Origin: Escherichia coli 042
GTDB lineage: Bacteria > Pseudomonadota > Gammaproteobacteria > Enterobacterales > Enterobacteriaceae
Reading direction: 5' to 3' (one strand)
Assembly: GCF_000027125.1 (NCBI RefSeq)
Contig: NC_017627.1
Length of the DNA stretch: 64,000 bases
Shown: one piece after another, positions 1 to 64,000 of the stretch
How positions within the stretch are numbered: the stretch's first letter is position 1
Layout of the letters: every line of letters begins with the position of its first letter
The notes under the pieces: generated by a model
The model's input: the letters and a program-made list of their open reading frames with translations, nothing else
Told to the model about the DNA's origin: nothing
The model's database searches: none
Position numbers and translations under genes: made by a program

Positions 1-161
1 ACGCCCGGCCACAACCCGGGGTAAATGTTCTTCAAAGTGAAGACGTAAAGCTTCAGTGATCCAGGTCCGGTGTTTCATACGATAGTGTCCATTAAAAATG
101 ATGGACATTATTTTTGTAGAGCCGGAGGAAACAGACCAGACGGTTTAAATGAGCCGGTTAC

Positions 162-368
162 GATGGTGTGTCATCTCTGCATTGAGAGCGGCTTCAACGC
201 TGAGCTTTTTCAGCAGCCGATCAAACTGACTGAGGTCTTCAGGGGTTTTGAGGTTTTTGGCCAGTTCGTTAGCCAGAGCCTGTAACTGTTTTTCGTCCAT
301 AAATTAACCTTCATTTGATGCTGGATTGAACATATCAAAATCAGGCAATTACACAAATCTATGTACAG
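162..368 (-). mobile_element. IS256-family insertion sequence fragment (terminus plus first ~47 codons of transposase, then diverges into a stop)
   Basis: About 207 bp identical to the 5-prime part of the IS256-like copies at 59508-60139 and 62689-63333; ORF begins MDEKQLQALANELAKNLKTPEDL and breaks after MTHH. Confidence 0.5.
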
Positions 369-1157
369 ACTCAACCGGGTTGATGAACTCCTGCCATGGA
401 ACGTAGTACTCACCAATAAATAAGCGTCAATACGGTGCTCCGTTGACGCTTACGAATGGTGGAATGACTGAGTGGACCTAACTGCAGGGCGATAGCCCGG
501 ACAGATAATTGCTCGTCGAATCTTAGACGTAATGCGTCTGGCAAATAAGAGCGAAAACCGGTGATATCTTTTGCTGTCTGAGAATTCATCGTTCGTGTCC
601 ATCAATATAGATGGACGCGATTGTTGCCAGACAGGACAACCATCACAAGACGTTACAGACGGAGCGCTTACTTTTGTGAAATTAATCAAAAAATATAAAA
701 TCACGACTTAATACGGAAAAAACTCTGTGCTACTCAGAACTGTCCGGTCATACTTCCCGACCGGATATTAAAAAAAGCAAATCTCATAAACTTCTTTCAG
801 CCTTCTGAATCCCTGGAGTAATGAAGGCTGCTTTTTTCGTTACACCCTTCCCCGGCTGCGCCGGTGGCAGTGTTCAGCCCTTTTTCGGGCAAACTGCTGC
901 CAGTCTGTCCGGGGCGCAACACCGGCAGCCCGTCGCCATGCTTCTGCCGCTTCCATCCAGCGTCCACTGACCTCCAGAATAACGGCCCGGCTTCCGGCAC
1001 GCTGCCAGCGCCAGACCTGACCGTTCCGTGAACTGTTTCTGAATCCATTCATCTTTATCACTCCTCTTTAACCCGTCAGTATTATGGTGTTAAATAATCT
1101 ACTGAATTGGCTTCCTTTCGGGTACGGAAGTTATTTCCTTTTAAGCCTTATTTCCCT

Positions 1158-1186
1158 GCCTCCTCTCTGATGGAGGCTTTTTTTTA
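1158..1186 (+). terminator. Hairpin plus T-run (plus-strand intrinsic terminator-like) abutting finO stop
   Basis: gcctcc...ggaggc stem followed by a run of 9 T on the plus strand. Confidence 0.35.
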
Positions 1187-1744
1187 TTTCTCATCAAGCA
1201 CGGCCTGAAGTTCTGCCTTTATCCGGTTCTGGCGGCGGATTTTATCCAGACGCGCTGCCGCATACGCTTCCTCCTCCTGAGAAATATGCTCCGTCACATA
1301 CCCTTCCGTGTCATACCGGCAGGCACCGGCTTTCATGGCACACAGATAGCTTTCTGAACGGGTGATGGCCTTCAGCGCCCTGCGCAGTTTTTTATGCGAG
1401 AGCGGGATATTCCGCTGCGCCACGTCTTCCAGTAACACGTCCCGGATACCGCAGGCCAGAAGCCGGGGCGTGTCACCGTCAAACAATCCCGGCCACCAGG
1501 GCTTCAGGGTGTTCACGGCCTCATCCAGTGTGGGCAGGTTCAGATAAATGGACAGCGCCTGTCTGGCCTGCGCTTTTTTTGCCGCCAGCTCTGCTTCCCG
1601 GGCTGCTTTCTCGGCCAGCTTCTGCTTTTTCACCTTCCACTTTGGTGGCGTGGTGACATTGATGATGGTTTTCCGGCTGCGGACAGGCGTCTCCCCTTCC
1701 GTTTTCCGCTTCAGTGTCAGTACCGGTCGCTTCTGCTCTGTCAT
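1184..1744 (-). CDS. finO: FinO fertility inhibition RNA chaperone
   Basis: 186 aa, [20 protein letters not shown]... near-identical to F/R100 FinO from memory; sits at distal end of tra operon. Confidence 0.95.
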
Positions 1745-1798
1745 GCTGTGTTCTGCCTCTGACGAATCATCCTGTTACGGTCAAAGATACCACACCCG

Positions 1799-2545
1799 TC
1801 ACAGCGCCAGAACGCCCAGCACAGCCAGATGACAGGCGTAGAATACCGGGAAAAAATCCCCGGGCCAGAAACGGGGTAATGATTTTCCTGCACACGACAC
1901 CAGACCAACGGTCAGCACCGTCATCACAAGACCGGCCACCGCCGCTGCATCACTGGTGGCAAGGTTAAGCGCCGGAATAACAGCCAGCAGGCAGGCGACC
2001 AGCGCCAGACGTTCCGCTCTGTCTTCCGCCCGGTACAGCCGGTGGCTGACTGCCAGCATCAGCAGCCCGGCAATGCCGTAACTGGTGCCGGACAAAGGCC
2101 CCCACAGGGCCATCAGAAGAATGGCCGCTGCTGTACGCCACCCACTGCGCGTTTCACACCACGTCAGCACCTGTGCCGCCACTGCAAAGGCAAACAGGAT
2201 ATTCCCCTCATACCAGGGAAAGCCTGCCAGATAATATGCGAACTGGGCAATAATTCCCCATCCCCACAGCCGGTTAATGGCTGGTTGCCGGATATGCGCA
2301 TGACGGGACAGATTCAGCCCCCACACCAGGGCAAAAAGCGGAAAGGCTCCTCGCCCGGTCAGAAACATCCATTCCTGCTTCAGCTGGAATATCAGATTGA
2401 TGTGGTCCAGTACCATCAGCACCAGTGCCACCGTTTTGATGATATCCCGCTGTCCGGGTGACCAGACCAGAAACGACTGCAACCAGGTATCGGTCCGTGC
2501 AGCCAGTGAATCGTTACGTGTCGTGTTCGTGTTATCCGTTGTCAT
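1799..2545 (-). CDS. traX: TraX pilin N-acetylase
   Basis: 248 aa polytopic membrane protein in conserved position between traI and finO. Confidence 0.92.
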   Translation of the reverse strand: MTTDNTNTTRNDSLAARTDTWLQSFLVWSPGQRDIIKTVALVLMVLDHINLIFQLKQEWMFLTGRGAFPLFALVWGLNLSRHAHIRQPAINRLWGWGIIAQFAYYLAGFPWYEGNILFAFAVAAQVLTWCETRSGWRTAAAILLMALWGPLSGTSYGIAGLLMLAVSHRLYRAEDRAERLALVACLLAVIPALNLATSDAAAVAGLVMTVLTVGLVSCAGKSLPRFWPGDFFPVFYACHLAVLGVLAL

Positions 2546-2564
2546 CAGCGTTTATCTTCCTGTA

Positions 2565-5500
2565 TCAGTCTCCGCCCAGGGTTTTCTCTTTCTGCAGGTC
2601 ACGGACCATATCCCGCTCCATCTGCTGCAGACGCTCCTGCAGCAGATTTTCCCGGGCAACCTCCCGGACCGCTTCCCGCTCCCGTTGTGATTCACGCAGC
2701 ACACTCTCCGGCAGTGCGGTTTCCCGTTCAGAAGTGGCAGTCCGGTCACGTTCCTGCCCGGCAATCTCCCTGACAGCCTGCTCTGTTTTGCCATCCGGCA
2801 GGTCAGGTTTGTTCTCTGCCATTTTACGGACAATTTCATCTGCGCGACGTTCCGTTTCACGGCGGATGGCCTCTTCAGCCTGCCGCTGTGCCAGCACTTC
2901 AGCTGTAACCGGTTCACCATTTCCGGCCCCCGGCTGGACGCTGTTATCCGGGATATCCCCCCACACGCGGCCACCGGTGATGGCACCGGGATTCCACGGA
3001 CGACCTTCACCGGCAATTCTCACCACCACACCGCTGTCAGGATTATCACGGGCAATCCGGACACCATCCTGCATATTATCAGCCAGCAGGCTTTCTCCGT
3101 TACGGCTGCCCTGCAGGGCCACGAACTGCGCATCCCCGCTGCCCTTCACCCGTCCTTCACCGCTGAATCCCCGCAGCCCGTTTCCGTCATCCGTGGTCAG
3201 TGGGTTCAGCCAGATACCGGCGGACCTGCCGTTACGGTCAAACGCCGGCAGTGCCACATACGGCTGCGGATATTTACGTCCCGGTGCAATAAACCGTGCA
3301 GGGCTGTCTCCCCCGGCCAGCCCTGCCTGACGGAGAACGGCACGGCCTGCCGCCACGTCCCGCAGTTCCCGTGCCGTACTGAACAGCCGCTCTGCATTCA
3401 TGACCTCCCGGTCCGGTTTCGGTTCAAACACATCGTGGGCTGTTCCTTTCTGTACGGCATTGTTAATGGCATCCGTCCAGCCCTGACGGTTATCGGTGTA
3501 CACCTGCACATGCTGCTTCATACGCGACAGGGCCACGTAGGCTGACTCAAAGCCTGCCATCAGTTTCCGGTTACCTTCCGTGCCTTCAAGCGCGATGGCA
3601 AAGGTTTCACTCGCCCCCTGCGCACCGTGGGCGGTGATGGCATAGGCCAGGTCAATATGTTGCTCTGCCCGCTCCTGTCCGGGGCGAATCACCCGGGTCT
3701 GCTGTCCGTCCGACAGCGTGACACTGTCACCGGAAACCGCTGTCACCGTCCAGACGCTGTTGGCCACATAACCGCGCTCCCGGTCACTCTTCGTGAAGCG
3801 CATCCGGTCGCCGGTTCCCACCCGGATGGTGTCCGGGGTGTACAGTGTGACGCCTTCAGCCACCGCCTCCCGGGGCGAAATCAGCCGCGTGTTACCTTCC
3901 GCATCCTGCAGGGTTATCAGCCCGTCATCCTTACTGACACCGGCAATCCGGTGATACACATTATCCACCAGGGCAAGGGCATCCGGGTTATTCTCCCAGG
4001 TGGAGAGACGACGCAGTTCCCCGTCGCGTATATTCGCTGTATTCAGGACAGGCACCATGACCTGCTCTTTCCCCAGCTCACCGGCCTTTTCCCGTGCATC
4101 ATGAATCATGCTGTTCAGTACGCGCCGGTCCTCATTCAGGTGCGTGACAATCAGCGTCTGCTCCCGTGCTTCCGGTGTCCTGCCGGTATAGTCGCGGACA
4201 ATGGCTTCATACAGTGTCATGGGGACATCCGGGAAAGCCTCGCCTTTCAGCATCGCCTTCTGCTGCGCTTCTGCCAGTTTCGCTTCCTGGCTGTGACTGA
4301 ACTCCGTCACGGAGTGCTCCGGTGCCCATGCGCCCTCCAGACGTGGCACCTGAGACGGTTTCACACTCTCAAGCCCGGACAGTGCCCTTTCCACATCCCG
4401 GTTAATCAGGCTGTATACCGCCTCCCGCAGTTCCGGCGTCTGACGCACAATCTCCTTCATGATGACCACATCGGCAGCACTGCGCGTCTGCTGGAGACGG
4501 AAAGGCTGACCGGGCGCGATGGCCTGCAGCTGGTCCGTGTCACCGCTGGCCACAGCACGACCGCCACCGGCCGCAATCAGGGCGTATGCCCGTGCCATGT
4601 CGGTATTGCCCACCATTGAGCTCTCATCGAGCAGGAACAGCGTGTTGCTGAAATCCGGCGTTTCTCCGCTGCGCTGCTGCAGCTGCGTGTCATGCAGAAA
4701 GGACGCCAGCGTCTGTGCATCCACGCCGGCGCTGCGCATCTCACCGACCGCACGGTGCGTGGGCCCCAGCCCCACAACTCGGGGACGCTCACTCGCCGGC
4801 AGCATGTTCACGGCTGACATCACCGCCCGGAACTGTGTGGTCTTACCCACACCGGCATAACCCTGTACCACCGTGAAACGGTCGGACGTTTCCAGTATCA
4901 TGCGGGTGGCGGCACGCTGTCCTGATGTCAGTTTCTCCATGAGTTCGCCAGGTACTCTCTCCATCAGCGGCGTGACCGCCTCCTTACCTTCGAGAATATG
5001 GCGAAGAATGCTCTTTTCTGCCTCATACGACGCACGGGAAACCAGCAGGCCTGTGCCATAGCCTTTTGCCACATCCACATACAGTAAATCACCGCGTTTT
5101 ATCTGCGCATTGATTTCCCCTCCCAGTTCAGTAAAACCGGTTCCTTCTGCAGCAAACGACTTCGCCTCTGTCAGCAGGTCCACCATGCTGAAGGCCAGGT
5201 TTTTACTTTCCAGCACAGGAAGGGCCAGATGAATGGCCTGGTGTGCCGGCGTGTGCAGCCCGGCTTTCTGCAGACTGATAGCGGTTTCCAGCGATGTCTC
5301 ACCGGCCCGCGCCTTTATCTGCTCAGAAACCACCGTAAAGGAGGGATGGCGGGCAAGTTTTTCCGCAGTACGGGTTTCATCCAGTGAGGAATACAGCCGG
5401 ACATCACGACCGCTGCGGGCCAGACCGTTCAGGGTGGCGTTGTCCATTGCCATCTGTGTGACGGAGGCAAACACCGTCGCACTGTCACTGACGGAATGCC

Positions 5501-7835
5501 CGGGCGTTTCCACCCAGCCGTTCTCCAGCTTCAGTGCCGTGAACGGTGAATCGCTCACAGGCAGGGAGGCCGGTTCAGCCCGCCCCGGCACAACAACCGT
5601 CATCGCATCTTCACTGACGGATGCCACCTGCAGGCGGTCACCGCCGGAGACGCGGAGTCCGGGAATTTTCCCTGTCACCCTCAGTCGCTCGCCGTCTGCC
5701 ACCGGCATTTTTTCCGGCCGGAACAGCGACCAGCTGCTGTCCAGGGAGGAAATACGCACCACCTGCGTTTCGCCCTGCGCATCCCGCAGGGTCAGGCTGT
5801 GACTCTGCGCTGTCACCCGGTCTATCACATAGCGGTCATGACTGCGTGTCTCCGGGTTCCACTGCTCCATCACCATCCCCGGTCGGTACATATCCCGCAG
5901 ATAACGGCTCCGGCTGTCCAGCCAGACCGGTGACAGTGCAGTCATGGTCACCTCAGGGTGTCCGAGCACGCCCTGCGTTTTCAGCTCACTGCGAATGGCC
6001 TGTGTCAGTATGGCCTGTTCCCGTACCCCGCTGACCTGTGCCACGCTCTCTTCTCCGGCTTTCACGCTGGCCGCAAAATCTCCGGCCAGCCGGGCATAGC
6101 GGACATTACGGTCCGGTTCACTGATGATGGTGGCCGGTCGCTGTTCTCCGCCCTGCCAGCGATATGTGTTCACCCCGGCATCCTTCATGGCCATCAGCGC
6201 ACTGCCTGTACCGGTTCGCTGCCCGCTGTCGGTTATCAGGACCTGTACGTTATGACGTGCGGCACCGTCCAGCAGGGTTAACGTCTCTTTCAGGGAGAGT
6301 TTTTCGCCCTGGTCGACGATAACAGTACTGCCCGGCGTGAAGGCCATGCCCTCCTGCAGCTGACGACGTCCGGTTATCAGCTCACCGGACAGCCGTTCAT
6401 CCTGCTTCAGGTTCATCTGCGAGCGACGGTCAGCGGCGATAATCTGCATCTCCCGCCCCTGCTCCCGGGCCATCATGACCAGTTCAGCCACCCGCTCACG
6501 CTGCCCGGCTGCACCGCCCTGCCCGGAAACAATGGCCAGCGACGGACGGTCCTGTGCCAGAACACTGACCGCATCGCTGTAACCAGCCGTCCGGGGGACA
6601 CTTTTCTCCGGATGTACGGTCACCCGGTTCTGTTTCATGATGTCACGACTGAGTGCCCGGACGGACAGCTCATCGAGCACATGAATTCCTGATGTGAACA
6701 GCCCCTTCTCACGGTCGAGGGGGATAAGCTGCTCACGACTGATGGCCTCATCGATACCGGCGCGTGCCCGTTCAATCACACCATTTTCCGGCGGCAGTAT
6801 ACCGACCGTTCTGGCCAGCACGTCCGTGTACGTAAACTGCACTTTTCGTTCACTTAATCCGGCAATGGCCTGTGTCACCGCCTGCTGCACATCCGGCCCC
6901 TCCTGTGAAACAGCCCCGGGCGCCTGCGTGTGGGTCTCCGCACGCTGATCCGCCGCGTCACGATATGCCCGGATGTCGAACCCGGTTTCCTTCAGCGTCT
7001 GCATCCATTCAGCCATTCTGACTTCAGGATCGACGTGCTGTTTGGATTTTCGCGTATCCAGTGCCGCCACATCCCGGGATTTCAGTGAGGCCCCTTCACC
7101 GACGGCCTCCCGGATAGCCTGTGAGCGTCCGGAGAAGGCTTCCACCGGTACGCCCGGCATCTCCCACATACCGTGCTTACCGACCACTTCGGTTTCATAG
7201 CCCAGTGCCTCAACCTGCTCTTTCAGTTTTTCCCGGTAGAGCCTGCCAAAGGCAATCTGATTAGCGTACACATTCTCAATGAACCCCGTTTTCCCCACTT
7301 TGTCACTGCTCAGTGTCTTCCACTCACCGTTATGCTGCGTGACATTAGCCACCACCGCATGCGTGTGTAACTGTGGTTCCTGATCGCGACTGGTGTCGTG
7401 GTTAAACAGTGCCATCACCAGATTACCGGTCAGTACCGTTTCTGACTGTCCGTCCGTCATCACCCGTGTGGAGGCCAGCGCCTCCACCTGACGAACAGCA
7501 AAGTCCACGGCCTGGTTATGTGCATCAATCAGGCGCTTATCGCCACCTAACATGGCCATCATGGAGACACTTTTGGGGGCGGAGAAGGTCAGGTCGTAGC
7601 CGGGACGATGCTTATTACTGCCATCCTGCATGCGGCTTAGATCCGCTCCGTCCGGCAGCCTTCCCTCCAGAAGACGGGTAAAAACATCCTTATCGACACT
7701 GCCCTGCAGTCCCAGCTGTTCAGCCCCCCTGCCGGCCCAGCGTTCTCCCATGCTGCCCAGTACATAGTAATTATCCTTGTCGGTATAATAGTTACCGGCA
7801 CTTCCGGCCGATCTGACCTGCGCGATACTCATCAT
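2565..7835 (-). CDS. traI: TraI relaxase/helicase
   Basis: 1756 aa, same length as F TraI; N-terminal relaxase region, helicase Walker A GYAGVGKT, long C-terminal domain. Confidence 0.97.
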   Translation of the reverse strand: MMSIAQVRSAGSAGNYYTDKDNYYVLGSMGERWAGRGAEQLGLQGSVDKDVFTRLLEGRLPDGADLSRMQDGSNKHRPGYDLTFSAPKSVSMMAMLGGDKRLIDAHNQAVDFAVRQVEALASTRVMTDGQSETVLTGNLVMALFNHDTSRDQEPQLHTHAVVANVTQHNGEWKTLSSDKVGKTGFIENVYANQIAFGRLYREKLKEQVEALGYETEVVGKHGMWEMPGVPVEAFSGRSQAIREAVGEGASLKSRDVAALDTRKSKQHVDPEVRMAEWMQTLKETGFDIRAYRDAADQRAETHTQAPGAVSQEGPDVQQAVTQAIAGLSERKVQFTYTDVLARTVGILPPENGVIERARAGIDEAISREQLIPLDREKGLFTSGIHVLDELSVRALSRDIMKQNRVTVHPEKSVPRTAGYSDAVSVLAQDRPSLAIVSGQGGAAGQRERVAELVMMAREQGREMQIIAADRRSQMNLKQDERLSGELITGRRQLQEGMAFTPGSTVIVDQGEKLSLKETLTLLDGAARHNVQVLITDSGQRTGTGSALMAMKDAGVNTYRWQGGEQRPATIISEPDRNVRYARLAGDFAASVKAGEESVAQVSGVREQAILTQAIRSELKTQGVLGHPEVTMTALSPVWLDSRSRYLRDMYRPGMVMEQWNPETRSHDRYVIDRVTAQSHSLTLRDAQGETQVVRISSLDSSWSLFRPEKMPVADGERLRVTGKIPGLRVSGGDRLQVASVSEDAMTVVVPGRAEPASLPVSDSPFTALKLENGWVETPGHSVSDSATVFASVTQMAMDNATLNGLARSGRDVRLYSSLDETRTAEKLARHPSFTVVSEQIKARAGETSLETAISLQKAGLHTPAHQAIHLALPVLESKNLAFSMVDLLTEAKSFAAEGTGFTELGGEINAQIKRGDLLYVDVAKGYGTGLLVSRASYEAEKSILRHILEGKEAVTPLMERVPGELMEKLTSGQRAATRMILETSDRFTVVQGYAGVGKTTQFRAVMSAVNMLPASERPRVVGLGPTHRAVGEMRSAGVDAQTLASFLHDTQLQQRSGETPDFSNTLFLLDESSMVGNTDMARAYALIAAGGGRAVASGDTDQLQAIAPGQPFRLQQTRSAADVVIMKEIVRQTPELREAVYSLINRDVERALSGLESVKPSQVPRLEGAWAPEHSVTEFSHSQEAKLAEAQQKAMLKGEAFPDVPMTLYEAIVRDYTGRTPEAREQTLIVTHLNEDRRVLNSMIHDAREKAGELGKEQVMVPVLNTANIRDGELRRLSTWENNPDALALVDNVYHRIAGVSKDDGLITLQDAEGNTRLISPREAVAEGVTLYTPDTIRVGTGDRMRFTKSDRERGYVANSVWTVTAVSGDSVTLSDGQQTRVIRPGQERAEQHIDLAYAITAHGAQGASETFAIALEGTEGNRKLMAGFESAYVALSRMKQHVQVYTDNRQGWTDAINNAVQKGTAHDVFEPKPDREVMNAERLFSTARELRDVAAGRAVLRQAGLAGGDSPARFIAPGRKYPQPYVALPAFDRNGRSAGIWLNPLTTDDGNGLRGFSGEGRVKGSGDAQFVALQGSRNGESLLADNMQDGVRIARDNPDSGVVVRIAGEGRPWNPGAITGGRVWGDIPDNSVQPGAGNGEPVTAEVLAQRQAEEAIRRETERRADEIVRKMAENKPDLPDGKTEQAVREIAGQERDRTATSERETALPESVLRESQREREAVREVARENLLQERLQQMERDMVRDLQKEKTLGGD

Positions 7836-10186
7836 CAGAAATCATCTCCCGGCTCAACATCCTCCCCACGCTCCCGGTGCACATTAATGTTCACCTCTTC
7901 ACGACGCTGCATCTGCTGCTGGATGTCCGGATGATTTTCCTGTTGCCATGCCTCATAAGCGGCCATATCCACCACTTCACCGGATTCACTGATCCCGGGT
8001 GGCAGTTGCTGTTCCATCTCTTCTTCCGGTTTCATTTTCAGCTCCTGCTCGATCCCCCCTGCCGGAACACTCACACCTGCATCTGACTTCTTATCATTGA
8101 TGACAGAAGACACTGGCTGTTGTGACTGTTGTGACTGTTGTGGCTGTTGTGGCTGTTGTGGCTGTTGTGGCTGTTGTGGCTGTTGTGGCTGTTGTGGCTG
8201 TTGTGGCTGTTGTGGCTGTTGTGGCTGTTGTGGCTGTTGTGGCTGTTGTGGCTGTTGTGGCTGTTGTGGCTGTTGTGGCTGTTGTGGCTGTTGTGGCTGT
8301 TGTGGCTGTTGTGGCTGTTGTGGCTGTTGTGGCTGTTCAGCCTGAGTTACGTCTTCTCCGGAGGCAACCTCCGGTTCGAAGAGGCTGGCCATCTGGCGAC
8401 CTTCTGCTTCCCTTGCAGCAAGTACGGCACTCAGACGGTTCTCCATTTCCGGGTTGATGTCACGCGGAATAAACTCCGGAGCGACCTTCGGTCGTGTCTG
8501 ATATTTCAGGGAGAGTTTGACTGCCGGATACGGTCCGGGCAGAGTGACATAGCAGGTCAGATCCGGCAGAGACTGAATGTCGGAATAACTGACCAGCGTC
8601 TGACGCTCCATATCCTTACCGGTCGATACCCCGTCACGTACCGGGTCAGCACCGTAAGAATACTGCTCGCTGGCTTTCAGGTGCTCTTTCTCACCAATTT
8701 CACCGGCAGCGAACTCTGCAATCTTATGGCTGGGAGAACGGAAAAAGGCACGGGTGTTCATGACGTCAAACAGCGTGGCCGCCGCTTTCTCACCGTAGAT
8801 ATCTTCCAGCTGGGCATAGGACTGGATACCAAACACATAACAGCCACCGAACTTACGGGCTTCCGGCAGGATCTCCACCAGGTCCGGCAGTTTGTGTAAC
8901 GTGGGTAACTCGTCACAGAAAAACCACACACGACGATTACGGTTTTCTCCCATTGCCAGCAGACCACGAATGGCAATGGACAGCCACATGGAGATCACCG
9001 GCTTCAGGGAGGCATGGGTGTCGGCATTCGACGAGATAAACAGCCAGCCGTTTTTCTGATCTTCCCGGACACCACGCATCCAGTCACGGATGGTAAAAGA
9101 CTCACCGTTATGCTCAATCCCCTGCAGGTAACGGATGGCTTTCACGTAGTTGGTCAGCACAGCACGGATGGAAATCGCCGTTTTCTCAATTTTCTCTTCC
9201 ACCAGGTTGGCTGCCGGTGAATTACGCAGGAAGGTACGCAGTTTTTCAATTTTGATGGAAAGCAGTGTGTCCACCAGTTTGCTGTAGCTGCGGTTGGGGT
9301 CATTACGCATCAGGTACGCCGCTTCCGCAAAAATGGTACGTCCTGAACCCTGCCAGAACGGGTCCTCTTTTGTGCCCATCGGGATCAGCGTGTTCGCGGT
9401 ATTATCAAAATCCGGCTGTGTCAGGCACTCCTTCCACAAATCCCAGGCGGCACAGCGGGCATCCAGCGGATTCAGGATTTTATCGATGGAGGGATCATAG
9501 TAACTTTTAACAAATTCCCCCGAACGGTCATAAATCACCACCATATCTCCACGCTGACGGGCGTAGTTGGCCAGACGACGGATAACTTCCGACTTACCGG
9601 CCCCGACCGTGCCGTGCAGACAGAAGTTCTGGATTTCGGAATCCCGGATAATCGGCAGGTCGCCAATCCGTATATCGGAGTCCTTGCCGTCTTTTTTCAG
9701 CATCCGGGCAACATCTTTCGGGTTTTCCGTCAGCTGACGACCACCTGTAACTTCATTTTCGCTCTGTTGTTTACCCTGACGCCCCAGAATCCAAGAGACA
9801 ACAAAGAAGGTGATCAGGCAAATAACCAGTGCCACGACAGACGCCAGAACGAATGCGGACCATAGCTGCTCACCGCACCAGATCATATATTTATCATGCA
9901 GTACCTGGGCAGCGTTCATCCGGAAGGTTTTGCCGTAATACTGGATCTCATATACTGGCTGGGACTTGATTAAATCCCGCATGCCTTCCAGCGTGGTACA
10001 CCACCAGTAAATACAGCCGTTCACAAACGTCTGCCAGCTTATTTTTACCCATAAAATCAGACCAACGAGTATCCAGAAAAAAATAAACAGGCAGTAAAGC
10101 ATGATATTGGCGATCTGGCTGAACATGCGGATACGCATGGACGCAATCTGACCGCCCTGGGTCATATCCTTTGCGTTAAAACTCAT
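7835..10186 (-). CDS. traD: TraD type IV coupling protein with expanded C-terminal QQP repeat
   Basis: 783 aa, [22 protein letters not shown]..., Walker A GTVGAGKS; stop overlaps traI start (TGATG). Confidence 0.97.
8116..8333. repeat. Tandem 9-bp repeat (CTGTTGTGG/CTGTTGTGA), about 24 copies, encoding (QQP)n in TraD
   Basis: Perfect head-to-tail 9-mer array visible directly in the sequence. Confidence 0.95.
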
Positions 10187-10236
10187 GATGAAACTCCGGG
10201 AAAATCTGGAACAGGGCAGAAAAGGATGATGTGGGG

Positions 10237-10977
10237 TTAATTCACAGAAACAGACCAGGTGTACCCTGTATGCCGGTGGTGATACCCGCCTGCAGTCCTG
10301 CCGGAAGAGACCTTCTCTGTAACAATGTCAGTCAGGCGCAATACTTCAGACCAGTCACTCCCGTGCGGAAACTGGATCTGAATAAAAAGGCGTACCCGTT
10401 CACGGTGATCCAGAACTGTGTCCGGTTCATAAAAACGGCCACTGTCAGGAGAAACACGGGACGTTTTATTGATGAGATCATACTTATCGGCAGGAGACTG
10501 CGATGACAGAGACCAGGTAATATTTTCGCCCTGATGACCATCAATACGACTGCTCCCCGGCGTCCATGCAATTTCCTGCGCACTCGCCACGATGATCTCC
10601 CTGGAGACTTCTGCCAGCTTTCTGGGTGTACCGAATACCGGTGCCAGCACACACAGGGACAACAAATTACAGCTGACCGCTTCCGGTTTAAGCGAATTGC
10701 TCCCGGATTTTTCAGGAAAAGATATTTTTGTCAGTATTTCAGTTAATTCCTTATGCCTGAGAGAATTAATAAAGTACATGATAAGCATCATGAGAAACAA
10801 TATAACAATAAGCCCTCCGATAACCACTAAAAGGTTAGTATCAATATTATTGCTGTACAGATAGTCTTTAGTGGTCACTGTATTATCCTGTATCACCGGG
10901 GGGTATTCAGTTACAGGCTTCTCAGTAAATTGATTATTCTCACCAACATATTCAGCGATATTGTCTGATGTCATAAT
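10237..10977 (-). CDS. Hypothetical single-pass membrane protein inserted between traT and traD (not a canonical F tra gene)
   Basis: ORF 10237-11040; likely start ATG at 10977 with GGAG about 9 nt upstream; one TM helix [25 protein letters not shown]; AT-rich 5-prime half. Confidence 0.5.
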
Positions 10978-11176
10978 GACTTTCTCCGGAAGATCCCGAC
11001 TTCGCCGGCAACACTTCACGGTCGCACAAAGAATTTGCACAACCGCTCAGTGTTTTCATATTTATTTCGGAAACGCCGGGAGGTGACAAAATTTATTTTG
11101 TTACATCCCGGGGTTGGACAACGAGCAACGCGAGGCGTCAGCAAGGAGGCCGGTCAGATCAGCCTCCTGACGAGGT

Positions 11177-11908
11177 TCAGAGAATATTTGCGATTGATTT
11201 GGCCAGCTGGTCTTCGAGAACAGGCTTCGCCTCTTCAAATTTCAGGTTAACCTTGTTCGCATTTGAGACCACACGGGTCTGGTATTTATGCTGGTTACCC
11301 GTTTCAGTACTGGTCTGAATTTTCGCACCGGATGTGCCCTGACGCAGGGCGGCAACATTATCCGTTGTCACCGTTGCCTTAGTACGCTCTGCAATCTGTA
11401 CATCCGTGATCATGGTATAGTTCACATCTTCCACCATCGCATCTGCAGCCATACCCACCAGACCGGCAGCAAGGCCTACACCGAGTGTGGCACCGGCAGA
11501 ATTTGAGTTATAGCCGGTAATACCGGCACCTAACGCTGCACCAACAGCTGCGCCTTCATAACCACGGTTCAGCCATCCCTGAGACTCCCGCAGATCCATC
11601 TTATCAGCCTTCAGCACATTCGCCTGAATCCAGTAGTAGGCTTTATCCGGAGAAGTCACCACCTGATATCCTTTTGCTTTCACAGCATCAGCAATTTTGC
11701 CCTGCAGCCCACTCATGTCTTTATCAGACGTGTTTTTGATCTGCAGAAATACCGTGCGTTCGCTGTCGGGTTTAAGCCAGATGGTCTCACTCATCTGAGT
11801 CTTCACCTCAAGGTTACGCTTCTTGATTGCTGTGCTCATCGCACCACACCCTGAAAGGGCCAGAGTGGAACTGACCAGTGCAACCATCATCAATTTTTTT
11901 GTTTTCAT
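11177..11908 (-). CDS. traT: TraT surface exclusion / serum resistance lipoprotein
   Basis: 243 aa from [21 protein letters not shown] (lipobox), near-identical to F TraT from memory. Confidence 0.95.
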
Positions 11909-11939
11909 CAAATTACCTTTATTACAAACCACAGTTTTC

Positions 11940-12443
11940 TTATCGCCTGTCATCATAGTCCTGCCAACAAGTCCCAAAAGTATTTCCTGCTGAATCAAAT
12001 CCTCCATGCATAGCTAATCCTGTTGCCGGATTAGTACGATAAAAATCCACATAATCAAAATTCACATCATCAAAATCCAGATGCAAATCTTCATTAGTTT
12101 GTTCATTTACCTGAGATTGCATCCATTCTCTTACACTTACACAACCACTAATTCGCCTTAATTCGTATAGTGTACCAATGATAAAAACCATCAGGCTTAA
12201 TAACGGAGAGAGTAAGGAAGATAATGGCATCAGTATATACCAAACGCCTTTACTGAATTTAAACTCATCCGACACATGCCGTTTTTTTCGTATTTGAGAA
12301 AACAACCATATAAACAATCCCTGCCATAGTACAATAAAGCACAGGATAAAAATTGTTTCGGCACTCCCCCAATCAGCCAGATAACAGGCAATGAACTGTA
12401 TCACCGTCACCAGAGCAATATGAGCTAAATTTTTCATTATCAT
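11940..12443 (-). CDS. traS: TraS-like entry exclusion inner membrane protein
   Basis: 167 aa hydrophobic protein in the traG-traS-traT position; assigned by synteny. Confidence 0.6.
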
Positions 12444-12457
12444 CTCCCCATACGATA

Positions 12458-15280
12458 TTATTGCTTGTGCTTATCCTGATACTCCTTTGCTCTTTTCATC
12501 AGTTCCTGTGGACTGTCAGCACCAGGCATTCTTTCCTGACCCGATTTTTCTTCATTATATTTATTATTCTGAGATAATGCCTCTGTTTTATGGTGATTTT
12601 GTAGTTCAGAATACTGTCTTCCTACAATATTTTCTTCGCCACGTATGCTGCTCTGAGTATCTCCGATATTGCCACGATATTCTGTGACCATATTATCAAC
12701 CTGATGTTTTACATCATTACGGATATTACTGTCCTGCGTTCTTTGCTCAATAATGGCCTGATGTCCCTGATGGTCAGCAATAATATTCTGGCTGCCACCG
12801 CCCGAAGGTACGCTCTCCATTCCTTTACCGATGTCCCCACGGGATTCACGCCAGGCATTATCAACACCAGGCTGTACCTGTTCCTGCACAAAAGACCACG
12901 CCATAGCCCGACGGCGTTCTGCAATCTCCGGCGAACTGGTATTTGTCAGAATAGCTTCTGCATCCTGCGGTGCGCGTTTCATCACATACTGTGCAAACTG
13001 TTGCGACAGGTCTTCACTCATCTGCCCGCTCATGCTTTCAGTACGGGAGGCCATTTCCGCATATTCATGGCTGCGGGTCATATTCGTCGTGTACTGGTCG
13101 TAACTCTGTTTCGCTGAGTTCAGGGCTGCAGACAACTGATCCACACGGGAATCGGCATTATTGTCCGTATGGCTGCCGGATTCACTGACCTTGCGACTGG
13201 TAAAGTAATCGCTGGCCTCTTTAAAGTCTTGTGTAGCCCTGGCATCGATATCATGGCGAGCATCATGGCTGGCCCGTGAACCACTGCTGGCCTGATGCGC
13301 ATCCTCATCACTCCAGTCAATACTTGCCCGACCACCACCTCTAACACCTGCGCCACCACCAACACCAAGAATTTTAGGTTTAACCCCCCATTCAGCATGA
13401 ACATCGCCATACATCCCCGCAGAACCTCTCGTACTTCTTGATGCCAGTTCTCTTGTTGCCTGCTCATTACTGATATTATGCGCCTTCGCATAGCTTTCCA
13501 CTGCACTGCGCATACGGCTGGCCATCATGGAGTCCTGTGCACTCATGGTGCTGTCAGCGCCACCGGTGACAGAATCACTGCTCCCCCGGTTAGAACCAAA
13601 CTGACTGAGCGAGTTCCAGGCACTGGCAATACTGCTGCTGAAACCATGCAGGGCACTTTCTGCTCTGTTCGACGCCTCCCGGGCCATTTCCTGTTGTGCC
13701 GCTGCAATCTGACGCGTTGCATTGATACCAACCGGTAACCGGGACATCGCTCCGCTTGCATCCATCACCATATTACCGTCACGGGTCTGTGTGGCAGTTG
13801 CGCCACTGCCGGTCTGGTACATCATCTGACCAAACGACGTGGTGCTGTTGGTGCTCCAGCTGAAGCCGTTCACGTTTTCCGTCTGCATGTTGCCGTAGGA
13901 GTAATTACCGTCAACCACACTGCCTGCTGCACTGGCCGTCGGACTGATAGAGGAAGAGGCGAAGTGGCTGTACACGCTGGAAAAACCTGCGCCAAGGCCT
14001 TTTACCATCATCCATGACAACGGGGGGATCATGGCTGAAAGATACCCGGCAGTAGAGGCCAGGTCAGAGTATTTCAGCTGTATCTGAGAGAGTTCAGACA
14101 GCACGACCGGCGCACCATTCATCTTCGCATAGAATGTCATGGCACTGTTCAGAATGGCATACAACAACGGCCAGGTCTGCAGCCACATCAGGGCAAACAC
14201 ATAGCCTTTCAGGACGGACAGTGTCAGTTTGTTGAAGACAGCTGCCAGTACCAGAAGCGGGAAAATACCAATGGCAATTCCCGTCAGGATAGTCTGTACC
14301 ATTGGCAGGTTTCGCATTGTCACATGACCGATAGAGACATGCGCCAGACGTTGCTTCTCCATCGATGACGTGGTGGCCAGATTCACCAGGCTGGCGGTGT
14401 CACCATTACGGGCGGCATTACTGGTGATACCCTCTTTCAGGGCATTCATGGTGACGTTCTGGCGCATAATCTGGCTGGCAGACTGACTGGAGCCGTAGAA
14501 ATAACTGTAACTGTCACTGACCAGTTGTCTGAATAACAGGTCCGGGTCCGGTCTGCCGCCAAATATCTGCTGCACATAATAATGCCAGGTCTTGCCTCCC
14601 GTCTTTGTATCGAGATTCAGCCTGTCTTTCAGCGTGACCGACGCATCCTTACAGGTTATGAAATTATTATTGTTGTCATAAACGCCCCGTAGCGGGCTGG
14701 GTCGGGAAAAAATCAGCGTGTAGGGGTCAGCGGAGGCCATCAGATCTTCCAGCGTGTATTTATGATTCAGGTAAATATCACCCAGCACGCAGTTCTGGAC
14801 GTAGTCCTGGAACAGATTGATGATTTCCGGATTCCGGGACAGGAAATCGGTGCTTTTCACAATCAGATTCGCCCCGAACAGCATGCCTGTCTTGCTGTAG
14901 GTGACGCTGTCCGGTTGGGTGAATATCATCTCGTAGCTGACCACCATCGCATGCCCGATACGTGTCGTCAGTGAAAGTGGCATCGCCAGACCGACCGGCA
15001 CATTATCCACCCGATGGACTTTGACCAGGTCACTGTTATCAATAATCTGCACCGATGTGCGGACATTAACCAGCAGGCTGATAAGCACAAACACCGCCAC
15101 CCAGCCCAGTAAATCCATCACGTTGTGCCGCTGTACCCACATAAAAGCCACAGCAACAACAGACAGGGTGAGCGCAATTTTTTCAATGGAATCCCAGGTC
15201 CGGGTACTCATAAATGCTGCAATGGCATTCAGGTTGTTACGCAACCACTCACCACCGGCAATCACATAAACTTCATTCAC
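12458..15280 (-). CDS. traG: TraG mating pair stabilisation / entry exclusion protein
   Basis: 940 aa, N-terminal polytopic region and large periplasmic C-terminal domain; F TraG length. Confidence 0.95.
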   Translation of the reverse strand: MNEVYVIAGGEWLRNNLNAIAAFMSTRTWDSIEKIALTLSVVAVAFMWVQRHNVMDLLGWVAVFVLISLLVNVRTSVQIIDNSDLVKVHRVDNVPVGLAMPLSLTTRIGHAMVVSYEMIFTQPDSVTYSKTGMLFGANLIVKSTDFLSRNPEIINLFQDYVQNCVLGDIYLNHKYTLEDLMASADPYTLIFSRPSPLRGVYDNNNNFITCKDASVTLKDRLNLDTKTGGKTWHYYVQQIFGGRPDPDLLFRQLVSDSYSYFYGSSQSASQIMRQNVTMNALKEGITSNAARNGDTASLVNLATTSSMEKQRLAHVSIGHVTMRNLPMVQTILTGIAIGIFPLLVLAAVFNKLTLSVLKGYVFALMWLQTWPLLYAILNSAMTFYAKMNGAPVVLSELSQIQLKYSDLASTAGYLSAMIPPLSWMMVKGLGAGFSSVYSHFASSSISPTASAAGSVVDGNYSYGNMQTENVNGFSWSTNSTTSFGQMMYQTGSGATATQTRDGNMVMDASGAMSRLPVGINATRQIAAAQQEMAREASNRAESALHGFSSSIASAWNSLSQFGSNRGSSDSVTGGADSTMSAQDSMMASRMRSAVESYAKAHNISNEQATRELASRSTRGSAGMYGDVHAEWGVKPKILGVGGGAGVRGGGRASIDWSDEDAHQASSGSRASHDARHDIDARATQDFKEASDYFTSRKVSESGSHTDNNADSRVDQLSAALNSAKQSYDQYTTNMTRSHEYAEMASRTESMSGQMSEDLSQQFAQYVMKRAPQDAEAILTNTSSPEIAERRRAMAWSFVQEQVQPGVDNAWRESRGDIGKGMESVPSGGGSQNIIADHQGHQAIIEQRTQDSNIRNDVKHQVDNMVTEYRGNIGDTQSSIRGEENIVGRQYSELQNHHKTEALSQNNKYNEEKSGQERMPGADSPQELMKRAKEYQDKHKQ

Positions 15281-16650
15281 AGTGAATTCCCTCCGAAGTG
15301 ATAGTTGTTCTGGTAACGGCTGAGCATACGGGCGGAAAGCTGCTGACGCATGTAGCTCATCTGACGTTCGACAACCAGCAGCGCATCCTGCTGGACCTGT
15401 ACCTGACTCTGGAAAATGGCAATCTGTTGCTGTGCCTGATTCAGATTCTCCAGAACATTGTCCATCACAGCCTGCGGATAGTTCCCGGTGGCAATCATGG
15501 CCCGGGCCTGCTGAAGCAGTTCCTGAATGTACTGGAGCATGATGTCGTAGCCGATATAGTCCGTCAGCTGGTAAACGACGCTGTTGGACACACCGAGCAT
15601 CTGCGGGTCAATCAGATATTTAAAAACGGGAATGGTGGTGCTGGAAATAAACCCCTGTTCCCGGGCGTCAAGCGGAGTGTCACTCACTGCTTTATTCTGA
15701 ATACTGGTCAGCAGTTTTGTAATCTGTGACTTCAGGGCTTTATCCCGGGCGATGGTCACATTTGCATCCGCCACCACCTTCAGACACTTGTCCGAATCGT
15801 TGCAGTGGTAAATTTTTGCCGTTCCCCCCTCCATAATCGCCCGGAGGATATCGCGGTCAGTGGTACTCGCCGGCAGGGGGGTAATCTCGCTGTCTTCCCC
15901 AAAAATCAGCGTACCGGTGAGCGTCATGATAAATTCTTTCAACTCTTTGTTGCCGTCAAACATTCTGTTTTTTTTCAGCGCCTCCCATATGATATTCTGG
16001 TTTTTCAGCACCCGCTCCTTGTCCTTGTCGCTGGCTTTGTCACGAACAGATGAGGACTGCCCTCCGACCGTGCACCCCTGACGAGATGCGGCCCAGTCGG
16101 CGAAGATATTGCTTTCACTGCCAATGTCCTGACAAACTTTCTGCTGAGATTCCTGCGTCTGAGGGAACAGCCCCCCCACAAGCCCCTGTGCCACCTGACA
16201 GGAACTGAGGTTCATACTGTTAATGTCACTTGCCATTTTCTGCAGGAAGTCTTTTGCGGTTTTTATTTCCGGCACCGTTGTCTGCAGGGCAAGGTCAAAA
16301 AAGTAACCGGCAGCATTGCTCATAATCTGCTTAACAAAACGCTGCAACTGATCGCCATTAATAAAACTGAACGAGCCGAGATAGGCGTCGATGCCGCCAC
16401 ATCCGGCATTGATATCCGGCAGCGTCATGGAAATCAGCTGGATATTTTTGACCTGGGTGCGGGCATACAGGGAGCCACCATAGGCATACCCGGCGGCCTG
16501 CCCCTGCCAGACGCCCGCCTGGGTGACATTGGACGCAAATCCCAGCTTATTAAAGAACTGATTCATGTCGCTGTTCACATCCGCTGACGCTGCGGGTGTG
16601 ACCGTCAGTAAAACGGCACAAAGAACCAGAAGAGGTTTAATGCGAGGCAT
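15277..16650 (-). CDS. traH: TraH pilus assembly protein
   Basis: 457 aa with signal peptide; F TraH size and position. Confidence 0.93.
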   Translation of the reverse strand: MPRIKPLLVLCAVLLTVTPAASADVNSDMNQFFNKLGFASNVTQAGVWQGQAAGYAYGGSLYARTQVKNIQLISMTLPDINAGCGGIDAYLGSFSFINGDQLQRFVKQIMSNAAGYFFDLALQTTVPEIKTAKDFLQKMASDINSMNLSSCQVAQGLVGGLFPQTQESQQKVCQDIGSESNIFADWAASRQGCTVGGQSSSVRDKASDKDKERVLKNQNIIWEALKKNRMFDGNKELKEFIMTLTGTLIFGEDSEITPLPASTTDRDILRAIMEGGTAKIYHCNDSDKCLKVVADANVTIARDKALKSQITKLLTSIQNKAVSDTPLDAREQGFISSTTIPVFKYLIDPQMLGVSNSVVYQLTDYIGYDIMLQYIQELLQQARAMIATGNYPQAVMDNVLENLNQAQQQIAIFQSQVQVQQDALLVVERQMSYMRQQLSARMLSRYQNNYHFGGNSL

Positions 16651-17029
16651 CGTTATTCCCCTCCCTGAAACTGTTCTCCCGGCGCATACGGCGTTTCAGC
16701 CGGAATATCCTGATCCCCCCGTTTATTAATTCATTCAAAGGGTTCCTGACGTATACGATAAGAAATCCACCTGCAAACGCCCATAACGTATACGGAATGA
16801 CATACATCAGGATGTTCCACATATAACGAAAATTATTTAATTCCGGGTCAGCTTTCCACGAATCAATACAGGCATCAAAAATACTGTGCATAATCACCCA
16901 TAAAAAAGTTCCGGCAGCAACGAACACAAAAAACAGATCAAAATATATATCAGAAACCCTGCATTCATAATCATAATCCCGTTTAGTTTTTCTGTTTTTT
17001 AGTTCCGCATCATTTCTTTTTTCTTTCAT
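16637..17029 (-). CDS. trbF: TrbF-like small membrane protein
   Basis: Position between trbJ and traH; start chosen at internal Met (MKEKRNDAEL...) to approximate F TrbF length. Confidence 0.5.
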   Translation of the reverse strand: MKEKRNDAELKNRKTKRDYDYECRVSDIYFDLFFVFVAAGTFLWVIMHSIFDACIDSWKADPELNNFRYMWNILMYVIPYTLWAFAGGFLIVYVRNPLNELINGGIRIFRLKRRMRRENSFREGNNDASH

Positions 17030-17297
17030 TATAAGTTTCCTCTGATATTTCTGATGATTCATTCAGACCGGTCATGCGGCTGTAATATATTTCAGACACC
17101 AAAATCCATCCCACAATTGCTCCCACAAAAAACACAACAGAAACAGAAAAGGTAAGACACAGCGAAACGACAATTTCCACAGGGCTGGCGGGATAAAAAA
17201 GCCCCTGACGGATAAAGGGGATATTCAGGCTGACGATTATTCCCGTCGCGACGCCGGATATTCCGGCAATGAGTAACACCACCTGCTTATTTCGCAC
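17010..17297 (-). CDS. trbJ: TrbJ-like small membrane protein
   Basis: About 95 aa hydrophobic protein after trbB; probable GTG start. Confidence 0.45.
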   Translation of the reverse strand: MRNKQVVLLIAGISGVATGIIVSLNIPFIRQGLFYPASPVEIVVSLCLTFSVSVVFFVGAIVGWILVSEIYYSRMTGLNESSEISEETYNERKKK

Positions 17298-17832
17298 CTT
17301 TTTCCTCTCCGTACATCTGCAGAACGGTATCCATCCGCGCCATAAAACTGGCGGCATCCGTTGCCCCCTGCAAAAGCGGTAATGCCTCAAGTGTGTTGAC
17401 GTTGACCAGGAAGGTGGTCGGTGTGGCCACCGGGATATTCGGGAAGAAGGTCTGCATCACGTCCGGTGGCACCGGTAATGCTTCCGGAAAGGCAGTATCC
17501 CCCTGACCATCCAGGGTGTAGGGAAAAACGGAAAAGCCGTACTGCTGTGCCATCTGCTTCAGTACCGGGTCAAACTGGTGACAGTAAGGGCAACGCCCCT
17601 GCATAAACAGCACCACCTTCCAGTCGGCCAGGTTAACCTGCCTGCCGTTGCTGAGGCGGAACCAGCGGGGAGCCGGCTTTTCTGTCCGGGCTGATGTGTC
17701 TGCTGCCGGTTGTGCAGGCTGCGCGGCCATGCCCTGCGGATTCCAGAGTCGTTCAATTTCATCCCGGGTGGAGGCCTGCACACCTGTGGCCATCATCAAC
17801 AAAATGACCGGCAGTAATTTAGTGAGAGACAT
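17287..17832 (-). CDS. trbB: TrbB periplasmic thiol-disulfide isomerase
   Basis: 181 aa, signal peptide, thioredoxin CPYC motif. Confidence 0.9.
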   Translation of the reverse strand: MSLTKLLPVILLMMATGVQASTRDEIERLWNPQGMAAQPAQPAADTSARTEKPAPRWFRLSNGRQVNLADWKVVLFMQGRCPYCHQFDPVLKQMAQQYGFSVFPYTLDGQGDTAFPEALPVPPDVMQTFFPNIPVATPTTFLVNVNTLEALPLLQGATDAASFMARMDTVLQMYGEEKGAK

Positions 17833-18103
17833 GTCCGCCCTCCTGCTGCCCTTCCATCATGGCCTGCTGCCTGGCTTCCAGTGCCTCACGCTCTTCCAGG
17901 CTGACACGTGCAATCCATGCATCCAGCACCTGGTATGCGCCGAACAGCACAAGGATGGCCGCAATCAACTCCGCCAGAAAAAAAGCCATCCAGGGTTTGC
18001 TGTAAACAAGACGGGCGACGATATGAAACCAGACACCCAGGGAAAATACCCACATACCCGTAATATCAAGCCGGGGTAAAGAGAATCTGCATTTACTTAT
18101 CAT
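17819..18103 (-). CDS. traQ: TraQ pilin chaperone
   Basis: 94 aa, same length and position as F TraQ. Confidence 0.88.
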   Translation of the reverse strand: MISKCRFSLPRLDITGMWVFSLGVWFHIVARLVYSKPWMAFFLAELIAAILVLFGAYQVLDAWIARVSLEEREALEARQQAMMEGQQEGGHVSH

Positions 18104-18374
18104 GTTAAACTCCGGTTATTATTTACATGAGAATATTCATGTCTGTAATATTCGCGTTTGTGTGATATTAATCAGATCAACCTCATTATTTTGTATGGTT
18201 TTTATTACCGTTTTATATGACTTAGCCTGTCATAAGCCCCTTATAAAAAACCACATCACTCCGGACCATGCCGATGACAACATAATACAGATAAATATTC
18301 TTCTGAACCTGTCGAAGCTCGTAACGTTCGGTAATGAACCAATAACCATTGGAACAACCATTGCTGCGCCCTGA
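18102..18374 (+). CDS. artA: ArtA-like ORF antisense to the traQ-trbA region
   Basis: Only plus-strand ORF within the tra operon at the position where F artA lies; assigned by position only. Confidence 0.3.
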   Translation: MLNSGYYLHENIHVCNIRVCVILIRSTSLFCMVFITVLYDLACHKPLIKNHITPDHADDNIIQINILLNLSKLVTFGNEPITIGTTIAAP

Positions 18375-18568
18375 TTCATAATTGCACCACACAGAAACCA
18401 GAGACTGGCGGTAAGCACATATAAACACGCGATATTAATAACAAGGAAAACCAGTGAACTCAGGAGAAACATTTTCCTGTCATTACGCTCAGAAAAGAAA
18501 TAACCGGCAATAATGACAAATATTAACAGAACAACACCTGTAAACATTTTCAAATAATCTTCACTCAT
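18230..18568 (-). CDS. trbA: TrbA small inner membrane protein
   Basis: 112 aa hydrophobic protein between traF and traQ. Confidence 0.8.
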   Translation of the reverse strand: MSEDYLKMFTGVVLLIFVIIAGYFFSERNDRKMFLLSSLVFLVINIACLYVLTASLWFLCGAIMNQGAAMVVPMVIGSLPNVTSFDRFRRIFICIMLSSAWSGVMWFFIRGL

Positions 18569-18583
18569 AAATCAAATCCGCGA

Positions 18584-19327
18584 TTAAAAATTTGGTTTAA
18601 AATCTTCAGAAACGTTCAGGAATTGTTTTGCCAGGTCGTCCTGCGAAATAAAGCCGTATGATAACGGGCGAACACTGCCCTGTTTCGGGTCAACCAGCAT
18701 CATGGCCGGGAAATATTTCACGCCGAGGCGCTGCGCCTGCCCCTGGTCAGTCCGGGAATCCGGCAACAGCGGATTAATCACGCCATCCACGGAAACGGGA
18801 ATAACACTCAGACCATACGTATCCCGGAAGCCATTAATGACCTGCGCCAGCTGCCCGTCGATGGGGTCCTGCCCCCGGTAAAAAAACATGATGCCGTAGT
18901 GTTCAGCCAGTTTCGCAATGGCCTGTCGCTGCTGCGCCTGGTCTGCCGCCAGCTGGTTCCGTACCGTGCCGTTGTAATGGCTGTACTGCAGGTTATAGTC
19001 CAGTTCGGGATGTGCCAGCATGGCCTTTTTAGCACTCATGGTGAAAAGCCCGGCCTGCTGAGTCCAGTAATTCTGCAGCCGGAAATATTTAACAAAATTA
19101 TCCACGCCGGGATACAGAATGGCTTCGTACAGCGCCCGCTTTGTTGCCGTCTGCAGCGCGGCCAGTTTCTGCATAATATCCGGCTCCTGACGGGGGGCTG
19201 CAGGTACAGGTTTATTTTCTTTTTCCTTCGGATTTATTTTCTCGTTATACCACTGCCAGCCTGCATCTTTCCCTGACGCCGGAAAAATAAAGCAGCAGAG
19301 TAACAGTGGCAGTAATGCTTTATTCAT
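18584..19327 (-). CDS. traF: TraF thioredoxin-like pilus assembly protein
   Basis: 247 aa from MNKALLPLLL..., signal peptide; F TraF length. Confidence 0.9.
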   Translation of the reverse strand: MNKALLPLLLCCFIFPASGKDAGWQWYNEKINPKEKENKPVPAAPRQEPDIMQKLAALQTATKRALYEAILYPGVDNFVKYFRLQNYWTQQAGLFTMSAKKAMLAHPELDYNLQYSHYNGTVRNQLAADQAQQRQAIAKLAEHYGIMFFYRGQDPIDGQLAQVINGFRDTYGLSVIPVSVDGVINPLLPDSRTDQGQAQRLGVKYFPAMMLVDPKQGSVRPLSYGFISQDDLAKQFLNVSEDFKPNF

Positions 19328-19580
19328 CTTCATTCCTTTCATCATTTTTTCTTTCATCATCTTTCTGCAGGCCAGTCAGGGCAGAAAAACAAAAATACAG
19401 AATAAACAGGAGCACACCGGAGTAAAAAATAACAAAACAAGCAGCAAGCATCTCACCTGCAGTGGTTTCTTTTACCGTATCCCACGACCAGATAATTACC
19501 GGGGAAATGACAATCGCTGTAATCAAAAGCCGGATAAGAAAATCAATAAAACGGTTCGACGTGAATATGACTTTCATCAT
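19320..19580 (-). CDS. trbE: TrbE small membrane protein
   Basis: 86 aa, same length as F TrbE, between traN and traF. Confidence 0.8.
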   Translation of the reverse strand: MMKVIFTSNRFIDFLIRLLITAIVISPVIIWSWDTVKETTAGEMLAACFVIFYSGVLLFILYFCFSALTGLQKDDERKNDERNEDE

Positions 19581-19603
19581 TTCCCCCGGTTATTTTCCAT
19601 ACC

Positions 19604-21454
19604 TTACTGTCCTGCCTGTTTCAGCTGGTCAGCAATCTGCTCTTTCACTTTCTGCGTCAGAACGCCACTGTCCGGGATTTTCTGGTTATTCATCAGGTCT
19701 TCGTAGAAGTTAGTGAAATCCAGTCTGTCGAACTGAATTTTCTGCAGCTCATCAACCGTAATCCCCCGACAGTCAGGATGCTTCGCACTGCCAAACCCGA
19801 TACGCAACTGCCCGTTACGCCCCTGCTGCTGAACTATCTGCGCCAGCTTCGAATCAAACTGACAGTAGCTGCGTTTTTTCTGCAGACAGACCCCCAGCAC
19901 CTTTTTCGAACAGAACTCACCCACACTCACCGTCAGTTTATTGTCCTTTGCCTTTCCCAGCGCCTTTTCTTCACTGTTACACTTCGCCAGCCCCACATCC
20001 TGACCCCAGCCGCCATCCTTACAGCAGTTACTGAAGCCGGCTGCGGCCTTACGGCAGAATTTCGCCTCACCCGTGAAAGCCCTGACATCCACACCATTCA
20101 GGGCGGCAACATCCTTACCTGCGGCGGCAAGCGCAGCCAGCTGTGATACTGCTTCACCAAAATCACTGCTTTTTCCGCTCTGTGCCTTATCGCATTCACC
20201 GTCAAGGCAGAAGACATCACCACCACAGACCATCACTTTTCCTGATGTTTTTGACTCGCAGGAGTACGTGGCGTACTCATGCAGACAGGTTCCCTCATCG
20301 GAATAAAACGCGCACTGACGTGAGGCCAGCGTACAGGCCGGATTATCGACATATTTCTGACAGGTGCCGTTATCTGCGGACTGAGTGACATATTTATCCC
20401 GGTATGCCCAGCATGCCTGTGTGATGTTCCAGGGTTTACCTTCCATCACTCCGGTTTTCGTACCACCCGGCTCTGAACACTCAGTGCCTGTCAGCACGCC
20501 ATCCGCTTTATTAAACGGACAACTCTCCACCCACTCCACCCGGGGAACCCATTCTTTATCACGGACCTTCATCCTGAGTTTCAGCGTAAAGGTGGAAGCA
20601 CCACTGACAAGCGATTCATAGACTTTCCTGTCACCATTCCCGTGCGGGAGGCAATTACCGTTAGCAGTACAGCCACTACCGGTCAGAACCTGCCCCTGTG
20701 TCACCTGCAAACCTGTCGCCCCGGACAGGGGGTAAGTATCCGACTGCCCGTTTGCCAGGCCGACATTAAAGGTTGTATTCATGAAGGTATAACGGGAGTT
20801 CAGGAAGAAAAAAGCGGCGTATACAGACAATGATGCACTTTCCACTGTACCGGTTACCGGAGCCGTGACACTGAACACCAGTTTCAGACCGTTCATACTG
20901 AACCGGAACTGTGAGTGCGGTATCGTCACCTCACGATATTCATCCGTGTATTTCCAGTCCCCGGTGATACTGGCAGTCCGTGTGCAGTACTCCTCCACCA
21001 TCGTGTCCCGCTCACAGGTATAGTTTGTGAACTCACTGCGGTTTATCTGCTGCGCACTGCACTGCTGCCCGGTGTTTCCCACAATGCTGTCAGCCCGGTT
21101 CACCACATCCCTGCCGGTCTGAATGAACGGTGCATCCGGTGACAGAATGTCTTTCGGCTTGTTCATGAAGGACTCTGTGATGGTTTTTCCGGTTTCACCT
21201 GTCGCCCATTCCGTGGTGCCGTCATTTTTCAGGCCGCCATCCCCGCCGGCAGTCACGCCACCGTAATATTTTGTCTCGTCCGGATTCGCGTTATAGCCGG
21301 GGATACTCTCCTGTGGCTTAAAGCTCTGAATACTGCCTGTACCCTGCCCCTGAATCTGACGGGCAAAATCAGAACCGGCCCGGTAATCACTGTTGCTGTC
21401 AGCCTGTGCCATGCCGGCAACCAGAGCCAGTATCAGAGGTAAAATACGTTTCAT
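19604..21454 (-). CDS. traN: TraN outer-membrane mating pair stabilisation protein
   Basis: 616 aa, signal peptide, cysteine-rich C-terminal half. Confidence 0.95.
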   Translation of the reverse strand: MKRILPLILALVAGMAQADSNSDYRAGSDFARQIQGQGTGSIQSFKPQESIPGYNANPDETKYYGGVTAGGDGGLKNDGTTEWATGETGKTITESFMNKPKDILSPDAPFIQTGRDVVNRADSIVGNTGQQCSAQQINRSEFTNYTCERDTMVEEYCTRTASITGDWKYTDEYREVTIPHSQFRFSMNGLKLVFSVTAPVTGTVESASLSVYAAFFFLNSRYTFMNTTFNVGLANGQSDTYPLSGATGLQVTQGQVLTGSGCTANGNCLPHGNGDRKVYESLVSGASTFTLKLRMKVRDKEWVPRVEWVESCPFNKADGVLTGTECSEPGGTKTGVMEGKPWNITQACWAYRDKYVTQSADNGTCQKYVDNPACTLASRQCAFYSDEGTCLHEYATYSCESKTSGKVMVCGGDVFCLDGECDKAQSGKSSDFGEAVSQLAALAAAGKDVAALNGVDVRAFTGEAKFCRKAAAGFSNCCKDGGWGQDVGLAKCNSEEKALGKAKDNKLTVSVGEFCSKKVLGVCLQKKRSYCQFDSKLAQIVQQQGRNGQLRIGFGSAKHPDCRGITVDELQKIQFDRLDFTNFYEDLMNNQKIPDSGVLTQKVKEQIADQLKQAGQ

Positions 21455-22101
21455 TTCCCGGAATCTCCTTTCCCTGCCAGTAAATCATGAGCCACCTGCC
21501 GGCAGTCACCCGTGGCGGCAACTTTCTCCAGCGCCTGCCTGACGCGCAGATTTCCCCGGATGATGTCGTGCCCCTGGCTGCAGAACACCACCAGGGCCGG
21601 AACGCTGCGAATGCCGTACTGTGAAAACAGCGTCGGGTCGATCTGAACACCATCAGTTGCGCCGTCTTTCACCAGGGACAACACGGCGTCAGCCGTGGCC
21701 TTCAGGTCGTTGTTCACCATGCCCCGCAGCGTGGCGGGAATACCGTAGTGCCGGGTTTCGCTCAGCATCCTTTTCAGCCCCTCTTCGGGTATGGAAAACG
21801 ACACAAAATACAGGGCACCCTGCCGGGGTTTCCCGTCCTGCGAAGCCTGCTGTTTACGAACCAGCTCATCCAGAAAATGGTTATCTGAACGCTGAAGGGG
21901 GTTTTCCAGCACCTGTTTCTCCGCCCAGGCTTTCAGCTGATGGTCAGGTTTCTCTCGCAGTTGTCTGCTTAAATTTTCCTGCTGCTTCAGGAACTGGCGG
22001 TTTTCAGTTGTGTTCACATTTTCTGAAGCATGAACAGCAAGATGCATCCCTGCTGTCAGAGCAAAAAGTGCAAATATTTTCCGGTTCATGATATTTCTCA
22101 C
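21451..22101 (-). CDS. trbC: TrbC periplasmic pilus assembly protein
   Basis: 216 aa with signal peptide, between traU and traN. Confidence 0.9.
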   Translation of the reverse strand: MRNIMNRKIFALFALTAGMHLAVHASENVNTTENRQFLKQQENLSRQLREKPDHQLKAWAEKQVLENPLQRSDNHFLDELVRKQQASQDGKPRQGALYFVSFSIPEEGLKRMLSETRHYGIPATLRGMVNNDLKATADAVLSLVKDGATDGVQIDPTLFSQYGIRSVPALVVFCSQGHDIIRGNLRVRQALEKVAATGDCRQVAHDLLAGKGDSGK

Positions 22102-22409
22102 TTTCTGCTATTTACAGGCATGAACTCATCAGAAAAAAGATAATTGAGAAAAACAGCCATAAACACACATGTAAATGTCACCTTCAGATATAATCTGACA
22201 AGTGTCACTTGTTCTGATATATCTGCCTTCTTCCATTCATGAATAATTTCAGCGAGAAAACTGTCAGGTGCAAAATAAAATAATATAACGGGCACCATTA
22301 CAAGACCAAAAGGAAATAAATTTAATGTTCTGCTTATCAGCCTGAGCAGCACAGCACCTATTTTCCTGAGGTGCTGAATATATTTACTGTCCATTGTTGC
22401 CATTTTCAT
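22098..22409 (-). CDS. Hypothetical small two-helix membrane protein inserted between traU and trbC
   Basis: 103 aa, hydrophobic segments IGAVLLRLISRTLNLFPFGLVMVPVILFYFAP and VTFTCVFMAVFLNYLF; strongly AT-rich relative to flanking tra genes. Confidence 0.45.
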   Translation of the reverse strand: MKMATMDSKYIQHLRKIGAVLLRLISRTLNLFPFGLVMVPVILFYFAPDSFLAEIIHEWKKADISEQVTLVRLYLKVTFTCVFMAVFLNYLFSDEFMPVNSRK

Positions 22410-22432
22410 TTCCTCTTATTCATTAAAATGAT

Positions 22433-23425
22433 TTACAGGAATACACAGTTACGTTTACGCCACATCAGGTAGCCGAAGTTTTTCTTTGTGTTGGGCGGAT
22501 TTTTTCCCGTCTCCCAGCGCATCACACTGCGCCCGAACGGATGGCACTGTCCGCTGTCCGGATACATATTCACCATCTGATAACGCCAGCGTTCTTTGGG
22601 CAGGATTGGGGACGGATATTCATTACAGACGGCGTTATTTTTCCCGATGGTTTCCATAATCATGCCCTGACGGTGCAGCTTGAATGCCATGCGTTCACTG
22701 ACCAGCAGGGAGGACTGCAACGGACTGGACTCATTACTCACCCAGCCATTGAACGGGTACATACTGCCCTGCGAACCGGCACACCAGAACAGAACATCGA
22801 GAGGCATATTAAAGGCACTGGCAATGGCATCTGCTGCGCAGGCCCCCTGTGCTATCGGATTGGCAAAAATGACGGCTTCCGGGTTGAGAATGGTGGTCAG
22901 GCTGCTGTCCGTCCAGGTGGGGTCGATTTCAGAAAGATAAGCGATATCCAGGTCACCACCTTCCAGACAGCCCAGCGATGTGATGATGTTCAGCCAGTAC
23001 GTCAGCGGGTATTTGTACCAGTGAACGTGATAGAACGCCCCGTTCACCTGCTTCTCATCCTTTTTCGCCGTTCCCTGTGCCGTTTTACCAAAAGCCGGCA
23101 GGCTGAAGCCCAGGTTAACCATGCATCCCGGTGATCGGGTGACGTCCGTCAGCGCCATCGGCTCCCAGTAACCAATGGCCAGCCCGATACGCCTGAACAG
23201 CGGCGGCGGTGCCGGACAAATCTGAATGGGCATCGACGGGTTCGCCGTGTCGGGGACCTTACCCTGACTGACTTTGATACTGCCCAGCGAGAGCGGGAAA
23301 ATACAGCTCCAGCAGATATCCGTGATCGGGTTTACAAAACGCCCCTCACAGGCAGAATCCGCAGACGCCGCAGGGACATGACCGGCGAGAAGGAATAACA
23401 TCAGCAGCCACAGTCTTCGCTTCAT
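22433..23425 (-). CDS. traU: TraU pilus assembly / DNA transfer protein
   Basis: 330 aa with signal peptide; F TraU length. Confidence 0.95.
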   Translation of the reverse strand: MKRRLWLLMLFLLAGHVPAASADSACEGRFVNPITDICWSCIFPLSLGSIKVSQGKVPDTANPSMPIQICPAPPPLFRRIGLAIGYWEPMALTDVTRSPGCMVNLGFSLPAFGKTAQGTAKKDEKQVNGAFYHVHWYKYPLTYWLNIITSLGCLEGGDLDIAYLSEIDPTWTDSSLTTILNPEAVIFANPIAQGACAADAIASAFNMPLDVLFWCAGSQGSMYPFNGWVSNESSPLQSSLLVSERMAFKLHRQGMIMETIGKNNAVCNEYPSPILPKERWRYQMVNMYPDSGQCHPFGRSVMRWETGKNPPNTKKNFGYLMWRKRNCVFL

Positions 23426-24054
23426 TTTCTGCCCTCCTCTGCCGAAATAAATTCCACCTTCAGGAAGCGATCGCCGGGAACGGCGCTCACCCGTGCCGGG
23501 ACCTGATCAATGCCGAGGCGCTGGCAGAGCACACCGTTCTGGTCAAAGTAAATACGGCTGTCCAGCACTTTCTGCATCTCCGGGATACTGCCCTGCACGA
23601 GGATAATTTTGCTCTCCAGTGTGGGCGGCGTCTGGCGTTTCATCCAGGCCACCTGCGCCGGATCATCGCCATTGATGAAATACAGCGTCTGGTTAAAAGG
23701 AACATACTGCAGCGGATTCATCACTTCACCCTGACGGGCAAACACCCGCCCTTCGTTATCCCGGATATCCGCAGCCAGTCTGACGGACGGGTCAAACAAC
23801 CGGCTGCTGTATTTCTCCGTGCGTCCGATACCGGGCACGGCAGGGGGCCGCAGACTGTTGCGGATCACCCGCTCCTTAAAGGCATCCATTTTCCGGCCCA
23901 TCTCACCGGACTGCTCCAGTGCCGTCAGGCGCTGCATGATCACCGTCAGCATGTCCGGCTCCTTTACCGGCCACAGATCGCCCCAGGTGCCAAGATCGGC
24001 GGCGGCCACACTCTGCCCCCATATCAGCAGGGCAATCAGCCCCCGGCATCTCAT
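23422..24054 (-). CDS. traW: TraW pilus assembly protein
   Basis: 210 aa from internal Met MRCRGLIALLIWGQSVAA (signal peptide); the longer ORF extension is probably not translated. Confidence 0.9.
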   Translation of the reverse strand: MRCRGLIALLIWGQSVAAADLGTWGDLWPVKEPDMLTVIMQRLTALEQSGEMGRKMDAFKERVIRNSLRPPAVPGIGRTEKYSSRLFDPSVRLAADIRDNEGRVFARQGEVMNPLQYVPFNQTLYFINGDDPAQVAWMKRQTPPTLESKIILVQGSIPEMQKVLDSRIYFDQNGVLCQRLGIDQVPARVSAVPGDRFLKVEFISAEEGRK

Positions 24055-24437
24055 GGTTCCGCCCTCATTCGCCGGGCAATATCCTGCTGGATTTCCCGGG
24101 TGATATCCGGTGCCCCCTGTACCACGGCAGGCGACACCAGAATGACCGCGTGGTGTTTCTGCTGCCATGCCTGCAGGCTGGCTTCCAGTGCCGTGTTAAA
24201 ACGCGCTGAAAGGGCTTTTGACTGTGCTTCTGACAGTTGTTTCTGACTGGCGCTGTCAAAAAACGCATCCACGGTCTGTTTCATGTTGAAGGCGGCAGTC
24301 ACCGGTGCGTTCAGTCTGACAATGCCATAACTGATGGCTGCGTTCAGTAACACCATTGCCAGGCATCCCGGCACGGTCCACCACCAGTGGCTGCGTCGGG
24401 GGGCTGTAACGTCAGTCGTTTTTTGCGTTGTGGTCAT
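24051..24437 (-). CDS. trbI: TrbI
   Basis: 128 aa, same length as F TrbI, one TM helix. Confidence 0.9.
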   Translation of the reverse strand: MTTTQKTTDVTAPRRSHWWWTVPGCLAMVLLNAAISYGIVRLNAPVTAAFNMKQTVDAFFDSASQKQLSEAQSKALSARFNTALEASLQAWQQKHHAVILVSPAVVQGAPDITREIQQDIARRMRAEP

Positions 24438-27061
24438 GCAACACTCCTGTATTTCTCATGTTCTTCCAGCCAGGCCTCCAGCGAAGCCATCTCCGGCCCC
24501 GATTTCTTCCACGCCAGCTGCCACACCGCCTCATGAATACTCATACCCTCTCTGCGTTTCTGCTGCACAAACTCAAAATCCGGGCCGTCAGAGCTGTACA
24601 TGGCACGGCTTAACGGGTCCACAAACAGACGGTGCCAGGAGGAATGGTTTTCCACCTGCAGCAGGAAGGAACTGAACCACTGGTCTTTGGCCGCACCAAA
24701 CTTACCAATCATGTCGCGCTGCAGTGGCAGGAACTGGTCCGGATACAGCTGGTTGTATTTCGCGAACTCCTTCGCACTCTGTTTGAGGATAATTTTGTAG
24801 GAGGAGTTACCCCATGCCGCGCGGGCCGCACTGGAGGCCTTGTCAGAGTCAAAGTCGACGATGTTCTGTGTGATGGTGATATAGGCACCGGTATGACGGC
24901 GGGCGGTACGGTAACCTTTCTCAATAAATTCACCGACCTTGTGATTTTTGAAGTCCAGCAGACGCCAGCCTTCATCAATGACGTTCAGTTTCTTGAGGTT
25001 ACGCGGCGTGCGGTACATCCGGTTCTCAATGTAAATGATAAGGCTGAACATCACCGCAACCAGCAGGGACGGACGGTCTTCCAGTCCGCCCAGCTCCAGC
25101 ACCACCATTTTCGCATCATCCCGCAGGGACGGCTCATCGGAGTTGAAATACTGGCCATAAGTGCCGTTAGCAGTGTACTGGTCAAGCAGCACAATCATTT
25201 CGTCCAGACGGCTGCGGATAGTCGGTGACTCTACATACTGGTCGTTATCACGGGCGTTTTTCAGGAAATCCACCACATCATCGATGCGCGCCTTATTCTT
25301 TTTAGCCAGCCAGGAGGCCCTGACCGCCTGCAGCAGCAGACCTTCATGCACTTCATCCAGGTTACCGTTGGGGCTGGCCATCACCGACAACTGGTCGCGG
25401 ACACGCTCCGCTGACTGGTCAATATCGGTGATGTTCGCAAACGGGTTAAAACGCAGGGTTTCACCGTCCAGATATACGCCCCCCATGTTCTCACACAGGG
25501 ACTTGTAGCCATCCCCCATGTCGAACACCACGGCAAAGCCCCCGGAGTCCAGCACGCTGCGGATAAGTGGCTGTATCAGCCCGGTTTTACCGGCCCCGGA
25601 GGTGCCACAGACCGCCATGTTGTAGTTGGTGTTATTCATCCCCCGGAAGAAAATATCGATAAACGCCAGCTGATTACGGTAGGTGGGTGCCAGCAGACCT
25701 GCCGGTGTCAGGGGGTTATCCGCCACTAACGGCATCAGGTTGGCCACATTAAAGCTCTCTGCGCGCTGTACCACTCCGGCCTCTTTCAGCTGTTTAAACA
25801 ACCCTTTCCCGGCCATAAAGGGCAGGCAGGTCAGGAAATTGCGCATGTGGTTAAAGCGCGGTGAAATCAGCTCAAAACCGTTTTTACGGAAGCTGTTCAG
25901 GATGTCCTGCTCCACTTCCAGCGCCGTTTCATTATTGTCCTTGCAGAATGCTGTGATGTTGAGGAAGTAGGACACGACAGAGGACTGACCGGAGCCCAGC
26001 CGCTGACGCAGTTCCCCCCACTCCTTCGCCTCTTTCTCCACGGACGGAAACCATTTGGCATAGGAGGTCTTCGACTTTTTCTCCAGGTCCATGTACTTCA
26101 GGTTGGCTTCGCTGTGAGTTTTCACCTGGTCTTCCACCACCAGAGTCAGCGTCAGGATGAACGGACAGGAGATGGACAGTTCCGGGTTCAGCAGGTTGCT
26201 GTAGTTGTCGGCCATGTTCCACAGGAAGGCGATTTCCGGGTTACGGGCCAGATGGAAATTCAGGATGCGGGCCGTGCTGTTCCTGCCGTTCTCACGCAGG
26301 CCCAGCGTCAGGTAATCCGCCCGGACTTTCAGGTCAAAACTGTCCTCCACACACTGATAATTCAGATCAGAATACGGGTCCAGCTGACGTCTTTTCGGAT
26401 ACAGGGAGTCCGGGTTATGGTTAATCATCTCCCCGACAATATCGATAAAGGCCTGTGCATCCACCGCCTGTGTGGTGATACTGGCCCCCTGTAACGACGC
26501 CCGGATGATTTTCACCAGGTTTTCCATTTCCAGAATGTCAGCCCGGCTTTTTTTCTTCGAGGGAGAACAGTACGAGAAGAATACCCGGTAATGGCGCAGG
26601 GTCAGGGGCAGATTCATCCCCTCCGGCAGCGGAAACTGTGTCGCTGCCGCGTTCATATAATAGGCACGGGTAATGGCGTTAAACCGTTCAGCCTGTTCAC
26701 CGGACCAGGAGAACTCACGCAGCCCGTATTCAATTCTGTCACCAACAAGCTGACTGGACATCAGATGGATGCAGAACGGCACTCCGCGCGGCAGTTTGGT
26801 GCGCAGCATGTGGTCGAGCGCCTCCACAATGGACTCATTCGCCCCATTGATGGGAATGGCTTCCAGCATAAAGCCCATCGTGGTGTCATTCATGAACAGA
26901 CCGGATTCCTGGTTATAATCACGGTACGGCAGCAGACGGCTGAACTGCGGGAAGCTCATTTCGCCCAGAACTTCATTGGCCTTTGCGGATTCGTCAGGCA
27001 GTTTCAGTGCTGTGACGAGGGAGTTAACCGCCTGAGTGACGGCCTCAAGTGGGTTATTCAC
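24434..27061 (-). CDS. traC: TraC VirB4-like ATPase
   Basis: 875 aa, same as F TraC; Walker A GTSGAGKT. Confidence 0.97.
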   Translation of the reverse strand: MNNPLEAVTQAVNSLVTALKLPDESAKANEVLGEMSFPQFSRLLPYRDYNQESGLFMNDTTMGFMLEAIPINGANESIVEALDHMLRTKLPRGVPFCIHLMSSQLVGDRIEYGLREFSWSGEQAERFNAITRAYYMNAAATQFPLPEGMNLPLTLRHYRVFFSYCSPSKKKSRADILEMENLVKIIRASLQGASITTQAVDAQAFIDIVGEMINHNPDSLYPKRRQLDPYSDLNYQCVEDSFDLKVRADYLTLGLRENGRNSTARILNFHLARNPEIAFLWNMADNYSNLLNPELSISCPFILTLTLVVEDQVKTHSEANLKYMDLEKKSKTSYAKWFPSVEKEAKEWGELRQRLGSGQSSVVSYFLNITAFCKDNNETALEVEQDILNSFRKNGFELISPRFNHMRNFLTCLPFMAGKGLFKQLKEAGVVQRAESFNVANLMPLVADNPLTPAGLLAPTYRNQLAFIDIFFRGMNNTNYNMAVCGTSGAGKTGLIQPLIRSVLDSGGFAVVFDMGDGYKSLCENMGGVYLDGETLRFNPFANITDIDQSAERVRDQLSVMASPNGNLDEVHEGLLLQAVRASWLAKKNKARIDDVVDFLKNARDNDQYVESPTIRSRLDEMIVLLDQYTANGTYGQYFNSDEPSLRDDAKMVVLELGGLEDRPSLLVAVMFSLIIYIENRMYRTPRNLKKLNVIDEGWRLLDFKNHKVGEFIEKGYRTARRHTGAYITITQNIVDFDSDKASSAARAAWGNSSYKIILKQSAKEFAKYNQLYPDQFLPLQRDMIGKFGAAKDQWFSSFLLQVENHSSWHRLFVDPLSRAMYSSDGPDFEFVQQKRREGMSIHEAVWQLAWKKSGPEMASLEAWLEEHEKYRSVA

Positions 27062-27220
27062 ATGAATTCCTTAGTTGAAAAATAAAGCGAGAAATGCGGT
27101 AGCCATGAAGGGAATACCTGTAATTAACGCGCCATTTCCCGGCGCATATACAAAGATTTCGGTTTTCTGAATATCAACTCATGTTCATCCGGAATTAAAT
27201 CAATATGTTCTGCGACTGAC

Positions 27221-27442
27221 TTATGCATAATGTTTTCTCTGCTTTTCCTGATACGCCTGACATTCAACGCACAACGTCACACCGGGAAATATTTTCCGCC
27301 GGGCTTCCGGAATAGGATTTCCGCATGCTTCACAGAGATAAACAGGAATACCATGAGCATTTATTTTCTGGCGTATCCGGTTTATTCCTGTCATGGTCAG
27401 TTGTTCTGTTACTGAATATGCTTCATCGACTTCATCACTCAC
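27221..27442 (-). CDS. traR: TraR DksA-like zinc-finger protein
   Basis: 73 aa, CxxC...CxxC motif (CEACGNPI...CVEC). Confidence 0.9.
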   Translation of the reverse strand: MSDEVDEAYSVTEQLTMTGINRIRQKINAHGIPVYLCEACGNPIPEARRKIFPGVTLCVECQAYQEKQRKHYA

Positions 27443-27576
27443 GGAATATTCCTCCCGACATGTTCTGACACGCTACCGCCCATCCCTTTTCACGCACAGG
27501 GCACTCGTTTTACAGGCAGATTTTGAATACAGAAAGCCCGCCGGCATTGCCGGCTGATATACAACTTCAGGGCCAG

Positions 27577-28092
27577 TTAATTAATACGTGGTTTTCCCCA
27601 CGCAGACGGTTTAATAACAAAAAACACACTGGATGGCTGATGATAAACATCCTGATTATCAATATAAGGCGCTATCCATAATGCAGCCGTCTGCTCACCC
27701 GTTCTTAGCGGGCGGGGAGGTGTTACCGGCGCAACTGAACTGACCGGAACAATCGTTTTCACTTCCCGGGCAGCCGTAAACAACGGACGTGGTGCCAGCA
27801 GTTTCTGCTCCGGAAGTGCCGTCACCGCAGGTCTGCTGCCGGACGGAGTGGTCGCGGTGACGGTCTGCACCGGCATTGTCCGGAAGTTCCCTTCAGCCAG
27901 GCGCGGCAGTGATGCCGCAACCGGCTTTGCTTCTGAGGACTGCTCCAGTTTTTTGGCCTTCTCATTGGCCTGCTCCATCGTCATACAGGTATCGGATGTG
28001 GTGGCGTTACACTCAAATTCCGTATTTGTTCCTGCGCAGCCGGAAAGTAATAAGGTTCCCAGCAGAGGAATAAATAAAGAAATCTGTTTCAT
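27577..28092 (-). CDS. traV: TraV outer-membrane lipoprotein
   Basis: 171 aa, lipobox LLLSGC. Confidence 0.9.
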   Translation of the reverse strand: MKQISLFIPLLGTLLLSGCAGTNTEFECNATTSDTCMTMEQANEKAKKLEQSSEAKPVAASLPRLAEGNFRTMPVQTVTATTPSGSRPAVTALPEQKLLAPRPLFTAAREVKTIVPVSSVAPVTPPRPLRTGEQTAALWIAPYIDNQDVYHQPSSVFFVIKPSAWGKPRIN

Positions 28093-28403
28093 TGCCCTTC
28101 TCCTTTTTTATTACTCCCCACAACAGCAGAAATTAACTCTGCTGTCAGATTTGTTTTTCCTGCACAGGGTTGTCCGGAGACTACTGTATTTCCCGGAGAA
28201 GAAAATAAGCTCATCGATATACCCTTCTTCATCACACCGACAGCTGCCATATTAAAATTGTGCGGCAATGATTCAGAACTGAACAGCTTCGGAGCAGGAA
28301 GAACTATTTTTGTGGTGCAGTTACTGAGAACAGCATTCATAAAATCATCTGATACGCTTTTATCCGGTACAGAGCGTGCAGTAATAATATTAATATTACG
28401 CAT
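28089..28403 (-). CDS. Small ORF in the trbD/trbG position
   Basis: Position between traP and traV; start chosen at the internal Met nearest the traP stop. Confidence 0.4.
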   Translation of the reverse strand: MRNINIITARSVPDKSVSDDFMNAVLSNCTTKIVLPAPKLFSSESLPHNFNMAAVGVMKKGISMSLFSSPGNTVVSGQPCAGKTNLTAELISAVVGSNKKGEGQ

Positions 28404-28977
28404 GTTCATTTTTATCTCCGTTGTTTCTGTTTGCCCTGTCATCAGGGAAATAAACATGGCATTTCCTGATTTTTTCCGACAGAGAAGTGTCTTCTGCAAG
28501 AACTTCCTTCAGACGCTCATCTGCTGTTGCCACACGGACACATTTCATTTTTCCGGGTCGCACCGGATATTTCCCGGCGCCTGCCGCAAACGACATATAC
28601 ATAAGTGCCAGCGTTGCCCAGAATGCGGTGACCAGTTGCATCAGTGACCGGTCAGTCTCCCTGACATAATCTGCAGCATCAGCAGCACGGTAACGGCAGA
28701 TTTTCTCTTCTGCTCCTGGAAGATCATGCAGAGAAGGCAAACATTCTCTTACAGGAAACTGCCCGGCAGGGGCTGTTTGTCTTACGAAGTCAATTTCCTG
28801 AACCAGTAATTTTCCTGGTGTGGTGTTGTCCTTCCATAAAACAAACAGAGCCATCAGGGCCATTGTGGCCAGCGGCCAGATAACCACAAACCTGACGACC
28901 CACAGCAGCCAGCGAACGACAAACGCCACACGGAATGTCAGTGCATCACCCGCCATTTCCGCCCTCCTTGCCGGCAT
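28396..28977 (-). CDS. traP: TraP
   Basis: 193 aa membrane protein downstream of traB. Confidence 0.85.
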   Translation of the reverse strand: MPARRAEMAGDALTFRVAFVVRWLLWVVRFVVIWPLATMALMALFVLWKDNTTPGKLLVQEIDFVRQTAPAGQFPVRECLPSLHDLPGAEEKICRYRAADAADYVRETDRSLMQLVTAFWATLALMYMSFAAGAGKYPVRPGKMKCVRVATADERLKEVLAEDTSLSEKIRKCHVYFPDDRANRNNGDKNEHA

Positions 28978-30397
28978 CCCCGCCCTGCGGGTTCTTGTCT
29001 CCGGACATAAACTGCTGCGGATTCAGATTGCCCAGCTGCTTCAGCATCTGGTCGGTGTTAAAACCGTTCAGGTGGCTTTCTGCCGAGGGAGGATTCGGCA
29101 CAGGGCTTTCCGGGTTACCCTCTTCCGCTGTACTCTGTGACTGCTCCAGCGCCATTTCCTCCACGGTTTTCAGCTGGAAGCCGTCCTGGAACACCACGGT
29201 CACTTCGTTGCCCGCACCAATCGGTATCACCGGGTGATACTGTTCGGCACGTTTGATGTAGTAGTCACTGAGCGTCTGTGCGGCTTTCGATGCGCCGCCA
29301 CCGATACCCATTTTAAGGACATCGCCGGCCCCGTAAGCGGCTGTGGCACCCAGCCCGACAGCCGGCTGGGAGGCGCGCTCCATTCCCTGACCGATACCGT
29401 CAACAAATCCCGCGCCCCATGCCCAGCCGAGGATTTTGCCGTTACGCATCACCACTTCGCCCTTGATACCGTTTTTACCCCGGAAGCTGACATGCCCCTT
29501 AATCGGCATATCAATGGTTTTGCCATTCTTCAGGCAGCTGATATTACGGGTGCGAACAATAGCACGTTCACTGGAGACATCCCCCCAGGCTTCCAGCCCC
29601 ACAAAACATCCCGTTGCGTCATACGTCTTGCTGTTCGGCATTTCCACCAGACCGGTGATACGCAACTGCATCGGCACCGTGGATTCATTACCGGTGACTG
29701 AGGCATTGGCATCCGCCCCTTCAATCAGCATGGCTTTCGCAAAACTTCCTGACGGAATGTACGGCAGCGATGGTCCCTGTTTTCCCTCATTACGGGTAAA
29801 CACCTTACGCTGTATCCGGTTAGGCACCGGCACAGACTGGTACGTCACCTGTGGTGGTGGCGTGACACCATTCCCGGGATAAAACGCCGTCGGCGGTGGA
29901 ACAGCAACGCTGCCCTGCGGCGGGAAGGATACGGGGGTGTTTCCTGGCTGTGGTTCGCCTTCCGGCCCGGGCGGTGAGGCTGGCGTCTGCGGTACAGGCT
30001 CACCGGTCGCGGTGACGGGATTTGCACCCAGGGCTTTTACCTGCTCTGCCAGGGCAGCATTATCCTGTCCCAGCTTTTCAATACGACGCTGGTCATCACC
30101 GCGCTGTTTGTTCAGGACATCCAGTTCACGACGGATTTCCTCATACTGCTTCTGCATCTGCGCTGCCGTCACCTGCATCTCTGTGGTGGCATGCTGACGC
30201 ACCTTGTCATCAAAGGTCGTATCCACCACACCGGTCATATCCGGCACAGGCTCCTGTTCAGCCACCGCCTCACCGTTACCGGACATGTCCACATCAGACA
30301 GATACAGTGCACCACCAATCGCGGATGCTGCACCGACAACCACAATCCCCAGCCACAGGTACTGCTTGCGTTTCACAATGGTATTGATACTGGCCAT
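28946..30397 (-). CDS. traB: TraB (VirB10-like)
   Basis: 483 aa, N-terminal TM helix, proline-rich linker, C-terminal domain. Confidence 0.95.
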   Translation of the reverse strand: MASINTIVKRKQYLWLGIVVVGAASAIGGALYLSDVDMSGNGEAVAEQEPVPDMTGVVDTTFDDKVRQHATTEMQVTAAQMQKQYEEIRRELDVLNKQRGDDQRRIEKLGQDNAALAEQVKALGANPVTATGEPVPQTPASPPGPEGEPQPGNTPVSFPPQGSVAVPPPTAFYPGNGVTPPPQVTYQSVPVPNRIQRKVFTRNEGKQGPSLPYIPSGSFAKAMLIEGADANASVTGNESTVPMQLRITGLVEMPNSKTYDATGCFVGLEAWGDVSSERAIVRTRNISCLKNGKTIDMPIKGHVSFRGKNGIKGEVVMRNGKILGWAWGAGFVDGIGQGMERASQPAVGLGATAAYGAGDVLKMGIGGGASKAAQTLSDYYIKRAEQYHPVIPIGAGNEVTVVFQDGFQLKTVEEMALEQSQSTAEEGNPESPVPNPPSAESHLNGFNTDQMLKQLGNLNPQQFMSGDKNPQGGDAGKEGGNGG

Positions 30398-31125
30398 CAG
30401 TTGCCCTCCCCGTCACGGATGACATACACATCCATGCGCGCACCTGCCAGTAACTGGCTGGCAGGCTGGCTGAACATCACGGCACGGGTTCCCGGCTGCC
30501 AGAAATCACTTTCCCGGATATTCAGGGCAGACAGCGTTTTATTTTCCACGGCAAAGCGGACCATCTTCAGGTGATTCCCCGTCCATACGGCATCTGCCAC
30601 TGAAGACAGCCCCGCCGGGGCCTGCAGGGTTTCCTTTGTCACAGGAACCTGATACCAGCCTGCAGGTAATTTTCCGCCACGGACAGCCTGGCTGATGGTC
30701 ACAAGCAGGGATTCGTAAGGCGTGGACGTTTCCCACGCACCGGCTTCTTCTCCGGTTCCGCGCAGGTCACTGACCAGCTGAATGGTACGCCCCGCGCCTT
30801 CACGGGGAACGGCCTGAATGGAAAGATTCAGACCACGTTCTGTTTCCAGAATGAACGTAAAGGGCTTTTTGTTGACGGTGGCAACCACCACACCGCCGGA
30901 GGCGGTCTGCTCATTATTGGTCAGGGCACCATCCAGACTGTTCACGGCGATAATCCGGTCACCGGGAACGGTAAACAGATTCGGGCTGGTATTGCTGATG
31001 GCAATACTGGCCTGACCACCGTTCACCATTGGCACCACGGTGGGGGACAGCGTACCGTTTGCGGCCATCACGCTGCAGGAAAAAAACAGGCTGCCGAATA
31101 TTATTGCCGTATTATTTTTTCTCAT
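30397..31125 (-). CDS. traK: TraK secretin-like protein
   Basis: 242 aa, same as F TraK. Confidence 0.95.
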
Positions 31126-31678
31126 CGTCTGTTTCCCCGAAATTATCCAGCCAGGTCACCCCGTTTTCCCGCTTCAGAATAAGGATGTAATGTTTGATAT
31201 CAGTGAAAGGTTTTGAATCACCAATCCAGGTTTTAAGCACACCACGAATTTCCACACGGCCATACTGAGGCCAGACACGAACACTGGTCTGGAAAAAGGC
31301 TGAGTTCACGTTATCGTTTTTAATACGCTTCGCTTCTTCAGCCAGAATAACTTTCATCTGGTTCTGTGCGCCCGGGCGGATATATTGCAGAAGCGCCTGA
31401 TGTGAGGCATCGACGGTTTCTGATGAAACATTCAGACGGAGGGCAATAAATGACAGCGCCATCTGCTGTAAATAAGAGGCGTCGGCACTGTTCTGTGACA
31501 CGGCAAAGGGCACATTAAATCCCATTGGGGTCACGGCAGTGCGTTGCTCATTCTGAAGACGGTAGTTATTCACCCCCTGAATGACGTTAACAGAGAGGCT
31601 GAGAACAATAAGCACTGACATAAATATAAAGGCGATGGCCATTACACGACTGGTACTTAAACGGGCACCGTGTTCCAT
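31112..31678 (-). CDS. traE: TraE
   Basis: 188 aa, same as F TraE. Confidence 0.95.
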
Positions 31679-31699
31679 ATAACAATCCTGGTATCAGTT

Positions 31700-32011
31700 C
31701 TATTTAATCCACTGCCGGAAACACGAATCGGGAACATTATGAAAAATACCGCGCAGCAGGGCTGTTGGCATATACCAGTAAATCAGGTCACGTAACCAGG
31801 AACTGCCCCGCCCTTTTTTCAGTTTTTTAATCCCGAAATAAACCAGAACCGCTGCACCAATACCGAACAGATATTTTGATGTTGTGATACCCCAGCCAAT
31901 ACAGACTGCTGCGGGGATCAGTTCATCCAGTGGCAGGCCAAACCAGCGGCTCTGGTTGGTCAGTGTTTCCGGGAAACGATATTTCTTAAGTTTATTCTCG
32001 TCTCCCGACAT
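31700..32011 (-). CDS. traL: TraL
   Basis: 103 aa small membrane protein following traA. Confidence 0.9.
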
Positions 32012-32025
32012 CGTTTTATTTCCTG

Positions 32026-32391
32026 TCAGAGGCCAACGACGGCCATACCCACAGCAATAAATACAGAGATGATGGCAAAACCGGCCAGGAACTTGACGTT
32101 TTTGGTCATCATGTACATGACCGCACCGACCAGAACTTCAGCCAGAACAACCCATTTAACAACACTGGAGTCCTTACCGAAGGTCGCCTTAACCGTGGAG
32201 TTACCACTCTGCATCAGGTCCTGACCTGCCCCCTGGGCGGCCATTGCCAGTTGCGGGAAGAACATCATCAGAACAGCAGCAGGGATCACAGCGCGAACCA
32301 GGCGAAGCATATTCAGACGAGTGAATTTAGAAAAAAACGATTTCTTTTCAACGGGCGCAGAAGCACCCTGAACACTTAAAACAGTATTCAT
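32026..32391 (-). CDS. traA: TraA propilin (F-pilin)
   Basis: 121 aa, leader plus mature pilin ...[67 protein letters not shown]. Confidence 0.97.
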
Positions 32392-32424
32392 ATGATTCCT
32401 CTGTTTAATATTGATAGATAAAAA

Positions 32425-32652
32425 CTAAAGTTCTTTAAATGTTGACTCGTTCTCTTCGATCACCTCCCTGAATATTTCTTCATTATAGAAATCAGGAAAC
32501 CGTTTCAGATGATCTCTGAGACGGATCTGAACCTCTATAGTTTTACTTCTACCGCTACGATCTTTGGCCCGAATAAGTTGGTTATTTGTATCTTCATCGA
32601 GATACACTGAGACTGTTCTGCTTATCCCGCCTCTCGCGTTACGCCTCCTCAC
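32425..32652 (-). CDS. traY: TraY (R100-type, 75 aa ribbon-helix-helix oriT accessory protein)
   Basis: 75 aa basic protein immediately upstream of traA. Confidence 0.85.
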   Translation of the reverse strand: MRRRNARGGISRTVSVYLDEDTNNQLIRAKDRSGRSKTIEVQIRLRDHLKRFPDFYNEEIFREVIEENESTFKEL

Positions 32653-32745
32653 TCAATTCACCTCTGTTTCCCGACTAATAAAATCATGATTGCACAGAAA
32701 CCGACAAAAAAAAACACACCAAAATTGGCGTGCCTTATTTAACAT

Positions 32746-33432
32746 TTACTTAACACCATAAAATTCACGAATTATACTTAATAGCGAATCTATTTCTCCT
32801 TTATAGATACATGACACTCTGAATAAATCAAAGTGTTCAAAAAATTCTTTTATTTTCCGTTTAACTGGTTTAATTCGATCCTCAGATGCTCTGTCTGTAA
32901 TACCCAACTCTCTGGCAATTGTTGCGTGACCAACACCCAGCATATAAAAAGAGAAAACAACCAATGTCCCTGGAGAAAGATCATTCCATATCGTTAATTT
33001 ATCAGAAGTATTTGTATTACTTCCACTCTGATTTAACGCAAAAAATGGATAATCAGGAAACGGATTAATTTGCCATAAAACAACAGATTCGTCATTATAA
33101 AAAGAAACATTCTCCATCCTTATCTGATAGATTTCGCCATGAAAATTAAAACGACGACAAAATGCAGAGCCATGTCCAAGAGCCTGGCATTCCAGTTCAA
33201 GTGATGAAAGAAAAATTTCAACCTGCAGACGTATATAACTCTCTCCGGATAAGGGTTTATCTTCTCTGGAAAAGAGTTCAATAAAAGCCCCATTGGCATA
33301 AAGGATTTTCCGGTTTTTGTTACGGACACAAACCGGAACGGGAGAATTTCTGTAGATATTCTGAACGTTAAGGATGTATTTATTTACAGATTGACTGTTA
33401 AGTGGCCTTTCTCTACGATCCAGCGCACACAT
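32746..33432 (-). CDS. traJ: TraJ transcriptional activator of the tra operon
   Basis: Start at ATG 33432 (MCALDRRER...) preceded by GGAGG; the longer ORF to 33492 is probably leader. Confidence 0.85.
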
Positions 33433-33505
33433 AGGAACCTCCGTTAAGGATTCTATGGACAGTCGATGCAGGGAGGTCTGAACTCCCTGCATCGGCGATT
33501 TTCAG
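33427..33505 (+). ncRNA. finP: FinP-like antisense RNA (antisense to traJ leader, RBS and start)
   Basis: Plus strand carries the complement of the traJ RBS, then stem-loop gcagggag...ctccctgc and a U-rich tail; ends approximate. Confidence 0.5.
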
Positions 33506-33625
33506 TTTCAATTTTTAACGTGGCATTAACCACGTAATTAATATAACCTTTATGCGGTTAATTGTCATCAAATTGAACCAGATCAAAATCCTGTTATTTG
33601 AAGCAAATCAACTTTTAATTCTTTT

Positions 33626-34009
33626 TTATTCCTCATCATTTTCTGGAAAGAACCTCTCCATCTCAGATGACACCTTATCCCTGATATCTTCGACCATATT
33701 CGCATATTCAAACTTTGGATTCCCGGAAACATGAGGGCTTAGTGACTCAATACCTAAAATCTTAGCAACTGTTGACTGTGTTTTTACCGCACATTCAAGA
33801 AGTACCTTATTAAACTCAGCCTGATTGAACGCTGACTCTTTACGCTCCATCTGAGCCTCATATACACGAAGCCCTAATTCGAGAAGCATAGTGGATATGC
33901 TTGAGAAACTTACATCTGTACTTTTAGCTCCTTCTGCACGTCTTCTTTCCACAATTTTATTTATTTTATAGACAATTTCGTCACTGACATAAGCCTGCAC
34001 TTTCGCCAT
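33626..34009 (-). CDS. traM: TraM relaxosome accessory protein
   Basis: 127 aa, MAKVQAYVSDEIVYKINKIVERRRAEGAK... Confidence 0.95.
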   Translation of the reverse strand: MAKVQAYVSDEIVYKINKIVERRRAEGAKSTDVSFSSISTMLLELGLRVYEAQMERKESAFNQAEFNKVLLECAVKTQSTVAKILGIESLSPHVSGNPKFEYANMVEDIRDKVSSEMERFFPENDEE

Positions 34010-34430
34010 ATGTATACCTCTTTATTTTCTTATCGAATCAAATTTATTTCACATATAAAAAAATGACAATTCATCGATGAATCGAATCGTGACGCAAGTT
34101 ACGAAAATTACGATTCATGCAGCAAATCACATCACGAATTGAATCTAGAGTCAATTCGCTTTAACTCGTTGTTTTATTATTACTGATTCATCTATGAGTT
34201 GCGTTAAATTCATTGGTGAATCATATGCGATTCACCAATGAATCCTTTTTATAATGTAAAATAAATTAAAATACATTATTTAAAACATAAGTTAATGATT
34301 CAAATAGCAAATCAGCAAAAACTTGTTTTTGCGTGGGGTGTGGTGCTTTTGGTGGTGAGAACCACCAACCTGTTGAGCCTTTTTGTGGAGTGGGTTAAAT
34401 TATTTACGGATAAAGTCACCAGAGGTGGAA
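34010..34430 (+). promoter_or_regulatory. oriT: oriT (origin of transfer); nic site predicted between 34341 and 34342 on the plus strand
   Basis: F-type nic motif GTGGGGTGT/GGTGCTTTT at 34333-34350 between traM and orf169; AT-rich region 34020-34300. Confidence 0.85.
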
Positions 34431-34432
34431 AA

Positions 34433-34942
34433 ATGAAAAAATGGATGTTAGCAATCTGCCTGATGTTTATAAATGGGATCTGCGAAGCCGCCGATTGCTT
34501 TGATCTTGCAGGTCGGGATTACAAAATAGACCCGGATTTACTGAGAGCGATATCATGGAAAGAATCCCGTTACCGGGTTAATGCCATCGGTATTAATCCG
34601 GTAACGGGATATGGCAGCGGACTGATGCAGGTAGATTCCCAGCATTTTAACGAACTGGCCCGCTATGGAATTAAGCCGGAACATCTGACAACAGATCCCT
34701 GCATGAACATTTATACCGGTGCTTATTATCTGGCAATAGCCTTTAAAAAATGGGGCGTCTCCTGGGAGGCCGTTGGTGCATACAATGCCGGATTCAGGAA
34801 GACCGAACGCCAGAACCAGAGACGTCTTACCTACGCATCAGAGGTTTACCGGATTTATACCTGGATAAAGAGCAGTAAAGGCATCCGGGTTCCGACCACG
34901 AAGAAATCACTTTCCCAAATTAACAGTGTGCAGAACAATTAA
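34433..34942 (+). CDS. Orf169 / gene X lytic transglycosylase-like leading-region protein
   Basis: 169 aa from [19 protein letters not shown]; soluble lytic transglycosylase-like [10 protein letters not shown]...GLMQV. Confidence 0.9.
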
Positions 34943-35200
34943 TATTGTATACATTGTCAAATACCGGTTATGCCGCGACAGCGGCATGGAAGGCCACACA
35001 CAAAAATATCATATGAGTGATAATGCTGACTGGCCGAAGCCCCGCAAAGCGGGACCCCATCTTATATATATCCGGTAACTGCACAGCCTCCTGCCAGACC
35101 ATTTTTCGCGGGCACAATATTTACAGACTACCGAAAAGCCAGTTGATGAAATTGAGGCATATCAGACGACACAGCAATGCCGCAGGATGATAATATAAGT

Positions 35201-35228
35201 AAAGCCCCGAAAAATTTTTCGGGGCTTT
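35201..35228. terminator. Bidirectional hairpin terminator between convergent orf169 and the yubP-like gene
   Basis: aaagccccgaaaaatttttcggggcttt. Confidence 0.5.
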
Positions 35229-35238
35229 ACTTATATTA

Positions 35239-36060
35239 TCATGACTTCCACTCCCTGAACTGTTCGGCAATCATCCATAATGCTTTGTTGATTCGGATAT
35301 CACCGTCAATGCCTGTAATGGCTCTTGTTCTGGTATTTTTACCGGAGGCACTTCGCCCCGATAATCCACCTTTTATCATATTCTCCTGAACCCGCTGCCA
35401 AGTTGTCCAGAGATCGTTCTGTTTATCCTCCCAACGGCGGGGAGTAATTATTTGTTCTGGCGTCACTGGCGTTTTATTTTCATCTTCGTACCTAGCCATC
35501 AATGCAGCTCTGCCAAATAAATGTTGTTCGTCACTGTTAAGATGTATCTCTTTCATTGTCTCCATATTTTCAGTGACTTTATCAAAGACACCGAGCACTT
35601 CATACGCTCCCTCAATAACCTGCCCGACAATATCACCTTTATGTGGAACGCGGATTTCGCCAAAATTATTCCCACACACCAGGCCATTTGTGCAGACAAA
35701 ACGAAAAATTCCTGGGATCATCTGATAACTGGATGAACCATCATGTGAATTAAGCAGGATAATTTCAGGAACTTCTTTCCCGTTAATATGCCCTTCCCTG
35801 CGAAGACGTAACATATGTTTACTGTATTCGCGGCGTCCCAAATCACGAACCCGACTCTGACAGGCAAAGAACGGCTGGAAACCTTCATCACGTAACTTAT
35901 TGATGATATTGATGGTTGGGATATATGTATAACGCTCACTCCGGGATTCATGTTTATCACCAGAAAAGACAGATGGAACAAACTGCATTAATTCGTCATC
36001 CGTTAACGGGCGCTCACGGCGAATAGAATTATATCGACCAAAACGGGAAGCTAATCGCAT
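35239..36060 (-). CDS. Conserved leading-region protein (YubP-like, 273 aa)
   Basis: 273 aa ORF next to orf169; family assignment from memory of F leading-region gene order. Confidence 0.7.
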   Translation of the reverse strand: MRLASRFGRYNSIRRERPLTDDELMQFVPSVFSGDKHESRSERYTYIPTINIINKLRDEGFQPFFACQSRVRDLGRREYSKHMLRLRREGHINGKEVPEIILLNSHDGSSSYQMIPGIFRFVCTNGLVCGNNFGEIRVPHKGDIVGQVIEGAYEVLGVFDKVTENMETMKEIHLNSDEQHLFGRAALMARYEDENKTPVTPEQIITPRRWEDKQNDLWTTWQRVQENMIKGGLSGRSASGKNTRTRAITGIDGDIRINKALWMIAEQFREWKS

Positions 36061-36170
36061 AACAGTAACTCCTTTATGAAGGCATAAAATTAATAAAATT
36101 TTTTTCGCTTAATATCATCCCCCCTCGGTTATCGTTAACAAAAAGACAACAATTCCGAGGGGAAGGACCA

Positions 36171-36467
36171 TCAAATCAGGTCAGTTCGGGACTGACCAAC
36201 CTGCCGAGTGAAAAGCAGTAACAGCGCGATCAACTCATCAGCGTTTTTTCTGACAAGAGGAGTATGATTCTCCAGGCTATCCAGTAAGTCATGCAGCTCA
36301 TTATTGACCTGATGGAGCACCTTAAAGAGTGCACCAGAATCCCGGCAGCTCTGATATGCAAGATTTGCCTGAACAGCACGATTCTGCATGATCCCGATTT
36401 GTGCGATTGCGTCTTTCTGCTGATCGCCTGTTGGCTGATAAGTGGTGTTAAAAGAAAATGCGCTCAT
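36171..36467 (-). CDS. Hypothetical leading-region protein (98 aa)
   Basis: ORF immediately downstream of Frpo-like repeat A. Confidence 0.45.
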   Translation of the reverse strand: MSAFSFNTTYQPTGDQQKDAIAQIGIMQNRAVQANLAYQSCRDSGALFKVLHQVNNELHDLLDSLENHTPLVRKNADELIALLLLFTRQVGQSRTDLI

Positions 36468-36483
36468 AATTCCTCCTGTATCT

Positions 36484-36944
36484 GATGTTTTCAGCCCCCA
36501 TCATCTGTTGAGTTTCGGGAGCCGCGGTTTTGACGTTTTGCGGGGACCTGCCTTTTGTTCCCTCCGGTATTCACCATCACCTGTTTGAGAACCTTCGCCG
36601 CAAGGGGCATCACTGCCACGGCCTGACGCACCTGTCCTGGGCAGAACGCAAAATTTTTTACCGGGTTTTAGGTAAAAAATTTTGTGGTCTGTTCATTTAC
36701 CCTGGACAGTCAGTGCGGCAGGTTGTGGCTGTATCAGCCCCCGGCGACAGGGGCTTAAACAGGTGAATGGCACCGGACACAACAACGGGCAGGGACCCGC
36801 CGCAACGACGTGAAGCGCGGTTTGCGAAACGGCGTTGCGCCTTACATCCCGGCGGCCTTTTGCCGGGATGCCAGGAGCGCAGGCCACGGCGCGACAGAGG
36901 CGGCGCGACCGGAACGGTCGCTGCAAGCCCGGGGTTTCGCGTCA
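36484..36944. repeat. Frpo-like repeat A (putative single-stranded DNA promoter element)
   Basis: Near-identical to 42053-42506 and 45451-45900; internal palindromes such as aaaattttttaccgggttttaggtaaaaaatttt. Confidence 0.7.
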
Positions 36945-37316
36945 GGGATGGAAGCCCGCCAGGGGGACGCCCGGAAAAGACACTGCCAGGAGAACAACAA
37001 AACAGACAATAATCAGGGCAGCAGTAATCAGAGTCAGAACAGGAGGAAAAAGAGAATAATCAAAGGGAAGGTGATGTGATTTCTGACAGGTCATAAACAG
37101 AGAAGGCGGGGGAAAAGAACGGGCGCCGCAGGCGCGCGTTCTTCCCCGTTCCCGGAGGGAAACGGCCTTCCTGGCAGTCTGGTTGTTCATGCCCGCACAA
37201 TGCCAGCAAGGAGAAAGGGGCCACCGGCGAACCAGCAGCCCCTTTATAAAGGCGCTTCAGTGCAGTCAGACCAGCATCATCCCTGAAAAGGCGGGCCTGC
37301 GCCCGCCTCCAGGTTG

Positions 37317-37478
37317 CTACTTACCGCCGGATTCGTAAGCCATTGTTGCCGTAACTTCCCTGTATCCGTCCTTCAGCCGGACTTCGCACAGACGATTCCG
37401 GGTCAGGAATGTGAATATCAACAACGTGCAGCACACGATTAATACGCACCAGATAAGGGCGTTTCCCGGTAGTTTCAT
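37317..37478 (-). CDS. hok: Hok/Gef-family membrane toxin (flmA/hok-like)
   Basis: 53 aa [53 protein letters not shown] with AGGAGGAG SD; not in the supplied ORF track because it is nested in the mok-like frame. Confidence 0.85.
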
Positions 37479-37536
37479 GGTTTACTCCTCCTTGCAATTT
37501 GCACGGTAAGAGGCCATACTGACGTGGACTAGACAT
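37321..37536 (-). CDS. mok: Mok-like overlapping reading frame
   Basis: 71-aa ORF overlapping hok in another frame. Confidence 0.45.
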
Positions 37537-37560
37537 GCAGAGGCCTCGTGGGTTAATGAA
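37485..37560 (+). ncRNA. sok: Sok-like antisense RNA (approximate)
   Basis: Plus-strand promoter-like ttgcaa-17 bp-catact opposite the mok start; ends not determined. Confidence 0.3.
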
Positions 37561-37685
37561 AAATTAACTACGGGGCTTTTGTCCTTCTGCCACACGACAC
37601 GGTAACAAACCACCTTCACGTCATGAGGCAGAAAGCCTCAAGCGCCGGGCACATCATAGCCCATATACCTGCGCACTGACCACAC

Positions 37686-38033
37686 TCACTTTCCCTGAAA
37701 ATAATCCGGTCGTTCAGCCAGTTCACGGGCTATCAGTTCATCCGCAAACAGTGGTGCATGCCTGTTGATACGTTTCTCCAGATTCCGCCGTCGTACCGCA
37801 GCCTTACGTTCTTCGCTCCAGCGGCGCACCGGGCGGTCAGAAATAAAATCCAGACAGACCGCATACCCTGCTCCGGCAACCCAGCGTGACATAACGGATG
37901 CCGGTGCAGGCTGCCCCGCCTCCACCACTTCTGAAACCAGTTCATGCTCGCCAGGACAGGGATAAGGCAGTTTCCAGCGCAGTGAGTAACGCCACTTCAC
38001 GCCGCCTCCCGGAGTTTGTTCGGCACCATCCAT
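37686..38033 (-). CDS. Hypothetical ORF overlapping the 3-prime end of psiA
   Basis: 115-aa GC-rich ORF; may be non-coding hok mRNA leader. Confidence 0.25.
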   Translation of the reverse strand: MDGAEQTPGGGVKWRYSLRWKLPYPCPGEHELVSEVVEAGQPAPASVMSRWVAGAGYAVCLDFISDRPVRRWSEERKAAVRRRNLEKRINRHAPLFADELIARELAERPDYFQGK

Positions 38034-38716
38034 CGCTCCATCTCACGGACGGCATGACCGGCCTCCCTTGCCGCCATACCAGCCTCTGCGATGACCTGCC
38101 AGAACGGCATATCCTGCCACTGCCAGCGTTCCATTCCGGCCAGTGACGGGAAACGCTCGCCCCACTGCCAGAACAGGGTTTCCAGGTCATGCTCTGCCAC
38201 CCGGTCACTCCAGCGTGCATGCCAGCTTCCAACTGTTTCCGGCGAATGGAATGCCAGTTCGACTTCAGCCTGAGCGACCAGCGCCTGGTACGCACGGGCT
38301 TTCTGCTCTGCCTCCCGTGCCTGCTGGCGGCTGTACTTCTGCATGACCAGCGCGGATTTATGGCGACTGCGCTCCCTGACGCGGAACCGCACCGACGGAA
38401 ACAACCGCTCTGCTGCATCACCGGGAAGGGGAAGGAGGCAGACCTCGCCCTGTGTTTCAATCAGCACATCGACGGCATACAGCCACTGAAGACGGCTGCC
38501 GTGCAGTTCTTCTGCGGTCAGGGATGGCATGAAAAATCGCAGGTCAGACAGCGAAATCCTGCGGCTTCCGTTCAGACAGCGGAAAAACGCTCCCGCATAC
38601 GGATATTCCGCCAGCGTGTTTCCCTGATGGCGGCGTTTTTCCGTCTCCGCCACCGCCCGCCATGCGGCCTGTTGCTCTGCGCTGAGGGGAACCAGTGTCT
38701 GTGATCGTGCGCTCAT
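37997..38716 (-). CDS. psiA: PsiA
   Basis: 239 aa [32 protein letters not shown]..., matches F PsiA from memory. Confidence 0.95.
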
Positions 38717-39147
38717 GCCTGACCTCCTTCCGCCATCAGGATATGAATGATGTCGTTAACGCTGTACCCCTGCGCATCCAGTGACGCCGCCAGTGCCAGT
38801 GAATGGCTGACAGCTTCCGGTGCAAACCGCCGCTGCACCTGAACCACCGCAAACGGCTCACCACCGGCATTCACCAGAACCAGCACCCAGACCTGAGAGA
38901 CATCGCCCGGTGAACATAACGCCAGGTGAAAACATTCGTGGGCAGGCGTGAAACGGACCTGGACGGGGAAAAATCCACCAAACTCGCTGCCGTACTCGCC
39001 GTTCATCGTCCAGTTGTCCGGCGCATCCAGTTCCCGCATCACGGCGTGTGTCAGCTCACGACGTTCATCACTTCCGGCAGCCCGGATATCTTCATATTCC
39101 TGTGCGCTCATGGTCTGTAATACATTCAGGGTCAGTTCAGTTTTCAT
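38713..39147 (-). CDS. psiB: PsiB anti-SOS (RecA-inhibiting) protein
   Basis: 144 aa [40 protein letters not shown]... Confidence 0.95.
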
Positions 39148-39201
39148 CACAGTATCTCCCTTGCTGCCGCCCCGTCTCCGGCGGGGCGGTGTGGTTGTTC
39201 A

Positions 39202-41160
39202 TCAGGCGGCATCAGCCAGGTTATCGGTGCGTTCAGTGGCATCTGTCTGTGGATGTGGTGCACACATCCAGCCTGGAACCCAGCGGTTGTCTTTCATATT
39301 GTGCTCTGCATGTTCAGCCGCATCACCTTTCTTCATCTTCTCCGCGTCCCGTGCGGCACCGGACAGCCCTGCCTCATTCAGGGCTGCGATAATCTGCGGC
39401 TTTTTCAGGTGTCCGAAGAAGTTTGCTTTTGTCGGCTGCCACCAGTCACGCATGTGAAAGCCGATGGCGCTTTCCAGCGAGTCAAGCGGACTGCGTGACG
39501 TGTGACCACACTCGCGGGTCTGAACGCCGTGGATGCTGCACGCGGTACAGAAGCTGAGCAGGGATAACAGCACCTCCTGGCTGAGTGACAGGAACGTCGT
39601 CATATCCCGTTCCCATCCTTCCGGCAGCAGGGCAGCAAAACGAGAGTGTTCTGCCATCAGCGCCATGAATGCGGCACCTTCCTTCCCCGACGGTGCATCG
39701 CTGGTCAGCGCATAATGCTCACATTCCAGGCGAATTCTGGCGGGACTACTATGCGCTTTGCTGCCAAACACATTCAGGCAGAGCGTCCATGCCAGCAGTG
39801 TCAGGGATTTGTCCGGTTGCTGCATCAGTGCCGCCTGGACTGCCAGCGTGCGTTCGGAAGACATTTTCGTCAGCAGTGGCAGACTGATTTCCTCCACTGA
39901 CGCTTTTTCCTGCACCTGTTCCGTGCGGTCAGCGTCGTCAGCCGCATCATCCTCACTGCGTAACTGCACACCACGCTGGACACATACGTTTCCATAACGC
40001 CAGGACACCACCACTCCACCTCCGGCACGCATCTCCGGCGTCCACGCTCTGACCTTCGCCATGCAGCGCATCAGCTTCATTTCTGCTTCCAGCAGGTCAG
40101 ATTCCTCACACTGATTTTCCAGCGCGTCGTAACGCGTCATCAGTTCGTTCAGACGTTCTTCTTCCGCCTCCGTCAGCACCGCTTCCGGCTCCGGCAGACA
40201 GCGGTATGTTCCGGCATCCTCACGGCACTCACCGACAGGCTCCATGCGTCCGGCGCACCATCCCCAGCCTTCGGCTTCCCGAAGGAACTCTGCAACAGCC
40301 TGGAGTTTTTCCAGCAGGGCGGCATCGAGCGCAACACAGTCCACATAGCCACCCTCGTCGTCGCTGAACAAATCAGTGCGCAGTTCATCTGGCGAGAAGG
40401 CATCAGCCCCCACAAAGCGGAATTTACTGTTCCCCGCCACCGCCACTTCACTTTCGGTCACCAGACGACGAATGGTCTGTACTTCCGGTTTACCGCCCCA
40501 TCCCGACTGGCAGGCGGCTTCAAACACCTGCACCTGACGCGCGGTGTCGTTCTCCAGCGCCAGCGCCTGACAGTGCTCTGTGGTGATGCGGTCTTCTGCC
40601 AGCGCATCGAGGATGACAGGCGCAAGGTCTGCCAGTTTCAGCATTCGCTGAACGTGGCGGGGCGAATAGCCCAGCAAATCACCGATTTGTGCAGGCGTTT
40701 TGCCTTCCTGCGCCATCGCACGGAATCCGGCAATCTGTTCGGCAGGGTGCATATCCCGACGATGACCGTTTTCAGTCATTGATGCAGCCGTCGCCAGCTC
40801 CTGCGGAATAACCTTCACGCGTACAGGCCAGTCAGCCGGAATGATGCCACGCTCTGCCAGCATGTTGAGTGCTGCCAGTCGGCGACCACCTGCGGCGACA
40901 CCGTAACGGTCACCAGGCAGGGTATGCACGACCAGATTCTGCAACAGGCCAACGCCCTTAATGGACTCCGCCAGTTCGCTGACGGACTCTGCGGAATACG
41001 GCACAGTGCGCACATTCAGCGGTGATTTAATCAGTGAAGCCAGCGGCACACTCACTTCCTCCGTCTGCGCCAGCAGGGCAGACAGGACTGTTTCCTGCGT
41101 TTTTGCATATTTACGGCTTGCTTTGCGGGTGGTTTCTGGTTCACACTTCGTTACAGGCAT
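39202..41160 (-). CDS. ParB-like nuclease-domain leading-region protein (652 aa)
   Basis: N-terminal ParB/Srx-like region LQNLVVHTLPGDRYGVAAGGRRLAA; conserved position between ssb and psiB. Confidence 0.85.
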   Translation of the reverse strand: MPVTKCEPETTRKASRKYAKTQETVLSALLAQTEEVSVPLASLIKSPLNVRTVPYSAESVSELAESIKGVGLLQNLVVHTLPGDRYGVAAGGRRLAALNMLAERGIIPADWPVRVKVIPQELATAASMTENGHRRDMHPAEQIAGFRAMAQEGKTPAQIGDLLGYSPRHVQRMLKLADLAPVILDALAEDRITTEHCQALALENDTARQVQVFEAACQSGWGGKPEVQTIRRLVTESEVAVAGNSKFRFVGADAFSPDELRTDLFSDDEGGYVDCVALDAALLEKLQAVAEFLREAEGWGWCAGRMEPVGECREDAGTYRCLPEPEAVLTEAEEERLNELMTRYDALENQCEESDLLEAEMKLMRCMAKVRAWTPEMRAGGGVVVSWRYGNVCVQRGVQLRSEDDAADDADRTEQVQEKASVEEISLPLLTKMSSERTLAVQAALMQQPDKSLTLLAWTLCLNVFGSKAHSSPARIRLECEHYALTSDAPSGKEGAAFMALMAEHSRFAALLPEGWERDMTTFLSLSQEVLLSLLSFCTACSIHGVQTRECGHTSRSPLDSLESAIGFHMRDWWQPTKANFFGHLKKPQIIAALNEAGLSGAARDAEKMKKGDAAEHAEHNMKDNRWVPGWMCAPHPQTDATERTDNLADAA

Positions 41161-41218
41161 AATCATCCCCTTATAATTGCTTATGTCCTGCCGGACGTTC
41201 GCGCGTCCGGCACCTCTC

Positions 41219-41452
41219 TTACTTAAGAATGCCGAAATTCCGGATGACATGGTTCATCCAGTACCCGGCACCGTCCTCAAAATTCCAGGTACGCCAGACC
41301 AGGCCACTGTTATTGCGGACAACCAGGCGAAAATGCGTTCCCTGATCATCCTCGATAAAGACATTCCGGTACTGTGCGGCAACGGCTTCAGCCTGTTCGC
41401 GGGTAAAGGAGCCGTCAGGCAGCCCCTGAAATATTCTGAAATATTCGCTCAT
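41219..41452 (-). CDS. Small conserved leading-region protein (YubL-like)
   Basis: 77 aa from [10 protein letters not shown]..., between ssb and the ParB-like gene. Confidence 0.5.
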
Positions 41453-41507
41453 CCTCATCTCTCCGGTGATGCCCCGCACTGGACGGGGCGGTTGTCACTG
41501 TCTTAGT

Positions 41508-42035
41508 TCAGAACGGAATGTCGTCATCGAAGTCATACGCGGGTTCAGACGGCTGCTGAGGCTCGGGCTGCGCGGCCTTACGTCCACGGCCTTTCGTTTT
41601 CGCGCCACCTTTTTTCAGTTCCGGCTGTGATTCCGGCTGAGGCTGACCGCTGAACTGTTGCGCCTCTTCCGGCTGAGTCTGAGTACCTGCGGCACGTCCC
41701 AGCATCTGCATGGTGCCCGTGGTCTTAACAAGAATTTCGGTGACGTAACGGGTGATACCGTTATCCTCCCAGCTACGGGTGCGAAGCTGACCTTCGATGT
41801 AGACCTGCGCGCCCTTGCGCAGATACTCACCAGCCACTTCCGCGAGCTTGCCGAACAGCACCACGCGATGCCATTCTGTCTGCTCCCGCATCTCCCCCGT
41901 CTGTTTGTCACGCCAGCTTTCTGACGTGGCCACCTGCAGGTTTGCCACTGCGCCCCCGTTGGGGATGTAACGGATTTCCGGATCTTTTCCCAGACGACCG
42001 ACAAGAATGACCTTGTTAATGCCACGAACTGCCAT
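41508..42035 (-). CDS. ssb: Plasmid single-stranded DNA-binding protein
   Basis: 175 aa from [23 protein letters not shown]..., acidic tail DFDDDIPF. Confidence 0.95.
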
Positions 42036-42052
42036 GATGTGTCTCCTTCTGT

Positions 42053-42690
42053 TGATGTTTTCAGCCCCCATCATCTGTTGAGTTTCGGGAGCCGCGGTTT
42101 TGACGTTTTGCGGGGACCTGCCTTTTGTTCCCTCCGGTATTCACCATCACCTGTTTGAGAACCTTCGCCGCAAGGGGCATCACTGCCACGGCCTGACGCA
42201 CCTGTCCTGGGCAGAACGCAAAATTTTTTACCGGGTTTTGGGTAAAAAATTTTGTGGGCTGTTCATTTACCCTGGACAGTCAGTGCGGCAGGTTGTGGCT
42301 GTATCAGCCCCCGGCGACAGGGGCTTAAACAGGTGAATGGCACCGGACAGAACAACGGGCAGGGACCCGCCGCAACGACGTGAAGCGCGGTTTGCGAAAC
42401 GGCGTTGCGCCTTACATCCTGGCGGCCTTTTGCCGGGATGCCGGGAGCGCAGGCCACGGCGCGACAGAGGCGGCGCGACCGGAACGGTCGCTGCAAGCCC
42501 GGGGTTTTCACGCATCGGACCGTAGCGACAGCCCGAAACCGCGCCAGCGGGTTCGGCGGAGACTGGCGGGTGCGCCAGCAGCTGCCTGTCGGAGTCGGGC
42601 CTGACGACCGGATGCCGCCAGGCAGCCGGGAGCCGAAGGTGCGCCCGGCAGACAGGACAACACTGCAGTAGTCAGAATCAGAGCGGCAGG
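42053..42690. repeat. Frpo-like repeat B, immediately upstream of ssb
   Basis: Near-identical to repeat A over about 450 bp and to repeat C over about 600 bp. Confidence 0.7.
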
Positions 42691-42700
42691 AAAAAGAAGA

Positions 42701-42784
<84 letters not shown>

Positions 42785-42961
42785 ACAACAACATCATCAG
42801 TAACAGACAAATGACAGGTCTGAAAAGACAGAAGCCCCCATCAGAACGTCCGCGTAATGAAAGGGGCGGCGCGTGAGCGCGGCCCCTTTCAGCGCCACCG
42901 GCGCGCGGTCTTTTCCCGGCGCGGACAGACGGGCATTTATCCTCCCGCCAGCCCTGTGTCA

Positions 42962-43525
42962 TCAGGCACGCAAACGAATAATCATCGTCGGGACATCGGT
43001 ATAAGCAAACGTGCCGCGCGGCAGCTCCTCGCGGATGTCAGAAAACGGTAACAGCTTCTCCTGCTGGCGCGGCCCGTTCAGACAGACGGCAACCAGCACG
43101 CCCCCCGGACGCAACAGGGAAAAAGCCCGCAGGATATGCCGGATATCCTGCCCGTGGATGAACGGCGGATTCATAATGATCCGGCTGTAATACTGCACCG
43201 GCTGCCATTCCATGAAGTCGCCACACTGTACCCTGACACCGTTAAAATTTTCCCGCAGATACCGGACCAGCCCGCTGTTAATCTCCACCGCATCACACAT
43301 GGCCTCCGGCGCGGTATCCCGAATCGCCCGCAGTATGGCCCCGGTGCCGGCAGAGGGTTCCAGAATGTGATCACGGTTGCTGATTTCCGCCAGCGTCACC
43401 AGGCGATCACAGACCGGGGCAGGACTCACAAAAAGCTGAGATTCAGCCCGGATTTCAGCAACCGGCGCGGCGTTATCCAGCCTTGCGCGCATCAGCCGGA
43501 TACGTTCTCTTAACTGACTGTGCAT
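42962..43525 (-). CDS. Small orphan SAM-dependent N6-adenine DNA methyltransferase-like protein
   Basis: 187 aa; motif I-like EPSAGTGAI followed by NPPF (motif IV); no adjacent restriction gene. Confidence 0.75.
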   Translation of the reverse strand: MHSQLRERIRLMRARLDNAAPVAEIRAESQLFVSPAPVCDRLVTLAEISNRDHILEPSAGTGAILRAIRDTAPEAMCDAVEINSGLVRYLRENFNGVRVQCGDFMEWQPVQYYSRIIMNPPFIHGQDIRHILRAFSLLRPGGVLVAVCLNGPRQQEKLLPFSDIREELPRGTFAYTDVPTMIIRLRA

Positions 43526-43571
43526 GTCATTATCTCCGTCATCCCCCGGGGATTTCCCGGGGGGATATACC

Positions 43572-44933
43572 TTATTTCTGTGGGATTTCCGTGATTTTCA
43601 TGTCGGTAATATACACATTCACCAGGCGGAAATTATTGTCCATTGTGCGGCGGTAGCGGTATGCCCCGTGGTCTTCTGTCTCTGCCACACTGCGCACGGC
43701 CTTACAGTCCCGGGGCAGGGCGGCCCACTGCGCCTTTGTCATTTCCCGGAAACCTTCCCCCGGATAGTTGACTACCGGCGGACGCTTCGCGGCCTGACTG
43801 GCGACGGCAGCCTCTTCTGCCGATGGTGCTTTGTAGTCCGTGATGCGATCGGGCGTCACTTTCATCGTGCCGCTGTACCCGAGAAAACTGTAATTTGGCG
43901 TTGTGACTGAACTCACCGCCCCGTTGCTTTTGTTCACGCGGATGATGGTCAGCCACTCGCCCCGGCTGAAAACCTGTCCGCCCGGCTCAAAATCCTGTGT
44001 CCGGGTAACCACGCCGCCGCTTTCGTCCAGCATGGCACGCTCATAGATCAGGCGGTTCTGATAGTGGTTAACCCAGCGTTGCTGATGCTGAATCTGCCGT
44101 TCATGACAGCGGATCGCAATTTCGCGGGCCTGCTCCGTGGTGATGATGTCATCATCCAGGGCCGACCATAACGATCGACTTCCTTCATACTGGCTTTTTT
44201 CTGCCGGGCGCGGATACCTGTCCAGCGGGAAACAGGCGCTGATATGGTCATGACTGCTGATGAGTTTTGCCATATTCAGATCCAGCGATTCAGCCCGCCA
44301 CATCGTCAGATATTTCTGCGACTGTGCGATGGTCTTTTCCGCCTTGCGCAAATCAGCTTCGATTTTTTTGATACGACGCCAGCGAACGTCCGGACGTTCT
44401 TTATACTTCGCGTGAAGCAGTGCCGACCGCGCCCGCTCTTCCCAGTATTCCGCACGTTCAAAGAGCATCACAGCACGTTTCATACCGTTTTCAATACGCT
44501 GTGCATCACGACGGGCGCGGCGTTCGCTGTGATGCCCCACAAGAATGGGCTGACCGGGCGGGATCATCGCGGCCAGTCTTTCCACTTCATCAAGTGCCTG
44601 TGCGGATTCACTGGCCCGCTTTCCGCTGTATCCGGTAAACCGCTCCGCCCGTGCTTCCTGACGTTCAGCGAGCGTGCTGTCTTCATCCTCAATCTCTCCG
44701 GCAAGTGAGAGGAGCACGTCTTCCCGGCCCGGTGTCCAGGCTGGCGCGACAAACAGCGCCTGTTTGGGTGCCCAGCGAAAACCGGCATCATGCACTTTTT
44801 TATACGTCTCCGGGTCAAGACGTGACGCGGCATACAGGCGCAGTTTGTTGTCATCCGGTGAGTAGGTCGCGCGGTACATCTGCACAGGGCTGGCGGCTTC
44901 CGGGGCGGTCATGGTGATTGCTGCTAATGTCAT
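43572..44933 (-). CDS. Conserved leading-region hypothetical protein (453 aa)
   Basis: Long ORF with charged coiled-coil-like middle region; no catalytic motif recognised. Confidence 0.55.
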   Translation of the reverse strand: MTLAAITMTAPEAASPVQMYRATYSPDDNKLRLYAASRLDPETYKKVHDAGFRWAPKQALFVAPAWTPGREDVLLSLAGEIEDEDSTLAERQEARAERFTGYSGKRASESAQALDEVERLAAMIPPGQPILVGHHSERRARRDAQRIENGMKRAVMLFERAEYWEERARSALLHAKYKERPDVRWRRIKKIEADLRKAEKTIAQSQKYLTMWRAESLDLNMAKLISSHDHISACFPLDRYPRPAEKSQYEGSRSLWSALDDDIITTEQAREIAIRCHERQIQHQQRWVNHYQNRLIYERAMLDESGGVVTRTQDFEPGGQVFSRGEWLTIIRVNKSNGAVSSVTTPNYSFLGYSGTMKVTPDRITDYKAPSAEEAAVASQAAKRPPVVNYPGEGFREMTKAQWAALPRDCKAVRSVAETEDHGAYRYRRTMDNNFRLVNVYITDMKITEIPQK

Positions 44934-44984
44934 AAAATGTTCTCCTTCCGTCTGTTGCCGCCCCTCGCGGGGCGGCTCACCTCA

Positions 44985-45215
44985 TCAGTTAAAAGCGCGT
45001 TTCAGTTCGAGTGTGCGGAGCACCTGCCCGAAAGCCGTATTTTTCATGGCGGGGATGTGTACACCACGTCCCCGGTGAAAACTCCGGGCAATGTGTCGCC
45101 CGAAGGCTTTCAGCACGGGGTCAATTTCCGGCGCGGGGATGTCTTCGCGTCTGAAACGGGGATGACGGCGGGGCTTTACAGCCGCTGCGGAAGGTGAAAC
45201 AATACTTACTGTCAT
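44985..45215 (-). CDS. Small hypothetical protein (76 aa)
   Basis: First ORF downstream of Frpo-like repeat C. Confidence 0.3.
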   Translation of the reverse strand: MTVSIVSPSAAAVKPRRHPRFRREDIPAPEIDPVLKAFGRHIARSFHRGRGVHIPAMKNTAFGQVLRTLELKRAFN

Positions 45216-45450
45216 AAATGCATCCTTATGACTGTTGACTGGAGCCGCAAAAACTGTTCGTGCAGTCTCTGCAGCATGGATTAAGCAGGTTCCTGACCTG
45301 CTTTTTTCATATCTGCATCTGACGCTTTCCGGTGTTTTCCTCCTTCTGTTCCTGCGTTCTCATTACCTGCCAGCCGGATGACTGACAGAACACATAAATG
45401 CGTATTGCCGGAGCCTGAAATAAATCCTGATTTTTAAAGAACATCACCCG

Positions 45451-46060
45451 TTGAGTTTCGGGAGCCGCGGTTTTGACGTTTCGCGGGAACCTGCTGCTGT
45501 ATTCCCTGTGGTATGAACTTCACCCGTTTGAGAACCTTCGCCGCAAGGGGCATCACTGCCACGGCCTGACGCACCTGTCCTGGGCAGAACGCAAAATTTT
45601 TTACCGGGTTTTGGGTAAAAATTTTTGTGGGTTGTTCATTTACCCTGGACAGTCAGTGCGGCAGGTTGTGGCTGTATCAGCCCCCGGCGACAGGGACTCA
45701 TACGGGTGTGTGGCACCCGGCAGGCAATGAGCAGGGGCCCGCTGCAACGACGAAGAGCGCGTGCGCGAAACGGCGTTGCGCCTTACATTCCGGCGGCCTT
45801 TTGCCGGGATGCCGGGAGCGCAGGCCACGGCGCGACAGAGGCGGCGCGACCGGAACGGTCGCTGCAAGCCGGGGGTTTTCACGCATCGGACCGTAGCGAC
45901 AGCCCGAAACCGCGCCAGCGGGTTCGGCGGAGACTGGCGGGTGCGCCAGCAGCTGCCTGTCGGAGTCGGGCCTGACGACCGGATGCCGCCAGGCAGCCGG
46001 GAGCCGAAGGTGCGTCCGGCAGACAGAACAACACTGCAGTAGTCAGAATCAGAGCAGCAG
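45451..46060. repeat. Frpo-like repeat C
   Basis: Shares about 600 bp with repeat B including the tail ...cactgcagtagtcagaatcagag. Confidence 0.7.
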
Positions 46061-46247
46061 ATAAAGGAACAACAACATCAGGAACAGTTCCATAACATAA
46101 GAAAGAAACACTCCTGAGTCAGACACATCACAGACGGGAAGGGTAACGGGCGACGCGCCAGCGTGGCCCGCTTCCCTTCCGGCAGGCGTCAGCCTGCCAG
46201 GGGTTTTCGCGCGGGCTGACAGGCGGCCTCCACCGCCTGCCCCTGTA

Positions 46248-46439
46248 TCACCTGTTTCTGCTGCCCTGTAAGATGTAGTGACCGCCCAGGAAAACCGCCT
46301 GCTGATTCGCCACAAAATCGCAGATTTCATCAACAATCTGCGCGGTGGTGAGCGGTTTCTGCCCCATTTCACGACGCCGCGCATTAATCACGGCCCTGTA
46401 ATTACGCAGAATTTCGCGGGTTTCCGTGCTGATATTCAT
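46248..46439 (-). CDS. Small hypothetical protein (63 aa)
   Basis: ORF overlapping the stop of the upstream gene by 4 bp (operon-like). Confidence 0.35.
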   Translation of the reverse strand: MNISTETREILRNYRAVINARRREMGQKPLTTAQIVDEICDFVANQQAVFLGGHYILQGSRNR

Positions 46440-46858
46440 GACATCGTCTCCCCGTCCAGCGCCTGCAACACAACGTCCATTGCTTCGCGTTCCTCCCTGA
46501 CGAATGCGTCACCGTCGCCCCCGTTCTCACTCCCGACGGCATACAGGCGCTTCATTTCACTGCCTGCCAGCGCCATCACTTTTTCCAGCATCACCGCCGG
46601 GACTGTCACCTGACGGCTGGCGTGCTTTTCCTCCATCAGTTCACGAACAACGTCGTGAACAACGCTGACATCCGCACCATGCTCAAAGGCATCGTCCAGC
46701 CGCTGCATGACGGTTTCCAGCTCATCGTCTGTCAGACTCCAGTCCTGGGCTATGTGACGCACATCCCCACGAGTCAGCACCACGGCAAAAACGCATTCAC
46801 TGTCCGGCACGTCTGTATCCAGCACTTCGCGGATAATTTCTTTAACAGTACAGTACAT
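46436..46858 (-). CDS. Hypothetical leading-region protein (140 aa), paralog of 48561-48995
   Basis: Shares MY.T...E...RQVTVPA..L pattern with the 144-aa ORF. Confidence 0.5.
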   Translation of the reverse strand: MYCTVKEIIREVLDTDVPDSECVFAVVLTRGDVRHIAQDWSLTDDELETVMQRLDDAFEHGADVSVVHDVVRELMEEKHASRQVTVPAVMLEKVMALAGSEMKRLYAVGSENGGDGDAFVREEREAMDVVLQALDGETMS

Positions 46859-46904
46859 GTTCTCGTCTCCTTTACAGGGGCGGCATTGCCGCCCCGTCCG
46901 TTAA

Positions 46905-47330
46905 TCAGTCCAGCGCCGCATAAATCGCGTTACATTCGGGGTGAAATTCGATGTGGCTCCACAACTGCGCATCGCGCATCCTGTACAGGTGAGTCAGCCC
47001 TGCGCTACCGCTGTCGTGGTACAGCCACAACTGGCGGTTAATCACAAGGGAGGTCAGGATGATGCCTGCGGCATCAGCACTCACGGTACGGTCAAACCAG
47101 TTTTCACCGTTAACCAGATGAAAACGGTCGCCATCCGGCATCATGTAACCGCCACCGTCCGGCAGGCGGATGAAGTGCCAGAATCCGCCTTCATATTCCG
47201 GCATCATTTTTTTCGCCAGCGCGTACACAGATGCCTCGGCATACAGAAAATCCAGGCCAAACAGGTAAGGCAGAAAGGAGAGACGGTCGCACTCTTCAAC
47301 ATTCAGAGTGACAGGTTTCGCATATTGCAT
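46905..47330 (-). CDS. klcA: KlcA/ArdB-family anti-restriction protein
   Basis: 141 aa [25 protein letters not shown]...[21 protein letters not shown] resembling KlcA/ArdB. Confidence 0.8.
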
Positions 47331-47366
47331 GATGTTTTCCTCCGTTGTTCACATATTCCGCGACAC

Positions 47367-47600
47367 CGGGCGGTGCCGTGCCTCCATCTTTGCCGGGCCT
47401 GCAGGGTTGCAAGGGCGCAAGGGAAGCCGCAGCCTGACGCACACGGCTGGCGGGAGTTGGAGGGTGAGACCGCGAAATCTGAGCGGGTGAACGACCGGAA
47501 AATCACGGCAGACGGGAAGGAGGGACCGGGTGACCGCAGCGGTTCACCTTACCTTGCAACCCGCCCGCAGAAGCCCGGCTACGATGGAGGCACGGCACAG
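47367..47600. promoter_or_regulatory. Long imperfect inverted repeat (about 230-nt hairpin) upstream of klcA; candidate ssDNA promoter distinct from the Frpo-like repeats
   Basis: Arms 47367-47415 and 47548-47600 are reverse complements (ccgtgcctccatc / gatggaggcacgg; gggttgcaagg / ccttgcaaccc). Confidence 0.45.
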
Positions 47601-47745
47601 CCCGCACACGACGCTGAGGCCACATAACTGAAAACCCACAAGGCCATGCCCCGCATGGCCGGGTAAAGCGGAGCCTGCGGCGACATCCTTTTGCTCTTTC
47701 CGGGGACCGGCTGGAAAAGGCGGAGATTTTTCCCCGCCAGCGTCA

Positions 47746-48561
47746 TCATTTCCGGATTTTCGCCAGTGCATCCGCCATGCTGCGGATTTCATCCCGTGCC
47801 TCCAGAACAACCTCCCGCAGAATATCCCGGTCAAACCAGCGACGGGACGGTTCATCCGGTATACGCAGCACATCACAGACCAGACCACTGGACAGGATAT
47901 GCTCCACACACTCACTGACCAGATACATTTCCACCGCCGAAAAACGTGCTCCCCGGTTCAGGATAGCATCGAGCACCACGGGCAGATTTTCGTCATCTTC
48001 ATCAAGCCAGCAGGGGTAATCGCTTTCCTTCACAACCAGACGAAAGCGGCGCGTCTGGCGGGTCAGCAACGTCTGACCGGTGGTGGTCAGCGCCGCACGG
48101 ATACGCCGCGCATCTTCTGCCACCCGGCAACTGACACTGCATACTGCATCGCGCACCGCATCAAGAACCGCCCTGATTTCTTCCTCCGTCAGCCATTCAC
48201 CGGCATACGGGAAAGACACCTGCGTTCCGTCTGCCGGAAGTACCGGCAGCGACTGCCACTGACTGCCGGACAGAACAAGTTCCGCTCCGGTTCCGGTCAG
48301 TTTCTGAATGGCAGAGGCCAGGAGCGGCGGCAGTACGCCGCCGTGACGGTTGATAAGTAACGTCGCCAGCCGGGGCGCATCCAGCCGCACGTAAATGCTG
48401 ATCCAGCCCGGATAGTGCGGATTCAGTTGTTCAATATCCGTCTCTTCCGGCCAGCCCTGCGCCAGCAGCAGGTTACGGGCGTGGCGATAAACCAGTGCAT
48501 TCAGCGTTTTGTTCATGATTAATGGTCTCCCTGAATCGCCGCCCGAAAGCGGCGATAACAT
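47746..48561 (-). CDS. Hypothetical leading-region protein (271 aa)
   Basis: ORF contiguous with the upstream 144-aa ORF (stop/start adjacency). Confidence 0.5.
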
Positions 48562-48995
48562 CAGTCGTTTTCGTGTGTGTTGTTTTTCAGCAGGGCGCGG
48601 GCCTGATTAACCACCGCCTGACGGCGGGTGACACATTCCGGGACGGCGAGGCCATGATCCCGGGCGGCCCATTCACGTTTCCACAGTGCCTGTTCGGCGG
48701 TCTGAATCAGGGACGCCAGCAGTTCAGCCGGGACGGTCACCTGGCGGTTTTCTCTCACGTTATTGATGATCTCCATCGCCACGCCGGAAGAAATACCGGA
48801 TTCAGTCCGCTGGTCTTCCGGGATGTCCTCCAGGCGCGCCAGGACAGTCCTGATTTCATGATCGGACAGGGAAATATCCATTCCGTCAGCGAGGGCCTGA
48901 ATTTCTTCCGGGGACCAGATAACCAGCATCAGCGGCGTGTCTCCCGGATACTGCGCTGCCAGCTCCCGGCATAGCGTTTCGCATGTTCCGTACAT
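48561..48995 (-). CDS. Hypothetical leading-region protein (144 aa), paralog of 46436-46858
   Basis: Conserved [10 protein letters not shown] motif and N-terminal MY.TCE. Confidence 0.5.
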
Positions 48996-49008
48996 TCTCG
49001 TCTCCTTC

Positions 49009-49230
49009 TCAATCTTTGAAGCAGGAATCCAGTTCCAGAATTTCGGTATACGCCTCCATGAACAGGCGATTGGCGCGATACAGCGTCTGGCGTGTCAGGC
49101 GTTCAACAAGCACATCGGAATCAAAGCGACAGCGATGCTCCATATCGTTCAGCCTGGCCCGAAGGTCACACATGGTGTTGGCCACCTCCGCCACGTCGGC
49201 GCGAAGTTTTTCGTGTCCGGCATAGTTCAT
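49009..49230 (-). CDS. Small hypothetical protein (73 aa)
   Basis: ORF directly downstream of the methyltransferase gene. Confidence 0.35.
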   Translation of the reverse strand: MNYAGHEKLRADVAEVANTMCDLRARLNDMEHRCRFDSDVLVERLTRQTLYRANRLFMEAYTEILELDSCFKD

Positions 49231-49914
49231 TTACGCAGCCTCCGGTTCAAACCAGTTATCATTCGCGGCCCCCTGCTGCATGGCCCGTTGCACGGCGGCC
49301 AGTCGTTGCTGTCCGGCACGGTGATACTGTTCAAGCAGCTCGATACCGATATACCGGCGTCCGGACTGAAGGGCGGCGACGCAGGTTGAGCCGCTGCCTG
49401 CAAACGGGTCCAGCACAATCGCGTTCGGGTGTGTGAAGCTCTCAATCAGCGGTTGCAGGCTGGTAACGGGCTTTTCAGTCGGGTGATGACGATTGCCTGA
49501 ATATTTCCAGCCCAGCACGTCGGGCAATGGCTTCTGAGGCAGCGCCGGACGTCCTTTTGCCAGGATGTAGGCGCATTCGTGGCGATAGCCCACATATGCG
49601 GCCTTCGATGTGTAGGTTTTGGTAAACACCAGGTGGCCAACCACGCTGAATCCCGCATTTTTCCAGGCGGCCATAAAGCGATCGACGCGGTTCCAGCCAT
49701 AGAAGCTCACCATTAACGCGTCTTTTTTGAGTACGCGGTACATTTCATTACAGGCTGGTTGCAGCCATTCATCGGTTTTATCGCCGGCGATGGTGCGCCC
49801 GGAACGGTCACGGAAACCGACGAGATACGGCGGGTCGGTGAGGATGAAATCGACAGCATTGCCCGGAAACGTGGCCATAACACGCACGCAGTCACCCAGG
49901 ATAAAACGGGACAT
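49231..49914 (-). CDS. Orphan DNA adenine methyltransferase-like protein (beta-class amino-MTase motif order)
   Basis: 227 aa; DPPY motif (ILTDPPYLVGF) N-terminal and FxGxG-type DPFAGSGST C-terminal; no cognate endonuclease nearby. Confidence 0.85.
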   Translation of the reverse strand: MSRFILGDCVRVMATFPGNAVDFILTDPPYLVGFRDRSGRTIAGDKTDEWLQPACNEMYRVLKKDALMVSFYGWNRVDRFMAAWKNAGFSVVGHLVFTKTYTSKAAYVGYRHECAYILAKGRPALPQKPLPDVLGWKYSGNRHHPTEKPVTSLQPLIESFTHPNAIVLDPFAGSGSTCVAALQSGRRYIGIELLEQYHRAGQQRLAAVQRAMQQGAANDNWFEPEAA

Positions 49915-50249
49915 AACAGCACTCCTTCTCTTACAGAGGGCACCGGGAGGGCACCCCTGTGGTGCCCGTTCCCCGCTGCCTGTGGGCTGTTCACCGCGTC
50001 CGGTAACGGGTCAGGCCGACCGTGGAATACCGCAGCCGTCGTCTTTTTGACGGCAAGGCTATGCCGCGAAAGCGGCTTGAAGGGCGTTCATCAGAAAAGG
50101 GCTCCCGGCTGGCGTACACTGTCACCAACGCCAGCCGGGAGCGGTAAAAGCGCCCGTCCCGTGCCCGGCCGGACGCGGGACACTGACCACAGGCAGCGTT
50201 CCTGCCGCGCCGCGTCAGCCGGCGCAGTAAAAAGAGGAGCCCGGCGACA

Positions 50250-50431
50250 TCTTTTGTCACCCGCCAAACAAAACCCAAAAACAACCCACACCCAACCCAA
50301 TAAAACACCAAAACAAGACAAACAATCATTGATTGATGGTTAAAATGGGGTAAACTTGACAAATAAACCCACTTAAAACCCAAAACATACCCAAATACAC
50401 ACCAAAAAAAACACCATAAGGAGTTTTATAA
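50250..50431 (+). promoter_or_regulatory. parC: parC-like centromere/promoter region upstream of parM
   Basis: A/C-rich repeated motifs (aaaccc, acccaa, aaaaca) upstream of the parM RBS. Confidence 0.55.
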
Positions 50432-51394
50432 ATGTTGGTATTCATTGATGACGGTTCAACAAACATCAAACTACAGTGGCAGGAAAGCGACGGAACAATT
50501 AAACAGCACATTAGCCCGAACAGCTTCAAACGCGAGTGGGCAGTCTCTTTTGGTGATAAAAAGGTCTTTAACTACACACTGAACGGCGAACAGTATTCAT
50601 TTGATCCAATCAGCCCGGATGCTGTAGTCACAACCAATATCGCATGGCAATACAGCGACGTTAATGTCGTTGCGGTGCATCACGCCTTACTGACCAGTGG
50701 TCTGCCGGTAAGCGAAGTGGATATTGTTTGCACACTTCCTCTGACAGAGTATTACGACAGGAATAACCAACCCAATACGGAAAATATTGAGCGTAAGAAA
50801 GCAAACTTCCGGAAAAAAATTATATTAAATGGTGGGGATACATTCACAATAAAAGATGTAAAAGTCATGCCTGAATCTATACCAGCAGGTTATGAAGCTC
50901 TACAAGAACTGGATGAGTTAGATTCTTTATTAATTATAGACCTCGGGGGCACCACATTAGATATTTCTCAGGTAATGGGGAAATTATCAGGGATCAGTAA
51001 AATATACGGAGACTCATCTCTTGGTGTATCTCTGGTCACATCTGCAGTAAAAGATGCACTTTCTCTTGCGAGAACAAAAGGAAGTAGCTATCTTGCTGAC
51101 GATATAATTATTCACAGAAAAGACAACAACTATCTGAAGCAACGAATTAATGATGAGAACAAAATATCAATAGTCACCGAAGCAATGAATGAAGCACTTC
51201 GTAAACTTGAGCAACGTGTATTAAATACGCTCAATGAATTTTCTGGTTATACGCATGTTATGGTTATAGGCGGTGGCGCAGAATTAATATGCGATGCAGT
51301 AAAAAAACACACACAGATTCGTGATGAACGTTTTTTCAAAACCAATAACTCTCAATATGATTTAGTTAACGGTATGTATCTCATAGGTAATTAA
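50432..51394 (+). CDS. parM: ParM (StbA) actin-like partition ATPase
   Basis: 320 aa [32 protein letters not shown]..., essentially R1 ParM. Confidence 0.97.
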
Positions 51395-51396
51395 TA

Positions 51397-51747
51397 ATGG
51401 ACAAGCGCAGAACCATTGCCTTCAAACTAAATCCAGATGTAAATCAAACAGATAAAATTGTTTGTGATACACTGGACAGTATCCCGCAAGGGGAACGCAG
51501 CCGCCTTAACCGGGCCGCACTGACGGCAGGTCTGGCCTTATACAGACAAGATCCCAGGGCCCCTTTCCTTTTATGTGAACTGCTGACGAAAGAAACCACA
51601 TTTTCAGATATCGTGAATATATTGAGATCGCTATTTCCAAAAGAGATGGCCGATTTTAATTCTTCAATAGTCACTCAATCCTCTTCACAACAAGAGCAAA
51701 AAAGTAATGAAGAGACCAAAAAAAATGCGATGAAGCTAATAAATTAA
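51397..51747 (+). CDS. parR: ParR (StbB) centromere-binding protein
   Basis: 116 aa MDKRRTIAFKLNPDVNQTDKIV... Confidence 0.95.
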   Translation: MDKRRTIAFKLNPDVNQTDKIVCDTLDSIPQGERSRLNRAALTAGLALYRQDPRAPFLLCELLTKETTFSDIVNILRSLFPKEMADFNSSIVTQSSSQQEQKSNEETKKNAMKLIN

Positions 51748-51762
51748 TTCAATTATTATTGA

Positions 51763-51799
51763 GTTCCCTTTATCCACTATCAGGCTGGATAAAGGGAAC
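51763..51799. terminator. Hairpin terminator after parR
   Basis: gttccctttatcca ctatcaggc tggataaagggaac, perfect 14-bp stem. Confidence 0.5.
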
Positions 51800-51985
51800 T
51801 TAATCAAGTTATTTCATTAGCAATGATCACATAAAATAAATACAGTGTCGTTATTATGAAATTATTTCACGGCACTTATAAAAAACAGTACCAATAATCA
51901 AACCTGGTGAGTTCGCAATGTCTGGCAATAACGTTTTTGATGGGTTGTTTTCCAGCCCGGAGCGCGATATTGCCACCAGTCACAG

Positions 51986-52246
51986 AAACACCGAGAACAC
52001 CAGATTTCAGCGGTCGCTGAATTTGAACGAGATCTTTTACTTGAACGAACTTATTCAGGGATAGCAAGAGCACGGGATGCAGGAAAACGTTTTGGTCGCC
52101 CACCGGTATTAAATGAAGAACAAAAACAGAAGGTGCTCGAACGCATTAAGTCTGGGGCAAGTATAAGTGCTATTGCCAGGGAATTCCGAACCACACGGCA
52201 AACAATTCTGAGAGTTAGAGCGAAACAGCAAACTGTTACTGTATAG
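51986..52246 (+). pseudogene. Serine recombinase (resolvase) C-terminal fragment
   Basis: Translates to ...[59 protein letters not shown]... with no start codon and no N-terminal catalytic domain. Confidence 0.6.
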
Positions 52247-52262
52247 AAAATAGTCTTAGCGT

Positions 52263-52448
52263 GGGATTCCGTTTTCCAAGCGGACCCCAAGGAAGACTAC
52301 ATCGCGTTCATGCCGAAACCGAATGTAAGAACGGCATTGCATAATCTTGCAGTGGCGATCGAACATTACAATGAAAACCATCCGCACAGTGCGTTGGGTT
52401 ATCGCTCTCCGCGAGAATATCGACGTCAGTGGGTAACGTTAACTTAAG
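52263..52448 (+). pseudogene. IS3-family-like transposase C-terminal fragment
   Basis: Translates to ...[27 protein letters not shown], typical integrase-core C-terminus; no upstream ORF. Confidence 0.5.
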
Positions 52449-52595
52449 ATACAACCCCTGTCTGGAAATAAGGGGGCAAGAACACATTGACACTGTAATA
52501 TGGCATTGTATAAAACTCCGCCCCAATAATGAGTTTCATTTGCATTACTCCCATTTGCTGGTCATCCACTCGCCTGTTTACAAGGATAGCGTTTA

Positions 52596-53594
52596 ATGAA
52601 GAAGGTCCTTTGCGCGTTAGGCTTGATGTTCACCGCCGTCAGTTCCGCGCTGGCAACAACCTACCCCCTGACGATTGAAAACTGCGGCTATCAGGAGACC
52701 TTCACCCGGCCGCCGGAGCGCGTGGTCGCGCTGGGGCAAAATACGGTCGAAATTCTGCTGCTGCTCGGGCTGCAAAAGCAGGTGGTCGCCAGCGCCTTCT
52801 GGCCGACCAGCGTTTTACCGCAGCTGGCTGAGCAAAACGCGAAGATTAAAACCTTGACGGTGGAAATTCCGAGCCTGGAATCGGTGCTGGCGCAAAATCC
52901 TGATTTCGTTCCCGCCCAGTTGCCGCTGCTGCTGGGGCCGGAAAGCAAAGTCGCCAGGCGTGAAGATCTCGCCACCGTCGGCGTGAACAGCTACGTCTCA
53001 CCGGGGATGTGCGCCACCAAAAAGGCCACCGGCGATATGTACGGCAGCCGGAAAAAGCTGTGGGATATGACCTGGCTGTATCAGGAAATTAGCGATTTTT
53101 CCCGCATTTTCAACGTCGAAGATCGTGGTCAGGCGCTGATTGCCGATTTCAAAAAACGTGAAGCCGACCTGCGCCAGGAGTTTGGTAAAAGCAAAAAGGA
53201 TCTCTCCTTCGTCTTCTGGTTCTCCAGCGCCTCACCTTCGGCCGATGCCTATGTCGGCGGCAAAAACAGCGCCTCCGGATTTATCGCCAGCGTGCTGGGC
53301 GGACATAATGCGATTACCTCCGAAACCGAGTGGCCCACGGTGAGCTGGGAGAGCATTATTGCCGCCAACCCGGATGTGATCGTGGTCGCCAGCCTAGATC
53401 GTAACCGCTGGGCGCTGGATAAGGCCGAGGAAAAGATCAAATTCCTCAAAAGCGATCCCGCCGTCAGCCAGCTGGAGGCGGTGAAAAAAGGCCATATCGT
53501 GGTCATGGACGGTCAGGCGATGAATCCGACCATTCGCACGCTTTACGGCGCGGAGCAGGTGGGCGAGCAGCTGAGAAAAATGGGGCTGAACTGA
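52596..53594 (+). CDS. ABC transporter periplasmic substrate-binding protein (iron/siderophore-type)
   Basis: 332 aa with signal peptide; GC-rich; followed by FecCD-like permease remnant. Confidence 0.8.
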   Translation: MKKVLCALGLMFTAVSSALATTYPLTIENCGYQETFTRPPERVVALGQNTVEILLLLGLQKQVVASAFWPTSVLPQLAEQNAKIKTLTVEIPSLESVLAQNPDFVPAQLPLLLGPESKVARREDLATVGVNSYVSPGMCATKKATGDMYGSRKKLWDMTWLYQEISDFSRIFNVEDRGQALIADFKKREADLRQEFGKSKKDLSFVFWFSSASPSADAYVGGKNSASGFIASVLGGHNAITSETEWPTVSWESIIAANPDVIVVASLDRNRWALDKAEEKIKFLKSDPAVSQLEAVKKGHIVVMDGQAMNPTIRTLYGAEQVGEQLRKMGLN

Positions 53595-53890
53595 TGAGCG
53601 TCGCCGCGATTGAGACGCGCCGCAGCATACTGCTCACCGGCTGGTGTGTACTGGCAGCGATCGTGCTGGCGCTGGTGATCGCTGTGGGCGTCAGCGTTGG
53701 CGAGCTGGCCATCCCGCTGCAGAATGTCTTTTATGCTATCAGCAACAGAACCGGCTTAACCGCTGAGCCGCTCAACCGTATCTATGAGAGCGTTATCTGG
53801 GATTTCCGCCTCAGCCGCGCGCTGGTCGCCGCCTGCTGCGGCGCCGGCCTCGCTATCTGCGGTGTTGTGCTGCAAAGCTTGCCGGCATGA
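53594..53890 (+). pseudogene. FecCD-family ABC permease, N-terminal fragment only
   Basis: 98-aa ORF with permease-like N-terminus that switches frame at about 53887 into an ATPase C-terminus. Confidence 0.6.

Positions 53891-64000: not shown

Follow-up and report, generated by a model that had tools for sequence, protein, structure and literature searches.

A probably intact hok/mok/sok toxin-antitoxin module in the leading region of an IncF-type plasmid of Escherichia coli 042

Identity and extent of the hok/mok/sok locus

In the window that we analysed, a stretch of 64,000 nucleotides from Escherichia coli 042, the leading region of an IncF-type conjugative plasmid very probably carries an intact type I toxin-antitoxin module of the hok/mok/sok kind, the counterpart of flm in F and of parB in R1. 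Such a module is already known and is an ordinary textbook plasmid-addiction system. All its sequence elements were found to be present and intact, both alternative folds of the mRNA formed, and the elements were conserved in other plasmids. A first-pass annotation made from the letters alone had proposed a Hok/mok/sok-like post-segregational killing module at this place, and every sequence feature that it named is present in the window. Its proposal agrees with matches in Pfam, NCBIfam and Rfam, with the RNA folds and with the position next to psiA; killing would follow by analogy with the known systems. The interval given for the module (37317-37560) contains hok, mok and part of Sok, but the whole locus is wider and extends over about 37208-37682.

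The toxin gene hok lies on the minus strand (37478..37317) and encodes 53 amino acids. Its product matched Pfam HOK_GEF (PF01848; E=5.7e-16, 58.3 bits for a cut-off of 22, model positions 1-42 of 42) and NCBIfam NF007279 (Hok; 103.7 bits for a cut-off of 73, model positions 1-51 of 52), so that the 53-residue Hok-family gene described earlier is recognised over the full or nearly full length of both models. The frame runs without frameshift or premature stop. The strong Shine-Dalgarno sequence attributed to hok was recognised as AGGAGG at 37492..37487 (minus strand), 8 nt before the ATG. When the window was searched with the toxin by tblastn, hok was the sole Hok-like ORF; a further gene of this kind, such as srnB, did not turn up there.

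The leader frame mok (37536..37321, minus strand) encodes 71 amino acids in another frame than hok. It matched Pfam DUF5431 (6.2e-37, 126 bits) and the NCBIfam equivalog NF010277, 'modulator of post-segregation killing protein', over its whole length (141.6 bits for a cut-off of 110, model positions 1-71 of 71). The hok gene had been described as nested inside this mok-like frame. The two frames do overlap, but the nesting is not strict, as the hok stop lies 4 nt past the mok stop. The Shine-Dalgarno region of mok, GAGGCC (37547..37542, minus strand), is situated 7 nt upstream of the mok ATG and is also the core of the predicted Sok target. In mRNA numbering, mok starts with its AUG at +111, hok extends from its AUG at +169 to its stop at +330, and translation of mok is expected to be coupled to that of hok.

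Promoters, transcripts and alternative folds

To follow the untranslated parts of the locus, we used an alignment of the window with flm of F (NC_002483) and eight other plasmid homologues, IncI2 and IncU plasmids included, with a mean column identity of 66%. In these 10 sequences the untranslated regions were far better kept than the coding part. A promoter scan detected the hok/mok promoter, TGGTCA-18-TATGAT (9/12 consensus matches), at 37682..37653 on the minus strand, and this block is kept in F and in the eight other plasmid homologues. The full-length hok/mok mRNA is predicted to span 37646..37210 (minus strand), both ends being placed indirectly. The +1 would lie at about 37646, as judged from the promoter spacing, from an Rfam match that begins one base further upstream (37647) and from the conserved GGCGCUUGAGG, and the 3' end was predicted from a conserved hairpin described below.

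The Rfam family RF01794 matched 37647..37476 on the minus strand over the entire model (positions 1-157 of 157) with 95.2 bits, for a gathering score of 59. This family is named 'sok antitoxin', yet it matches the sense strand of the hok mRNA and ends at the hok AUG. In practice, RF01794 models the hok leader, which holds the complement of Sok, and its naming could mislead strand assignment in automated annotation. Rfam matches nearby that remained below threshold (Betaproteobacteria-1, CsrC and hvt-mir-H) were dismissed as chance.

Four short boxes that could pair in alternative ways were located on the minus strand. At the 5' end of the mRNA, tac (translational activator, GGCGCUUGAGG, 37646..37636) can pair either with fbi or with ucb. 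The ucb box, AGCCCC (37577..37572), is the anti-Shine-Dalgarno sequence for mok and can pair with the mok Shine-Dalgarno region or with tac. The dcb box (downstream complementary box, GGCCUC, 37515..37510) pairs with the mok Shine-Dalgarno region only in the fold of the truncated mRNA. Finally, fbi (fold-back inhibitory, CUGAAGCGCC, 37260..37251) ends at +396 and can pair with tac. In the minimum free energy folds of both the 396-nt and the 437-nt transcripts, nt 1-7 and 9-10 paired with nt 387-396 (tac with fbi) and nt 71-77 paired with nt 98-104 (ucb with the mok Shine-Dalgarno region). The tac-fbi pairing was also present in the centroid of both transcripts. The 437-nt fold reached -185.3 kcal/mol (z=-5.1), and z was about -5 for both lengths. 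In the minimum free energy fold of a 361-nt trimmed form, tac was paired with ucb instead (nt 1-7 with nt 69-75) and the mok Shine-Dalgarno region with dcb (+100..+105 with +132..+137). In a nascent transcript of 35 nt, tac was sequestered in a local hairpin. Structure prediction, which had been proposed as a check on the module, found in this way both the fold-back of the 5' end on the 3' end and the switch to tac-ucb and Shine-Dalgarno-dcb pairing on 3' trimming. Metastable, closed full-length and open truncated conformations have been described for the hok mRNA of R1, and the three folded states obtained here match those published for it (PMC9841398).

The tac box was invariant in all 10 aligned homologues. 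The nine tac-fbi pairs were likewise all invariant, with 100% pairing in the 10 homologues, which is conservation without covariation: because these pairs never vary among the sampled homologues, they lend no covariation support. When the full-length structure was mapped onto the alignment, 91% of the cells were paired, compared with about 40% when the partner columns were slid, a contrast that is inflated because the window sequence itself was the source of both structures.

Two conserved hairpins follow the hok stop. The first, a stem-loop of GGCGGGCGCAGGCCCGCC followed by UUUU (37307..37286, minus strand), is predicted to close the processed (Tr) hok mRNA as its terminal stem. Its stem covers +340..+357 (37307..37290) and the UUUU reaches +361; it folded with -21.5 kcal/mol (z=-4.4) and was 100% paired in the 10 homologues, with compensatory changes. 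This is the hairpin that the first-pass annotation had taken for a terminator. The hairpin and its UUUU are indeed there, but the role of terminator was rejected because of the presence of fbi downstream and of the equivalent stem of R1, which is assigned to the 3' end of the processed mRNA. Transcription is not expected to end at this hairpin because fbi, 26-35 nt downstream, must be transcribed for fold-back inhibition. In R1, the Tr-hok mRNA, which is 3'-processed and translatable, ends in the stem G345/C358, and this stem shields it against 3' exonucleases (PMC9841398). By analogy, the active, processed hok mRNA is predicted to end with the hairpin at 37307..37286. The second hairpin, AAAGGGGCUGCUGG-UUCG-CCGGUGGCCCCUUU followed by CUCCUU (37245..37208, minus strand), lies downstream of fbi. 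It folded with -23.8 kcal/mol (z=-4.4), and its 14 pairs were 98.6% paired, three of them being changed on both sides among the homologues. Transcription of hok probably terminates at this hairpin. Neither of the two hairpins was called by the terminator scan, the second one being overlooked because of its short T-run, and the 3' end assigned to the primary transcript is therefore tentative. The scan did report terminator-like sites at 37135..37123 and 37437..37425; these were rejected as parts of the module, and the second sits inside the hok coding sequence.

On the opposite strand, inside mok, a promoter-like sequence had been noticed for a Sok-like antisense RNA. We located it as TTGCAA (37492-37497), a 17-nt spacer and CATACT (37515-37520), that is 37492..37520 on the plus strand. 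This candidate Sok promoter is weak, with 8/12 consensus matches, and it was left uncalled by the promoter scan because it falls below the 9/12 threshold. It is supported mainly by its alignment with TTGCGC-17-TATCCT of F, which we take from the Gerdes-laboratory literature to be the functional sok promoter of F. Sok itself is predicted as an RNA of about 57-64 nt at 37526..37582 (plus strand), with ends placed by homology, and it would be expressed from the 8/12 promoter. The predicted RNA consists of an 11-nt single-stranded 5' tail GGACUAGACAU, a long hairpin and CUUUUGU, and it folded with -29.6 kcal/mol (z=-5.7). Its sequence is exactly complementary to hok mRNA +65..+121, and spans the mok Shine-Dalgarno sequence and start codon.

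These elements would fit the following mechanism, in which we infer from the literature on R1 and F where the transcripts end, that the 3' end is processed, that RNase III acts, that Hok is toxic and that the plasmid is stabilised. The weak promoter at 37682..37653 would give rise to a stable hok/mok mRNA starting at about 37646, and the 5' tac box would be kept in a local hairpin as long as the transcript is nascent. In the finished transcript, tac would pair with the 3' fbi and the mok Shine-Dalgarno region with ucb, so that the full-length mRNA would be neither translatable nor bindable by Sok. Slow 3' exonucleolytic trimming would then remove fbi and halt at the GC hairpin 37307..37290, tac would pair again with ucb, and the mok Shine-Dalgarno region would be freed. 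Ribosomes on mok would permit the coupled translation of the 53-residue Hok membrane toxin. In cells carrying the plasmid, the short-lived Sok (plus strand, about 37526..37582) would bind the activated mRNA and lead to its degradation, by RNase III if it proceeds as in R1. After plasmid loss, Sok would be gone first and the cell would be killed.

Comparison with other Hok systems and distribution among plasmids

The closest described counterpart is flm of F (flmA/flmB/flmC, 'F leading maintenance'), which occupies the same position in the same orientation, just downstream of psiA (PMC9849209), with the ssb-psiB-psiA block on one side and the oriT-proximal genes on the other. Both loci share one architecture, with the promoter, tac, ucb, mok, hok, the 3' stem, fbi and the downstream hairpin. 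The untranslated regions of flm are near-identical to those of the present locus, whereas the coding part is much more diverged: on alignment, FlmA of F (52 aa) was 75% identical to the Hok protein found here (53 aa). The two loci also differ in the 5' tail of Sok, which is of the GUCUAAGCAU type in F and predicted as GGACUAGACAU here, and in the -10 box of the Sok promoter, TATCCT in F and CATACT here. Finally, F lacks the 104-aa ORF (about 245 bp extra) that was found here between psiA and the hok promoter.

The regulatory logic of hok/sok (parB) of R1 was reproduced here by folding (PMC9841398). In R1, a cis-antisense Sok spans the mok translation start, as is predicted for the present locus, and the positions of the elements are close to each other in the two mRNAs: the mok AUG is at +116 in R1 and +111 here, the hok AUG at +174 and +169, and the terminal stem is G345/C358 in R1 and the 3' stem +340-357 here. 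This comparison relied on published positions and on plasmids that we take to carry the R1-type Hok protein (WP_001372321.1). The R1 locus has a different Hok allele from that of the window. The systems srnB of F, pnd of R483/R16 and the chromosomal hokA-E of E. coli belong to the same Hok/Gef family and share its general design, in which a fold-back mRNA with a mok-like leader is combined with an antisense RNA (bioRxiv 10.1101/2025.08.07.668861). They are much more distant, NCBIfam HokA giving only 33 bits, below its cut-off of 89.

The 521-bp region matched at least 5,000 plasmid records, mostly from conjugative plasmids (IncF for the most part) of Escherichia, Klebsiella, Salmonella and Shigella. 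Among the matches listed, 17 were at least 99% identical and about 4,200 were 80-90% identical. The 17 records with at least 99% identity are annotated as carrying a Hok family toxin. In RefSeq, near-identical plasmids have a Hok protein of 40 aa that starts from an internal GTG (position 37439 of the window; 37317-37439). This call drops the first 13 residues, while the alignments to the family models start with the ATG at 37478, which is preceded by the strong Shine-Dalgarno sequence. Annotation of mok, Sok, tac, fbi or the 3' stem was found in none of the records inspected, and the RNA parts (Sok, tac, fbi and the 3' stem) make up most of the functional locus. The first-pass annotation had also stated that the module was missed by the ORF track, which is plausible because the hok ORF is below the usual 60-aa threshold. 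More generally, automated annotation under-reports small toxin genes or shortens them, either because they fall below common ORF-length cut-offs or through an internal GTG start. The presence of an addiction module helps to explain why plasmids of this sort, frequently carriers of resistance or virulence genes, persist stably; beyond correct annotation, the significance of the locus is slight.

Leading-region surroundings and alternative roles

The position downstream of psiA, as in F, was verified: psiA (38716..37997, minus strand; Pfam PsiA, 2.3e-38) is on the same strand as hok and upstream of it. Further upstream are psiB (39150..38713) and ssb (42074..41508), also on the minus strand, with a ParB-like gene between ssb and psiB. 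The order on the minus strand is ssb, ParB-like gene, psiB, psiA, hok/sok and DUF932, followed by SLT on the plus strand, traM and traJ with FinP. From ssb to traJ, this gene order is that of the leading region of F. The module is flanked by direct repeats of about 465 bp (36471-36937 and 42044-42507) that are 98% identical. A third direct copy, 90% identical to the first, was observed at 45442-45878; the copies measure about 440-467 bp and are non-coding. In the opposite orientation, too, the first copy gave a weak match to each of the other two (about 68%), an indication that the element is internally self-complementary. The three repeats look like single-stranded-DNA promoters of the Frpo/ssi type, and the many short 'ORFs' in 36500-37000 are probably spurious. 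In F, two Frpo copies that are 92% identical flank flm, and Couturier et al. place flmAB between these two ssDNA promoters (PMC9849209); the window differs from F by having apparently three repeats instead of two.

This setting bears on an alternative in which the module is intact and has a main job other than classical post-segregational killing, namely in conjugative entry and establishment, where it could penalise recipients that destroy the plasmid or guard the DNA between the ssDNA-promoter repeats against recombinational deletion. Phage exclusion and plasmid-plasmid competition are further options of the same kind. We regard such a main job as unlikely, even though several observations are in line with it. 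Within the leading region, the module shares its orientation with ssb, psiB and psiA, and it lies between the two 98%-identical repeats; for F, flmAB has been proposed to safeguard the Frpo1-Frpo2 segment (PMC9849209). Leading regions show an enrichment of toxin-antitoxin genes, hok/Sok included, for which a part in establishment has been suggested (PMC11541004; bioRxiv Hok survey). As to phages, hok/sok on a high-copy plasmid protects against T4 (bioRxiv 10.1101/2025.08.07.668861, introduction). However, all these roles share one molecular mechanism, and therefore they would add to post-segregational killing and not replace it. Moreover, flm is a maintenance function of F (PMC9849209), plasmid-borne hok loci mediate post-segregational killing (bioRxiv 10.1101/2025.08.07.668861), and nothing in the present sequence separates the roles.

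A more specific idea, which we offer as speculation and think unlikely, is that the allele group found here forms a separate Sok-specificity group and could act at conjugative entry. The group is characterised by a Hok protein 75% identical to FlmA and by the CATACT Sok promoter, the rest of the leader resembling that of F. The 5' tail of its Sok matches that of plasmids which we take to be R1-type. A role at entry could arise from the leading-region position, in which the module has the orientation of the genes expressed from ssDNA promoters: the hok-sense RNA can be made from the incoming strand, and Sok only after second-strand synthesis. If this were true, recipients degrading the plasmid after its entry would be killed, which would amount to an anti-defence or establishment function rather than a pure segregational addiction.

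An intact addiction module is also favoured over a decayed or silent relic, in which the ORF would be recognisable and the killing lost as in chromosomal hok loci; we hold this to be very improbable. The candidate Sok promoter is off consensus (8/12), Hok has diverged by 25% from FlmA, and the hok loci of chromosomes reportedly do not bring about post-segregational killing (bioRxiv 10.1101/2025.08.07.668861), all of which would suit a relic. Against this, tac, ucb, the mok Shine-Dalgarno region, dcb, the hok Shine-Dalgarno sequence, the 3' stem and fbi are all intact and in register, and both ORFs are full length. The CATACT -10 box is also found in two other aligned homologues, pHK08 and a K. 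quasipneumoniae plasmid, and is therefore not a private lesion. In addition, 42 of 45 diverse Hok homologues were toxic when tested (bioRxiv Hok survey). A dead Sok promoter beside a live hok would be lethal, and thus such a state would not persist. Lastly, a chance small ORF with a hairpin and no toxin-antitoxin function has a negligible probability: this GC-rich region abounds in short ORFs and GC hairpins (35 ORFs of at least 20 aa within 2 kb), but this reading is refuted by the family matches, found in two protein libraries and one RNA library and all far over the curated thresholds, and it is also opposed by the thousands of homologous plasmid loci and by the structure kept across homologues.

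Around the intact hok/mok/sok module, the neighbouring small ORFs (104, 82 and 98 aa) had no match in PADLOC, Pfam or NCBIfam. The 104-aa ORF (38000..37686, minus strand) is located between psiA and the hok promoter, and its GTG start and the psiA stop overlap in the sequence GTGA, an arrangement that hints at translational coupling. By tblastn, it was found at full length in about 3,600-3,680 plasmids, mostly from Klebsiella, with 60-80% amino-acid identity. In GenBank records it is often labelled 'theronine dehydrogenase' (sic), which is probably a propagated annotation error. The 82-aa ORF (37190..36942, minus strand) lies directly downstream of the likely hok terminator hairpin. The C-terminal half of its putative product is hydrophobic, and the underlying DNA is conserved in F. 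The terminator-like hairpin at 37135..37123, GCGCCTGCGGCGC with a T-run, is inside this putative ORF.

At a distance from the module, two CopA-like antisense RNAs were detected at 58913-59002 (plus strand) and 63839-63928 (minus strand), both with 97.8 bits, inverted and about 5 kb apart. Between them are two ALIL pseudoknots (frameshift elements of the IS3 family) at 60998-61114 and 62237-62353, on the minus strand. From this layout, it seems that an IncFII replication-control region has been duplicated or inverted and brackets insertion sequences.

Follow-up and report, generated by a model that had tools for sequence, protein, structure and literature searches.

The psiA-hok interval and its surroundings

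The stretch of Escherichia coli 042 DNA analysed here (the window; 64,000 nucleotides of contig NC_017627.1) carries large tra-sized ORFs at 1-34 kb and a minus-strand gene order consisting of an ssb-like gene, a ParB-like gene, psiB, psiA, a small ORF that we designate orf104, hok, a 98-aa ORF, and a DUF932 gene (273 aa). This location is the leading region of a conjugative F-like plasmid, with orf104 on the leading-gene strand. Plasmid DNA enters a recipient with its leading region first, and the proteins encoded there are for the most part functionally uncharacterised. The features that frame orf104 within this region are as follows.

42053..42352, minus strand: Frpo2-like repeat, 300 nt, upstream of ssb; presumed single-stranded-DNA promoter
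39202..41250, minus strand: ParB-like gene (pbf/yfjB), 682 aa, from the ORF list
38713..39150, minus strand: psiB (Pfam PsiB, E 7e-63)
37997..38716, minus strand: psiA, the upstream cistron, 239 aa (Pfam PsiA PF06952, E 2.3e-38)
36483..36782, minus strand: Frpo1-like repeat, 300 nt, downstream of hok; oriT-proximal module boundary

The two Frpo-like repeats, which are direct and 99% identical, lie 5570 bp apart on either side of the ssb-pbf-psiB-psiA-orf104-hok module. Each 300-nt repeat is centred on the palindrome CAAAATTTTTTACC(N8)GGTAAAAAATTTTG, and the pair corresponds to a 149-bp repeat described in pMccB17 (PMC10912980). In the F plasmid, Frpo1 is a single-stranded-DNA promoter needed for zygotic ygeA/B expression, and Frpo2 drives zygotic expression of ssb-yfjA-yfjB-psiB-psiA (PMC9849209); the F experiments on expression in the recipient covered ssb, yfjA, and psiB (PMC9849209; bioRxiv 10.64898/2026.01.09.698686). 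The repeats of the window match the Frpo1/Frpo2 pair of F, from which their promoter role is extrapolated. Within this module, orf104 is contiguous and co-oriented with psiA, and a scan found no terminator-like site from psiA to the orf104 stop. Because no terminator-like site separates the two genes, orf104 would be coupled to psiA in translation and transcribed from the Frpo2-like repeat in the recipient; by analogy with F, such co-transcription and early expression are likely.

Extent of orf104 and its overlap with psiA

Read mechanically from ATG to TGA, the ORF occupies 37686..38033 on the minus strand and encodes 115 aa (ORF list). The conserved gene is shorter, and its boundaries are defined by the following features.

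37686..38000, minus strand: orf104, conserved coding sequence of 104 aa plus TGA stop, with a GTG start
37997..38000, minus strand: GTGA start/stop overlap of 4 nt, psiA TGA with orf104 GTG
38001..38033, minus strand: 11-codon extension, consisting of the psiA 3' end in another frame
38005..38010, minus strand: Shine-Dalgarno-like GGGAGG within the psiA 3' end, 4 nt upstream of the GTG

The first-pass annotation of this DNA had described a GC-rich 115-aa ORF, at 37686-38033, overlapping psiA by 36 bp. The frame is indeed present, but only the 104 codons of 37686..38000 belong to the conserved gene. Likewise, an overlap with psiA exists, although it amounts to 37 nt for the mechanical ORF and to 4 nt for the conserved one; the larger figure arose because the first ATG was taken as the start. 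The description as GC-rich is only mildly true, the coding sequence having a GC content of 56.5% as compared to 52.8% for the window and 61.5% for psiA.

A real gene with a 115-aa product, initiated at ATG 38033 and overlapping psiA by 37 nt, would use the stronger of the two start codons, and some automatic gene calls are 115 aa long (P0002, P0005). The ATG, however, is a GTG in E. albertii (L005), diverged loci possess no start codon at that position, and the codons of the extension are unconserved in relatives and fall outside the conserved gene. Nearly all homologues instead start M-K-W-R-Y at a codon that overlaps the upstream stop, and the N-terminus M/V-K-W-R-Y-S-L (MKWRYSL in the window) is kept across 28 aligned homologues. 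The GGGAGG motif is correctly spaced for GTG 38000 and wrongly spaced for the ATG; a GGAG motif ~10 nt 5' of the start is found in most enterobacterial loci. PGAP also picks the 104-aa form, calling the same 315-nt coding sequence (equivalent to window 37686..38000) in the two nearest plasmids, CP048936 (97.9% identical) and pSAL4261-1 (96.1%). A 115-aa product is very improbable, and the true gene is best read as 104 aa from GTG 38000.

In the GTGA overlap, the last two bases of the GTG together with the next base form the psiA stop, a geometry of translational coupling. A 4-nt (A/G)TGA overlap with the upstream gene occurs in 18 of 27 loci, and in all but two of the loci with a recognisable psiA; the other loci of the 27 have a spacer of 5-32 nt or, in two instances, no long upstream ORF near the start. 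Because the GTG overlaps the psiA stop and is preceded by GGGAGG, coupling or re-initiation is most likely, and orf104 would be translated by ribosomes finishing psiA.

Coding status and purifying selection

ORF length alone is no evidence of a gene in this region, because ORFs of 169-172 aa exist in alternative frames of psiA and psiB (37942-38460, minus strand; 38189-38704, plus strand; 38948-39457, plus strand). These are probably by-products of GC-rich coding sequence. It is conservation, rather than length, that lifts orf104 above chance. A search of 5.8 billion proteins returned 224 homologues at E<=1e-3 covering ~100% of the query; among the homologues listed, identities range from 65 to 100%, almost all are 104-108 aa long, and the hosts are Escherichia, Salmonella, Klebsiella, Enterobacter, Citrobacter, Cedecea, and Atlantibacter. 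Cluster P0001 matches the 104-aa product with 100% identity (E 7.6e-65), and in a profile search of 1.84 billion representatives, 456 50%-cluster representatives passed E<=1e-3, of which 147 also passed E<=1e-10. In a one-genome-per-species scan, the frame is intact and full-length at 28 of 30 genome loci, and both frame and length are conserved as far as Pseudomonas plasmids such as pKF715A, at 53-61% identity. Frameshifted or truncated copies are found in Yersinia pekkanenii (L032, 587-847) and in an Enterobacterales MAG (L034, 3995-4234), where the damage may reflect pseudogenisation or assembly error.

The pattern of codon substitution is specific to the orf104 frame. Across 28 sequences aligned by codon, dN/dS has a pairwise median of 0.144 in the frame of the gene and is 1.5-1.7 in four of five control frames; the mirror antisense frame, which has third positions in common with orf104, gives 0.26. 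Between the window and diverged loci, dN/dS ranges from 0.09 to 0.26, and nearly all other frames contain stops in nearly all homologues. To judge from these sequence comparisons, the ORF is a genuine protein-coding gene under purifying selection.

Relation to the hok transcript

Immediately downstream of orf104 lies a hok/sok (flm) type I toxin-antitoxin locus, which consists of the following features.

37653..37682, minus strand: hok promoter, sigma-70-type, from a promoter scan; its position fits the Rfam 5' end at 37647
37476..37647, minus strand: sok/hok-leader model RF01794 (Rfam, 95.2 bits)
37321..37536, minus strand: mok/DUF5431 (Pfam DUF5431)
37317..37478, minus strand: hok coding sequence (Pfam HOK_GEF, E 6e-16)
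37250..37647, minus strand: hok/mok mRNA, 398 nt, a structured neighbour that excludes orf104

The -35 box of the hok promoter (TGGTCA, 37682..37677) begins 4 nt past the orf104 TGA (37686-37688) and is separated by an 18-nt spacer from a -10 box (TATGAT) ending at 37653. The transcript starts at ~37647, 39 nt downstream of the ORF stop, and the RF01794 match opens with the 5' element GGCGCUUGAGG. Thus, orf104 lies upstream of the hok transcript and outside the hok leader. The 398-nt hok mRNA has a minimum free energy of -161.7 kcal/mol, with a z-score of -5.49 versus shuffles, whereas the RNA of the ORF has a z-score of +1.54, 96 of 100 shuffles folding at least equally well. As side observations, the 5' end of the hok mRNA pairs with its 3' end in the classical fold-back arrangement, and the Hok protein encoded here is 53 aa in length and 73-98% identical to the Hok proteins of related plasmids.

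The first-pass annotation had placed the ORF within the structured leader of a hok-like mRNA, a placement that does not survive the position of the transcript start, the intervening promoter, and the positive z-score of the ORF RNA. Assignment of orf104 to the hok 5' leader or to the sok antisense region was similarly rejected, since RF01794 is confined to 37476..37647 and the promoter at 37653..37682 separates the two. Weak Rfam matches to Betaproteobacteria-1 (38028..38150, 22 bits) and CsrC (16 bits) score far below the gathering thresholds and were dismissed as chance. In comparison with hok/sok, orf104 is a neighbour that lies outside the transcript, has unstructured RNA, and is found in many loci that lack hok altogether; hok is downstream of orf104 in only some loci.

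These observations bear on whether the ORF is a chance frame in the GC-rich non-coding sequence of a hok-like structured leader. Long spurious ORFs are common here (the 169-172 aa frames over psiA), and the ORF belongs to no Pfam or NCBIfam family, as such an origin would predict. Yet the hok mRNA begins beyond the ORF stop with its own promoter in between, the ORF RNA is less stable than most shuffles, dN/dS is low in the orf104 frame only, frame and length persist at 53% identity in Pseudomonas plasmids and in loci without hok, and the product has a confident fold prediction (below). A chance frame has next to no likelihood. The initial reading had considered two possibilities, a genuine small gene and an artefactual frame within regulatory RNA, and had named conservation and the codon-substitution pattern across relatives as the means of deciding, loss of the frame in relatives being the outcome that would speak against a gene. 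The frame is conserved in relatives, and with purifying selection, a large family, a confident AlphaFold2 fold, and an unstructured RNA, it is the small gene, and not the artefact, that the comparisons strongly support.

The orf104 protein and its family

The orf104 protein is basic, with a pI of ~9.6 overall and of 10.8 for residues 59-104; its N-terminal half is neutral. After an Arg/Lys-rich helix, RRWSEERKAAVRRRNLEKRINRH, come two invariant motifs, APLFADELI and RPxYFxGK. AlphaFold2 produced a model with a mean pLDDT of 90.3 from only 34 sequences, with strands at residues 2-9, 20-27, and 46-53, and helices at residues 63-81, 83-96, and 98-101. In the predicted architecture, a three-stranded beta-sheet precedes first an arginine-rich and then an acidic helix, at the end of which is the conserved RPxYFxGK. 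The protein matches PHROG 27524, a family of unassigned function, over residues 2-104 (E 4.8e-23), and has no Pfam (E<=1), NCBIfam, or PADLOC match. A profile search of PDB sequences yielded nothing below E 0.19, a Foldseek search of PDB folds yielded no significant match, and the sole Foldseek match in BFVD was an uncharacterised Myoviridae homologue. A Pfam scan of ten longer distant relatives found no fused domains.

Threonine dehydrogenases are proteins of ~340 aa built from Zn-dependent alcohol dehydrogenase or SDR catalytic and NAD-binding domains. The orf104 family nonetheless appears in NCBI and UniProt as 'theronine dehydrogenase' (WP_000872077.1, QTN10295.1, UniProt A0A290YNM1). A threonine dehydrogenase identity is rejected for a 104-aa protein with no Pfam or NCBIfam match and no PDB sequence below E 0.19. 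The name is a misnomer, a propagated annotation error worth correcting. In the literature searched, no paper text uses this name or these accessions, and a supplementary table of Samuel et al. 2024 is the sole place where the name occurs.

In that table (PMC11541004, supplementary file 3), the family appears as family 39 among the 100 largest leading-region families, with 1302 members, the representative A0A290YNM1, and significant enrichment in the leading region (FDR p = 0). Its median position is 8 from oriT, on strand 1, the leading-strand orientation, and its label is 'Uncharacterized; Theronine dehydrogenase' (PMC11541004). Neither DIAMOND nor Foldseek matched family 39 to anti-CRISPR or anti-restriction sets (PMC11541004). 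The 'theronine dehydrogenase' entries, family 39, and PHROG 27524 do not differ from orf104; all are the same family, one with no Pfam model, solved structure, or assigned function. Thus, the orf104 family is already catalogued, as an uncharacterised protein. With ArdA, KlcA/ArdB, and the anti-CRISPRs, orf104 shares its niche, small size, orientation, and enrichment near oriT (PMC11541004), but it resembles them neither in sequence nor in structure, has no fold match in PDB, and is basic overall where the DNA mimics are acidic.

Relatives in other mobile elements

Distant members of the family occur in a range of genetic contexts. One adjoins a ParB_N fusion protein, SSB, and toxin-antitoxin genes (L036), a second adjoins DUF4942, DUF736, and ParB_N (L038), and a third lies in a prophage with an integrase and pRha (L037). 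On the Pseudomonas plasmid pKF715A, the homologue is found among DUF4942 and C5 cytosine methyltransferase genes. In three Pseudomonas plasmid loci (L025, 3597-3965; L028; L030), a conserved 122-aa protein always precedes orf104; it is 62-69% identical among the three, ends 29-32 nt upstream, and has no Pfam match. Pseudomonas oryzihabitans NZ_CP102430.1 (98 kb) carries two apparently identical copies of the locus ~49 kb apart, at 30072-38389 (L028) and 79228-87545 (L029), which suggests a large duplication or a dimeric assembly.

Phage members extend this range. A 6.8-kb contig (L039; JGI 3300020050) encodes a family member at 5996-6328, after Zot, in an apparent inovirus; its phage-like genes include Zot, REP_ORF2-G2P, and DUF2523, with a three-gene run of overlapping stops and starts. 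A filamentous phage, like a conjugating plasmid, enters cells as single-stranded DNA. Homologues at 36-40% identity are also found in the cultured temperate phages RcapNL and Rhodovulum phage vB_RhkS_P1, where they lie in the early operon, between CI-like repressor and primase genes in a chain of 4-nt overlaps; the Rhodobacter phage RcapNL homologue is gp57 (L041, 4492-4842). All-against-all BLASTP of the neighbouring genes revealed no conserved partner gene beside distant members, the neighbours being related to one another only within the Pseudomonas plasmids. The family is a widespread one of early or leading-region proteins of mobile elements, without a known domain or fold.

Conservation relative to PsiA, PsiB and the ParB-like protein

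In enterobacterial loci, the order ParB-like/psiB/psiA/orf104 is held even where PsiA is only 33-57% identical, and orf104 is consistently the best conserved of the four genes when loci are compared with the window. At L006, for example, orf104 is 81% identical to the window, as compared to 57% for PsiB and 35% for PsiA, and at L017 the corresponding values are 75% for orf104, 37% for PsiB, 37% for PsiA, and 41% for the ParB-like protein. Typical values for L006-L034 against window 37686-41250 are 75-81% for orf104, 35-57% for PsiA, 37-60% for PsiB, and 41-61% for the ParB-like protein. Like the SOS-inhibition genes psiB and psiA, orf104 lies in the Frpo2-type unit, its start overlapping the psiA stop; it differs from both in having no sequence or fold similarity to either, in being more conserved than either, and in occurring in elements that lack both.

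The conserved adjacency of the two genes across enterobacterial plasmids, with their 4-nt overlap, raises the question of whether orf104 is a dedicated partner of PsiA, a stoichiometric complex being what would explain the start/stop overlap. We know of no established function for PsiA. The evolution of the two proteins is discordant, however, with orf104 75-81% identical where PsiA is 35-37% identical, and members without PsiA are found in Pseudomonas plasmids, ICE-like regions, the inovirus, and temperate phages, with upstream neighbours that are mutually unrelated. An AlphaFold2 model of a PsiA-linker-orf104 fusion gave a pTM of 0.40 and no gain in confidence, a weak test given 16 sequences, a non-multimer model and no PAE; within the fusion, the pLDDT of the orf104 part fell from ~92 to ~85. 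Together, the flanking-gene, context, and fused-model results argue against a dedicated PsiA partner, which we consider unlikely.

Loss of orf104 from F/R1-type plasmids

At least 5000 PLSDB plasmids match the psiA-hok region. Among the matches listed, only the closest (H1, H2) align to the whole query in one piece, and most of the others split into two aligned segments with 83-84% coverage. In pTA142 (L003), in Shigella sonnei p1538007_3 (L004) and, by coordinates, in pMccB17, 244 nt are missing from the middle of the gene, a deletion that shifts the frame and destroys it; the deleted plasmids keep diverged remnants of the first 19 nt and last ~50 nt of orf104. Most F/R1-type plasmids hold just such a 244-nt-deleted remnant. 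The internal segment of the gene is present in 3516 plasmids, 305 at identities of at least 90% and 3209 at 60-80%, mostly from Klebsiella, and every full-length match listed bears the label 'hypothetical protein' or 'theronine dehydrogenase'. Since even very diverged plasmids have the gene after psiA, possession of it is the ancestral state and the F/R1-type condition a loss.

The remnants have given rise to minor annotation features of their own. At L003/L004 (1745-2120), a spurious 46-aa ORF runs from the old orf104 start through the hok promoter, and in some remnant-bearing records a 59-aa ORF is called on the opposite strand. In addition, pTA142 (L003, 2008-2769) has a 1-nt deletion before the psiA stop (GGAGGT-GCG versus GGAGGCGGCG) that lengthens the annotated PsiA to 253 aa.

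Such widespread loss, without obvious cost to the F-like plasmids that underwent it, could mean that orf104 is also a decaying and functionless relic in the window, open by chance and heading toward the F/R1-type deletion. The GTG in place of an ATG start would accord with decay, as would the E. albertii copy, which carries 6 nonsynonymous versus 1 synonymous change, one at the nearly invariant S62. The window copy, on the other hand, retains every invariant residue of the family alignment with no frameshift or stop, along with a strong Shine-Dalgarno sequence and the coupling overlap, and comparison with the two closest plasmids gives synonymous versus nonsynonymous counts of 4 versus 1 and 6 versus 3. 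Decay of the window copy is quite improbable as compared to a maintained gene.

A possible role in plasmid establishment

The overall reading, which we hold with high confidence, is that 37686..38000 on the minus strand is a real 104-aa gene, the psiA-following cistron of a leading-region unit, and a possible establishment factor. In this reading, orf104 is the cistron directly after psiA in an ssb/pbf(yfjB)/psiB/psiA unit between Frpo-like repeats, with the Frpo2-like repeat at 42053..42352 as the likely site at which transcription of the unit starts. By analogy with F, the protein would be made transiently in the recipient, just after DNA entry, from this Frpo2-type promoter. The product would bind a conserved host macromolecule, whether nucleic acid or protein, and not a partner specific to the plasmid. 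We favour an autonomous early-entry module whose target would be some conserved component of the host; an establishment or anti-host role, considered by itself, has slightly less than an even chance of being correct.

A broader interpretation is more tentative, namely that orf104 defines a family of early-entry effectors not recognised before, having a new fold and shared by conjugative plasmids, ICE-like regions, and filamentous and temperate phages. If so, conservation above that of PsiA, PsiB, and the ParB-like protein may reflect a highly conserved host target, candidates for which include single-stranded nucleic acid and proteins of replication, recombination, or transcription, and the effect would be to promote establishment or to blunt the host response.

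Regardless of its role, the annotation question at this locus is settled, in that the gene is 104 aa and lies outside the hok RNA, and a misleading database name is flagged; the practical gain is modest, because the family was already catalogued as uncharacterised. In the psi operon, orf104 is the most conserved member, yet it has been deleted from F, from R1-type plasmids, and from many other plasmids. This natural contrast between presence and absence could serve to find the role of orf104 in plasmid establishment.

Follow-up and report, generated by a model that had tools for sequence, protein, structure and literature searches.

Why would a plasmid carry two adenine methyltransferase-like genes of different architecture in the DNA that enters a recipient first, and do both of them protect it? 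The original prediction, made from a 64-kb window (the whole stretch of DNA analyzed, 64,000 nucleotides), held that two reading frames, here called ORF A and ORF B, are orphan methyltransferases, which together would protect entering DNA against more than one restriction specificity. Both frames were found exactly where it had placed them, on the minus strand and with the motifs it had described, and the family matches of both are far above chance level. Table 1 lists the features of the region.

Table 1. Features of the leading region and its surroundings, with window coordinates
Feature	Coordinates	Strand	Description
F-type oriT nic sequence	34331..34349	+	Exact 19-mer match GCGTGGGGTGTGGTGCTTT
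ssb	42074-41508	-	Directly downstream of Frpo copy 1
Frpo/ssiD copy 1	42064..42693	+	Class 1 ssDNA promoter; aligns with F ssiD D90178
Palindromic hairpin	42860..42889	.	G+C rich; 73 nt past the ORF A stop codon; read from sequence
ORF A (ydcA)	42962..43525	-	187 aa; gamma-class (TaqI/EcoKI/DarB-like) N6-adenine methyltransferase core
ydbA	43572..44933	-	453-aa DUF3560 protein, upstream partner of ORF A; Pfam DUF3560 5e-37
76-aa ORF	44985..45215	-	First gene of the operon; Frpo copy 2 lies upstream
AS-pc01 antisense RNA	45210..45306	+	Rfam RF02875; 94 bits, gathering score 79
Frpo/ssiD copy 2	45437..46064	+	Class 1 ssDNA promoter; aligns with F ssiD; 5' of the 76-aa ORF-ydbA-ydcA operon
Genes 3' of ORF B, same direction	47746..49230	-	The three genes in the next three lines
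271-aa ORF	47746-48561	-	Downstream of ORF B
DUF1380 gene	48561-48995	-	Downstream of ORF B
73-aa ORF	49009-49230	-	Downstream of ORF B
ORF B	49231..49914	-	227 aa; beta-class N6-adenine DNA methyltransferase
Candidate class 3 ssDNA promoter	49915..50257	+	Untranslated, 5' of ORF B; from conservation and ssDNA fold

Plasmid context and leading region

The window is an F-type conjugative plasmid of a kind common in E. coli, and the region matches at least 5,000 IncF-type plasmid records at 90 to 99% identity. The 19-mer listed in Table 1, the nic sequence of F, lies on the plus strand; thus, the plus strand is the transferred (T) strand, and the leading region extends from 34.3 to 50.3 kb. On one side, nic is adjoined by traM, the traJ 5' untranslated region, and FinP, with traJ and the tra genes, while the other side carries DUF932, hok/sok, psiA, psiB, a ParB-like gene, and ssb, which bears out the predicted leading-region location. 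The leading-region genes are all on the minus strand up to about 50.3 kb, so that the T strand serves as the template for ORF A and ORF B. A promoter scan found no σ70-like promoter on the coding strand between 42000 and 50450. A six-frame motif scan of the 64-kb window revealed no other ORF pairing (D/N/S)PP(Y/F/W/H) with a motif I-like match. In agreement with the prediction, no endonuclease was recognized beside either gene, and the neighboring genes gave no PADLOC hits.

Two copies of Frpo/ssiD are present as a duplicated block (42069-42693 and 45442-46064) that is 95 to 97% identical, with the 26-mer Frpo core at 42080 in copy 1 and at 45453 in copy 2. Folded as ssDNA, copy 2 forms one long hairpin (-94.9 kcal/mol, z = -7.9). 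AS-pc01 faces the 5' end of the operon downstream of this copy; the promoter and terminator scan assigned it its own σ70-like promoter (45175-45203) and a terminator-like hairpin (45283-45303). The palindromic hairpin beyond ORF A possibly marks the end of the operon.

ORF B and the M.EcoGIX family

In ORF B, DPPY at residues 27 to 30 precedes DPFAGSGST at residues 169 to 177, which is the beta-class motif order, and the protein matches Pfam N6_N4_Mtase (2e-40) and NCBIfam PRK13699 (5e-150; 497 bits, with a cut-off of 244). It shares 91% identity with M.EcoGIX of pESBL and 98% with YfeA of F, and the gene order downstream is identical in pESBL and F. By sequence, we identify ORF B as the IncF orthologue (YfeA) of M.EcoGIX; the gene is present in 62% of complete E. 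coli genomes.

M.EcoGIX is the name given to the pESBL locus 54782-55465, and when it was deleted, transfer of pESBL into recipients with EcoRI or EcoGIII dropped by as much as about 1,000-fold (PMC4288162). Another report describes the enzyme as ssDNA specific, placing m6A in an SAY context at about 40% of sites on the entering single strand, and its protection as orientation dependent (PMC7736820). With such a promiscuous enzyme, one gene already blunts many restriction enzymes, and M.EcoGIX is no site-specific orphan tied to a single restriction specificity. The prediction is partly supported: protection of entering DNA is backed, for ORF B only, by its identity to M.EcoGIX and the deletion effect.

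In pESBL and F, operons with M.EcoGIX homologues show early induction in transconjugants; ssDNA promoters of class 3, described for M.EcoGIX, are conserved in F (PMC12672017). The approximately 340 nt 5' of ORF B are about 97% identical to pESBL and F, and as ssDNA the segment folds into a long hairpin (-106.1 kcal/mol, z = -8.0). Homology stops near 50258; consequently, two elements of pESBL and pO145 are absent, namely the DUF1281 gene and a small upstream ORF's 5' part, and the promoter of ORF B is predicted to be intact from its fold.

ORF A and its partner YdbA

ORF A carries LEPSAGTGAI at residues 55 to 64 and then NPPF at 119 to 122, and a GGAG ribosome-binding site lies 8 nt 5' of its ATG. 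The AlphaFold model adopts the Rossmann methyltransferase fold (mean pLDDT, 86.8). The protein matches Pfam MTS (6e-7; 29.7 bits, cut-off 23), and M.TaqI is the best solved sequence match in the PDB (4e-6). Its best family matches are DNA methyltransferases, led by methyltransferase domains from giant phage proteins (PHROGs, 1.7e-30 to 4.6e-20), followed by PADLOC mad2 (9e-20) and PADLOC type II methyltransferases (7e-11). By hhalign, it aligns with residues 75 to 279 of P1 DarB at 93.8 to 96.4% probability and with the methyltransferase domain of a 3,066-aa LPD38-bearing Vibrio phage protein at 99.8%. The "DNA methylase" module of polyvalent proteins has an N-terminal TP motif that ORF A matches (PMC5512222). 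ORF A has no target-recognition domain.

Both genes are real methyltransferase genes, but ORF A is not the solitary enzyme that had been supposed, as it pairs with YdbA. P0132 (669 aa), a single-chain DUF3560-methyltransferase protein colinear with ydbA and ydcA, aligns to YdbA residues 22 to 444 (48% identity, 9e-131) and to YdcA residues 30 to 185 (45% identity, 4e-39). An N-terminal DUF3560 domain occurs in 8 of 10 sampled distant relatives of ORF A, and in most distant relatives the two parts form a single polypeptide. The whole of YdbA is present in 55 of the 135 nearest representatives, and its C-terminal half in 32 more. The split pair is also found in Salmonella and Pantoea-type plasmids and in one metagenome contig, and the 90%-identity clusters of the two products are equal in size (5,718 and 5,613 members). 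Conservation of the 76-aa ORF does not extend to the two fused-gene contexts that were compared. Judged by this gene fusion and co-occurrence, YdbA and YdcA make up a split DUF3560-methyltransferase, with YdcA as its catalytic half. YdbA has an AlphaFold model with a pLDDT of 90.5, and we found no informative relative for it by sequence or structure; we can only guess that it acts as a substrate-binding or targeting partner.

Two proposed early modules, alternative readings, and known systems

Taken together, we consider it reasonably probable that the leading region carries two early methyltransferase modules, one resembling M.EcoGIX and one formed by YdbA and YdcA. ORF A and ORF B both lie in the first-entering DNA, each behind a segment folding into a long ssDNA hairpin; segments of this kind act as ssDNA promoters elsewhere. 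The recipient would produce ORF B within minutes of plasmid entry, and the enzyme would place m6A at SAY sites of the incoming single strand. The later duplex would then be hemimethylated at many sites, giving partial protection from many restriction enzymes, and the gene would fall silent after plasmid establishment. These steps have been shown for orthologues and are inferred here from 91 to 98% identity and conserved context. YdcA would be the catalytic subunit, with YdbA as its partner, of a separate module encoded by a three-gene operon with its own Frpo copy. The pair may also methylate adenines in entering DNA, YdbA contributing the binding or targeting of the substrate, and thereby provide a second, mechanistically different protection layer. 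We found no demonstration of its activity, substrate, or protective effect in the literature.

Several other readings bear on the same data. The target of ORF A, with YdbA, in the recipient might be a host protein or RNA (an rRNA, a tRNA, or a transcript of the plasmid) rather than DNA, possibly so as to tune translation or disable a host defense factor. The 187-aa core of ORF A lacks a target-recognition domain, as RNA and protein methyltransferases typically do; ORF A shows weak similarity to Erm and KsgA rRNA methyltransferases, HemK/PrmC protein methyltransferases, and TrmN; and Foldseek with the ORF A model ranked TrmN, Erm, and KsgA alongside M.TaqI. Furthermore, pEC958 carries ydbA-ydcA, yet the EC958 methylome study listed a single methyltransferase on it and assigned no methylation motif to any plasmid gene. 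However, the RNA and protein matches fall far under the curated cut-offs (Erm, 31.7 bits versus 212; KsgA, 29.1 versus 171), those to DNA methyltransferases (polyvalent phage proteins, MAD2, type II, M.TaqI, and DarB) are much stronger, and the N-terminal F-x-T-P motif is characteristic of EcoKI/TaqI-like DNA adenine methyltransferases (PMC5512222). We thus regard a non-DNA target as unlikely, if still worth considering. A decaying, nonfunctional ORF A, carried along with the leading region, deserves almost no credence: the many truncated or frameshifted copies in databases, and the lack of the module in F and pESBL, for which RNA-seq data from early conjugation exist, would fit it, but motifs X (QLFVTP), I, and IV (NPPF) and the C-terminal LPxGTF are intact and kept in 27 orthologues down to 51% identity. 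Moreover, the gene is present, mostly at full length, in 2,770 of 5,426 complete E. coli genomes (51%), and the pair is conserved with its Frpo in diverged lineages, including a Salmonella plasmid with a 65% identical YdcA.

It is very improbable that YdbA is an unrecognized nuclease and forms with YdcA a split restriction-modification or type IIG-like enzyme, in which case ORF A would be no orphan. Some database sources do label YdbA "hydrolase" or "HD superfamily hydrolase," a GHHSE motif is invariant in it and many of its Arg residues are conserved, and type IIG enzymes similarly fuse an N-terminal effector to a C-terminal gamma-class methyltransferase; a structure search with the whole YdbA model found no nuclease fold. 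We also give little weight to the view that the methyltransferases serve mainly plasmid competition or replication control, for example, by handicapping coresident PolI-dependent plasmids and ssDNA phages. Fomenkov et al. describe M.EcoGIX as dependent on the replication mode and associated with PolI, and report that it lowers ColE1/p15A copy number and suppresses M13 growth (PMC7736820). Those effects came from artificial expression constructs, however, whereas under native conditions established cells keep the gene silent, and the measured deletion phenotype is the loss of restriction protection during transfer.

Compared with known systems, the finding is largely ordinary, since ORF B is a near-copy of a proven protective enzyme and ORF A supplies the catalytic part of a two-gene module. 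The M.EcoGIX family (NCBIfam PRK13699) also includes YfbB of R64, YfeA of F, and M.EcoMVIII of pEC958. ORF B shares with M.EcoGIX its 227-aa length, motif order, and leading-region position, as well as a highly conserved hairpin-forming region upstream and the downstream 73-aa ORF, DUF1380, about 260-aa ORF, and KlcA/ArdB; it differs by 21 substitutions and the absence of the upstream DUF1281 gene.

The methyltransferase domains of P1 DarB and the Vibrio phage protein align over the whole of ORF A, including F-x-T-P, motif I, NPPF, and LPxGTF, and DarB and the polyvalent proteins (Iyer et al. 2017) are likewise deployed as foreign DNA enters the cell. Those proteins, however, are giant and delivered with the DNA, whereas ORF A is a free-standing 187-aa protein that would be made in the recipient from incoming DNA. 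The DarB dyad has LPD36 and SF2-helicase partners, and ORF A has neither; its partner is a DUF3560 protein, a domain not found in the polyvalent proteins examined. M.TaqI and EcoKI HsdM have the same catalytic Rossmann core as ORF A and the same order of motifs (X-I-II-III-IV-V), but M.TaqI has a C-terminal target-recognition domain and EcoKI an S subunit, both absent from ORF A, and unlike them ORF A has no cognate endonuclease.

The idea itself is not new, as Samuel et al. (2024) had already listed both families as leading-region-enriched DNA methyltransferases. ORF B corresponds to their family 8 (K07319; 3,753 members; median ORF position 21 from oriT), while family 26 (K07317/K00561; 1,957 members; position 11) is matched to ORF A by its number of members, its ORF position, and its KEGG labels rather than by sequence comparison. 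Next to it lies family 28 (DUF3560/YdbA; 1,913 members; position 12), for which their sole functional clue was a structure match with a "methyltransferase domain protein." In that catalogue the methyltransferase and DUF3560 families are separate entries.

Methyltransferase genes in an F-type leading region

The window is F-type conjugative plasmid DNA. At 90 to 99% identity, a 10.5-kb stretch of it matches at least 5000 plasmid records, and most of these are conjugative IncF plasmids from Escherichia, Klebsiella, Salmonella, and Shigella. The plus strand holds an exact 19-nt match to the F nic sequence, GCGTGGGGTGTGGTGCTTT; thus, the plus strand is the transferred strand, and entry into the recipient begins with the DNA above 34.3 kb. 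The minus strand carries every gene from nic upward through ORF B, in the order DUF932, hok/sok, psiA, psiB, a ParB-like gene, DUF905, ssb, ORF A (ydcA), the DUF3560 gene (ydbA [PMC3438092]), a 76-aa ORF, a 63-aa ORF, DUF1380, the KlcA/ArdB antirestriction gene, a 271-aa ORF, DUF1380, a 73-aa ORF, and ORF B. Coordinates are listed in the table.

Coordinates of features in and around the leading region
Feature	Position	Strand	Remarks
traM, traJ 5'UTR, FinP, tra genes	~27.5-34.0 kb	minus	
19-nt nic match	34331-34349	plus	
Frpo/ssiD core, 26 nt, three exact copies	36510-36535, 42080-42105, 45453-45478	plus (transferred)	
Duplicated block, copy 1	42069-42693		
Hexanucleotide microsatellite	42699-42784		
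ORF A (ydcA)	42962-43525	minus	187 aa
ydbA	43572-44933	minus	DUF3560; 453 aa
Sigma-70-like site	45175-45203	plus	ahead of AS-pc01
AS-pc01 antisense RNA (Rfam)	45210-45306	plus	94 bits; terminator-like hairpin at its end; opposite the operon 5' end
Duplicated block, copy 2	45442-46064		
DUF1380 genes	46436-46858, 48561-48995	minus	Pfam: DUF1380 only
ssDNA hairpin 5' of the KlcA/ArdB gene	47367-47607	plus	z = -5.3
ORF B	49231-49914	minus	
Break in upstream homology	~50258		
A+T-rich replacement sequence	~50258-50431		
parM	starts 50432	plus	next gene beyond ORF B

The original prediction placed two orphan adenine methyltransferase genes of different motif order in this region, and the ORF listing showed both to be real, on the minus strand and at precisely the coordinates given. 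ORF A reads ILEPSAGTGAILRAI, the motif I-like segment, and later IIMNPPFIHG, while ORF B has FILTDPPYLVG near its N terminus and VLDPFAGSGSTCVAA near its C terminus, as had been described. The two methyltransferase genes are thereby confirmed, far beyond chance, and a six-frame motif scan of the 64 kb found no third methyltransferase. It was likewise borne out that no endonuclease could be recognized beside either gene: the neighboring genes had no PADLOC matches, their Pfam assignments were DUF3560, DUF1380, or none, and fold searches with the whole YdbA model gave no nuclease. On these searches, we set aside a type II restriction-modification system, in which an endonuclease gene would adjoin. 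The term orphan did not hold for ORF A, which we read as the catalytic subunit of a YdbA-YdcA unit. Protective methylation, the proposed function, is supported for ORF B through its characterized orthologue, M.EcoGIX of pESBL, and was only partly right overall. As first written, the finding was already known, and in the 2024 leading-region catalogue of Samuel et al. the families of both methyltransferases are listed, as is DUF3560; we equate ORF A with family 26 on the basis of member count, ORF position, and KEGG labels.

Among 5426 complete E. coli genomes, ORF A is present in 2770 (about half) and ORF B in 3373 (62%), almost always on plasmids. Both genes are carried by pEC958, and the pEC958 methylome paper lists one plasmid methyltransferase only. 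Families 7 and 14 of that 2024 catalogue (DUF1380) bear the UniProt-derived name "adenine-specific methyltransferase." The methyltransferase motif scan did not pick up either DUF1380 gene of the window, and Pfam assigns them to DUF1380 only; the name thus seems to be an annotation mistake that has been passed on, and we did not count these genes as adenine-specific methyltransferases.

Two further features of the region were recorded. The long ssDNA hairpin 5' of the KlcA/ArdB gene contains the string GACACCGGGCGGTGCCGTG, apparently shared, by eye, with an Frpo-like candidate of Samuel et al., and is consistent with the "class 2" ssDNA promoter of klcA/ardA. Between the ORF A stop codon and the copy of Frpo (a class 1 ssDNA promoter) next to ssb lies a perfect-looking microsatellite, (AGCAGT)n(AGCAGG)n, of 14 units, which yields spurious poly-Leu and poly-Ala/Pro ORFs.

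ORF B, an orthologue of M.EcoGIX

ORF B (227 aa) scored 497 bits against PRK13699 of NCBIfam (cutoff, 244), with residues 1 to 227 covered, and 2e-40 against Pfam N6_N4_Mtase; its solved relatives are CcrM, RsrI, and DpnA-type enzymes. DPPY (motif IV) at residues 27 to 30 precedes DPFAGSGST (motif I) at residues 169 to 177, which is the beta-class layout, and the M.EcoGIX-type family has been placed in the beta class (PMC7736820). The protein is 91% identical to M.EcoGIX and 98% identical to YfeA of F. pESBL has a sole DNA methylase, at record positions 54782 to 55465, and the gene table of Yamaichi et al. calls that gene M.EcoGIX and the F gene YfeA (PMC4288162). In PMC7736820, M.EcoGIX is described as placing m6A on ssDNA in a loose SAY context, on a single strand and at ~40% of sites, as silent in established cells, and as shielding the entering plasmid in a manner dependent on oriT orientation. 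When it was deleted, transfer to recipients with EcoRI or EcoGIII fell as much as ~1000-fold (PMC4288162). Furthermore, a 2025 study reported that the M.EcoGIX operon and the homologous F operon are induced in early transconjugants and put forward as the cause a new "class 3" ssDNA promoter, conserved in F (PMC12672017).

The ~340 nt 5' of ORF B are ~97% identical to pESBL and F and appear more conserved than the coding sequence itself. As plus-strand ssDNA, this stretch forms a single long hairpin (-106 kcal/mol, z = -8.0); ORF B thus lies in the leading region, on the minus strand, behind a predicted ssDNA-promoter hairpin. Near-identity and conserved context would already explain ORF B, whose family is explicitly documented in IncF plasmids. 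Very probably, the hairpin promoter on the entering strand would drive transcription, the product would methylate adenines promiscuously in SAY contexts of that strand, the plasmid would be partially protected against many restriction enzymes, and the gene would then go silent. ORF B is nothing new but one more copy of a characterized anti-restriction methyltransferase.

Farther upstream, homology with pESBL, F, and pO145 breaks, and a replacement sequence continues up to parM. This plasmid consequently lacks DUF1281 and the 5' portion of a small ORF, both present in pESBL and pO145, which indicates that the outer end of its leading region has been deleted or rearranged.

ORF A and its DUF3560 partner

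ORF A matched Pfam MTS at 6e-7, above the gathering score, and M.TaqI was its best solved relative (4e-6). The AlphaFold model, built on 27 orthologues with identity down to 51%, is a Rossmann methyltransferase (mean pLDDT, 86.8), which supports the SAM-binding fold expected of the gene, and M.TaqI, HsdM, and PacII were among its top structural matches. Invariant across the 27 orthologues are QLF(V/I)TP, LEPxAGTG, the D/E in DAVE, DF, MNPPF, and a C-terminal LPxGTFxYT. Motifs X (F-x-T-P), I (ExxAGxG), and IV (NPPF/Y) thus occur in gamma-class order on a Rossmann fold, and ORF A shows profile-level homology to characterized gamma-class members. Since the chain ends ~65 residues past NPPF, there is no target-recognition domain in ORF A; fused or adjacent YdbA, mainly its C-terminal half, could act as its target recognizer.

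The strongest family matches of ORF A, as ranked by profile searches, are DNA methyltransferase domains rather than rRNA or protein methyltransferases. They comprise domains inside giant phage proteins (PHROGs, 1.7e-30 to 4.6e-20), MAD2 of MADS defense (9e-20), and the PADLOC type II methyltransferase models (7e-11). One matched phage protein, 3066 aa long and from a Vibrio podovirus, has in addition the "large polyvalent protein" domain LPD38. In profile comparisons, the ORF A methyltransferase aligned with the domain of this protein at 99.8% probability (E = 5e-29) and with residues 75 to 279 of phage P1 DarB at 93.8 to 96.4% probability. Judging from its sequence, ORF A is the EcoKI/TaqI-like adenine methylase module that Iyer et al. 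described in polyvalent proteins and that has a TP motif in its N-terminal part (PMC5512222).

A profile of ORF A was searched against 1.84 billion representative proteins, and the resulting family was large, with 15159 representatives; 504 had E values below 1e-30. Most of the nearest relatives are proteins of 550 to 850 aa that end in the ORF-A-like domain, and 8 of 10 sampled relatives had an N-terminal DUF3560. HMMs made from the window's YdbA were then run on the 135 nearest representatives: whole YdbA was found in 55 and its C-terminal half in 32 more, while only 18 were stand-alone ORF-A-like proteins. A 669-aa single-chain homologue is colinear with the pair, matching first YdbA residues 22 to 444 (48% identity, 9e-131) and then YdcA residues 30 to 185 (45%, 4e-39). 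Moreover, a split pair in the same gene order as in the window occurs on a Salmonella plasmid, with YdcA 65% identical, and another, with the two genes overlapping, on an unrelated metagenome contig. Clustering at 90% identity puts the two proteins in groups of nearly the same size, with 5718 and 5613 members. Together, the fusions, the recurring split pair, and the matched cluster sizes suggest that ORF A is the catalytic subunit of a YdbA-YdcA unit.

The fused genes sit in small-gene arrays with integrases, resolvases, RadC, a VapE-like domain gene, and HNH genes, and no restriction endonuclease was evident near them in the contexts examined. Their metagenomic contexts resemble integrative or prophage-like elements. 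Isolated phage genomes gave one weak partial match only, and we therefore did not adopt the fused form as a phage protein. The 76-aa leader ORF, considered as a conserved third component, showed no similarity to small ORFs upstream of fused homologues and was dropped. On a Pantoea-type plasmid (L018:5839-7594), YdbA is split again, into 191 aa (DUF3560) and 152 aa, before a 197-aa methyltransferase; this module lies in a leading region with RadC and an LPD29/LPD30 polyvalent-type gene, with SLT and TraM alongside. At L009:15501-16628, on a metagenome contig, the element of a fused DUF3560-methyltransferase gene also has a separate beta-class N6_N4_Mtase gene, so the pairing of two methyltransferase types may recur outside IncF plasmids.

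The YdbA model (pLDDT, 90.5) consists of a small alpha/beta domain (residues 20 to 83), long helical hairpins (88 to 304), and a beta-rich C-terminal region (320 to 445). Its DUF3560 part is basic (pI 10.2), and its conserved features are GQPILVGHHSE and many arginines. phmmer, a PDB-sequence profile search, and permissive Pfam/NCBIfam/PADLOC scans returned no relatives beyond DUF3560, the database label "hydrolase" found no support, and we found no functional study of DUF3560 or ydbA/ydcA in the literature.

Expression signals and proposed role of YdbA and YdcA

A block of ~625 bp is duplicated in the window, its copies being 95 to 97% identical, and both align with F plasmid ssiD/Frpo as given by Samuel et al. 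Copy 1 is directly next to ssb, and copy 2 precedes the 76-aa ORF, ydbA, and ydcA. As plus-strand ssDNA, copy 2 forms a single long hairpin of ~325 nt (z = -7.9). The exact Frpo/ssiD core is found three times in the window; for F, no more than Frpo1 and Frpo2 are named in published work, and F is without both the ydbA-ydcA module and its extra Frpo. In the Salmonella lineage, an Frpo core is located directly 5' of the ydbA-ydcA module. A promoter scan of 42000 to 50450 found no sigma-70-like promoter on the coding strand; the sole such site in this interval precedes AS-pc01. AS-pc01 is copied from the complementary strand, so this RNA would be made only once the plasmid is double-stranded, and we infer that it may switch the Frpo-driven operon off in duplex plasmid.

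We propose that its own Frpo copy would drive early expression of the operon, that YdbA and YdcA would methylate adenines of the entering DNA, and that YdbA would handle the substrate. Taken as a whole, this mechanism is close to an even call, with a slight lean in its favor. By analogy with DarB, it would provide a second protective layer, which is a lead, not a test.

RNA or protein is an unlikely target of ORF A: models of Erm, KsgA, and HemK gave 22 to 32 bits, far under their cutoffs of 115 to 212, whereas DNA methyltransferase domains match strongly. At 31.7 bits against 212 for Erm and 29.1 against 171 for KsgA, we rejected an Erm/KsgA-type rRNA methyltransferase. The main role of the methyltransferases might be plasmid or phage competition, and effects of this kind are known for artificial M.EcoGIX constructs; we think this rather improbable. 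That YdbA hides a nuclease is very improbable, as whole-model fold searches returned neither a nuclease nor a recognizable fold relative, and that ORF A is a dead gene is scarcely credible. The useful remainder of the original prediction is ORF A: a gene of about half of complete E. coli genomes, on plasmids spreading antibiotic resistance, and one of the two parts of a conserved DUF3560-methyltransferase unit that has a predicted ssDNA promoter to itself. Should the unit protect the incoming plasmid, IncF plasmids would have a second establishment function based on methylation, and DUF3560 would be given a role. The split-fusion relation of YdcA and YdbA, the kinship with polyvalent proteins and DarB, and the dedicated Frpo copy with its antisense RNA are added here as modest leads.

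In the DarB dyad, a methyltransferase lies between an N-terminal LPD36 and a C-terminal SF2/SNF2 helicase within one large delivered protein. ORF A differs in being a stand-alone protein whose partner is DUF3560; only its methyltransferase domain aligns with DarB and the Vibrio protein, and, the LPD36/helicase arrangement being missing, we do not consider it a methylase-helicase dyad of this type. Tentatively, and with somewhat more doubt than belief, YdbA-YdcA might be a distinct anti-restriction enzyme in two parts that modifies DNA and belongs to conjugative plasmids and other mobile elements, expressed on entry from an ssDNA promoter, perhaps switched off by a duplex-only antisense RNA, and targeted by a fold-orphan DUF3560 protein rather than a classical recognition domain. 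Such an enzyme would complement the M.EcoGIX type, for instance by countering type I systems in the way of DarB.

Follow-up and report, generated by a model that had tools for sequence, protein, structure and literature searches.

The question raised by this locus is what is done by five small genes that flank a klcA/ardB anti-restriction gene at 46248-49230 of the window, the whole 64,000-nucleotide stretch of F-type plasmid DNA from Escherichia coli 042 that was analysed. In plasmids of this type, such genes are among the earliest to be expressed after entry into a recipient. Should one of them disarm a host defence, the host range and success of the main antibiotic-resistance vehicles would be partly explained, and new inhibitor folds would be added. 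The original prediction proposed, on the basis of genomic context, that they encode uncharacterised anti-defence or establishment proteins. As a hypothesis, the anti-defence idea is plausible; the genes, their early-expression context and the hypothesis itself are already present in the literature, and what is offered here is confirmation.

Two operons and their transferred-strand hairpins

The ORF listing places orf73, orf144, orf271, orf140 and orf63 on the - strand around KlcA. As predicted, they are co-oriented with KlcA/ArdB and with two methyltransferases, namely, a methylase at 49231-49914 and a second SAM methyltransferase at 42962-43525. An ATG with a Shine-Dalgarno sequence is found before each of the five ORFs, and comparison with plasmid F gives dN/dS values of 0.05-0.28, the two shortest ORFs having few substitutions. 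The five ORFs are genuine genes and not chance ORFs, and these ratios indicate that purifying selection acts on them. By their matches to F, orf73 is identified as yubE, orf144 as yubF/ycgB, orf271 as yubG/ychA and orf140 as yubJ/ycjA, and orf63 as this plasmid's copy of the 63-aa gene that follows yubJ in F. The label "unannotated" was mistaken, as RefSeq names the ORFs "hypothetical protein" or "DUF1380 family protein". The claim that they carry no assignable motif was partly right: three of the five belong to named families (two to DUF1380, one to PF27407 YubE), although these are families of unknown function. The five genes form the tails of two operons, each located behind a long hairpin of the transferred strand. 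The first operon comprises the following elements:

49974..50198, + strand: ssp3-type (class 3) hairpin, an inverted repeat upstream of the methylase operon
49231..49914, - strand: orphan N6/N4 DNA methyltransferase of the M.EcoGIX/PRK13699 type (NCBIfam NF010253, 5e-150), gene 1 of the operon
49009..49230, - strand: orf73, YubE family (PF27407), 73 aa, starting directly after the methylase stop codon
48561..48995, - strand: orf144, YubF/YcgB, a canonical DUF1380 protein of 144 aa (PF07128, 6.4e-55)
47746..48516, - strand: YchA/YubG, 256 aa, last gene of the operon; its open frame (orf271) reaches 48561

The methylase shares 98% amino-acid identity with its F counterpart (dN/dS 0.09). orf73 matches phrog_4830, and its membership in PF27407 is indirect: homologues of 73 aa that occupy the equivalent place in their operons have precomputed PF27407:YubE matches and align with orf73 over the full length at 41-56% identity (E 3e-15 to 5e-26). 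Profile searches of the PDB and of a Pfam release that lacks the PF27407 model gave no match for orf73. Residues 1-136 of orf144 cover positions 1-137 of the 137-position PF07128 model. The protein is acidic (net charge -10, pI 4.71). Its AF2 model consists of helices only, with a confidence (pLDDT 63, pTM 0.37) too low for a judgement on the fold or on a B-DNA-like array of charges. The true start of orf271 is most likely the 16th codon, at 48516, which gives the 256-aa protein on which RefSeq and all homologues agree. The structure of YchA is predicted with confidence (pLDDT 91), and no structural relative of the model was found. Secondary structure repeats within YchA; however, an internal duplication receives an hhalign probability of only 5.5%. 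A domain common to YchA and DUF1380, suggested by a "W-L-T-E-E-E-I" type motif in both, was rejected (hhalign probability 0.8%), as was a 757-aa "homologue" with nine matched stretches, which is a repetitive, unrelated protein. PHROG matches had suggested that YchA occurs in phages; no INPHARED record encodes it.

The second operon is arranged in the same manner:

47367..47604, + strand: ssp2-type (class 2) hairpin, an inverted repeat upstream of klcA (fold z -5.3)
46905..47330, - strand: KlcA/ArdB anti-restriction protein, first gene (PDB 2KMG KlcA 5.5e-18, 2WJ9 ArdB 4.5e-9)
46436..46858, - strand: orf140, YubJ/YcjA, 140 aa, a DUF1380 paralogue by BLASTP against orf144
46248..46439, - strand: orf63, a small basic protein of 63 aa (pI 9.8, charge +3), last gene

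KlcA/ArdB also matches phrog_10132. The relationship of orf140 to DUF1380 is supported by 31% identity with orf144 over 111 aa (BLASTP, E 1e-10) and by a weak, partial match of residues 1-99 to PF07128 (2.6e-4), together with a match to phrog_9024 (1.4e-5); the last 40 (C-terminal) residues have no confident alignment to DUF1380. The protein is strongly acidic, with a net charge of -18 and a pI of 4.35. The start of orf63 overlaps the stop of orf140 by 4 nt, and orf63 has a dN/dS of 0.05 relative to F.

It had also been claimed that the two operons sit behind elements resembling ssDNA promoters, and these elements are real: folding and covariation both reveal big + strand hairpins upstream of each operon. 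In the case of the ssp3-type hairpin, the region 49915-50330 folds as DNA with z = -9.0 relative to shuffled sequence, and in an alignment of the window with F and the loci L009, L013 and L014, changes on both sides preserve pairing in 21 of the 99 predicted pairs. In the ssp2-type hairpin, compensatory changes are found in 21 of 48 pairs across seven loci upstream of ardB or ardA genes; in other plasmids, class-2 hairpins lie upstream of ardA. Our own reading of its 3' arm points to a -35-like TTGCAA (47554-47559) and a -10-like TACGAT (47580-47585). The same reading finds TTGCAx and TAAGAT/TACGAT-like hexamers kept in the seven loci, with mismatches in the -10 box, and a putative spacer that is longer in the window (20 nt) than in the other six loci (15 nt). 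Compared with F, the -35 region of the window's hairpin differs and its inner stem has been replaced.

The direction of entry can be deduced from two further elements on the oriT side:

34336..34346, + strand: F-type nic-like sequence GGGTGTGGTGC, with the - strand tra genes on its lower-coordinate side and the leading region on the other
45442..46064, + strand: Frpo-type (class 1) ssDNA-promoter repeat, the oriT-side boundary of the block, heading an orf76-DUF3560-methyltransferase operon

The nic motif alone is not significant (18 of 100 shuffles contained at least as many matches); it is supported by its position and by the segment 34309-36153 around it, which is 93.7% identical to the oriT side of F. 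A nic-like site placed there implies that the transferred strand is the + strand and that it enters from 34.3 kb toward higher coordinates. The five genes lie 11.9-14.9 kb from the nic-like site, among the first ~28 ORFs after oriT, and have the transferred strand (T-strand) as template, as expected of leading-region genes. Their orientation and distance from the site fit early entry. The Frpo-type repeat is 95-97% identical to a copy at 42069-42693 and shares 93% identity with the element that precedes ssb in F.

Conservation in F, pESBL and other leading regions

The closest known system is the leading region of F, which carries the same genes in the same order, with 89-98% amino-acid identity and (nearly) the same lengths. 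It also has the same two upstream hairpins and the same neighbours, i.e., the methylase, KlcA/ArdB (yfgB in F) and then ssb; in nucleotide sequence, the block is 93.4% identical to F 53825-57962. The F genes appear in other annotations as ycgB, ychA, ycjA, yfcA/B, yfdA and yffB, while the "yfhA" of a 2023 PNAS paper is a ParB-like gene and none of the five ORFs. Unlike F, which continues straight to ssb, this plasmid has an extra orf76-DUF3560-methyltransferase operon and a third Frpo-type copy after orf63. In pESBL, an IncI1 plasmid with another backbone, hp9, hp10, hp11/ychA, klcA/ardB, hp12 and hp13 lie downstream of M.EcoGIX in the same seven-gene architecture. The ORF lengths there (73, 144, 258, 141, 140 and 63 aa) agree with those of the window, a correspondence read from the published table, and Hp11 was originally annotated as YchA.

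At an identity of at least 90%, PLSDB, with its 72,556 plasmids, contains the block in 5000 or more; among the matches listed, the carriers are mostly conjugative IncF-type plasmids from E. coli, Klebsiella, Salmonella and Shigella. Synteny was compared in eight independent, diverged plasmid neighbourhoods, and gene order is kept even where YchA is only 38-40% identical. In particular, the order methylase-YubE-DUF1380-YchA is held in L009, L013 and L014, orf140 homologues (38-45% identity) come after ArdB in L005, L006 and L013, and orf63 homologues (47-60% identity) end operons begun by ArdB (L009, L013) or ArdA (L003, L004). YchA always lies directly upstream of an ardA or ardB operon. In the same plasmid pairs, the methylase retains 85-88% identity, whereas YubE shows 41-56%, DUF1380 32-56% and YchA 38-40%. 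Such faster divergence of the accessory genes is what would be predicted if their products follow host targets that vary; however, the unequal divergence could reflect recombination mosaics instead of an arms race.

The names of the window genes also match the families ranked 7, 10, 11, 14 and probably 6 among the leading-region-enriched families of Samuel et al. 2024 (YcgB/DUF1380; YchA; "Cytoplasmic"/YfcA; YcjA/YcgC/PF07128; "Plasmid"/YffA). Judging from position and names, orf63 probably belongs to family 6. These families have T-strand orientation and median positions of 15-20 from oriT, and they were listed there as uncharacterised and probably anti-defence. The original argument from context is right and is strengthened by the early-entry position, the ssDNA-promoter operons and the effect of deleting ssp2 in F; the anti-defence hypothesis drawn from it is not new. 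That survey likewise reports no sequence or structural match to known anti-CRISPR or anti-restriction proteins, its table entering "NA" for almost every member, and the analysis of the five ORFs agrees with it: NCBIfam, PHROGs, Pfam, PDB and BFVD yielded no sequence or structure likeness to a known anti-defence protein.

Expression and transfer phenotypes of related plasmids

Data on expression come from F and pESBL, that is, from a near-identical plasmid and one of the same architecture. RNA-seq of F shows that transconjugants are enriched in transcripts from the klcA and M.EcoGIX operons. In pESBL, the operons undergo zygotic induction at ssDNA promoters of classes 2 and 3, the start sites of which have been mapped by 5'RACE and RNA-seq. 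Expression of the two operons rises in transconjugants within minutes and then declines, which the authors attribute to the inactivity of ssDNA promoters on double-stranded DNA.

Silencing of the second operon lowers establishment in restriction-carrying hosts. Deletion of ssp2 from F reduces transfer into non-isogenic hosts: with four wild strains of E. coli as recipients, the drop ranges from 21-fold to a complete loss of detectable transfer. The type II system EcoGIII causes a 36-fold loss, and EcoKI a 5-fold loss. The deletion also lowers PsiB ~2-fold. It may be that the deletion phenotype is due entirely to KlcA/ArdB and to reduced downstream expression. The authors of the F study state that what each leading gene does has yet to be established, and the literature searched yielded neither an experimental study of any one of the five genes nor evidence that they inhibit a defence system.

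Candidate functions of the five proteins

Whether run with single proteins or with profiles, searches of NCBIfam, PHROGs, Pfam, PADLOC and PDB led to no family other than ones of unknown function. The profile and structure comparisons recommended in the original prediction supplied the DUF1380 and YubE families and a confident YchA model, but no family of known function. In agreement with that prediction, no housekeeping or structural family was found for any of the five ORFs, and the searches turned up neither an enzyme family nor a catalytic motif nor a fold of the housekeeping kind.

We propose that the two operons would be read straight from the incoming single strand: the class-3 hairpin promoter would drive the M.EcoGIX-like methylase, YubE, DUF1380 and YchA, and the class-2 hairpin promoter would drive KlcA/ArdB, the DUF1380 paralogue and orf63. 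The products may be non-enzymatic binding proteins, "non-enzymatic" following from the absence of enzyme matches, that would bind host defence or DNA-processing proteins and thereby help the plasmid to survive entry. The very acidic DUF1380 paralogues would be the best candidates for inhibitors working together with the neighbouring methylase and ArdB. Taken as a whole, this reading of the genes as copies of F genes, lying in the tails of operons read from ssDNA and encoding putative binding proteins that aid entry, has in our judgement about an even chance of being correct. Like orf140, the DNA mimics ArdA and Ocr are small, very acidic and expressed early from a leading-region ssDNA promoter, and by composition both orf140 (-18) and orf144 (-10) have the strongly negative charge expected of a DNA mimic. 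DUF1380 differs from ArdA in showing no sequence similarity to it, and kinship between the two was rejected (hhalign probability 0.2%). KlcA/ArdB (PF03230) is a co-transcribed neighbour of similar size that is mildly acidic and has an anti-restriction role; no homology links it to any of the five ORFs.

In a different account, the proteins would serve the neighbouring genes as dedicated partners or regulators instead of being effectors in their own right, with DUF1380 modulating or chaperoning the methylase and ArdB and the small, basic orf63 acting as a nucleic-acid-binding regulator of the anti-restriction operon. Each operon has one DUF1380 paralogue beside an anti-restriction function, L013 carries two DUF1380 genes after ArdB, orf63-like genes always terminate the operon, whether it is headed by ArdA or ArdB, and ORFs in which DUF1380 and YchA are fused recur in databases. 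However, most of these fusions occur as singletons, a pattern that frameshifts at a 1-nt overlap would produce, and the partners are not obligatory: ArdB-orf63 in L009 and ArdA-orf63 in L003 and L004 occur without DUF1380, and L007 has YchA-ArdB-ArdA with neither DUF1380 nor orf63. Moreover, cloned ardB/klcA and M.EcoGIX are active alone, and profile searches gave no DNA-binding family match for orf63. A partner role is unlikely. Establishment functions unrelated to defence, such as strand protection, priming, conversion, recircularisation or the tuning of SOS and the cell cycle, are suggested by the leading-region neighbours ssb, psiB and a ParB-like gene, which act on ssDNA or SOS, and by the adjoining ssp2 hairpin, which in F controls synthesis of the complementary strand, acting as a roadblock to it as well as a promoter. 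Rifampicin does not keep F from becoming double-stranded, though, which implies that this conversion requires no new plasmid protein; insertions in the pESBL counterparts are harmless to transfer and maintenance in laboratory matings (Hp9-Hp13 all score 1.00, "non-essential", in Tn-seq), and isogenic K-12 matings are unaffected by the ssp2 deletion. Such functions are decidedly improbable.

The 4-nt overlap of orf140 and orf63 and their opposite charges (-18 and +3) might instead mark a toxin-antitoxin or addiction pair, with an acidic protein upstream and a basic protein downstream, and TA genes are enriched in leading regions. A pair of this kind is very hard to reconcile with the score of 1.00 for Hp12, the counterpart of the putative antitoxin, which tolerates insertions, with the orf63 homologues that occur apart from any DUF1380 gene in L009, L003 and L004, and with the lack of any match to a toxin or antitoxin family; we regard it as highly improbable. 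The view that the ORFs are decaying or functionless passengers, kept by linkage to klcA and the methylase, could appeal to the absence of a phenotype in the laboratory Tn-seq and of a domain of known function. It is already contradicted by the conservation data and is barely credible: dN/dS is 0.05-0.28, Shine-Dalgarno sequences and start codons are intact throughout, lengths are (nearly) the same in F and match the pESBL table, order is kept down to 38% identity, and YchA folds confidently.

It is possible, but on balance doubtful, that at least one of the five products is a new kind of anti-defence effector, unrelated to those already known. The most attractive candidate is the tail of the ssp2 operon (orf140 and possibly orf63), because the 36-fold cost of the ssp2 deletion was measured against a type II system, EcoGIII, whereas ArdB/KlcA has, to our knowledge, been shown to counter type I systems only. 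YchA is the second candidate.

Five conserved genes of the leading region

The window belongs to a conjugative plasmid of the IncF type. In a PLSDB search, its 46000-49950 segment shares 99.7% identity with the E. coli plasmid pChi7122-2 and is matched at ≥90% identity by at least 5000 plasmids, chiefly conjugative ones from Escherichia, Klebsiella, Salmonella, and Shigella. Five ORFs flanking klcA had been proposed as plausible uncharacterised anti-defence or establishment proteins, and the ORF listing returns the same coordinates for them, all on the minus strand; as an observation, the original prediction is accurate but not new.

Genes and transfer landmarks of the window
1.2-33.5 kb, minus strand: tra genes
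34336-34346, plus strand: F-type nic-like sequence, GGGTGTGGTGC
42962-43525: second SAM methyltransferase, nearer oriT than the five-ORF block
46248-46439, minus strand: orf63
46436-46858, minus strand: orf140 (yubJ/ycjA)
46905-47330: KlcA/ArdB (PDB 2KMG, 5.5e-18), interleaved with the five ORFs
47746-48561, minus strand: orf271 (yubG/ychA)
48561-48995, minus strand: orf144 (yubF/ycgB)
49009-49230, minus strand: orf73 (yubE)
49231-49914: DNA methylase (NCBIfam PRK13699, 5e-150), interleaved with the five ORFs

Judged by sequence, the five ORFs are genes. Each has a Shine-Dalgarno sequence and an ATG, and protein identity to the F plasmid copies is 89-98%. Their dN/dS values against F are 0.28, 0.26, 0.21, 0.17, and 0.05 (just a few substitutions lie behind those of the two shortest ORFs); the methylase gives 0.09 and klcA 0.11. 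Identical copies of each of the five proteins are found in public databases, on 125 to more than 1000 contigs, under the names 'hypothetical protein', 'Plasmid protein', 'DUF1380 family protein', and 'YchA'. The true start of orf271 is probably its 16th codon, at 48516 (256 aa), because a Shine-Dalgarno sequence is present there, RefSeq made the same choice, and this start is common to every homologue, down to 23% identity.

Because the nic-like site is on the plus strand and the sequence onward from it is collinear with the leading region of F, the plus strand is the transferred strand, entering from 34.3 kb upward, and serves as the template for all five ORFs and their operon neighbours. The distance from the nick to the ORFs is 11.9-14.9 kb, a calculated delay of approx. 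15-19 s at the transfer rate of approx. 790 nt/s measured for F (2026 preprint). Short A/C-rich direct repeats at 50260-50422, just upstream of parM/stbA (50432-51394) and stbB (51397-51747), look like a partition centromere and appear to set the distal limit of the leading region.

Protein families and their neighbourhoods

The original prediction had found no assignable motif in these proteins. This holds for function, as none of the five matched NCBIfam, function-known PHROGs, PADLOC, or solved structures, but not for family membership: orf144 is a full-length DUF1380 protein (PF07128, 6e-55), orf140 is paralogous to it (31% identity, E 1e-10), and orf73 reaches PF27407 'YubE' via full-length homology to proteins annotated so. 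The orf271 product is 'YchA' (alias YubG or NgrC), whose predicted fold is confident and orphan. Profile and sequence searches matched orf63 to no family. Both DUF1380 proteins are acidic, orf144 with a net charge of -10 and orf140 with -18, and orf63 is basic; the helical model predicted for DUF1380 is unreliable (pLDDT 63). ORFs of 375-418 aa fusing DUF1380 to YchA recur in databases, for the most part as singletons, as expected if they arise by frameshifting where the orf144 stop and the long YchA frame overlap by 1 nt.

Among contigs encoding YchA homologues (23-41% identity), every sufficiently long one has an ardB (PF03230) or ardA (PF07275) gene 170-475 nt downstream of the YchA gene, either adjacent or with one small ORF between, in a plasmid setting of stbAB, sopAB, or umuDC. 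Among the diverged plasmid loci compared, three (L009, L013, and L014) retain the complete methylase-YubE-DUF1380-YchA operon. Homologues of orf63 (47-60% identity) come last in anti-restriction operons led by ArdB (L009, L013) or ArdA (L003, L004), and orf140-like genes follow ArdB in L005, L006, and L013. Both ArdB-orf63 and ArdA-orf63 are seen without DUF1380; thus, the partners are not obligatory. In the same plasmid pairs, the methylases are 85-88% identical, whereas YubE is 41-56%, DUF1380 32-56%, and YchA 38-40% identical. Such accessory-gene divergence would be expected of proteins tracking variable targets; recombination could give the same pattern.

L013, an Enterobacterales plasmid contig, carries tandem YchA paralogues (5799-6602 and 7001-7789), which share 39% and 25% identity with the YchA of the window and separate the methylase operon from ardB; two DUF1380-type genes come after ardB, so both families expand by local duplication. 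In plasmids without methylase-YubE-DUF1380, a 156-aa protein is encoded just upstream of the YchA-like gene (L003, 3608-4078; L005, 6443-6913). At its C-terminal end, this protein shows a weak alignment to the N-terminal ~55 residues of DUF1380 (hhalign probability 54%, E 1.3e-4), a hint of a small module common to both.

Promoter-like elements

The ssDNA-promoter-like elements that had been predicted were indeed found, and are of two kinds.

Promoter-like elements of the window
~36473-36967, 42057-42693, and 45442-46064: three copies of an Frpo-type (class 1) repeat, 450-620 nt
47367-47604, transferred strand: ssp2-type hairpin, directly upstream of klcA (z = -5.3)
49974-50198, transferred strand: ssp3-type hairpin, directly upstream of the methylase (z = -9.0)

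In an alignment of the window, F, and five much more distant plasmid fragments, with ardB or ardA downstream, 21 of the 48 predicted pairs of the klcA-type hairpin still pair despite changes on both sides; in the methylase-type hairpin, the same is true of 21/99 pairs across four distinct sequences. The two hairpins are the counterparts of the class 2 (ssp2) and class 3 (ssp3) ssDNA promoters described in 2025, whose start sites were mapped in pESBL by 5'RACE; transcripts of the downstream 'KlcA' and 'M.EcoGIX' operons were enriched in F transconjugants.

In the ssp2-type hairpin of the window, a segment of the inner stem (47395-47420/47547-47580) is replaced relative to F and five other loci, with pairing kept, and the spacing from a -35-like TTGCAA to a -10-like TACGAT is 20 nt versus 15 nt; as a result, this hairpin may not match F in promoter strength or roadblock behaviour. 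A RefSeq 97-aa 'hypothetical protein' is annotated at the site of 49991-50383 (minus strand) in pChi7122-2 and F. This mechanical ORF overlaps the ssp3-type hairpin and, lying mostly inside a structurally conserved element, is probably not a gene; a second mechanical ORF (46049-46384, minus strand) overlaps the spacer beyond orf63. F has two Frpo-type copies (one upstream of ssb, the other nearer oriT), in contrast to three in the window. The extra copy at 45442-46064 heads an operon of orf76, a DUF3560 protein, and a 187-aa SAM methyltransferase that F does not have there, and looks like an inserted or duplicated promoter-plus-operon module. Tandem repeats of 3 and 12 nt, (AGCAGT)n then (AGCAGG)n, separate an Frpo-type copy from the 187-aa methyltransferase gene at 42676-42807 and may form a tract of variable length.

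Possible roles in plasmid establishment

In a clustering of leading-region genes from 21,907 elements (Samuel et al., Nature 2024), YcgB/DUF1380, YchA, 'Cytoplasmic'/YfcA, and YcjA/YcgC ranked 7, 10, 11, and 14 by size. The four families, at median positions 15-20 from oriT and all T-strand oriented, were marked uncharacterised, and the authors argue that anti-defence roles are probable for such families. Literature searches found no paper characterising any of the five genes, and the 2026 preprint describes the roles of individual leading genes in F as still undefined. The additions made here are modest: the orphan, confidently predicted fold of YchA, covariation in both hairpins among distant plasmids, the association of orf63 with ArdA or ArdB, the unequal divergence of accessory genes and methylase, and the variant ssp2-type hairpin.

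The best-supported reading is that the five ORFs are conditionally useful early genes. They would be transcribed off the incoming single strand, and their products are most likely binding proteins that aid plasmid establishment where host defences are active. Induction of the operons in F and pESBL declines over time, which the authors attribute to conversion to double strand. According to the 2026 preprint, ssp2 stalls complementary-strand synthesis in F, and its deletion reduced transfer into four wild E. coli strains, from 21-fold to undetectable, with a 36-fold loss when facing EcoGIII (type II) and a 5-fold loss when facing EcoKI; isogenic matings were unaffected. The absence of a phenotype in such matings, together with the rifampicin insensitivity of conversion in F, makes DNA-processing functions less likely. 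A dedicated role as partner or regulator of the methylase or of ArdB is suggested by synteny, but is less likely given that the partners are dispensable in several lineages. In pESBL, the seven genes M.EcoGIX, Hp9, Hp10, Hp11/YchA, KlcA/ArdB, Hp12, and Hp13, identical in length and order to those of the window, were all non-essential for maintenance and transfer by Tn-seq. This tolerance of insertions, and the presence of orf63 without DUF1380, speak against a toxin-antitoxin pair, and the conservation data contradict the view that the ORFs are junk.

Elsewhere in the window, 60140-63300 contains three ORFs head to tail with a period of 1239 bp, two of them complete IS3-family transposases of 296 aa and the third shorter, at 200 aa; the array adjoins the IncFII repA (57971-58840) and a truncated IS256-family transposase.

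Follow-up and report, generated by a model that had tools for sequence, protein, structure and literature searches.

The 140-aa and 144-aa products of two small genes in a 64,000-nucleotide stretch of Escherichia coli 042 DNA (hereafter the window) are true, ancient paralogues of the DUF1380 family. Each gene sits in its own operon, one led by an anti-restriction gene and the other by a DNA methylase gene (Table 1). The best explanation of the pair, to which we give a probability of about 45%, is that they are positionally fixed paralogues acting as transient recipient-side binders that aid plasmid establishment, with distinct partners for each clade.

Both reading frames have the coordinates and lengths that the original prediction gave them and run on the minus strand, since plus-strand translations of the same coordinates are full of stops. 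Pairwise BLASTP of the two proteins gave 31% identity over 111 residues (E=1e-10), and comparison of an alignment of relatives of the 144-aa protein (clade A) with one of relatives of the 140-aa protein (clade B) by hhalign gave a probability of 99.5% (E=8e-23). Because this match spans 134 aligned columns, the likeness is full-length and amounts to more than two motifs, instead of being limited to a short motif. Of the two motifs from which the pairing was first proposed, the central RQVTVPA..L is identical in both paralogues, whereas the N-terminal MY.T..E does not hold as written: its E is offset by one, being residue 7 of the 140-aa protein but residue 6 of the 144-aa protein, and what the two have in common is MY.T and then, at positions 10-11, RE. 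No third paralogue was found in the window.

The 144-aa protein scored 185.6 bits against PF07128 (model positions 1-137), passing the gathering threshold of 26 bits for this model of ~137 positions; the 140-aa protein, at 21.6 bits (E=2.4e-4; model positions 1-102 only), failed it. Precomputed PF07128 matches are nonetheless present on close relatives of the 140-aa protein, PGAP names both paralogues DUF1380 family protein, and 26 of 29 divergent family members match the model. The 144-aa protein is a canonical DUF1380 and the 140-aa protein represents a divergent sister clade. In the alignment of the 29 divergent members, the family motifs (a MYGT-like start and RxVTVPAxxL) are present in both paralogues, and among 21 divergent representatives conservation is highest in residues 1-28 (40% mean pairwise identity) and in RxVTVPAxxL (52%). 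DUF1380 corresponds to PF07128 and to PHROG 9024; both ORFs are members, and the family is without assigned function or solved structure. Only 273 DUF1380 representatives were recovered among 1.84 billion proteins searched, with Enterobacterales as hosts in every case, and no homologues were found in the phage genomes of INPHARED; DUF1380 is a small, plasmid-restricted family. Long 'fusion' homologues (P0241, P0248, P0256 and others) proved to be singleton deletion or rearrangement artefacts and not Rosetta-stone fusions.

Elsewhere the clade A protein goes by the names YcgB, YceB, YfcB and YubF, and is 95% identical to Hp10 of pESBL; the clade B protein is named YcjA, YcgC, YfeC or YubJ, and is 98% identical to pESBL Hp12. 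Both are listed by Samuel et al. 2024 (Nature 635:186, Supplementary file 3), as family 7 (YcgB/YfcB/YubF; 3,957 members) and family 14 (YcjA/YcgC/YfeC/YubJ; 3,145 members), which are leading-region enriched (FDR ~0), T-strand encoded and have median ORF positions from oriT of 19 and 15, respectively. The two families stand there as separate and uncharacterised, and neither their paralogy nor any rule on where they lie with respect to ArdB and the methylase is discussed. A literature search on DUF1380, ycjA, yubF, yubJ, ycgC and yceB found no functional study. The paralogue pair is therefore real but already known: PGAP calls both proteins DUF1380, and both families appear in the list of Samuel et al. 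2024.

Table 1. Features of the two DUF1380 operons and their surroundings (positions in the window)
Feature	Position	Strand	Details
F-type oriT nic sequence	34333..34343	+	match to GTGGGGTGTGG
63-aa ORF	46248..46439	-	start overlaps clade B stop by 4 nt (ATGA)
DUF1380 clade B paralogue	46436..46858	-	140 aa; PF07128 below threshold, hhalign to clade A
GC-rich intercistronic hairpin	46877..46895	-	between the ArdB stop and the clade B start; sequence GGGGCGGCAATGCCGCCCC
ArdB/KlcA-type anti-restriction gene	46905..47330	-	PF03230 E=3.1e-26; first gene of its operon
Long imperfect hairpin, upstream of ArdB	47367..47604	+ (transferred)	32-nt arms, 91% complementary
Terminator-like stem-loop with T-run	47637..47655	-	between the two operons; lies between the YchA-like stop (47746) and the ArdB-side hairpin
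YchA/YubG-like ORF, ~256 aa	47746..48516	-	phrog_8919 E=4e-133, aligned from residue 17; last gene of its operon
DUF1380 clade A paralogue	48561..48995	-	144 aa; PF07128 E=5.7e-55, full length
YubE-family ORF, 73 aa	49009..49230	-	phrog_4830 E=1e-36; PF27407 label in related loci
M.EcoGIX-type orphan N6-adenine DNA methylase	49231..49914	-	PF01555 E=1.9e-40, NF010253 E=5e-150; first gene of its operon
Long hairpin, upstream of methylase	49974..50198	+ (transferred)	30-nt arms, 83% complementary

The F-type nic sequence lies on the plus strand, which is therefore the T-strand. The tra genes lie below nic and psiA, psiB and ssb above it, and because an F-type nic at 34333 is followed by psiA/psiB/ssb the window is recognizable as an IncF leading region, in which the paralogues lie ~12.5 and ~14.7 kb from nic. 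The prediction of a duplicated family within one leading region is thus borne out in a stronger form than it was stated, both proteins being DUF1380 and the leading region that of an IncF resistance plasmid. With both genes on the minus strand within this region, the transferred strand is their template.

Upstream of each operon lies a long hairpin on the transferred strand. The ArdB-side hairpin (DNA fold z=-5.3 versus shuffled sequence) is 89% identical to the yffB-yfgB region of F, with ~94% column identity with F and pESBL, and is homologous to the class 2 ssDNA promoter (F ssp2, pESBL klcA promoter). The methylase-side hairpin (z=-8.0 versus shuffled sequence) is 96% identical to the stretch upstream of the F methylase and is homologous to the class 3 (M.EcoGIX) ssDNA promoter. 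There is no sequence similarity between these two hairpins, and a hairpin is kept at the same gap in sequence-unrelated loci (z=-3.8 and z=-3.4); no sigma-70 consensus promoter was found within the 4.4-kb module. In pESBL and F, class 2 and class 3 ssDNA promoters are active only for as long as the entering plasmid remains single-stranded (PMC12672017, bioRxiv 2026.01.09.698686). For pESBL and F, induction in transconjugants is reported at operon level: the KlcA and M.EcoGIX operons are named, with starts mapped by 5'RACE, and not the two DUF1380 ORFs (PMC12672017). In addition, ssp2 drives yfgB 'and other leading genes downstream' (bioRxiv 2026.01.09.698686). Natural recipients such as HS, IAI1, B and ED1a show effects that depend on ssp2. 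By homology, both DUF1380 proteins would be produced in a short-lived burst once the plasmid enters a new recipient, alongside the ssDNA methylase and the anti-restriction protein. A 'YfjB' lead was set aside, the 2026 HerB preprint dealing with the ParB-like neighbour at 39202-41250 and not with DUF1380.

Clade A is the third gene of an operon ordered methylase-YubE-DUF1380A-YchA-like, in which the methylase stop abuts the YubE start and a gap of 13 nt separates YubE from clade A. The pESBL homologue of the methylase is ssDNA-specific and guards against restriction (PMC4288162, PMC7736820). For the YchA-like gene, the mechanical ORF reaches 48561, and PGAP gives 771 nt in pChi7122-2. Clade B is the second gene of an operon ordered ArdB/KlcA-DUF1380B-63aa, the first gene of which has as its positional counterparts yfgB in F and KlcA/ArdB in pESBL. 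The ATGA overlap of the clade B stop and the 63-aa start suggests translational coupling, and the 63-aa ORF is kept downstream of clade B in F, in pESBL (as Hp13) and in loci L014 and L015. An intercistronic hairpin similar to that between ArdB and clade B was found in L004, L014 and L015.

We compared synteny across F, pESBL, an IncI-gamma/K1 plasmid, plasmids of Enterobacter, Erwinia, Pectobacterium and Serratia, and metagenomic contigs. At every sampled locus with a visible flank, clade A lay behind MTase-YubE and clade B behind ArdB. A neighbour-joining tree split the copies upstream of ArdB from those downstream, and the clades are separate and positionally fixed with respect to ArdB in Escherichia, Enterobacter, Erwinia and Pectobacterium plasmids. 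Such a strict rule, which holds down to ~30% protein identity, and the tight packing of the methylase, YubE and clade A genes would also suit accessory or modulator subunits of each operon's lead gene. Clade A, possibly with YubE, might stabilise, target or restrain the ssDNA methylase, native M.EcoGIX having lost activity during purification and resisted in vitro characterisation (PMC7736820), and clade B might work with ArdB/KlcA, the mechanism of which is indirect. We consider this explanation unlikely. ArdB occurs without clade B in Serratia pR28_75 and in L007, so any partnership of clade B with ArdB would not be obligatory, and the ArdB/KlcA homologues of IncP and IncN plasmids are active with no DUF1380 gene known to accompany them. 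The number of DUF1380 copies varies from 0 to 2 per side, DUF1380 genes evolve 2-3 times faster (in ω) than the methylase/ArdB-type lead genes that would be their partners, and M.EcoGIX alone methylates ssDNA, both in PURExpress and in vivo (PMC7736820).

The duplication itself is ancient, not recent: synonymous divergence of the two genes has reached saturation (dS ~1.8), and both clades persist in distant plasmids. Gene conversion between them was considered and rejected: just a 13-nt patch at the RBS and a 17-nt patch at the motif are common to both, and dS is saturated. The RBS identity between the paralogues is lineage-specific.

DUF1380 proteins are the fastest-diverging of the module (28-57% identity, versus 72-89% for the MTase and 47-76% for ArdB). 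Extra copies occur, with four in L015 and three in L019; among 21 divergent representatives deep divergence is concentrated in helix 2, the loop plus helix 4 and the C-terminal hairpin, and variability is raised in helix 4 and parts of the hairpin. These observations favour the strong form of the original prediction, namely that the genes duplicated recently and that diversifying selection drives an arms race against host targets that vary; we nevertheless judge this form to be distinctly unlikely given the age of the duplication and the retention of both clades. Gene-wide dN/dS of the DUF1380 genes is 0.17-0.32 (0.17-0.43 over the widest range) and never above 1, indicating purifying selection with no gene-wide signal of positive selection (ω of ArdB is lower still, at 0.06-0.12). 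Moreover, within the IncF/I lineage each clade shows invariance, not hypervariability, in a segment beside or at the hairpin turn. The suggestion that the pair tracks variable targets is supported circumstantially, by the fast divergence, the copy-number variation and the location of the divergence, and purifying dN/dS speaks against it.

That same purifying selection is hard to reconcile with non-functional, hitch-hiking ORFs kept only via linkage to ArdB and the methylase. The lack of a phenotype in TnSeq of pESBL and of any known domain fits such passengers, but full-length intact orthologues persist at ~30% identity with their motifs conserved, the genes have strong Shine-Dalgarno sequences and the proteins give confident folded models; we regard this explanation as extremely improbable.

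AF2 models of the monomers (pTM 0.53-0.56) gave the 144-aa protein six helices (pLDDT 85.8) and the 140-aa protein the same helix layout (pLDDT 78), the C-terminus of DUF1380 proteins forming a helical hairpin. Both proteins are acidic, with a pI of 4.71 and net charge of -10 for the 144-aa protein and a pI of 4.35 and net charge of -18 for the 140-aa protein. Acidity extends to 28 of the 29 members (pI 4.3-5.2), the N-terminal domain of these 28 carrying a net charge of -5 to -13; the C-terminal half of clade A is roughly neutral (net -2 to +4). No catalytic family was matched in Pfam, NCBIfam or PADLOC, NCBIfam assigned the pair to no family of any kind, and no similarity to a known anti-defence family was found in Pfam or NCBIfam; PADLOC, which likewise gave no match, has models of defence-system, not anti-defence, proteins. 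A marginal PP-binding/ACP match (E=0.0056) was rejected because it was found in just 1 of 29 members. Sequence searches of the PDB with single proteins and with profiles returned nothing relevant, and Foldseek against the PDB gave a best E of 0.39, with no fold match to ArdA or Ocr. Against BFVD, Foldseek gave weak matches only, of the N-terminal ~80 residues to uncharacterised phage proteins of 71-92 aa. None of the relatives found by sequence or structure points to a function. Samuel et al. 2024 report no genuine DIAMOND or Foldseek match of these families to anti-CRISPR or anti-restriction sets.

The region of the RxVTVPAxxL element follows the same order as ribbon-helix-helix proteins (CopG/Arc/MetJ): first a basic residue, next a short strand of alternating hydrophobic residues that includes a proline, and last two helices. 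The proteins might thus be DNA binders of this type, the RxVTVPAxxL strand pairing in a dimer and the two next helices binding DNA, with a role in regulating the leading operons or in binding the promoter hairpins. Besides the resemblance of the motif to the strand-helix signature, this would agree with the near-invariance of R84 in the alignment of 29 divergent members, with the near-neutral C-terminal half of clade A and with weak matches of 2-3 divergent members to RHH_5 (Pfam), aligned exactly over the strand and helix A. We find it very unlikely, however: neither profile nor structure searches gave a significant ribbon-helix-helix match, DUF1380 scoring below threshold, and the DUF1380 helices are much longer and set in an acidic context.

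In the reading that we prefer, transient binding in the recipient, each protein is small and strongly acidic, with a predicted all-helical build in two parts, in which a conserved scaffold at the N-terminus and the RxVTVPAxxL element are joined by a helical hairpin of some length. Composition and fold suggest that it is non-enzymatic. Most likely it would work stoichiometrically, as a ligand of some other macromolecule. The most probable partner is a host protein involved in defence or in DNA processing, and establishment would then be helped in hosts that carry this factor. Clades A and B would have different partners, set by their diverged helix-2, helix-4 and hairpin surfaces. Its role in the recipient would probably lie in anti-defence or establishment. 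Since Hp10 and Hp12 of pESBL are non-essential by TnSeq for maintenance and for transfer into K-12, like M.EcoGIX, ArdA and PsiB, this role would be conditional. The argument from guilt by association within a conserved syntenic block is weak, since the linkage could be historical.

Known leading-region proteins offer partial parallels. ArdA and Ocr are likewise small, very acidic and non-enzymatic, and ArdA is encoded in the leading region with early expression from an ssDNA promoter; however, DUF1380 has no detectable sequence or fold similarity to them, and although net charges of -10 and -18 and pI values of 4.3-4.7 are compatible in composition with DNA mimicry, charge alone is not diagnostic. 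ArdB/KlcA (PF03230; 141 aa) is the direct neighbour of clade B in a common operon and is zygotically induced in the same way, but is not homologous to DUF1380 and evolves more slowly. PsiB and HerB/YfjB are zygotically induced, are not needed for transfer into K-12 and, during establishment, target host proteins or the host chromosome. Their folds are unrelated to DUF1380, PsiB binding RecA and HerB being a ParB-like CTPase clamp.

A further proposal, which we put forward tentatively and hold to be somewhat doubtful, is that DUF1380 is a new family of zygotic anti-defence or host-takeover effectors in which the scaffold and RxVTVPAxxL present a diversifying helical surface. Clades A and B and the extra copies would then neutralise different host systems, which would explain why, on IncF/IncI AMR plasmids, each of the two ssDNA-promoter operons retains a single copy.

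Paralogy as such was already implied by current annotation, and nothing is added there; new here are the ancient two-clade split, the strict positional rule, the variation in copy number, and the combination of a conserved scaffold with surfaces that have diverged. Both genes are carried by thousands of IncF/IncI resistance and virulence plasmids and belong to the most prevalent of the uncharacterised leading-region families, and the KlcA and M.EcoGIX operons have recently been shown to be switched on from ssDNA within minutes of plasmid entry. Should the two proteins overcome barriers in the host, they would help to determine which hosts a plasmid can enter and might be targeted to curb the spread of resistance.

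Both ORFs of the original prediction, coding for proteins of 140 and 144 amino acids, are present at the positions and lengths claimed, on the minus and not the plus strand. BLASTP aligned the two proteins with 31% identity over 111 residues (E=1e-10), and a profile–profile comparison, for which one alignment was built separately from the relatives of each protein, matched them across 134 columns (99.5% probability, E=8e-23). The homology is therefore full-length and extends well past the two short motifs by which the pair had been recognized. The central RQVTVPA..L is exact in both proteins; in the N-terminal MY.T..E the MY.T part holds, but the glutamate is one residue out of register between the paralogues, so that the motif is better given as MY.T then RE. 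Synonymous sites are saturated (dS about 1.8), and the only nucleotide stretches in common are a 13-nt patch at the ribosome-binding site and one of 17 nt across the codons of the motif. The proposed duplication within one leading region is thus real, and it is ancient. The family HMM found no third copy among the ORFs of the window.

The window is an IncF plasmid with tra genes at about 1–33 kb. Going up from nic, the leading region carries DUF932, hok, psiA, psiB, a ParB-like gene, ssb and others, all on the minus strand, and the transferred (+) strand (T-strand) is therefore their template. The start of YubE directly adjoins the methylase stop, 13 nt separate YubE from the 144-aa gene (clade A), and the start of the 63-aa ORF overlaps the stop of the 140-aa gene (clade B) by 4 nt.

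Features between nic and parMR, from high to low coordinate; I1 and I2 are hairpins
Feature	Position	Strand	Remark
parMR	50.4-51.7 kb		
A/C-rich iterons	50270-50421		upstream of parM
Hairpin I2	49974-50198		first in transcription order
M.EcoGIX-type methylase	49231-49914		after I2
YubE, 73 aa			between methylase and clade A
13-nt string	48996-49008	-	precedes clade A
DUF1380 clade A ORF, 144 aa	48561-48995	-	
YchA-like ORF	47746-48561	-	after clade A, before terminator-like site
Terminator-like site	47655-47637		between YchA-like ORF and I1
Hairpin I1	47367-47604		before ArdB/KlcA
ArdB/KlcA	46905-47330		then clade B
GC-rich hairpin	46877-46895	-	between ArdB stop and clade B start
13-nt string	46860-46872	-	precedes clade B
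DUF1380 clade B ORF, 140 aa	46436-46858	-	
63-aa ORF			after clade B, last in local order
Direct repeat	45426-46064		upstream of DUF3560 block
Hexanucleotide array	42676-42807		
Direct repeat	42053-42693		upstream of ssb
ParB-like ORF, 682 aa	39202-41250	-	F YfjB counterpart
Direct repeat	36483-36937		upstream of hok/psi block
F-type nic sequence	34333	+	start of leading region

Several other elements lie in this region. The YchA/YubG-like ORF (phrog_8919) is 271 aa when called mechanically, but its start is probably at 48516, giving 256 aa, so that the 1-nt overlap it seems to have with the stop of clade A disappears; its divergence is as rapid as that of the DUF1380 pair (41% identity in L015, the E. 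coli 0H24 plasmid; ω 0.23–0.50). The GC-rich hairpin GGGGCGGCAATGCCGCCCC, which has no T-run and is kept in distant loci, may be an attenuator or mRNA stabilizer setting the expression ratio of ArdB to clade B. An identical 13-nt string, AAGGAGACGAGAA, precedes both paralogues despite the saturated synonymous sites, an identity confined to the IncF/I lineage. The three direct-repeat copies (300–640 nt; 99% and 84–97% identical) are probably copies of the Frpo/ssi class 1 ssDNA promoter. The hexanucleotide array, (AGCAGT)n shading into (AGCAGG)n, stands between the ssb-proximal repeat and a 187-aa methyltransferase gene, and the five overlapping copies of an 11-bp-spaced iteron are probably the parC centromere. 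A July 2026 preprint (PMC13370423) gives YfjB the new name HerB and describes a clamp that binds CTP and reprograms the host's transcription once transfer has taken place.

Hairpins I1 and I2 are unrelated in sequence, and each folds much better than its shuffled controls do (z=-5.3 for I1, z=-8.0 for I2). I1 has 89% identity with the yffB–yfgB intergenic region of F and shows about 94% conservation when the window, F and pESBL are aligned together; I2 has 96% identity with the stretch of F that lies upstream of the F methylase gene. They are known from the literature as class 2 (klcA; F ssp2) and class 3 (M.EcoGIX; ssp3) ssDNA promoters, respectively. Both in pESBL and in F, induction of the KlcA and M.EcoGIX operons has been shown in transconjugants, with starts mapped by 5'RACE (PMC12672017), and ssp2 drives yfgB (ArdB) 'and other leading genes downstream' and also stalls complementary-strand synthesis (bioRxiv 10.64898/2026.01.09.698686). 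Because induction is reported per operon and not per gene, early expression of the two DUF1380 genes, whose products share 95% (clade A) and 98% (clade B) identity with Hp10 and Hp12 of pESBL, is deduced from operon membership. A significant T-strand hairpin is kept in the same gap in sequence-unrelated Erwinia and metagenome loci (z=-3.4 and -3.8). No sigma-70 consensus promoter was found on either strand of the 4.4-kb module (46000–50450), against 1.8 expected from shuffles, which is consistent with expression dependent on the ssDNA hairpin promoters.

We compared 13 independent contexts (F, pESBL, an IncI-gamma/K1 plasmid, Cronobacter, Klebsiella, Enterobacter, E. coli 0H24, Erwinia, Pectobacterium and Serratia plasmids, and metagenomic contigs). 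As far as the flanks could be seen, clade A came after MTase–YubE and clade B after ArdB in every case. In a neighbour-joining tree all copies upstream of ArdB formed one clade and nearly all downstream copies the other, one deep-branching downstream copy being ambiguous. These data establish an ancient DUF1380 paralogue pair whose members are fixed in two different ssDNA-promoter operons, one in each. We consider it unlikely that the proteins serve the methylase or ArdB as accessory subunits. Copy number varies: clade B is absent from Serratia pR28_75 and sampled locus L007, Pectobacterium pPAR01 (NZ_CP027261.1, 4433–7600) has three DUF1380 genes, two of them downstream copies, and the E. coli 0H24 IncFIB plasmid (NZ_CP081776.1, 3908–7411) has four, two in tandem on either side of ArdB. 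Between the window's MOBF/MPF_F plasmid and a MOBP/MPF_I plasmid (NZ_CP013221.1, IncI-gamma/K1), the module from methylase to 63-aa ORF retains 86–98% protein identity (YubE about 75%), and the two DUF1380 proteins of pESBL (IncI1) are 95% and 98% identical to the window's; such similarity implies that leading-region cassettes have been exchanged between conjugation types.

Measured against the window proteins, identity in distant loci was 72–89% for the MTase, 47–76% for ArdB, 47–75% for YubE, 28–57% for clade A and 31–47% for clade B. Pairwise dN/dS (ω) among closely related loci, with L015 excluded as the most divergent locus compared, was 0.18–0.27 for clade A and 0.17–0.32 for clade B, compared with 0.06–0.12 for ArdB and 0.08–0.15 for the MTase. 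The DUF1380 genes are clearly under purifying selection, 2–3 times more relaxed than in their known anti-restriction neighbours, and it is scarcely credible that they are junk. Among 21 representatives (<70% identity to one another), residues 1–28 and the motif form a conserved core (40% and 52% mean pairwise identity), and H2, the loop with H4 and the whole C-terminal hairpin fall to 19–25%. In the IncF/I lineage a stretch at the hairpin turn or beside it is invariant within each clade and differs between the two (ENGGDGDAF in clade B, 10 other residues in clade A). The original interpretation holds in part, and for its suggestion that the pair tracks variable targets the support is circumstantial; gene-wide dN/dS among closely related loci revealed purifying and no positive selection, and an arms race of positive selection as the main driver is quite unlikely.

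AlphaFold2 models (pLDDT 85.8 for the 144-aa and 78.0 for the 140-aa protein) share a six-helix layout, predicted as an N-terminal domain of ~83 residues, the RxVTVPAxxL element and a long helical hairpin. Both proteins are acidic (clade A, pI 4.71, net charge -10; clade B, pI 4.35, -18), and the N-terminal ~78 residues carry -5 to -13 in 28 of 29 family members examined. The pair had no sequence relatives in the PDB and a best Foldseek match there of only E=0.39; against BFVD, Foldseek gave weak matches of the N-terminal domain to uncharacterized small phage proteins. PADLOC and NCBIfam held no family for either protein, and nothing but DUF1380 recurred in Pfam across members. The RxVTVPAxxL element followed by two helices resembles a ribbon-helix-helix fold, with RHH_5 matches in 3/25 C-terminal fragments and 2/29 full-length members, but the match is below threshold (E=0.024, 14.8 bits; cutoff 26), and DNA-binding regulators of this type are improbable. 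With a probability of roughly 45%, we favour transient, non-enzymatic, acidic helical binders: both proteins would be made transiently in the recipient and would each bind a host (or plasmid) macromolecule, with different partners for clades A and B, thereby helping establishment. TnSeq of pESBL found Hp10 and Hp12 non-essential for maintenance and transfer into K-12, as were M.EcoGIX, KlcA, ArdA and PsiB, whose roles are seen only in particular recipients. A part in anti-defence is possible, if doubtful.

As a canonical member of DUF1380, the 144-aa protein matches PF07128 end to end (E=5.7e-55); the 140-aa protein is below the Pfam threshold (21.6 bits, cutoff 26), and PGAP names both 'DUF1380 family protein' on near-identical plasmids. 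Exhaustive HMMER recovered only 273 family representatives among 1.84 billion representative proteins, many of them frameshift fragments. A search of phage genomes gave no match. The hosts all belong to the Enterobacterales (Escherichia, Klebsiella, Salmonella, Enterobacter, Citrobacter, Yersinia, Serratia, Erwinia, Pectobacterium, Lelliottia). In the catalogue of Samuel et al. 2024, both families stand among the largest of the uncharacterized families that are enriched in leading regions and encoded on the T-strand (family 7, 3,957 members, median position 19; family 14, 3,145 members, median position 15). With the annotation public and both families catalogued, the pair is already known. Our own contribution is descriptive: it recognizes the two-clade structure and the positional rule, places the paralogues in ssDNA-promoter operons of different classes, documents how copy number varies, and maps the conserved scaffold against the diverged surfaces.

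Follow-up and report, generated by a model that had tools for sequence, protein, structure and literature searches.

In this report the window is the whole stretch of DNA that was analysed, 64,000 nucleotides of contig NC_017627.1 from Escherichia coli 042, with positions counted from its first letter and the + strand being the strand as given. The window is that of an F-like (IncF) conjugative plasmid, and the hairpin with which we are concerned is situated in its leading region. Rfam recognizes the traJ 5' UTR and FinP at ~33.4 kb, and also sok and CopA; the tra genes run along the - strand. On the + strand, at 34335-34349, lies the F-type nick motif GGGGTGT/GGTGCTTT with 0 mismatches, which we take to be the nick sequence of the F oriT. 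From the nick motif on the + strand and the tra genes on the - strand it follows that the + strand is the transferred (T) strand. This strand enters the recipient 5' end first from the nick at ~34342, and the leading region extends towards rising coordinates. All leading-region genes are on the - strand; the T strand is therefore their template, klcA included.

The hairpin lies within a gap of 415 nt between ORF 47746-48561 (-) and ORF 46905-47330 (-). The latter is the klcA/ardB anti-restriction gene, the first gene downstream of the hairpin, and encodes a protein of 141 aa that matches the Pfam family Antirestrict (PF03230, E = 4e-26) and is 94% identical to YfgB of F; the call rests on Pfam, as NCBIfam holds no model for KlcA or its neighbours. 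The foot of the stem is 36 nt from the ATG of klcA, directly upstream of klcA/ardB as originally predicted. A Shine-Dalgarno sequence GGAGG (47339-47343, - strand) is read 8 nt before the ATG and is conserved upstream of klcA in pESBL and F. Behind klcA, on the same strand and with tight or overlapping spacing, are a DUF1380-family ORF (46436-46858) and a 63-aa ORF (46248-46439), a segment of 46248-46858 that presumably is co-transcribed with klcA; the order of these three genes is annotated alike in pESBL, F and pChi7122-2. On the other side of the hairpin, between it and the upstream operon, the terminator scan found a terminator-like stem-loop followed by a T-run (47637-47655, - strand), which is also kept in the ardA-upstream copy of pESBL. 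The region around the hairpin is 100% identical to pChi7122-2 (NC_019037.1).

The minimum free energy (MFE) fold of the + strand pairs 47367-47417 (the 5' arm) with 47547-47604 (the 3' arm) and continues as an imperfect rod through an apical part of 130 nt. A repeat search resolves the arms into an outer inverted repeat of 32 nt (47367-47398 / 47573-47604) that is 91% complementary, and an inner perfect pair of 11 nt (47404-47414 / 47552-47562). Pairing of both arms is kept in 21 homologues, and the apical domain (47418-47546, + strand), a G+C-rich extension of the rod formed by consensus helices 5-11, keeps its pairs by way of compensatory changes. The original prediction had described an imperfect inverted repeat of ~230 nt with arms at 47367-47415 and 47548-47600, and its ends proved right to within 4 nt. 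Folded as single-stranded DNA, the + strand of 47340-47640 reaches -77.4 kcal/mol, far below shuffled controls (-58.0 +/- 3.7 kcal/mol; z = -5.2), none of which, out of 100, was as stable. In the same shuffle test the - strand reaches -73.9 kcal/mol (z = -4.9).

To place this fold among its surroundings, we scanned the + strand of the leading region (33000-52000) with DNA parameters in windows of 300 nt at steps of 10 nt, with a threshold of -75 kcal/mol. These settings repeat the published discovery criterion of Wen et al. (PMC12672017), a stem-loop below -75 kcal/mol per 300-nt window. The 19 kb scanned hold five clusters below the threshold: three Frpo-like repeats, the klcA hairpin, with -84.2 kcal/mol in its best 300-nt window, and one at 49880-49990. 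The hairpin had been counted as the fourth of its kind in the region; it is indeed real and stands beside three Frpo-like repeats, but it is not the last, the fifth being upstream of a methyltransferase gene. That it is unrelated in sequence to the Frpo-like repeats, as had also been claimed, agrees with a sensitive BLAST search of 47331-47745 against the whole window, which returned only the query itself and its own inverted arm and matched none of the three copies. Rfam at the gathering threshold gave 11 matches in the window, none of them within 47300-47800.

The identity of the element becomes apparent by comparison with other plasmids. Over its whole length, the 415-nt intergenic region can be aligned with the region upstream of the antirestriction gene of pESBL-EA11 (NC_018659.1), and likewise with the ardA-upstream region of pESBL-EA11 and the yfgB-upstream region of F (NC_002483.1). 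By BLAST over 251 nt the hairpin is 87-89% identical to the klcA-upstream copies of F and pESBL, and 86-87% identical to the pESBL-type ardA-upstream copy. The window, pESBL, F and pChi7122-2 also share their gene order here: methyltransferase gene, small ORF, DUF1380 gene, a gene of ~260-270 aa (271 aa in the window), hairpin, klcA, and DUF1380 gene. In pESBL, homology-free mining for hairpins by Wen et al. (NAR 2025, PMC12672017) had yielded six, upstream of six early-induced operons, of which three resemble Frpo/ssi (class 1), the pair at klcA and ardA forms class 2, and the one at M.EcoGIX represents class 3. The two class 2 hairpins are alike and without homology to Frpo/ssi; 5' RACE in transconjugants gave the start site of each of the six, the transconjugant-specific induction of the class 2 promoters was seen by RNA-seq, and class 2 and class 3 are conserved in F (PMC12672017). 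The F copy, called ssp2, drives yfgB, the ArdB homologue (preprint 10.64898/2026.01.09.698686), and the same F element was found independently by a third group and named Frpo3 (bioRxiv 10.1101/2025.04.03.647016). We consider it very probable, from this homology, that the klcA hairpin represents, on this plasmid, the class 2 single-stranded DNA (ssDNA) promoter, ssp2/Frpo3. The original suggestion of an ssDNA promoter, independent of Frpo, for early expression of klcA thus gains support from 87-89% identity and synteny to proven elements. The element is already known, its class having been published in December 2025 with preprint work following in 2026, and since the discovery was published in 2025-2026 there is nothing new in kind here.

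With the class 2 elements of pESBL and F the window hairpin has in common its sequence, its site 5' of klcA/ardB, the strand that folds, the rod-like fold, and a TAnnnT and a TTGCA box on the 3' arm. The class 1 elements (Frpo/ssi; ssi1-3 of ColIb-P9; Frpo1 and Frpo2 of F), three copies of which are in the window, are likewise long T-strand hairpins of the leading region that rebuild a sigma-70 promoter and serve zygotic induction, but they have no detectable sequence similarity to the klcA hairpin, and those of the window carry an A/T-rich tip where the klcA hairpin has a G+C-rich apical rod. Their roles in F differ as well: transcripts from class 1 take part in the priming of conversion, and ssp2 holds conversion back (preprint 10.64898/2026.01.09.698686). 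Class 3 (ssp3) and the klcA hairpin both fold on the T strand, to below -75 kcal/mol, and both are unrelated to Frpo, but their hairpin sequences differ; ssp3 is reported to be of similar strength, without roadblock activity (preprint 10.64898/2026.01.09.698686).

The three Frpo-like (class 1) repeats of the window are situated at 36483-37053, 42053-42697 and 45426-46068, measure ~570-645 nt, and fold on the T strand to between -90 and -102 kcal/mol; they lie 5' of ORF 36171-36467 (-), the ssb gene 41508-42074 (-), and ORF 44985-45215 (-), respectively. The class 3 hairpin occupies 49974-50198 on the T strand, 5' of the methyltransferase gene 49231-49914 (-), within a stretch of homology of ~49915-50232. 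Its arms of 30 nt are 83% complementary and its best 300-nt fold is -100.5 kcal/mol. Apart from scattered mismatches this region is nearly identical to those upstream of M.EcoGIX in pESBL and of the methylase gene in F, and on account of this near-identity we regard 49974-50198 as the published class 3 (ssp3) promoter. A RefSeq 'hypothetical protein' overlies the class 3 hairpin in pChi7122-2 and pESBL. The class 2 and class 3 hairpins of the window have a motif of ~30 nt in common (AAAGGATGTCGCCG..GGCTCC..TTTAC), just 5' of them in the coding sense and followed at both loci by a small G+C-rich stem-loop; the ardA-upstream copy of pESBL has the motif too, and its statistical support is modest. 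The motif is read as AAGGATGTCGCCGCAGGCTCC at 47670-47690 (- strand) and recurs 5' of the class 3 hairpin at ~50242-50262. All three published classes of ssDNA promoter are thus represented in this one window, by five hairpins.

For the evolutionary analysis we assembled 21 distinct copies of the hairpin, down to 62% identity. When species-representative genomes were scanned with an apical motif of 19 nt, no more than 11 loci emerged, mostly near-identical enterobacterial plasmid contigs, some of them binned into unrelated metagenome-assembled genomes and two resembling chance matches; the wider diversity was reached through relatives of KlcA. The set includes a plasmid of E. coli strain 0H18 (82% identity), whose nearest relatives are Citrobacter and Salmonella plasmids, and a copy on an Edwardsiella plasmid (76%). 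In two loci the hairpin is 62-63% identical and KlcA only 65%, and at one of these a further copy precedes a DUF1281 gene. This 62%-identical lineage is represented by E. coli contig ACBJGI010000069.1 (our L026), which has two class 2 copies (L026:505-763 and L026:2215-2475), one 5' of the DUF1281 gene and the other 5' of klcA-ardA. Class 2 hairpins evidently head at least three kinds of first gene: klcA, ardA, and DUF1281. Conversely, an Edwardsiella klcA locus beside hipBA has no homologous hairpin; the element therefore goes with the setting of the leading region and not with the klcA gene itself.

The RNAalifold consensus for the T-strand alignment of all 21 copies comprises 54 pairs, at which 98.8% of the cells are standard-paired, and 15 pairs show compensatory changes on both sides. 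No column shuffle out of 500 reached the observed pairing or covariation, and when the partners were slid by 1-3 columns the pairing fell to 37-42%, with at most 2 pairs changed on both sides. These covariation figures are generous, for the consensus was derived from the very alignment on which it was scored, and the mutual relatedness of the homologues makes the counts overstate the number of independent events; the margin is nevertheless large. Between the most distant clade and F the lower stem is the best conserved part (80-87% identical), and the apical part is only 56% identical with its pairs nonetheless kept. As to which strand is under selection, the alignment contains 60 cells with a G.T wobble on the T strand against 3 with A.C, the latter being wobbles on the complement, and the T strand folds more stably than its complement in all 21 copies, by a mean of 7.9 kcal/mol. 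This asymmetry in wobbles and stability argues for a structure of the transferred DNA and against one of the klcA-sense RNA.

The lower stem carries two promoter-like boxes, both on the 3' arm of the + strand. The -35-like hexamer TTGCAA (47554-47559) is retained in all 21 homologues, as TTGCAT, TTGTAT or TTGCAA, while neighbouring stem positions vary or co-vary. The -10-like hexamer TACGAT (47580-47585) lies in an imperfectly paired stretch and conforms in the homologues to TA(A/C)(G/A)(A/G)T, with T1, A2 and T6 invariant in 21 of 21. In the -10 box of sigma-70 promoters it is T1, A2 and T6 that matter most. The segment of the 5' arm facing the -10-like box occurs in six versions (TTTCTA, AAAATA, AAAAGA, ACCAGA, ACCATA and ACAGCA, written 3'->5') and in none of the homologues is it fully complementary to the box. 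Of the six positions of the sigma-70 consensus each hexamer matches only four, and the boxes are 20 nt apart in the window as against 15 nt in F and pESBL, neither of which is the canonical 17. A consensus scan found no canonical duplex promoter on either strand of 47250-47800, which fits an element active in the folded form only. In our tentative assignment TTGCAA would serve as -35 and TACGAT as -10. According to the promoter model, the 5' arm of the T strand would be the template leading into klcA and the 3' arm would stand in for the non-template strand. Counting ~7 nt past the -10-like box and projecting this onto the template arm, we predict the start of transcription near 47379 (47377-47381, - strand), and the resulting 5' UTR of klcA would be ~49 nt long.

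The middle of the stem is where the window allele departs from the alleles that have been studied. On its 3' arm the 20 nt between the boxes consist of 14 paired bases plus bulges of 4 nt and 2 nt, whereas 17 copies have a spacing of 15 nt, fully paired in F, and one has 14 nt; the mid-stem of the window type is also found in the copy of Klebsiella ATCC 13883. The unpaired mid-stem bases are on the 3' arm in the window, but in F and pESBL they are on the 5' arm, which has ~5 extra bases. The -10-like box of the window, TACGAT, has two separated mismatches (T1 and C3) with A2 paired, whereas that of F and pESBL, TAAGAT, sits on a bubble of 3 nt, and in the copies not of the window type positions 2-4 (2-5 in three of them) are unpaired. 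We considered and rejected the idea that the window mid-stem is an inverted F-type mid-stem, as resemblance to the complement of the F 3' arm is confined to the 5' arm of the window (22 of 28 positions), and the 3' arm of the window still resembles the F 3' arm itself (24 of 32). Because of these differences from F and pESBL the promoter or roadblock strength of the window allele could differ. The allele is clearly maintained: of the 5091 records of complete E. coli genomes with a match, 1147 have their best match, at >= 99% identity, to this allele. There is a small chance, which we rate as rather low, that it behaves unlike the F and pESBL alleles in promoter strength, residual duplex activity or duration of the stall; if it does, natural mid-stem variants would tune the duration of early expression across plasmid lineages.

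The sequence of events that we propose is as follows. During conjugation the + strand would enter the recipient first, its 5' end leading from the nick at ~34342, and 47367-47604, while single-stranded, would fold into a rod of ~240 nt. The lower stem would then mimic a duplex promoter in which the 3' arm provides TTGCAA and the partly mismatched TACGAT (TAnnnT) and the 5' arm the template, so that host sigma-70 RNA polymerase could initiate inside the stem and read out into klcA and the two genes behind it. With initiation on the single strand, anti-restriction protein would be made before a complementary strand exists. Once the strand has been copied the hairpin would be gone and, the copied strand being without a canonical promoter, expression would stop. 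As in F, the 3' foot of the hairpin may in addition stall complementary-strand synthesis until UvrD opens the stem. Zygotic induction, start sites, roadblock and UvrD dependence were demonstrated by others on orthologues and are carried over to the window by analogy; the exact start site, use of the hexamers, promoter strength and roadblock activity of the window allele itself are predictions.

The roadblock is documented for F, where complementary-strand synthesis stalls at the end of the ssp2 stem; the stall persists under rifampicin and hence does not depend on transcription, and UvrD relieves it (preprint 10.64898/2026.01.09.698686). According to the same preprint (10.64898/2026.01.09.698686), deletion of ssp2 halves the production of PsiB and lowers transfer into EcoKI or EcoGIII recipients; early conversion events amount to ~4% beside yfgB against 24-48% downstream of class 1 promoters, and transcripts from the class 1 promoters contribute to conversion in vivo. 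The F hairpin keeps the oriT-proximal 13 kb single-stranded for longer, and the counterpart of this segment in the window contains klcA and the three Frpo-type promoters. By analogy, the 3' arm of the hairpin would be the first part met by complementary-strand synthesis.

Other readings of the hairpin were weighed as well. It might in this allele be mainly or only a structural roadblock or a stabilizing fold, with klcA expressed by read-through or later from the duplex. The mid-stem unlike that of the tested alleles (20 instead of 15 nt, bulges on the other arm, two mismatches in place of a -10 bubble) and a stall in F that survives rifampicin (preprint 10.64898/2026.01.09.698686) lend this some plausibility, but the window allele has TTGCAA as well as T1, A2 and T6 of the -10-like box, the terminator-like hairpin between the upstream operon and the element speaks against read-through, the consensus scan of 47250-47800 found no promoter for duplex expression, and an allele that is the best match in 1147 of 5091 records is maintained; we hold this reading to be improbable. 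We give still less credit, and regard as very improbable, an ssi site that recruits primase, primosome or RNA polymerase chiefly for priming of the complementary strand, transcription of klcA being a by-product. Frpo was first described as a promoter and source of primer RNA (Masai and Arai 1997, as cited in PMC12672017), and the class 1 transcripts do contribute to conversion (preprint 10.64898/2026.01.09.698686); against this, ssp2 slows conversion in F, and early conversion beside yfgB is the ~4% already mentioned, compared with the 24-48% past class 1.

A structure at the RNA level, that is a 5' UTR regulator, processing site or terminator in the klcA-sense transcript, could be imagined since the complementary strand also folds well (z = -4.9, and ~-134 kcal/mol with RNA parameters). 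The 60 G.T against 3 A.C wobble cells and the greater stability of the T strand in 21 of 21 copies point the other way, Rfam has no match in 47300-47800, and a start inside the stem would leave the mRNA without the upstream arm, so that the hairpin could not form; we think this exceedingly improbable. Finally, a coding role had to be considered, either for a conserved small protein or for additional N-terminal residues of KlcA, as in the 'DUF1472 domain-containing protein' entries: in this G+C-rich region several reading frames, on the one strand as on the other, stay open over long distances, and some public gene calls begin with translated hairpin sequence. No frame, however, is open in register across the homologues, the frame being shifted between window-type and F-type alleles by indels of 4-5 nt inside the arms; the substitutions are compensatory for pairing, and the translated hairpin has no match in Pfam or NCBIfam. 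A coding function, the alternative that the original prediction had itself named, has next to no probability. A class 2 ssDNA promoter remains our preferred reading of the klcA hairpin.

The element is widespread. Of 5426 complete E. coli genomes, 3639 carry it, with 10865 places in total, almost all of them plasmid-borne, and it is found in more than 5000 PLSDB plasmids from at least eight genera, the hosts being Escherichia, Klebsiella, Salmonella, Shigella, Citrobacter, Enterobacter, Raoultella, Edwardsiella and Serratia. Among the E. coli records listed, none of 60 has an annotated feature under the hairpin match, nor does the pChi7122-2 record. Some public gene calls (P0017, P0064 and P0008) give KlcA N-terminal extensions of 40-80 residues that are translations of the hairpin (47503-47625, - strand, in the window), and some of the extended KlcA calls bear the name 'DUF1472 domain-containing protein', a label on database proteins that could not be traced to any current Pfam or NCBIfam model. 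There is here a clear annotation gap: the hairpin goes unannotated, and sometimes is translated as protein by gene callers.

Several other elements of the window deserve mention. A/C-rich direct repeats with a spacing of 11 nt (50270-50421) immediately precede the ParM-like gene 50432-51394 (+) and resemble a parC-type centromere; it is at these repeats that the homology of the leading region with pESBL and F reaches its distal end. Repeats based on the triplet-built units AGCAGT and AGCAGG (42688-42807; eight overlapping copies of 36 nt with a spacing of 12 nt) adjoin the second Frpo-like repeat and overlap small ORFs on the - strand. A perfect palindrome of 56 nt (35187-35242), with arms of 28 nt and no spacer, is situated between oriT-proximal genes and may be a bidirectional terminator. 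Two genes for CopA-like antisense RNA, 58913-59002 (+) and 63839-63928 (-), have opposite orientations and identical scores, and between them are two IS3-type ALIL pseudoknots (60998-61114 and 62237-62353); this arrangement suggests that part of a replicon was duplicated or inverted and now flanks insertion sequences.

For the klcA hairpin, the analysis identifies the transferred strand as the strand under selection. With such an element an incoming plasmid can make anti-restriction protein before it has a second strand, and in F the element also keeps the leading region single-stranded for longer. Both effects aid the establishment of resistance plasmids in new hosts.
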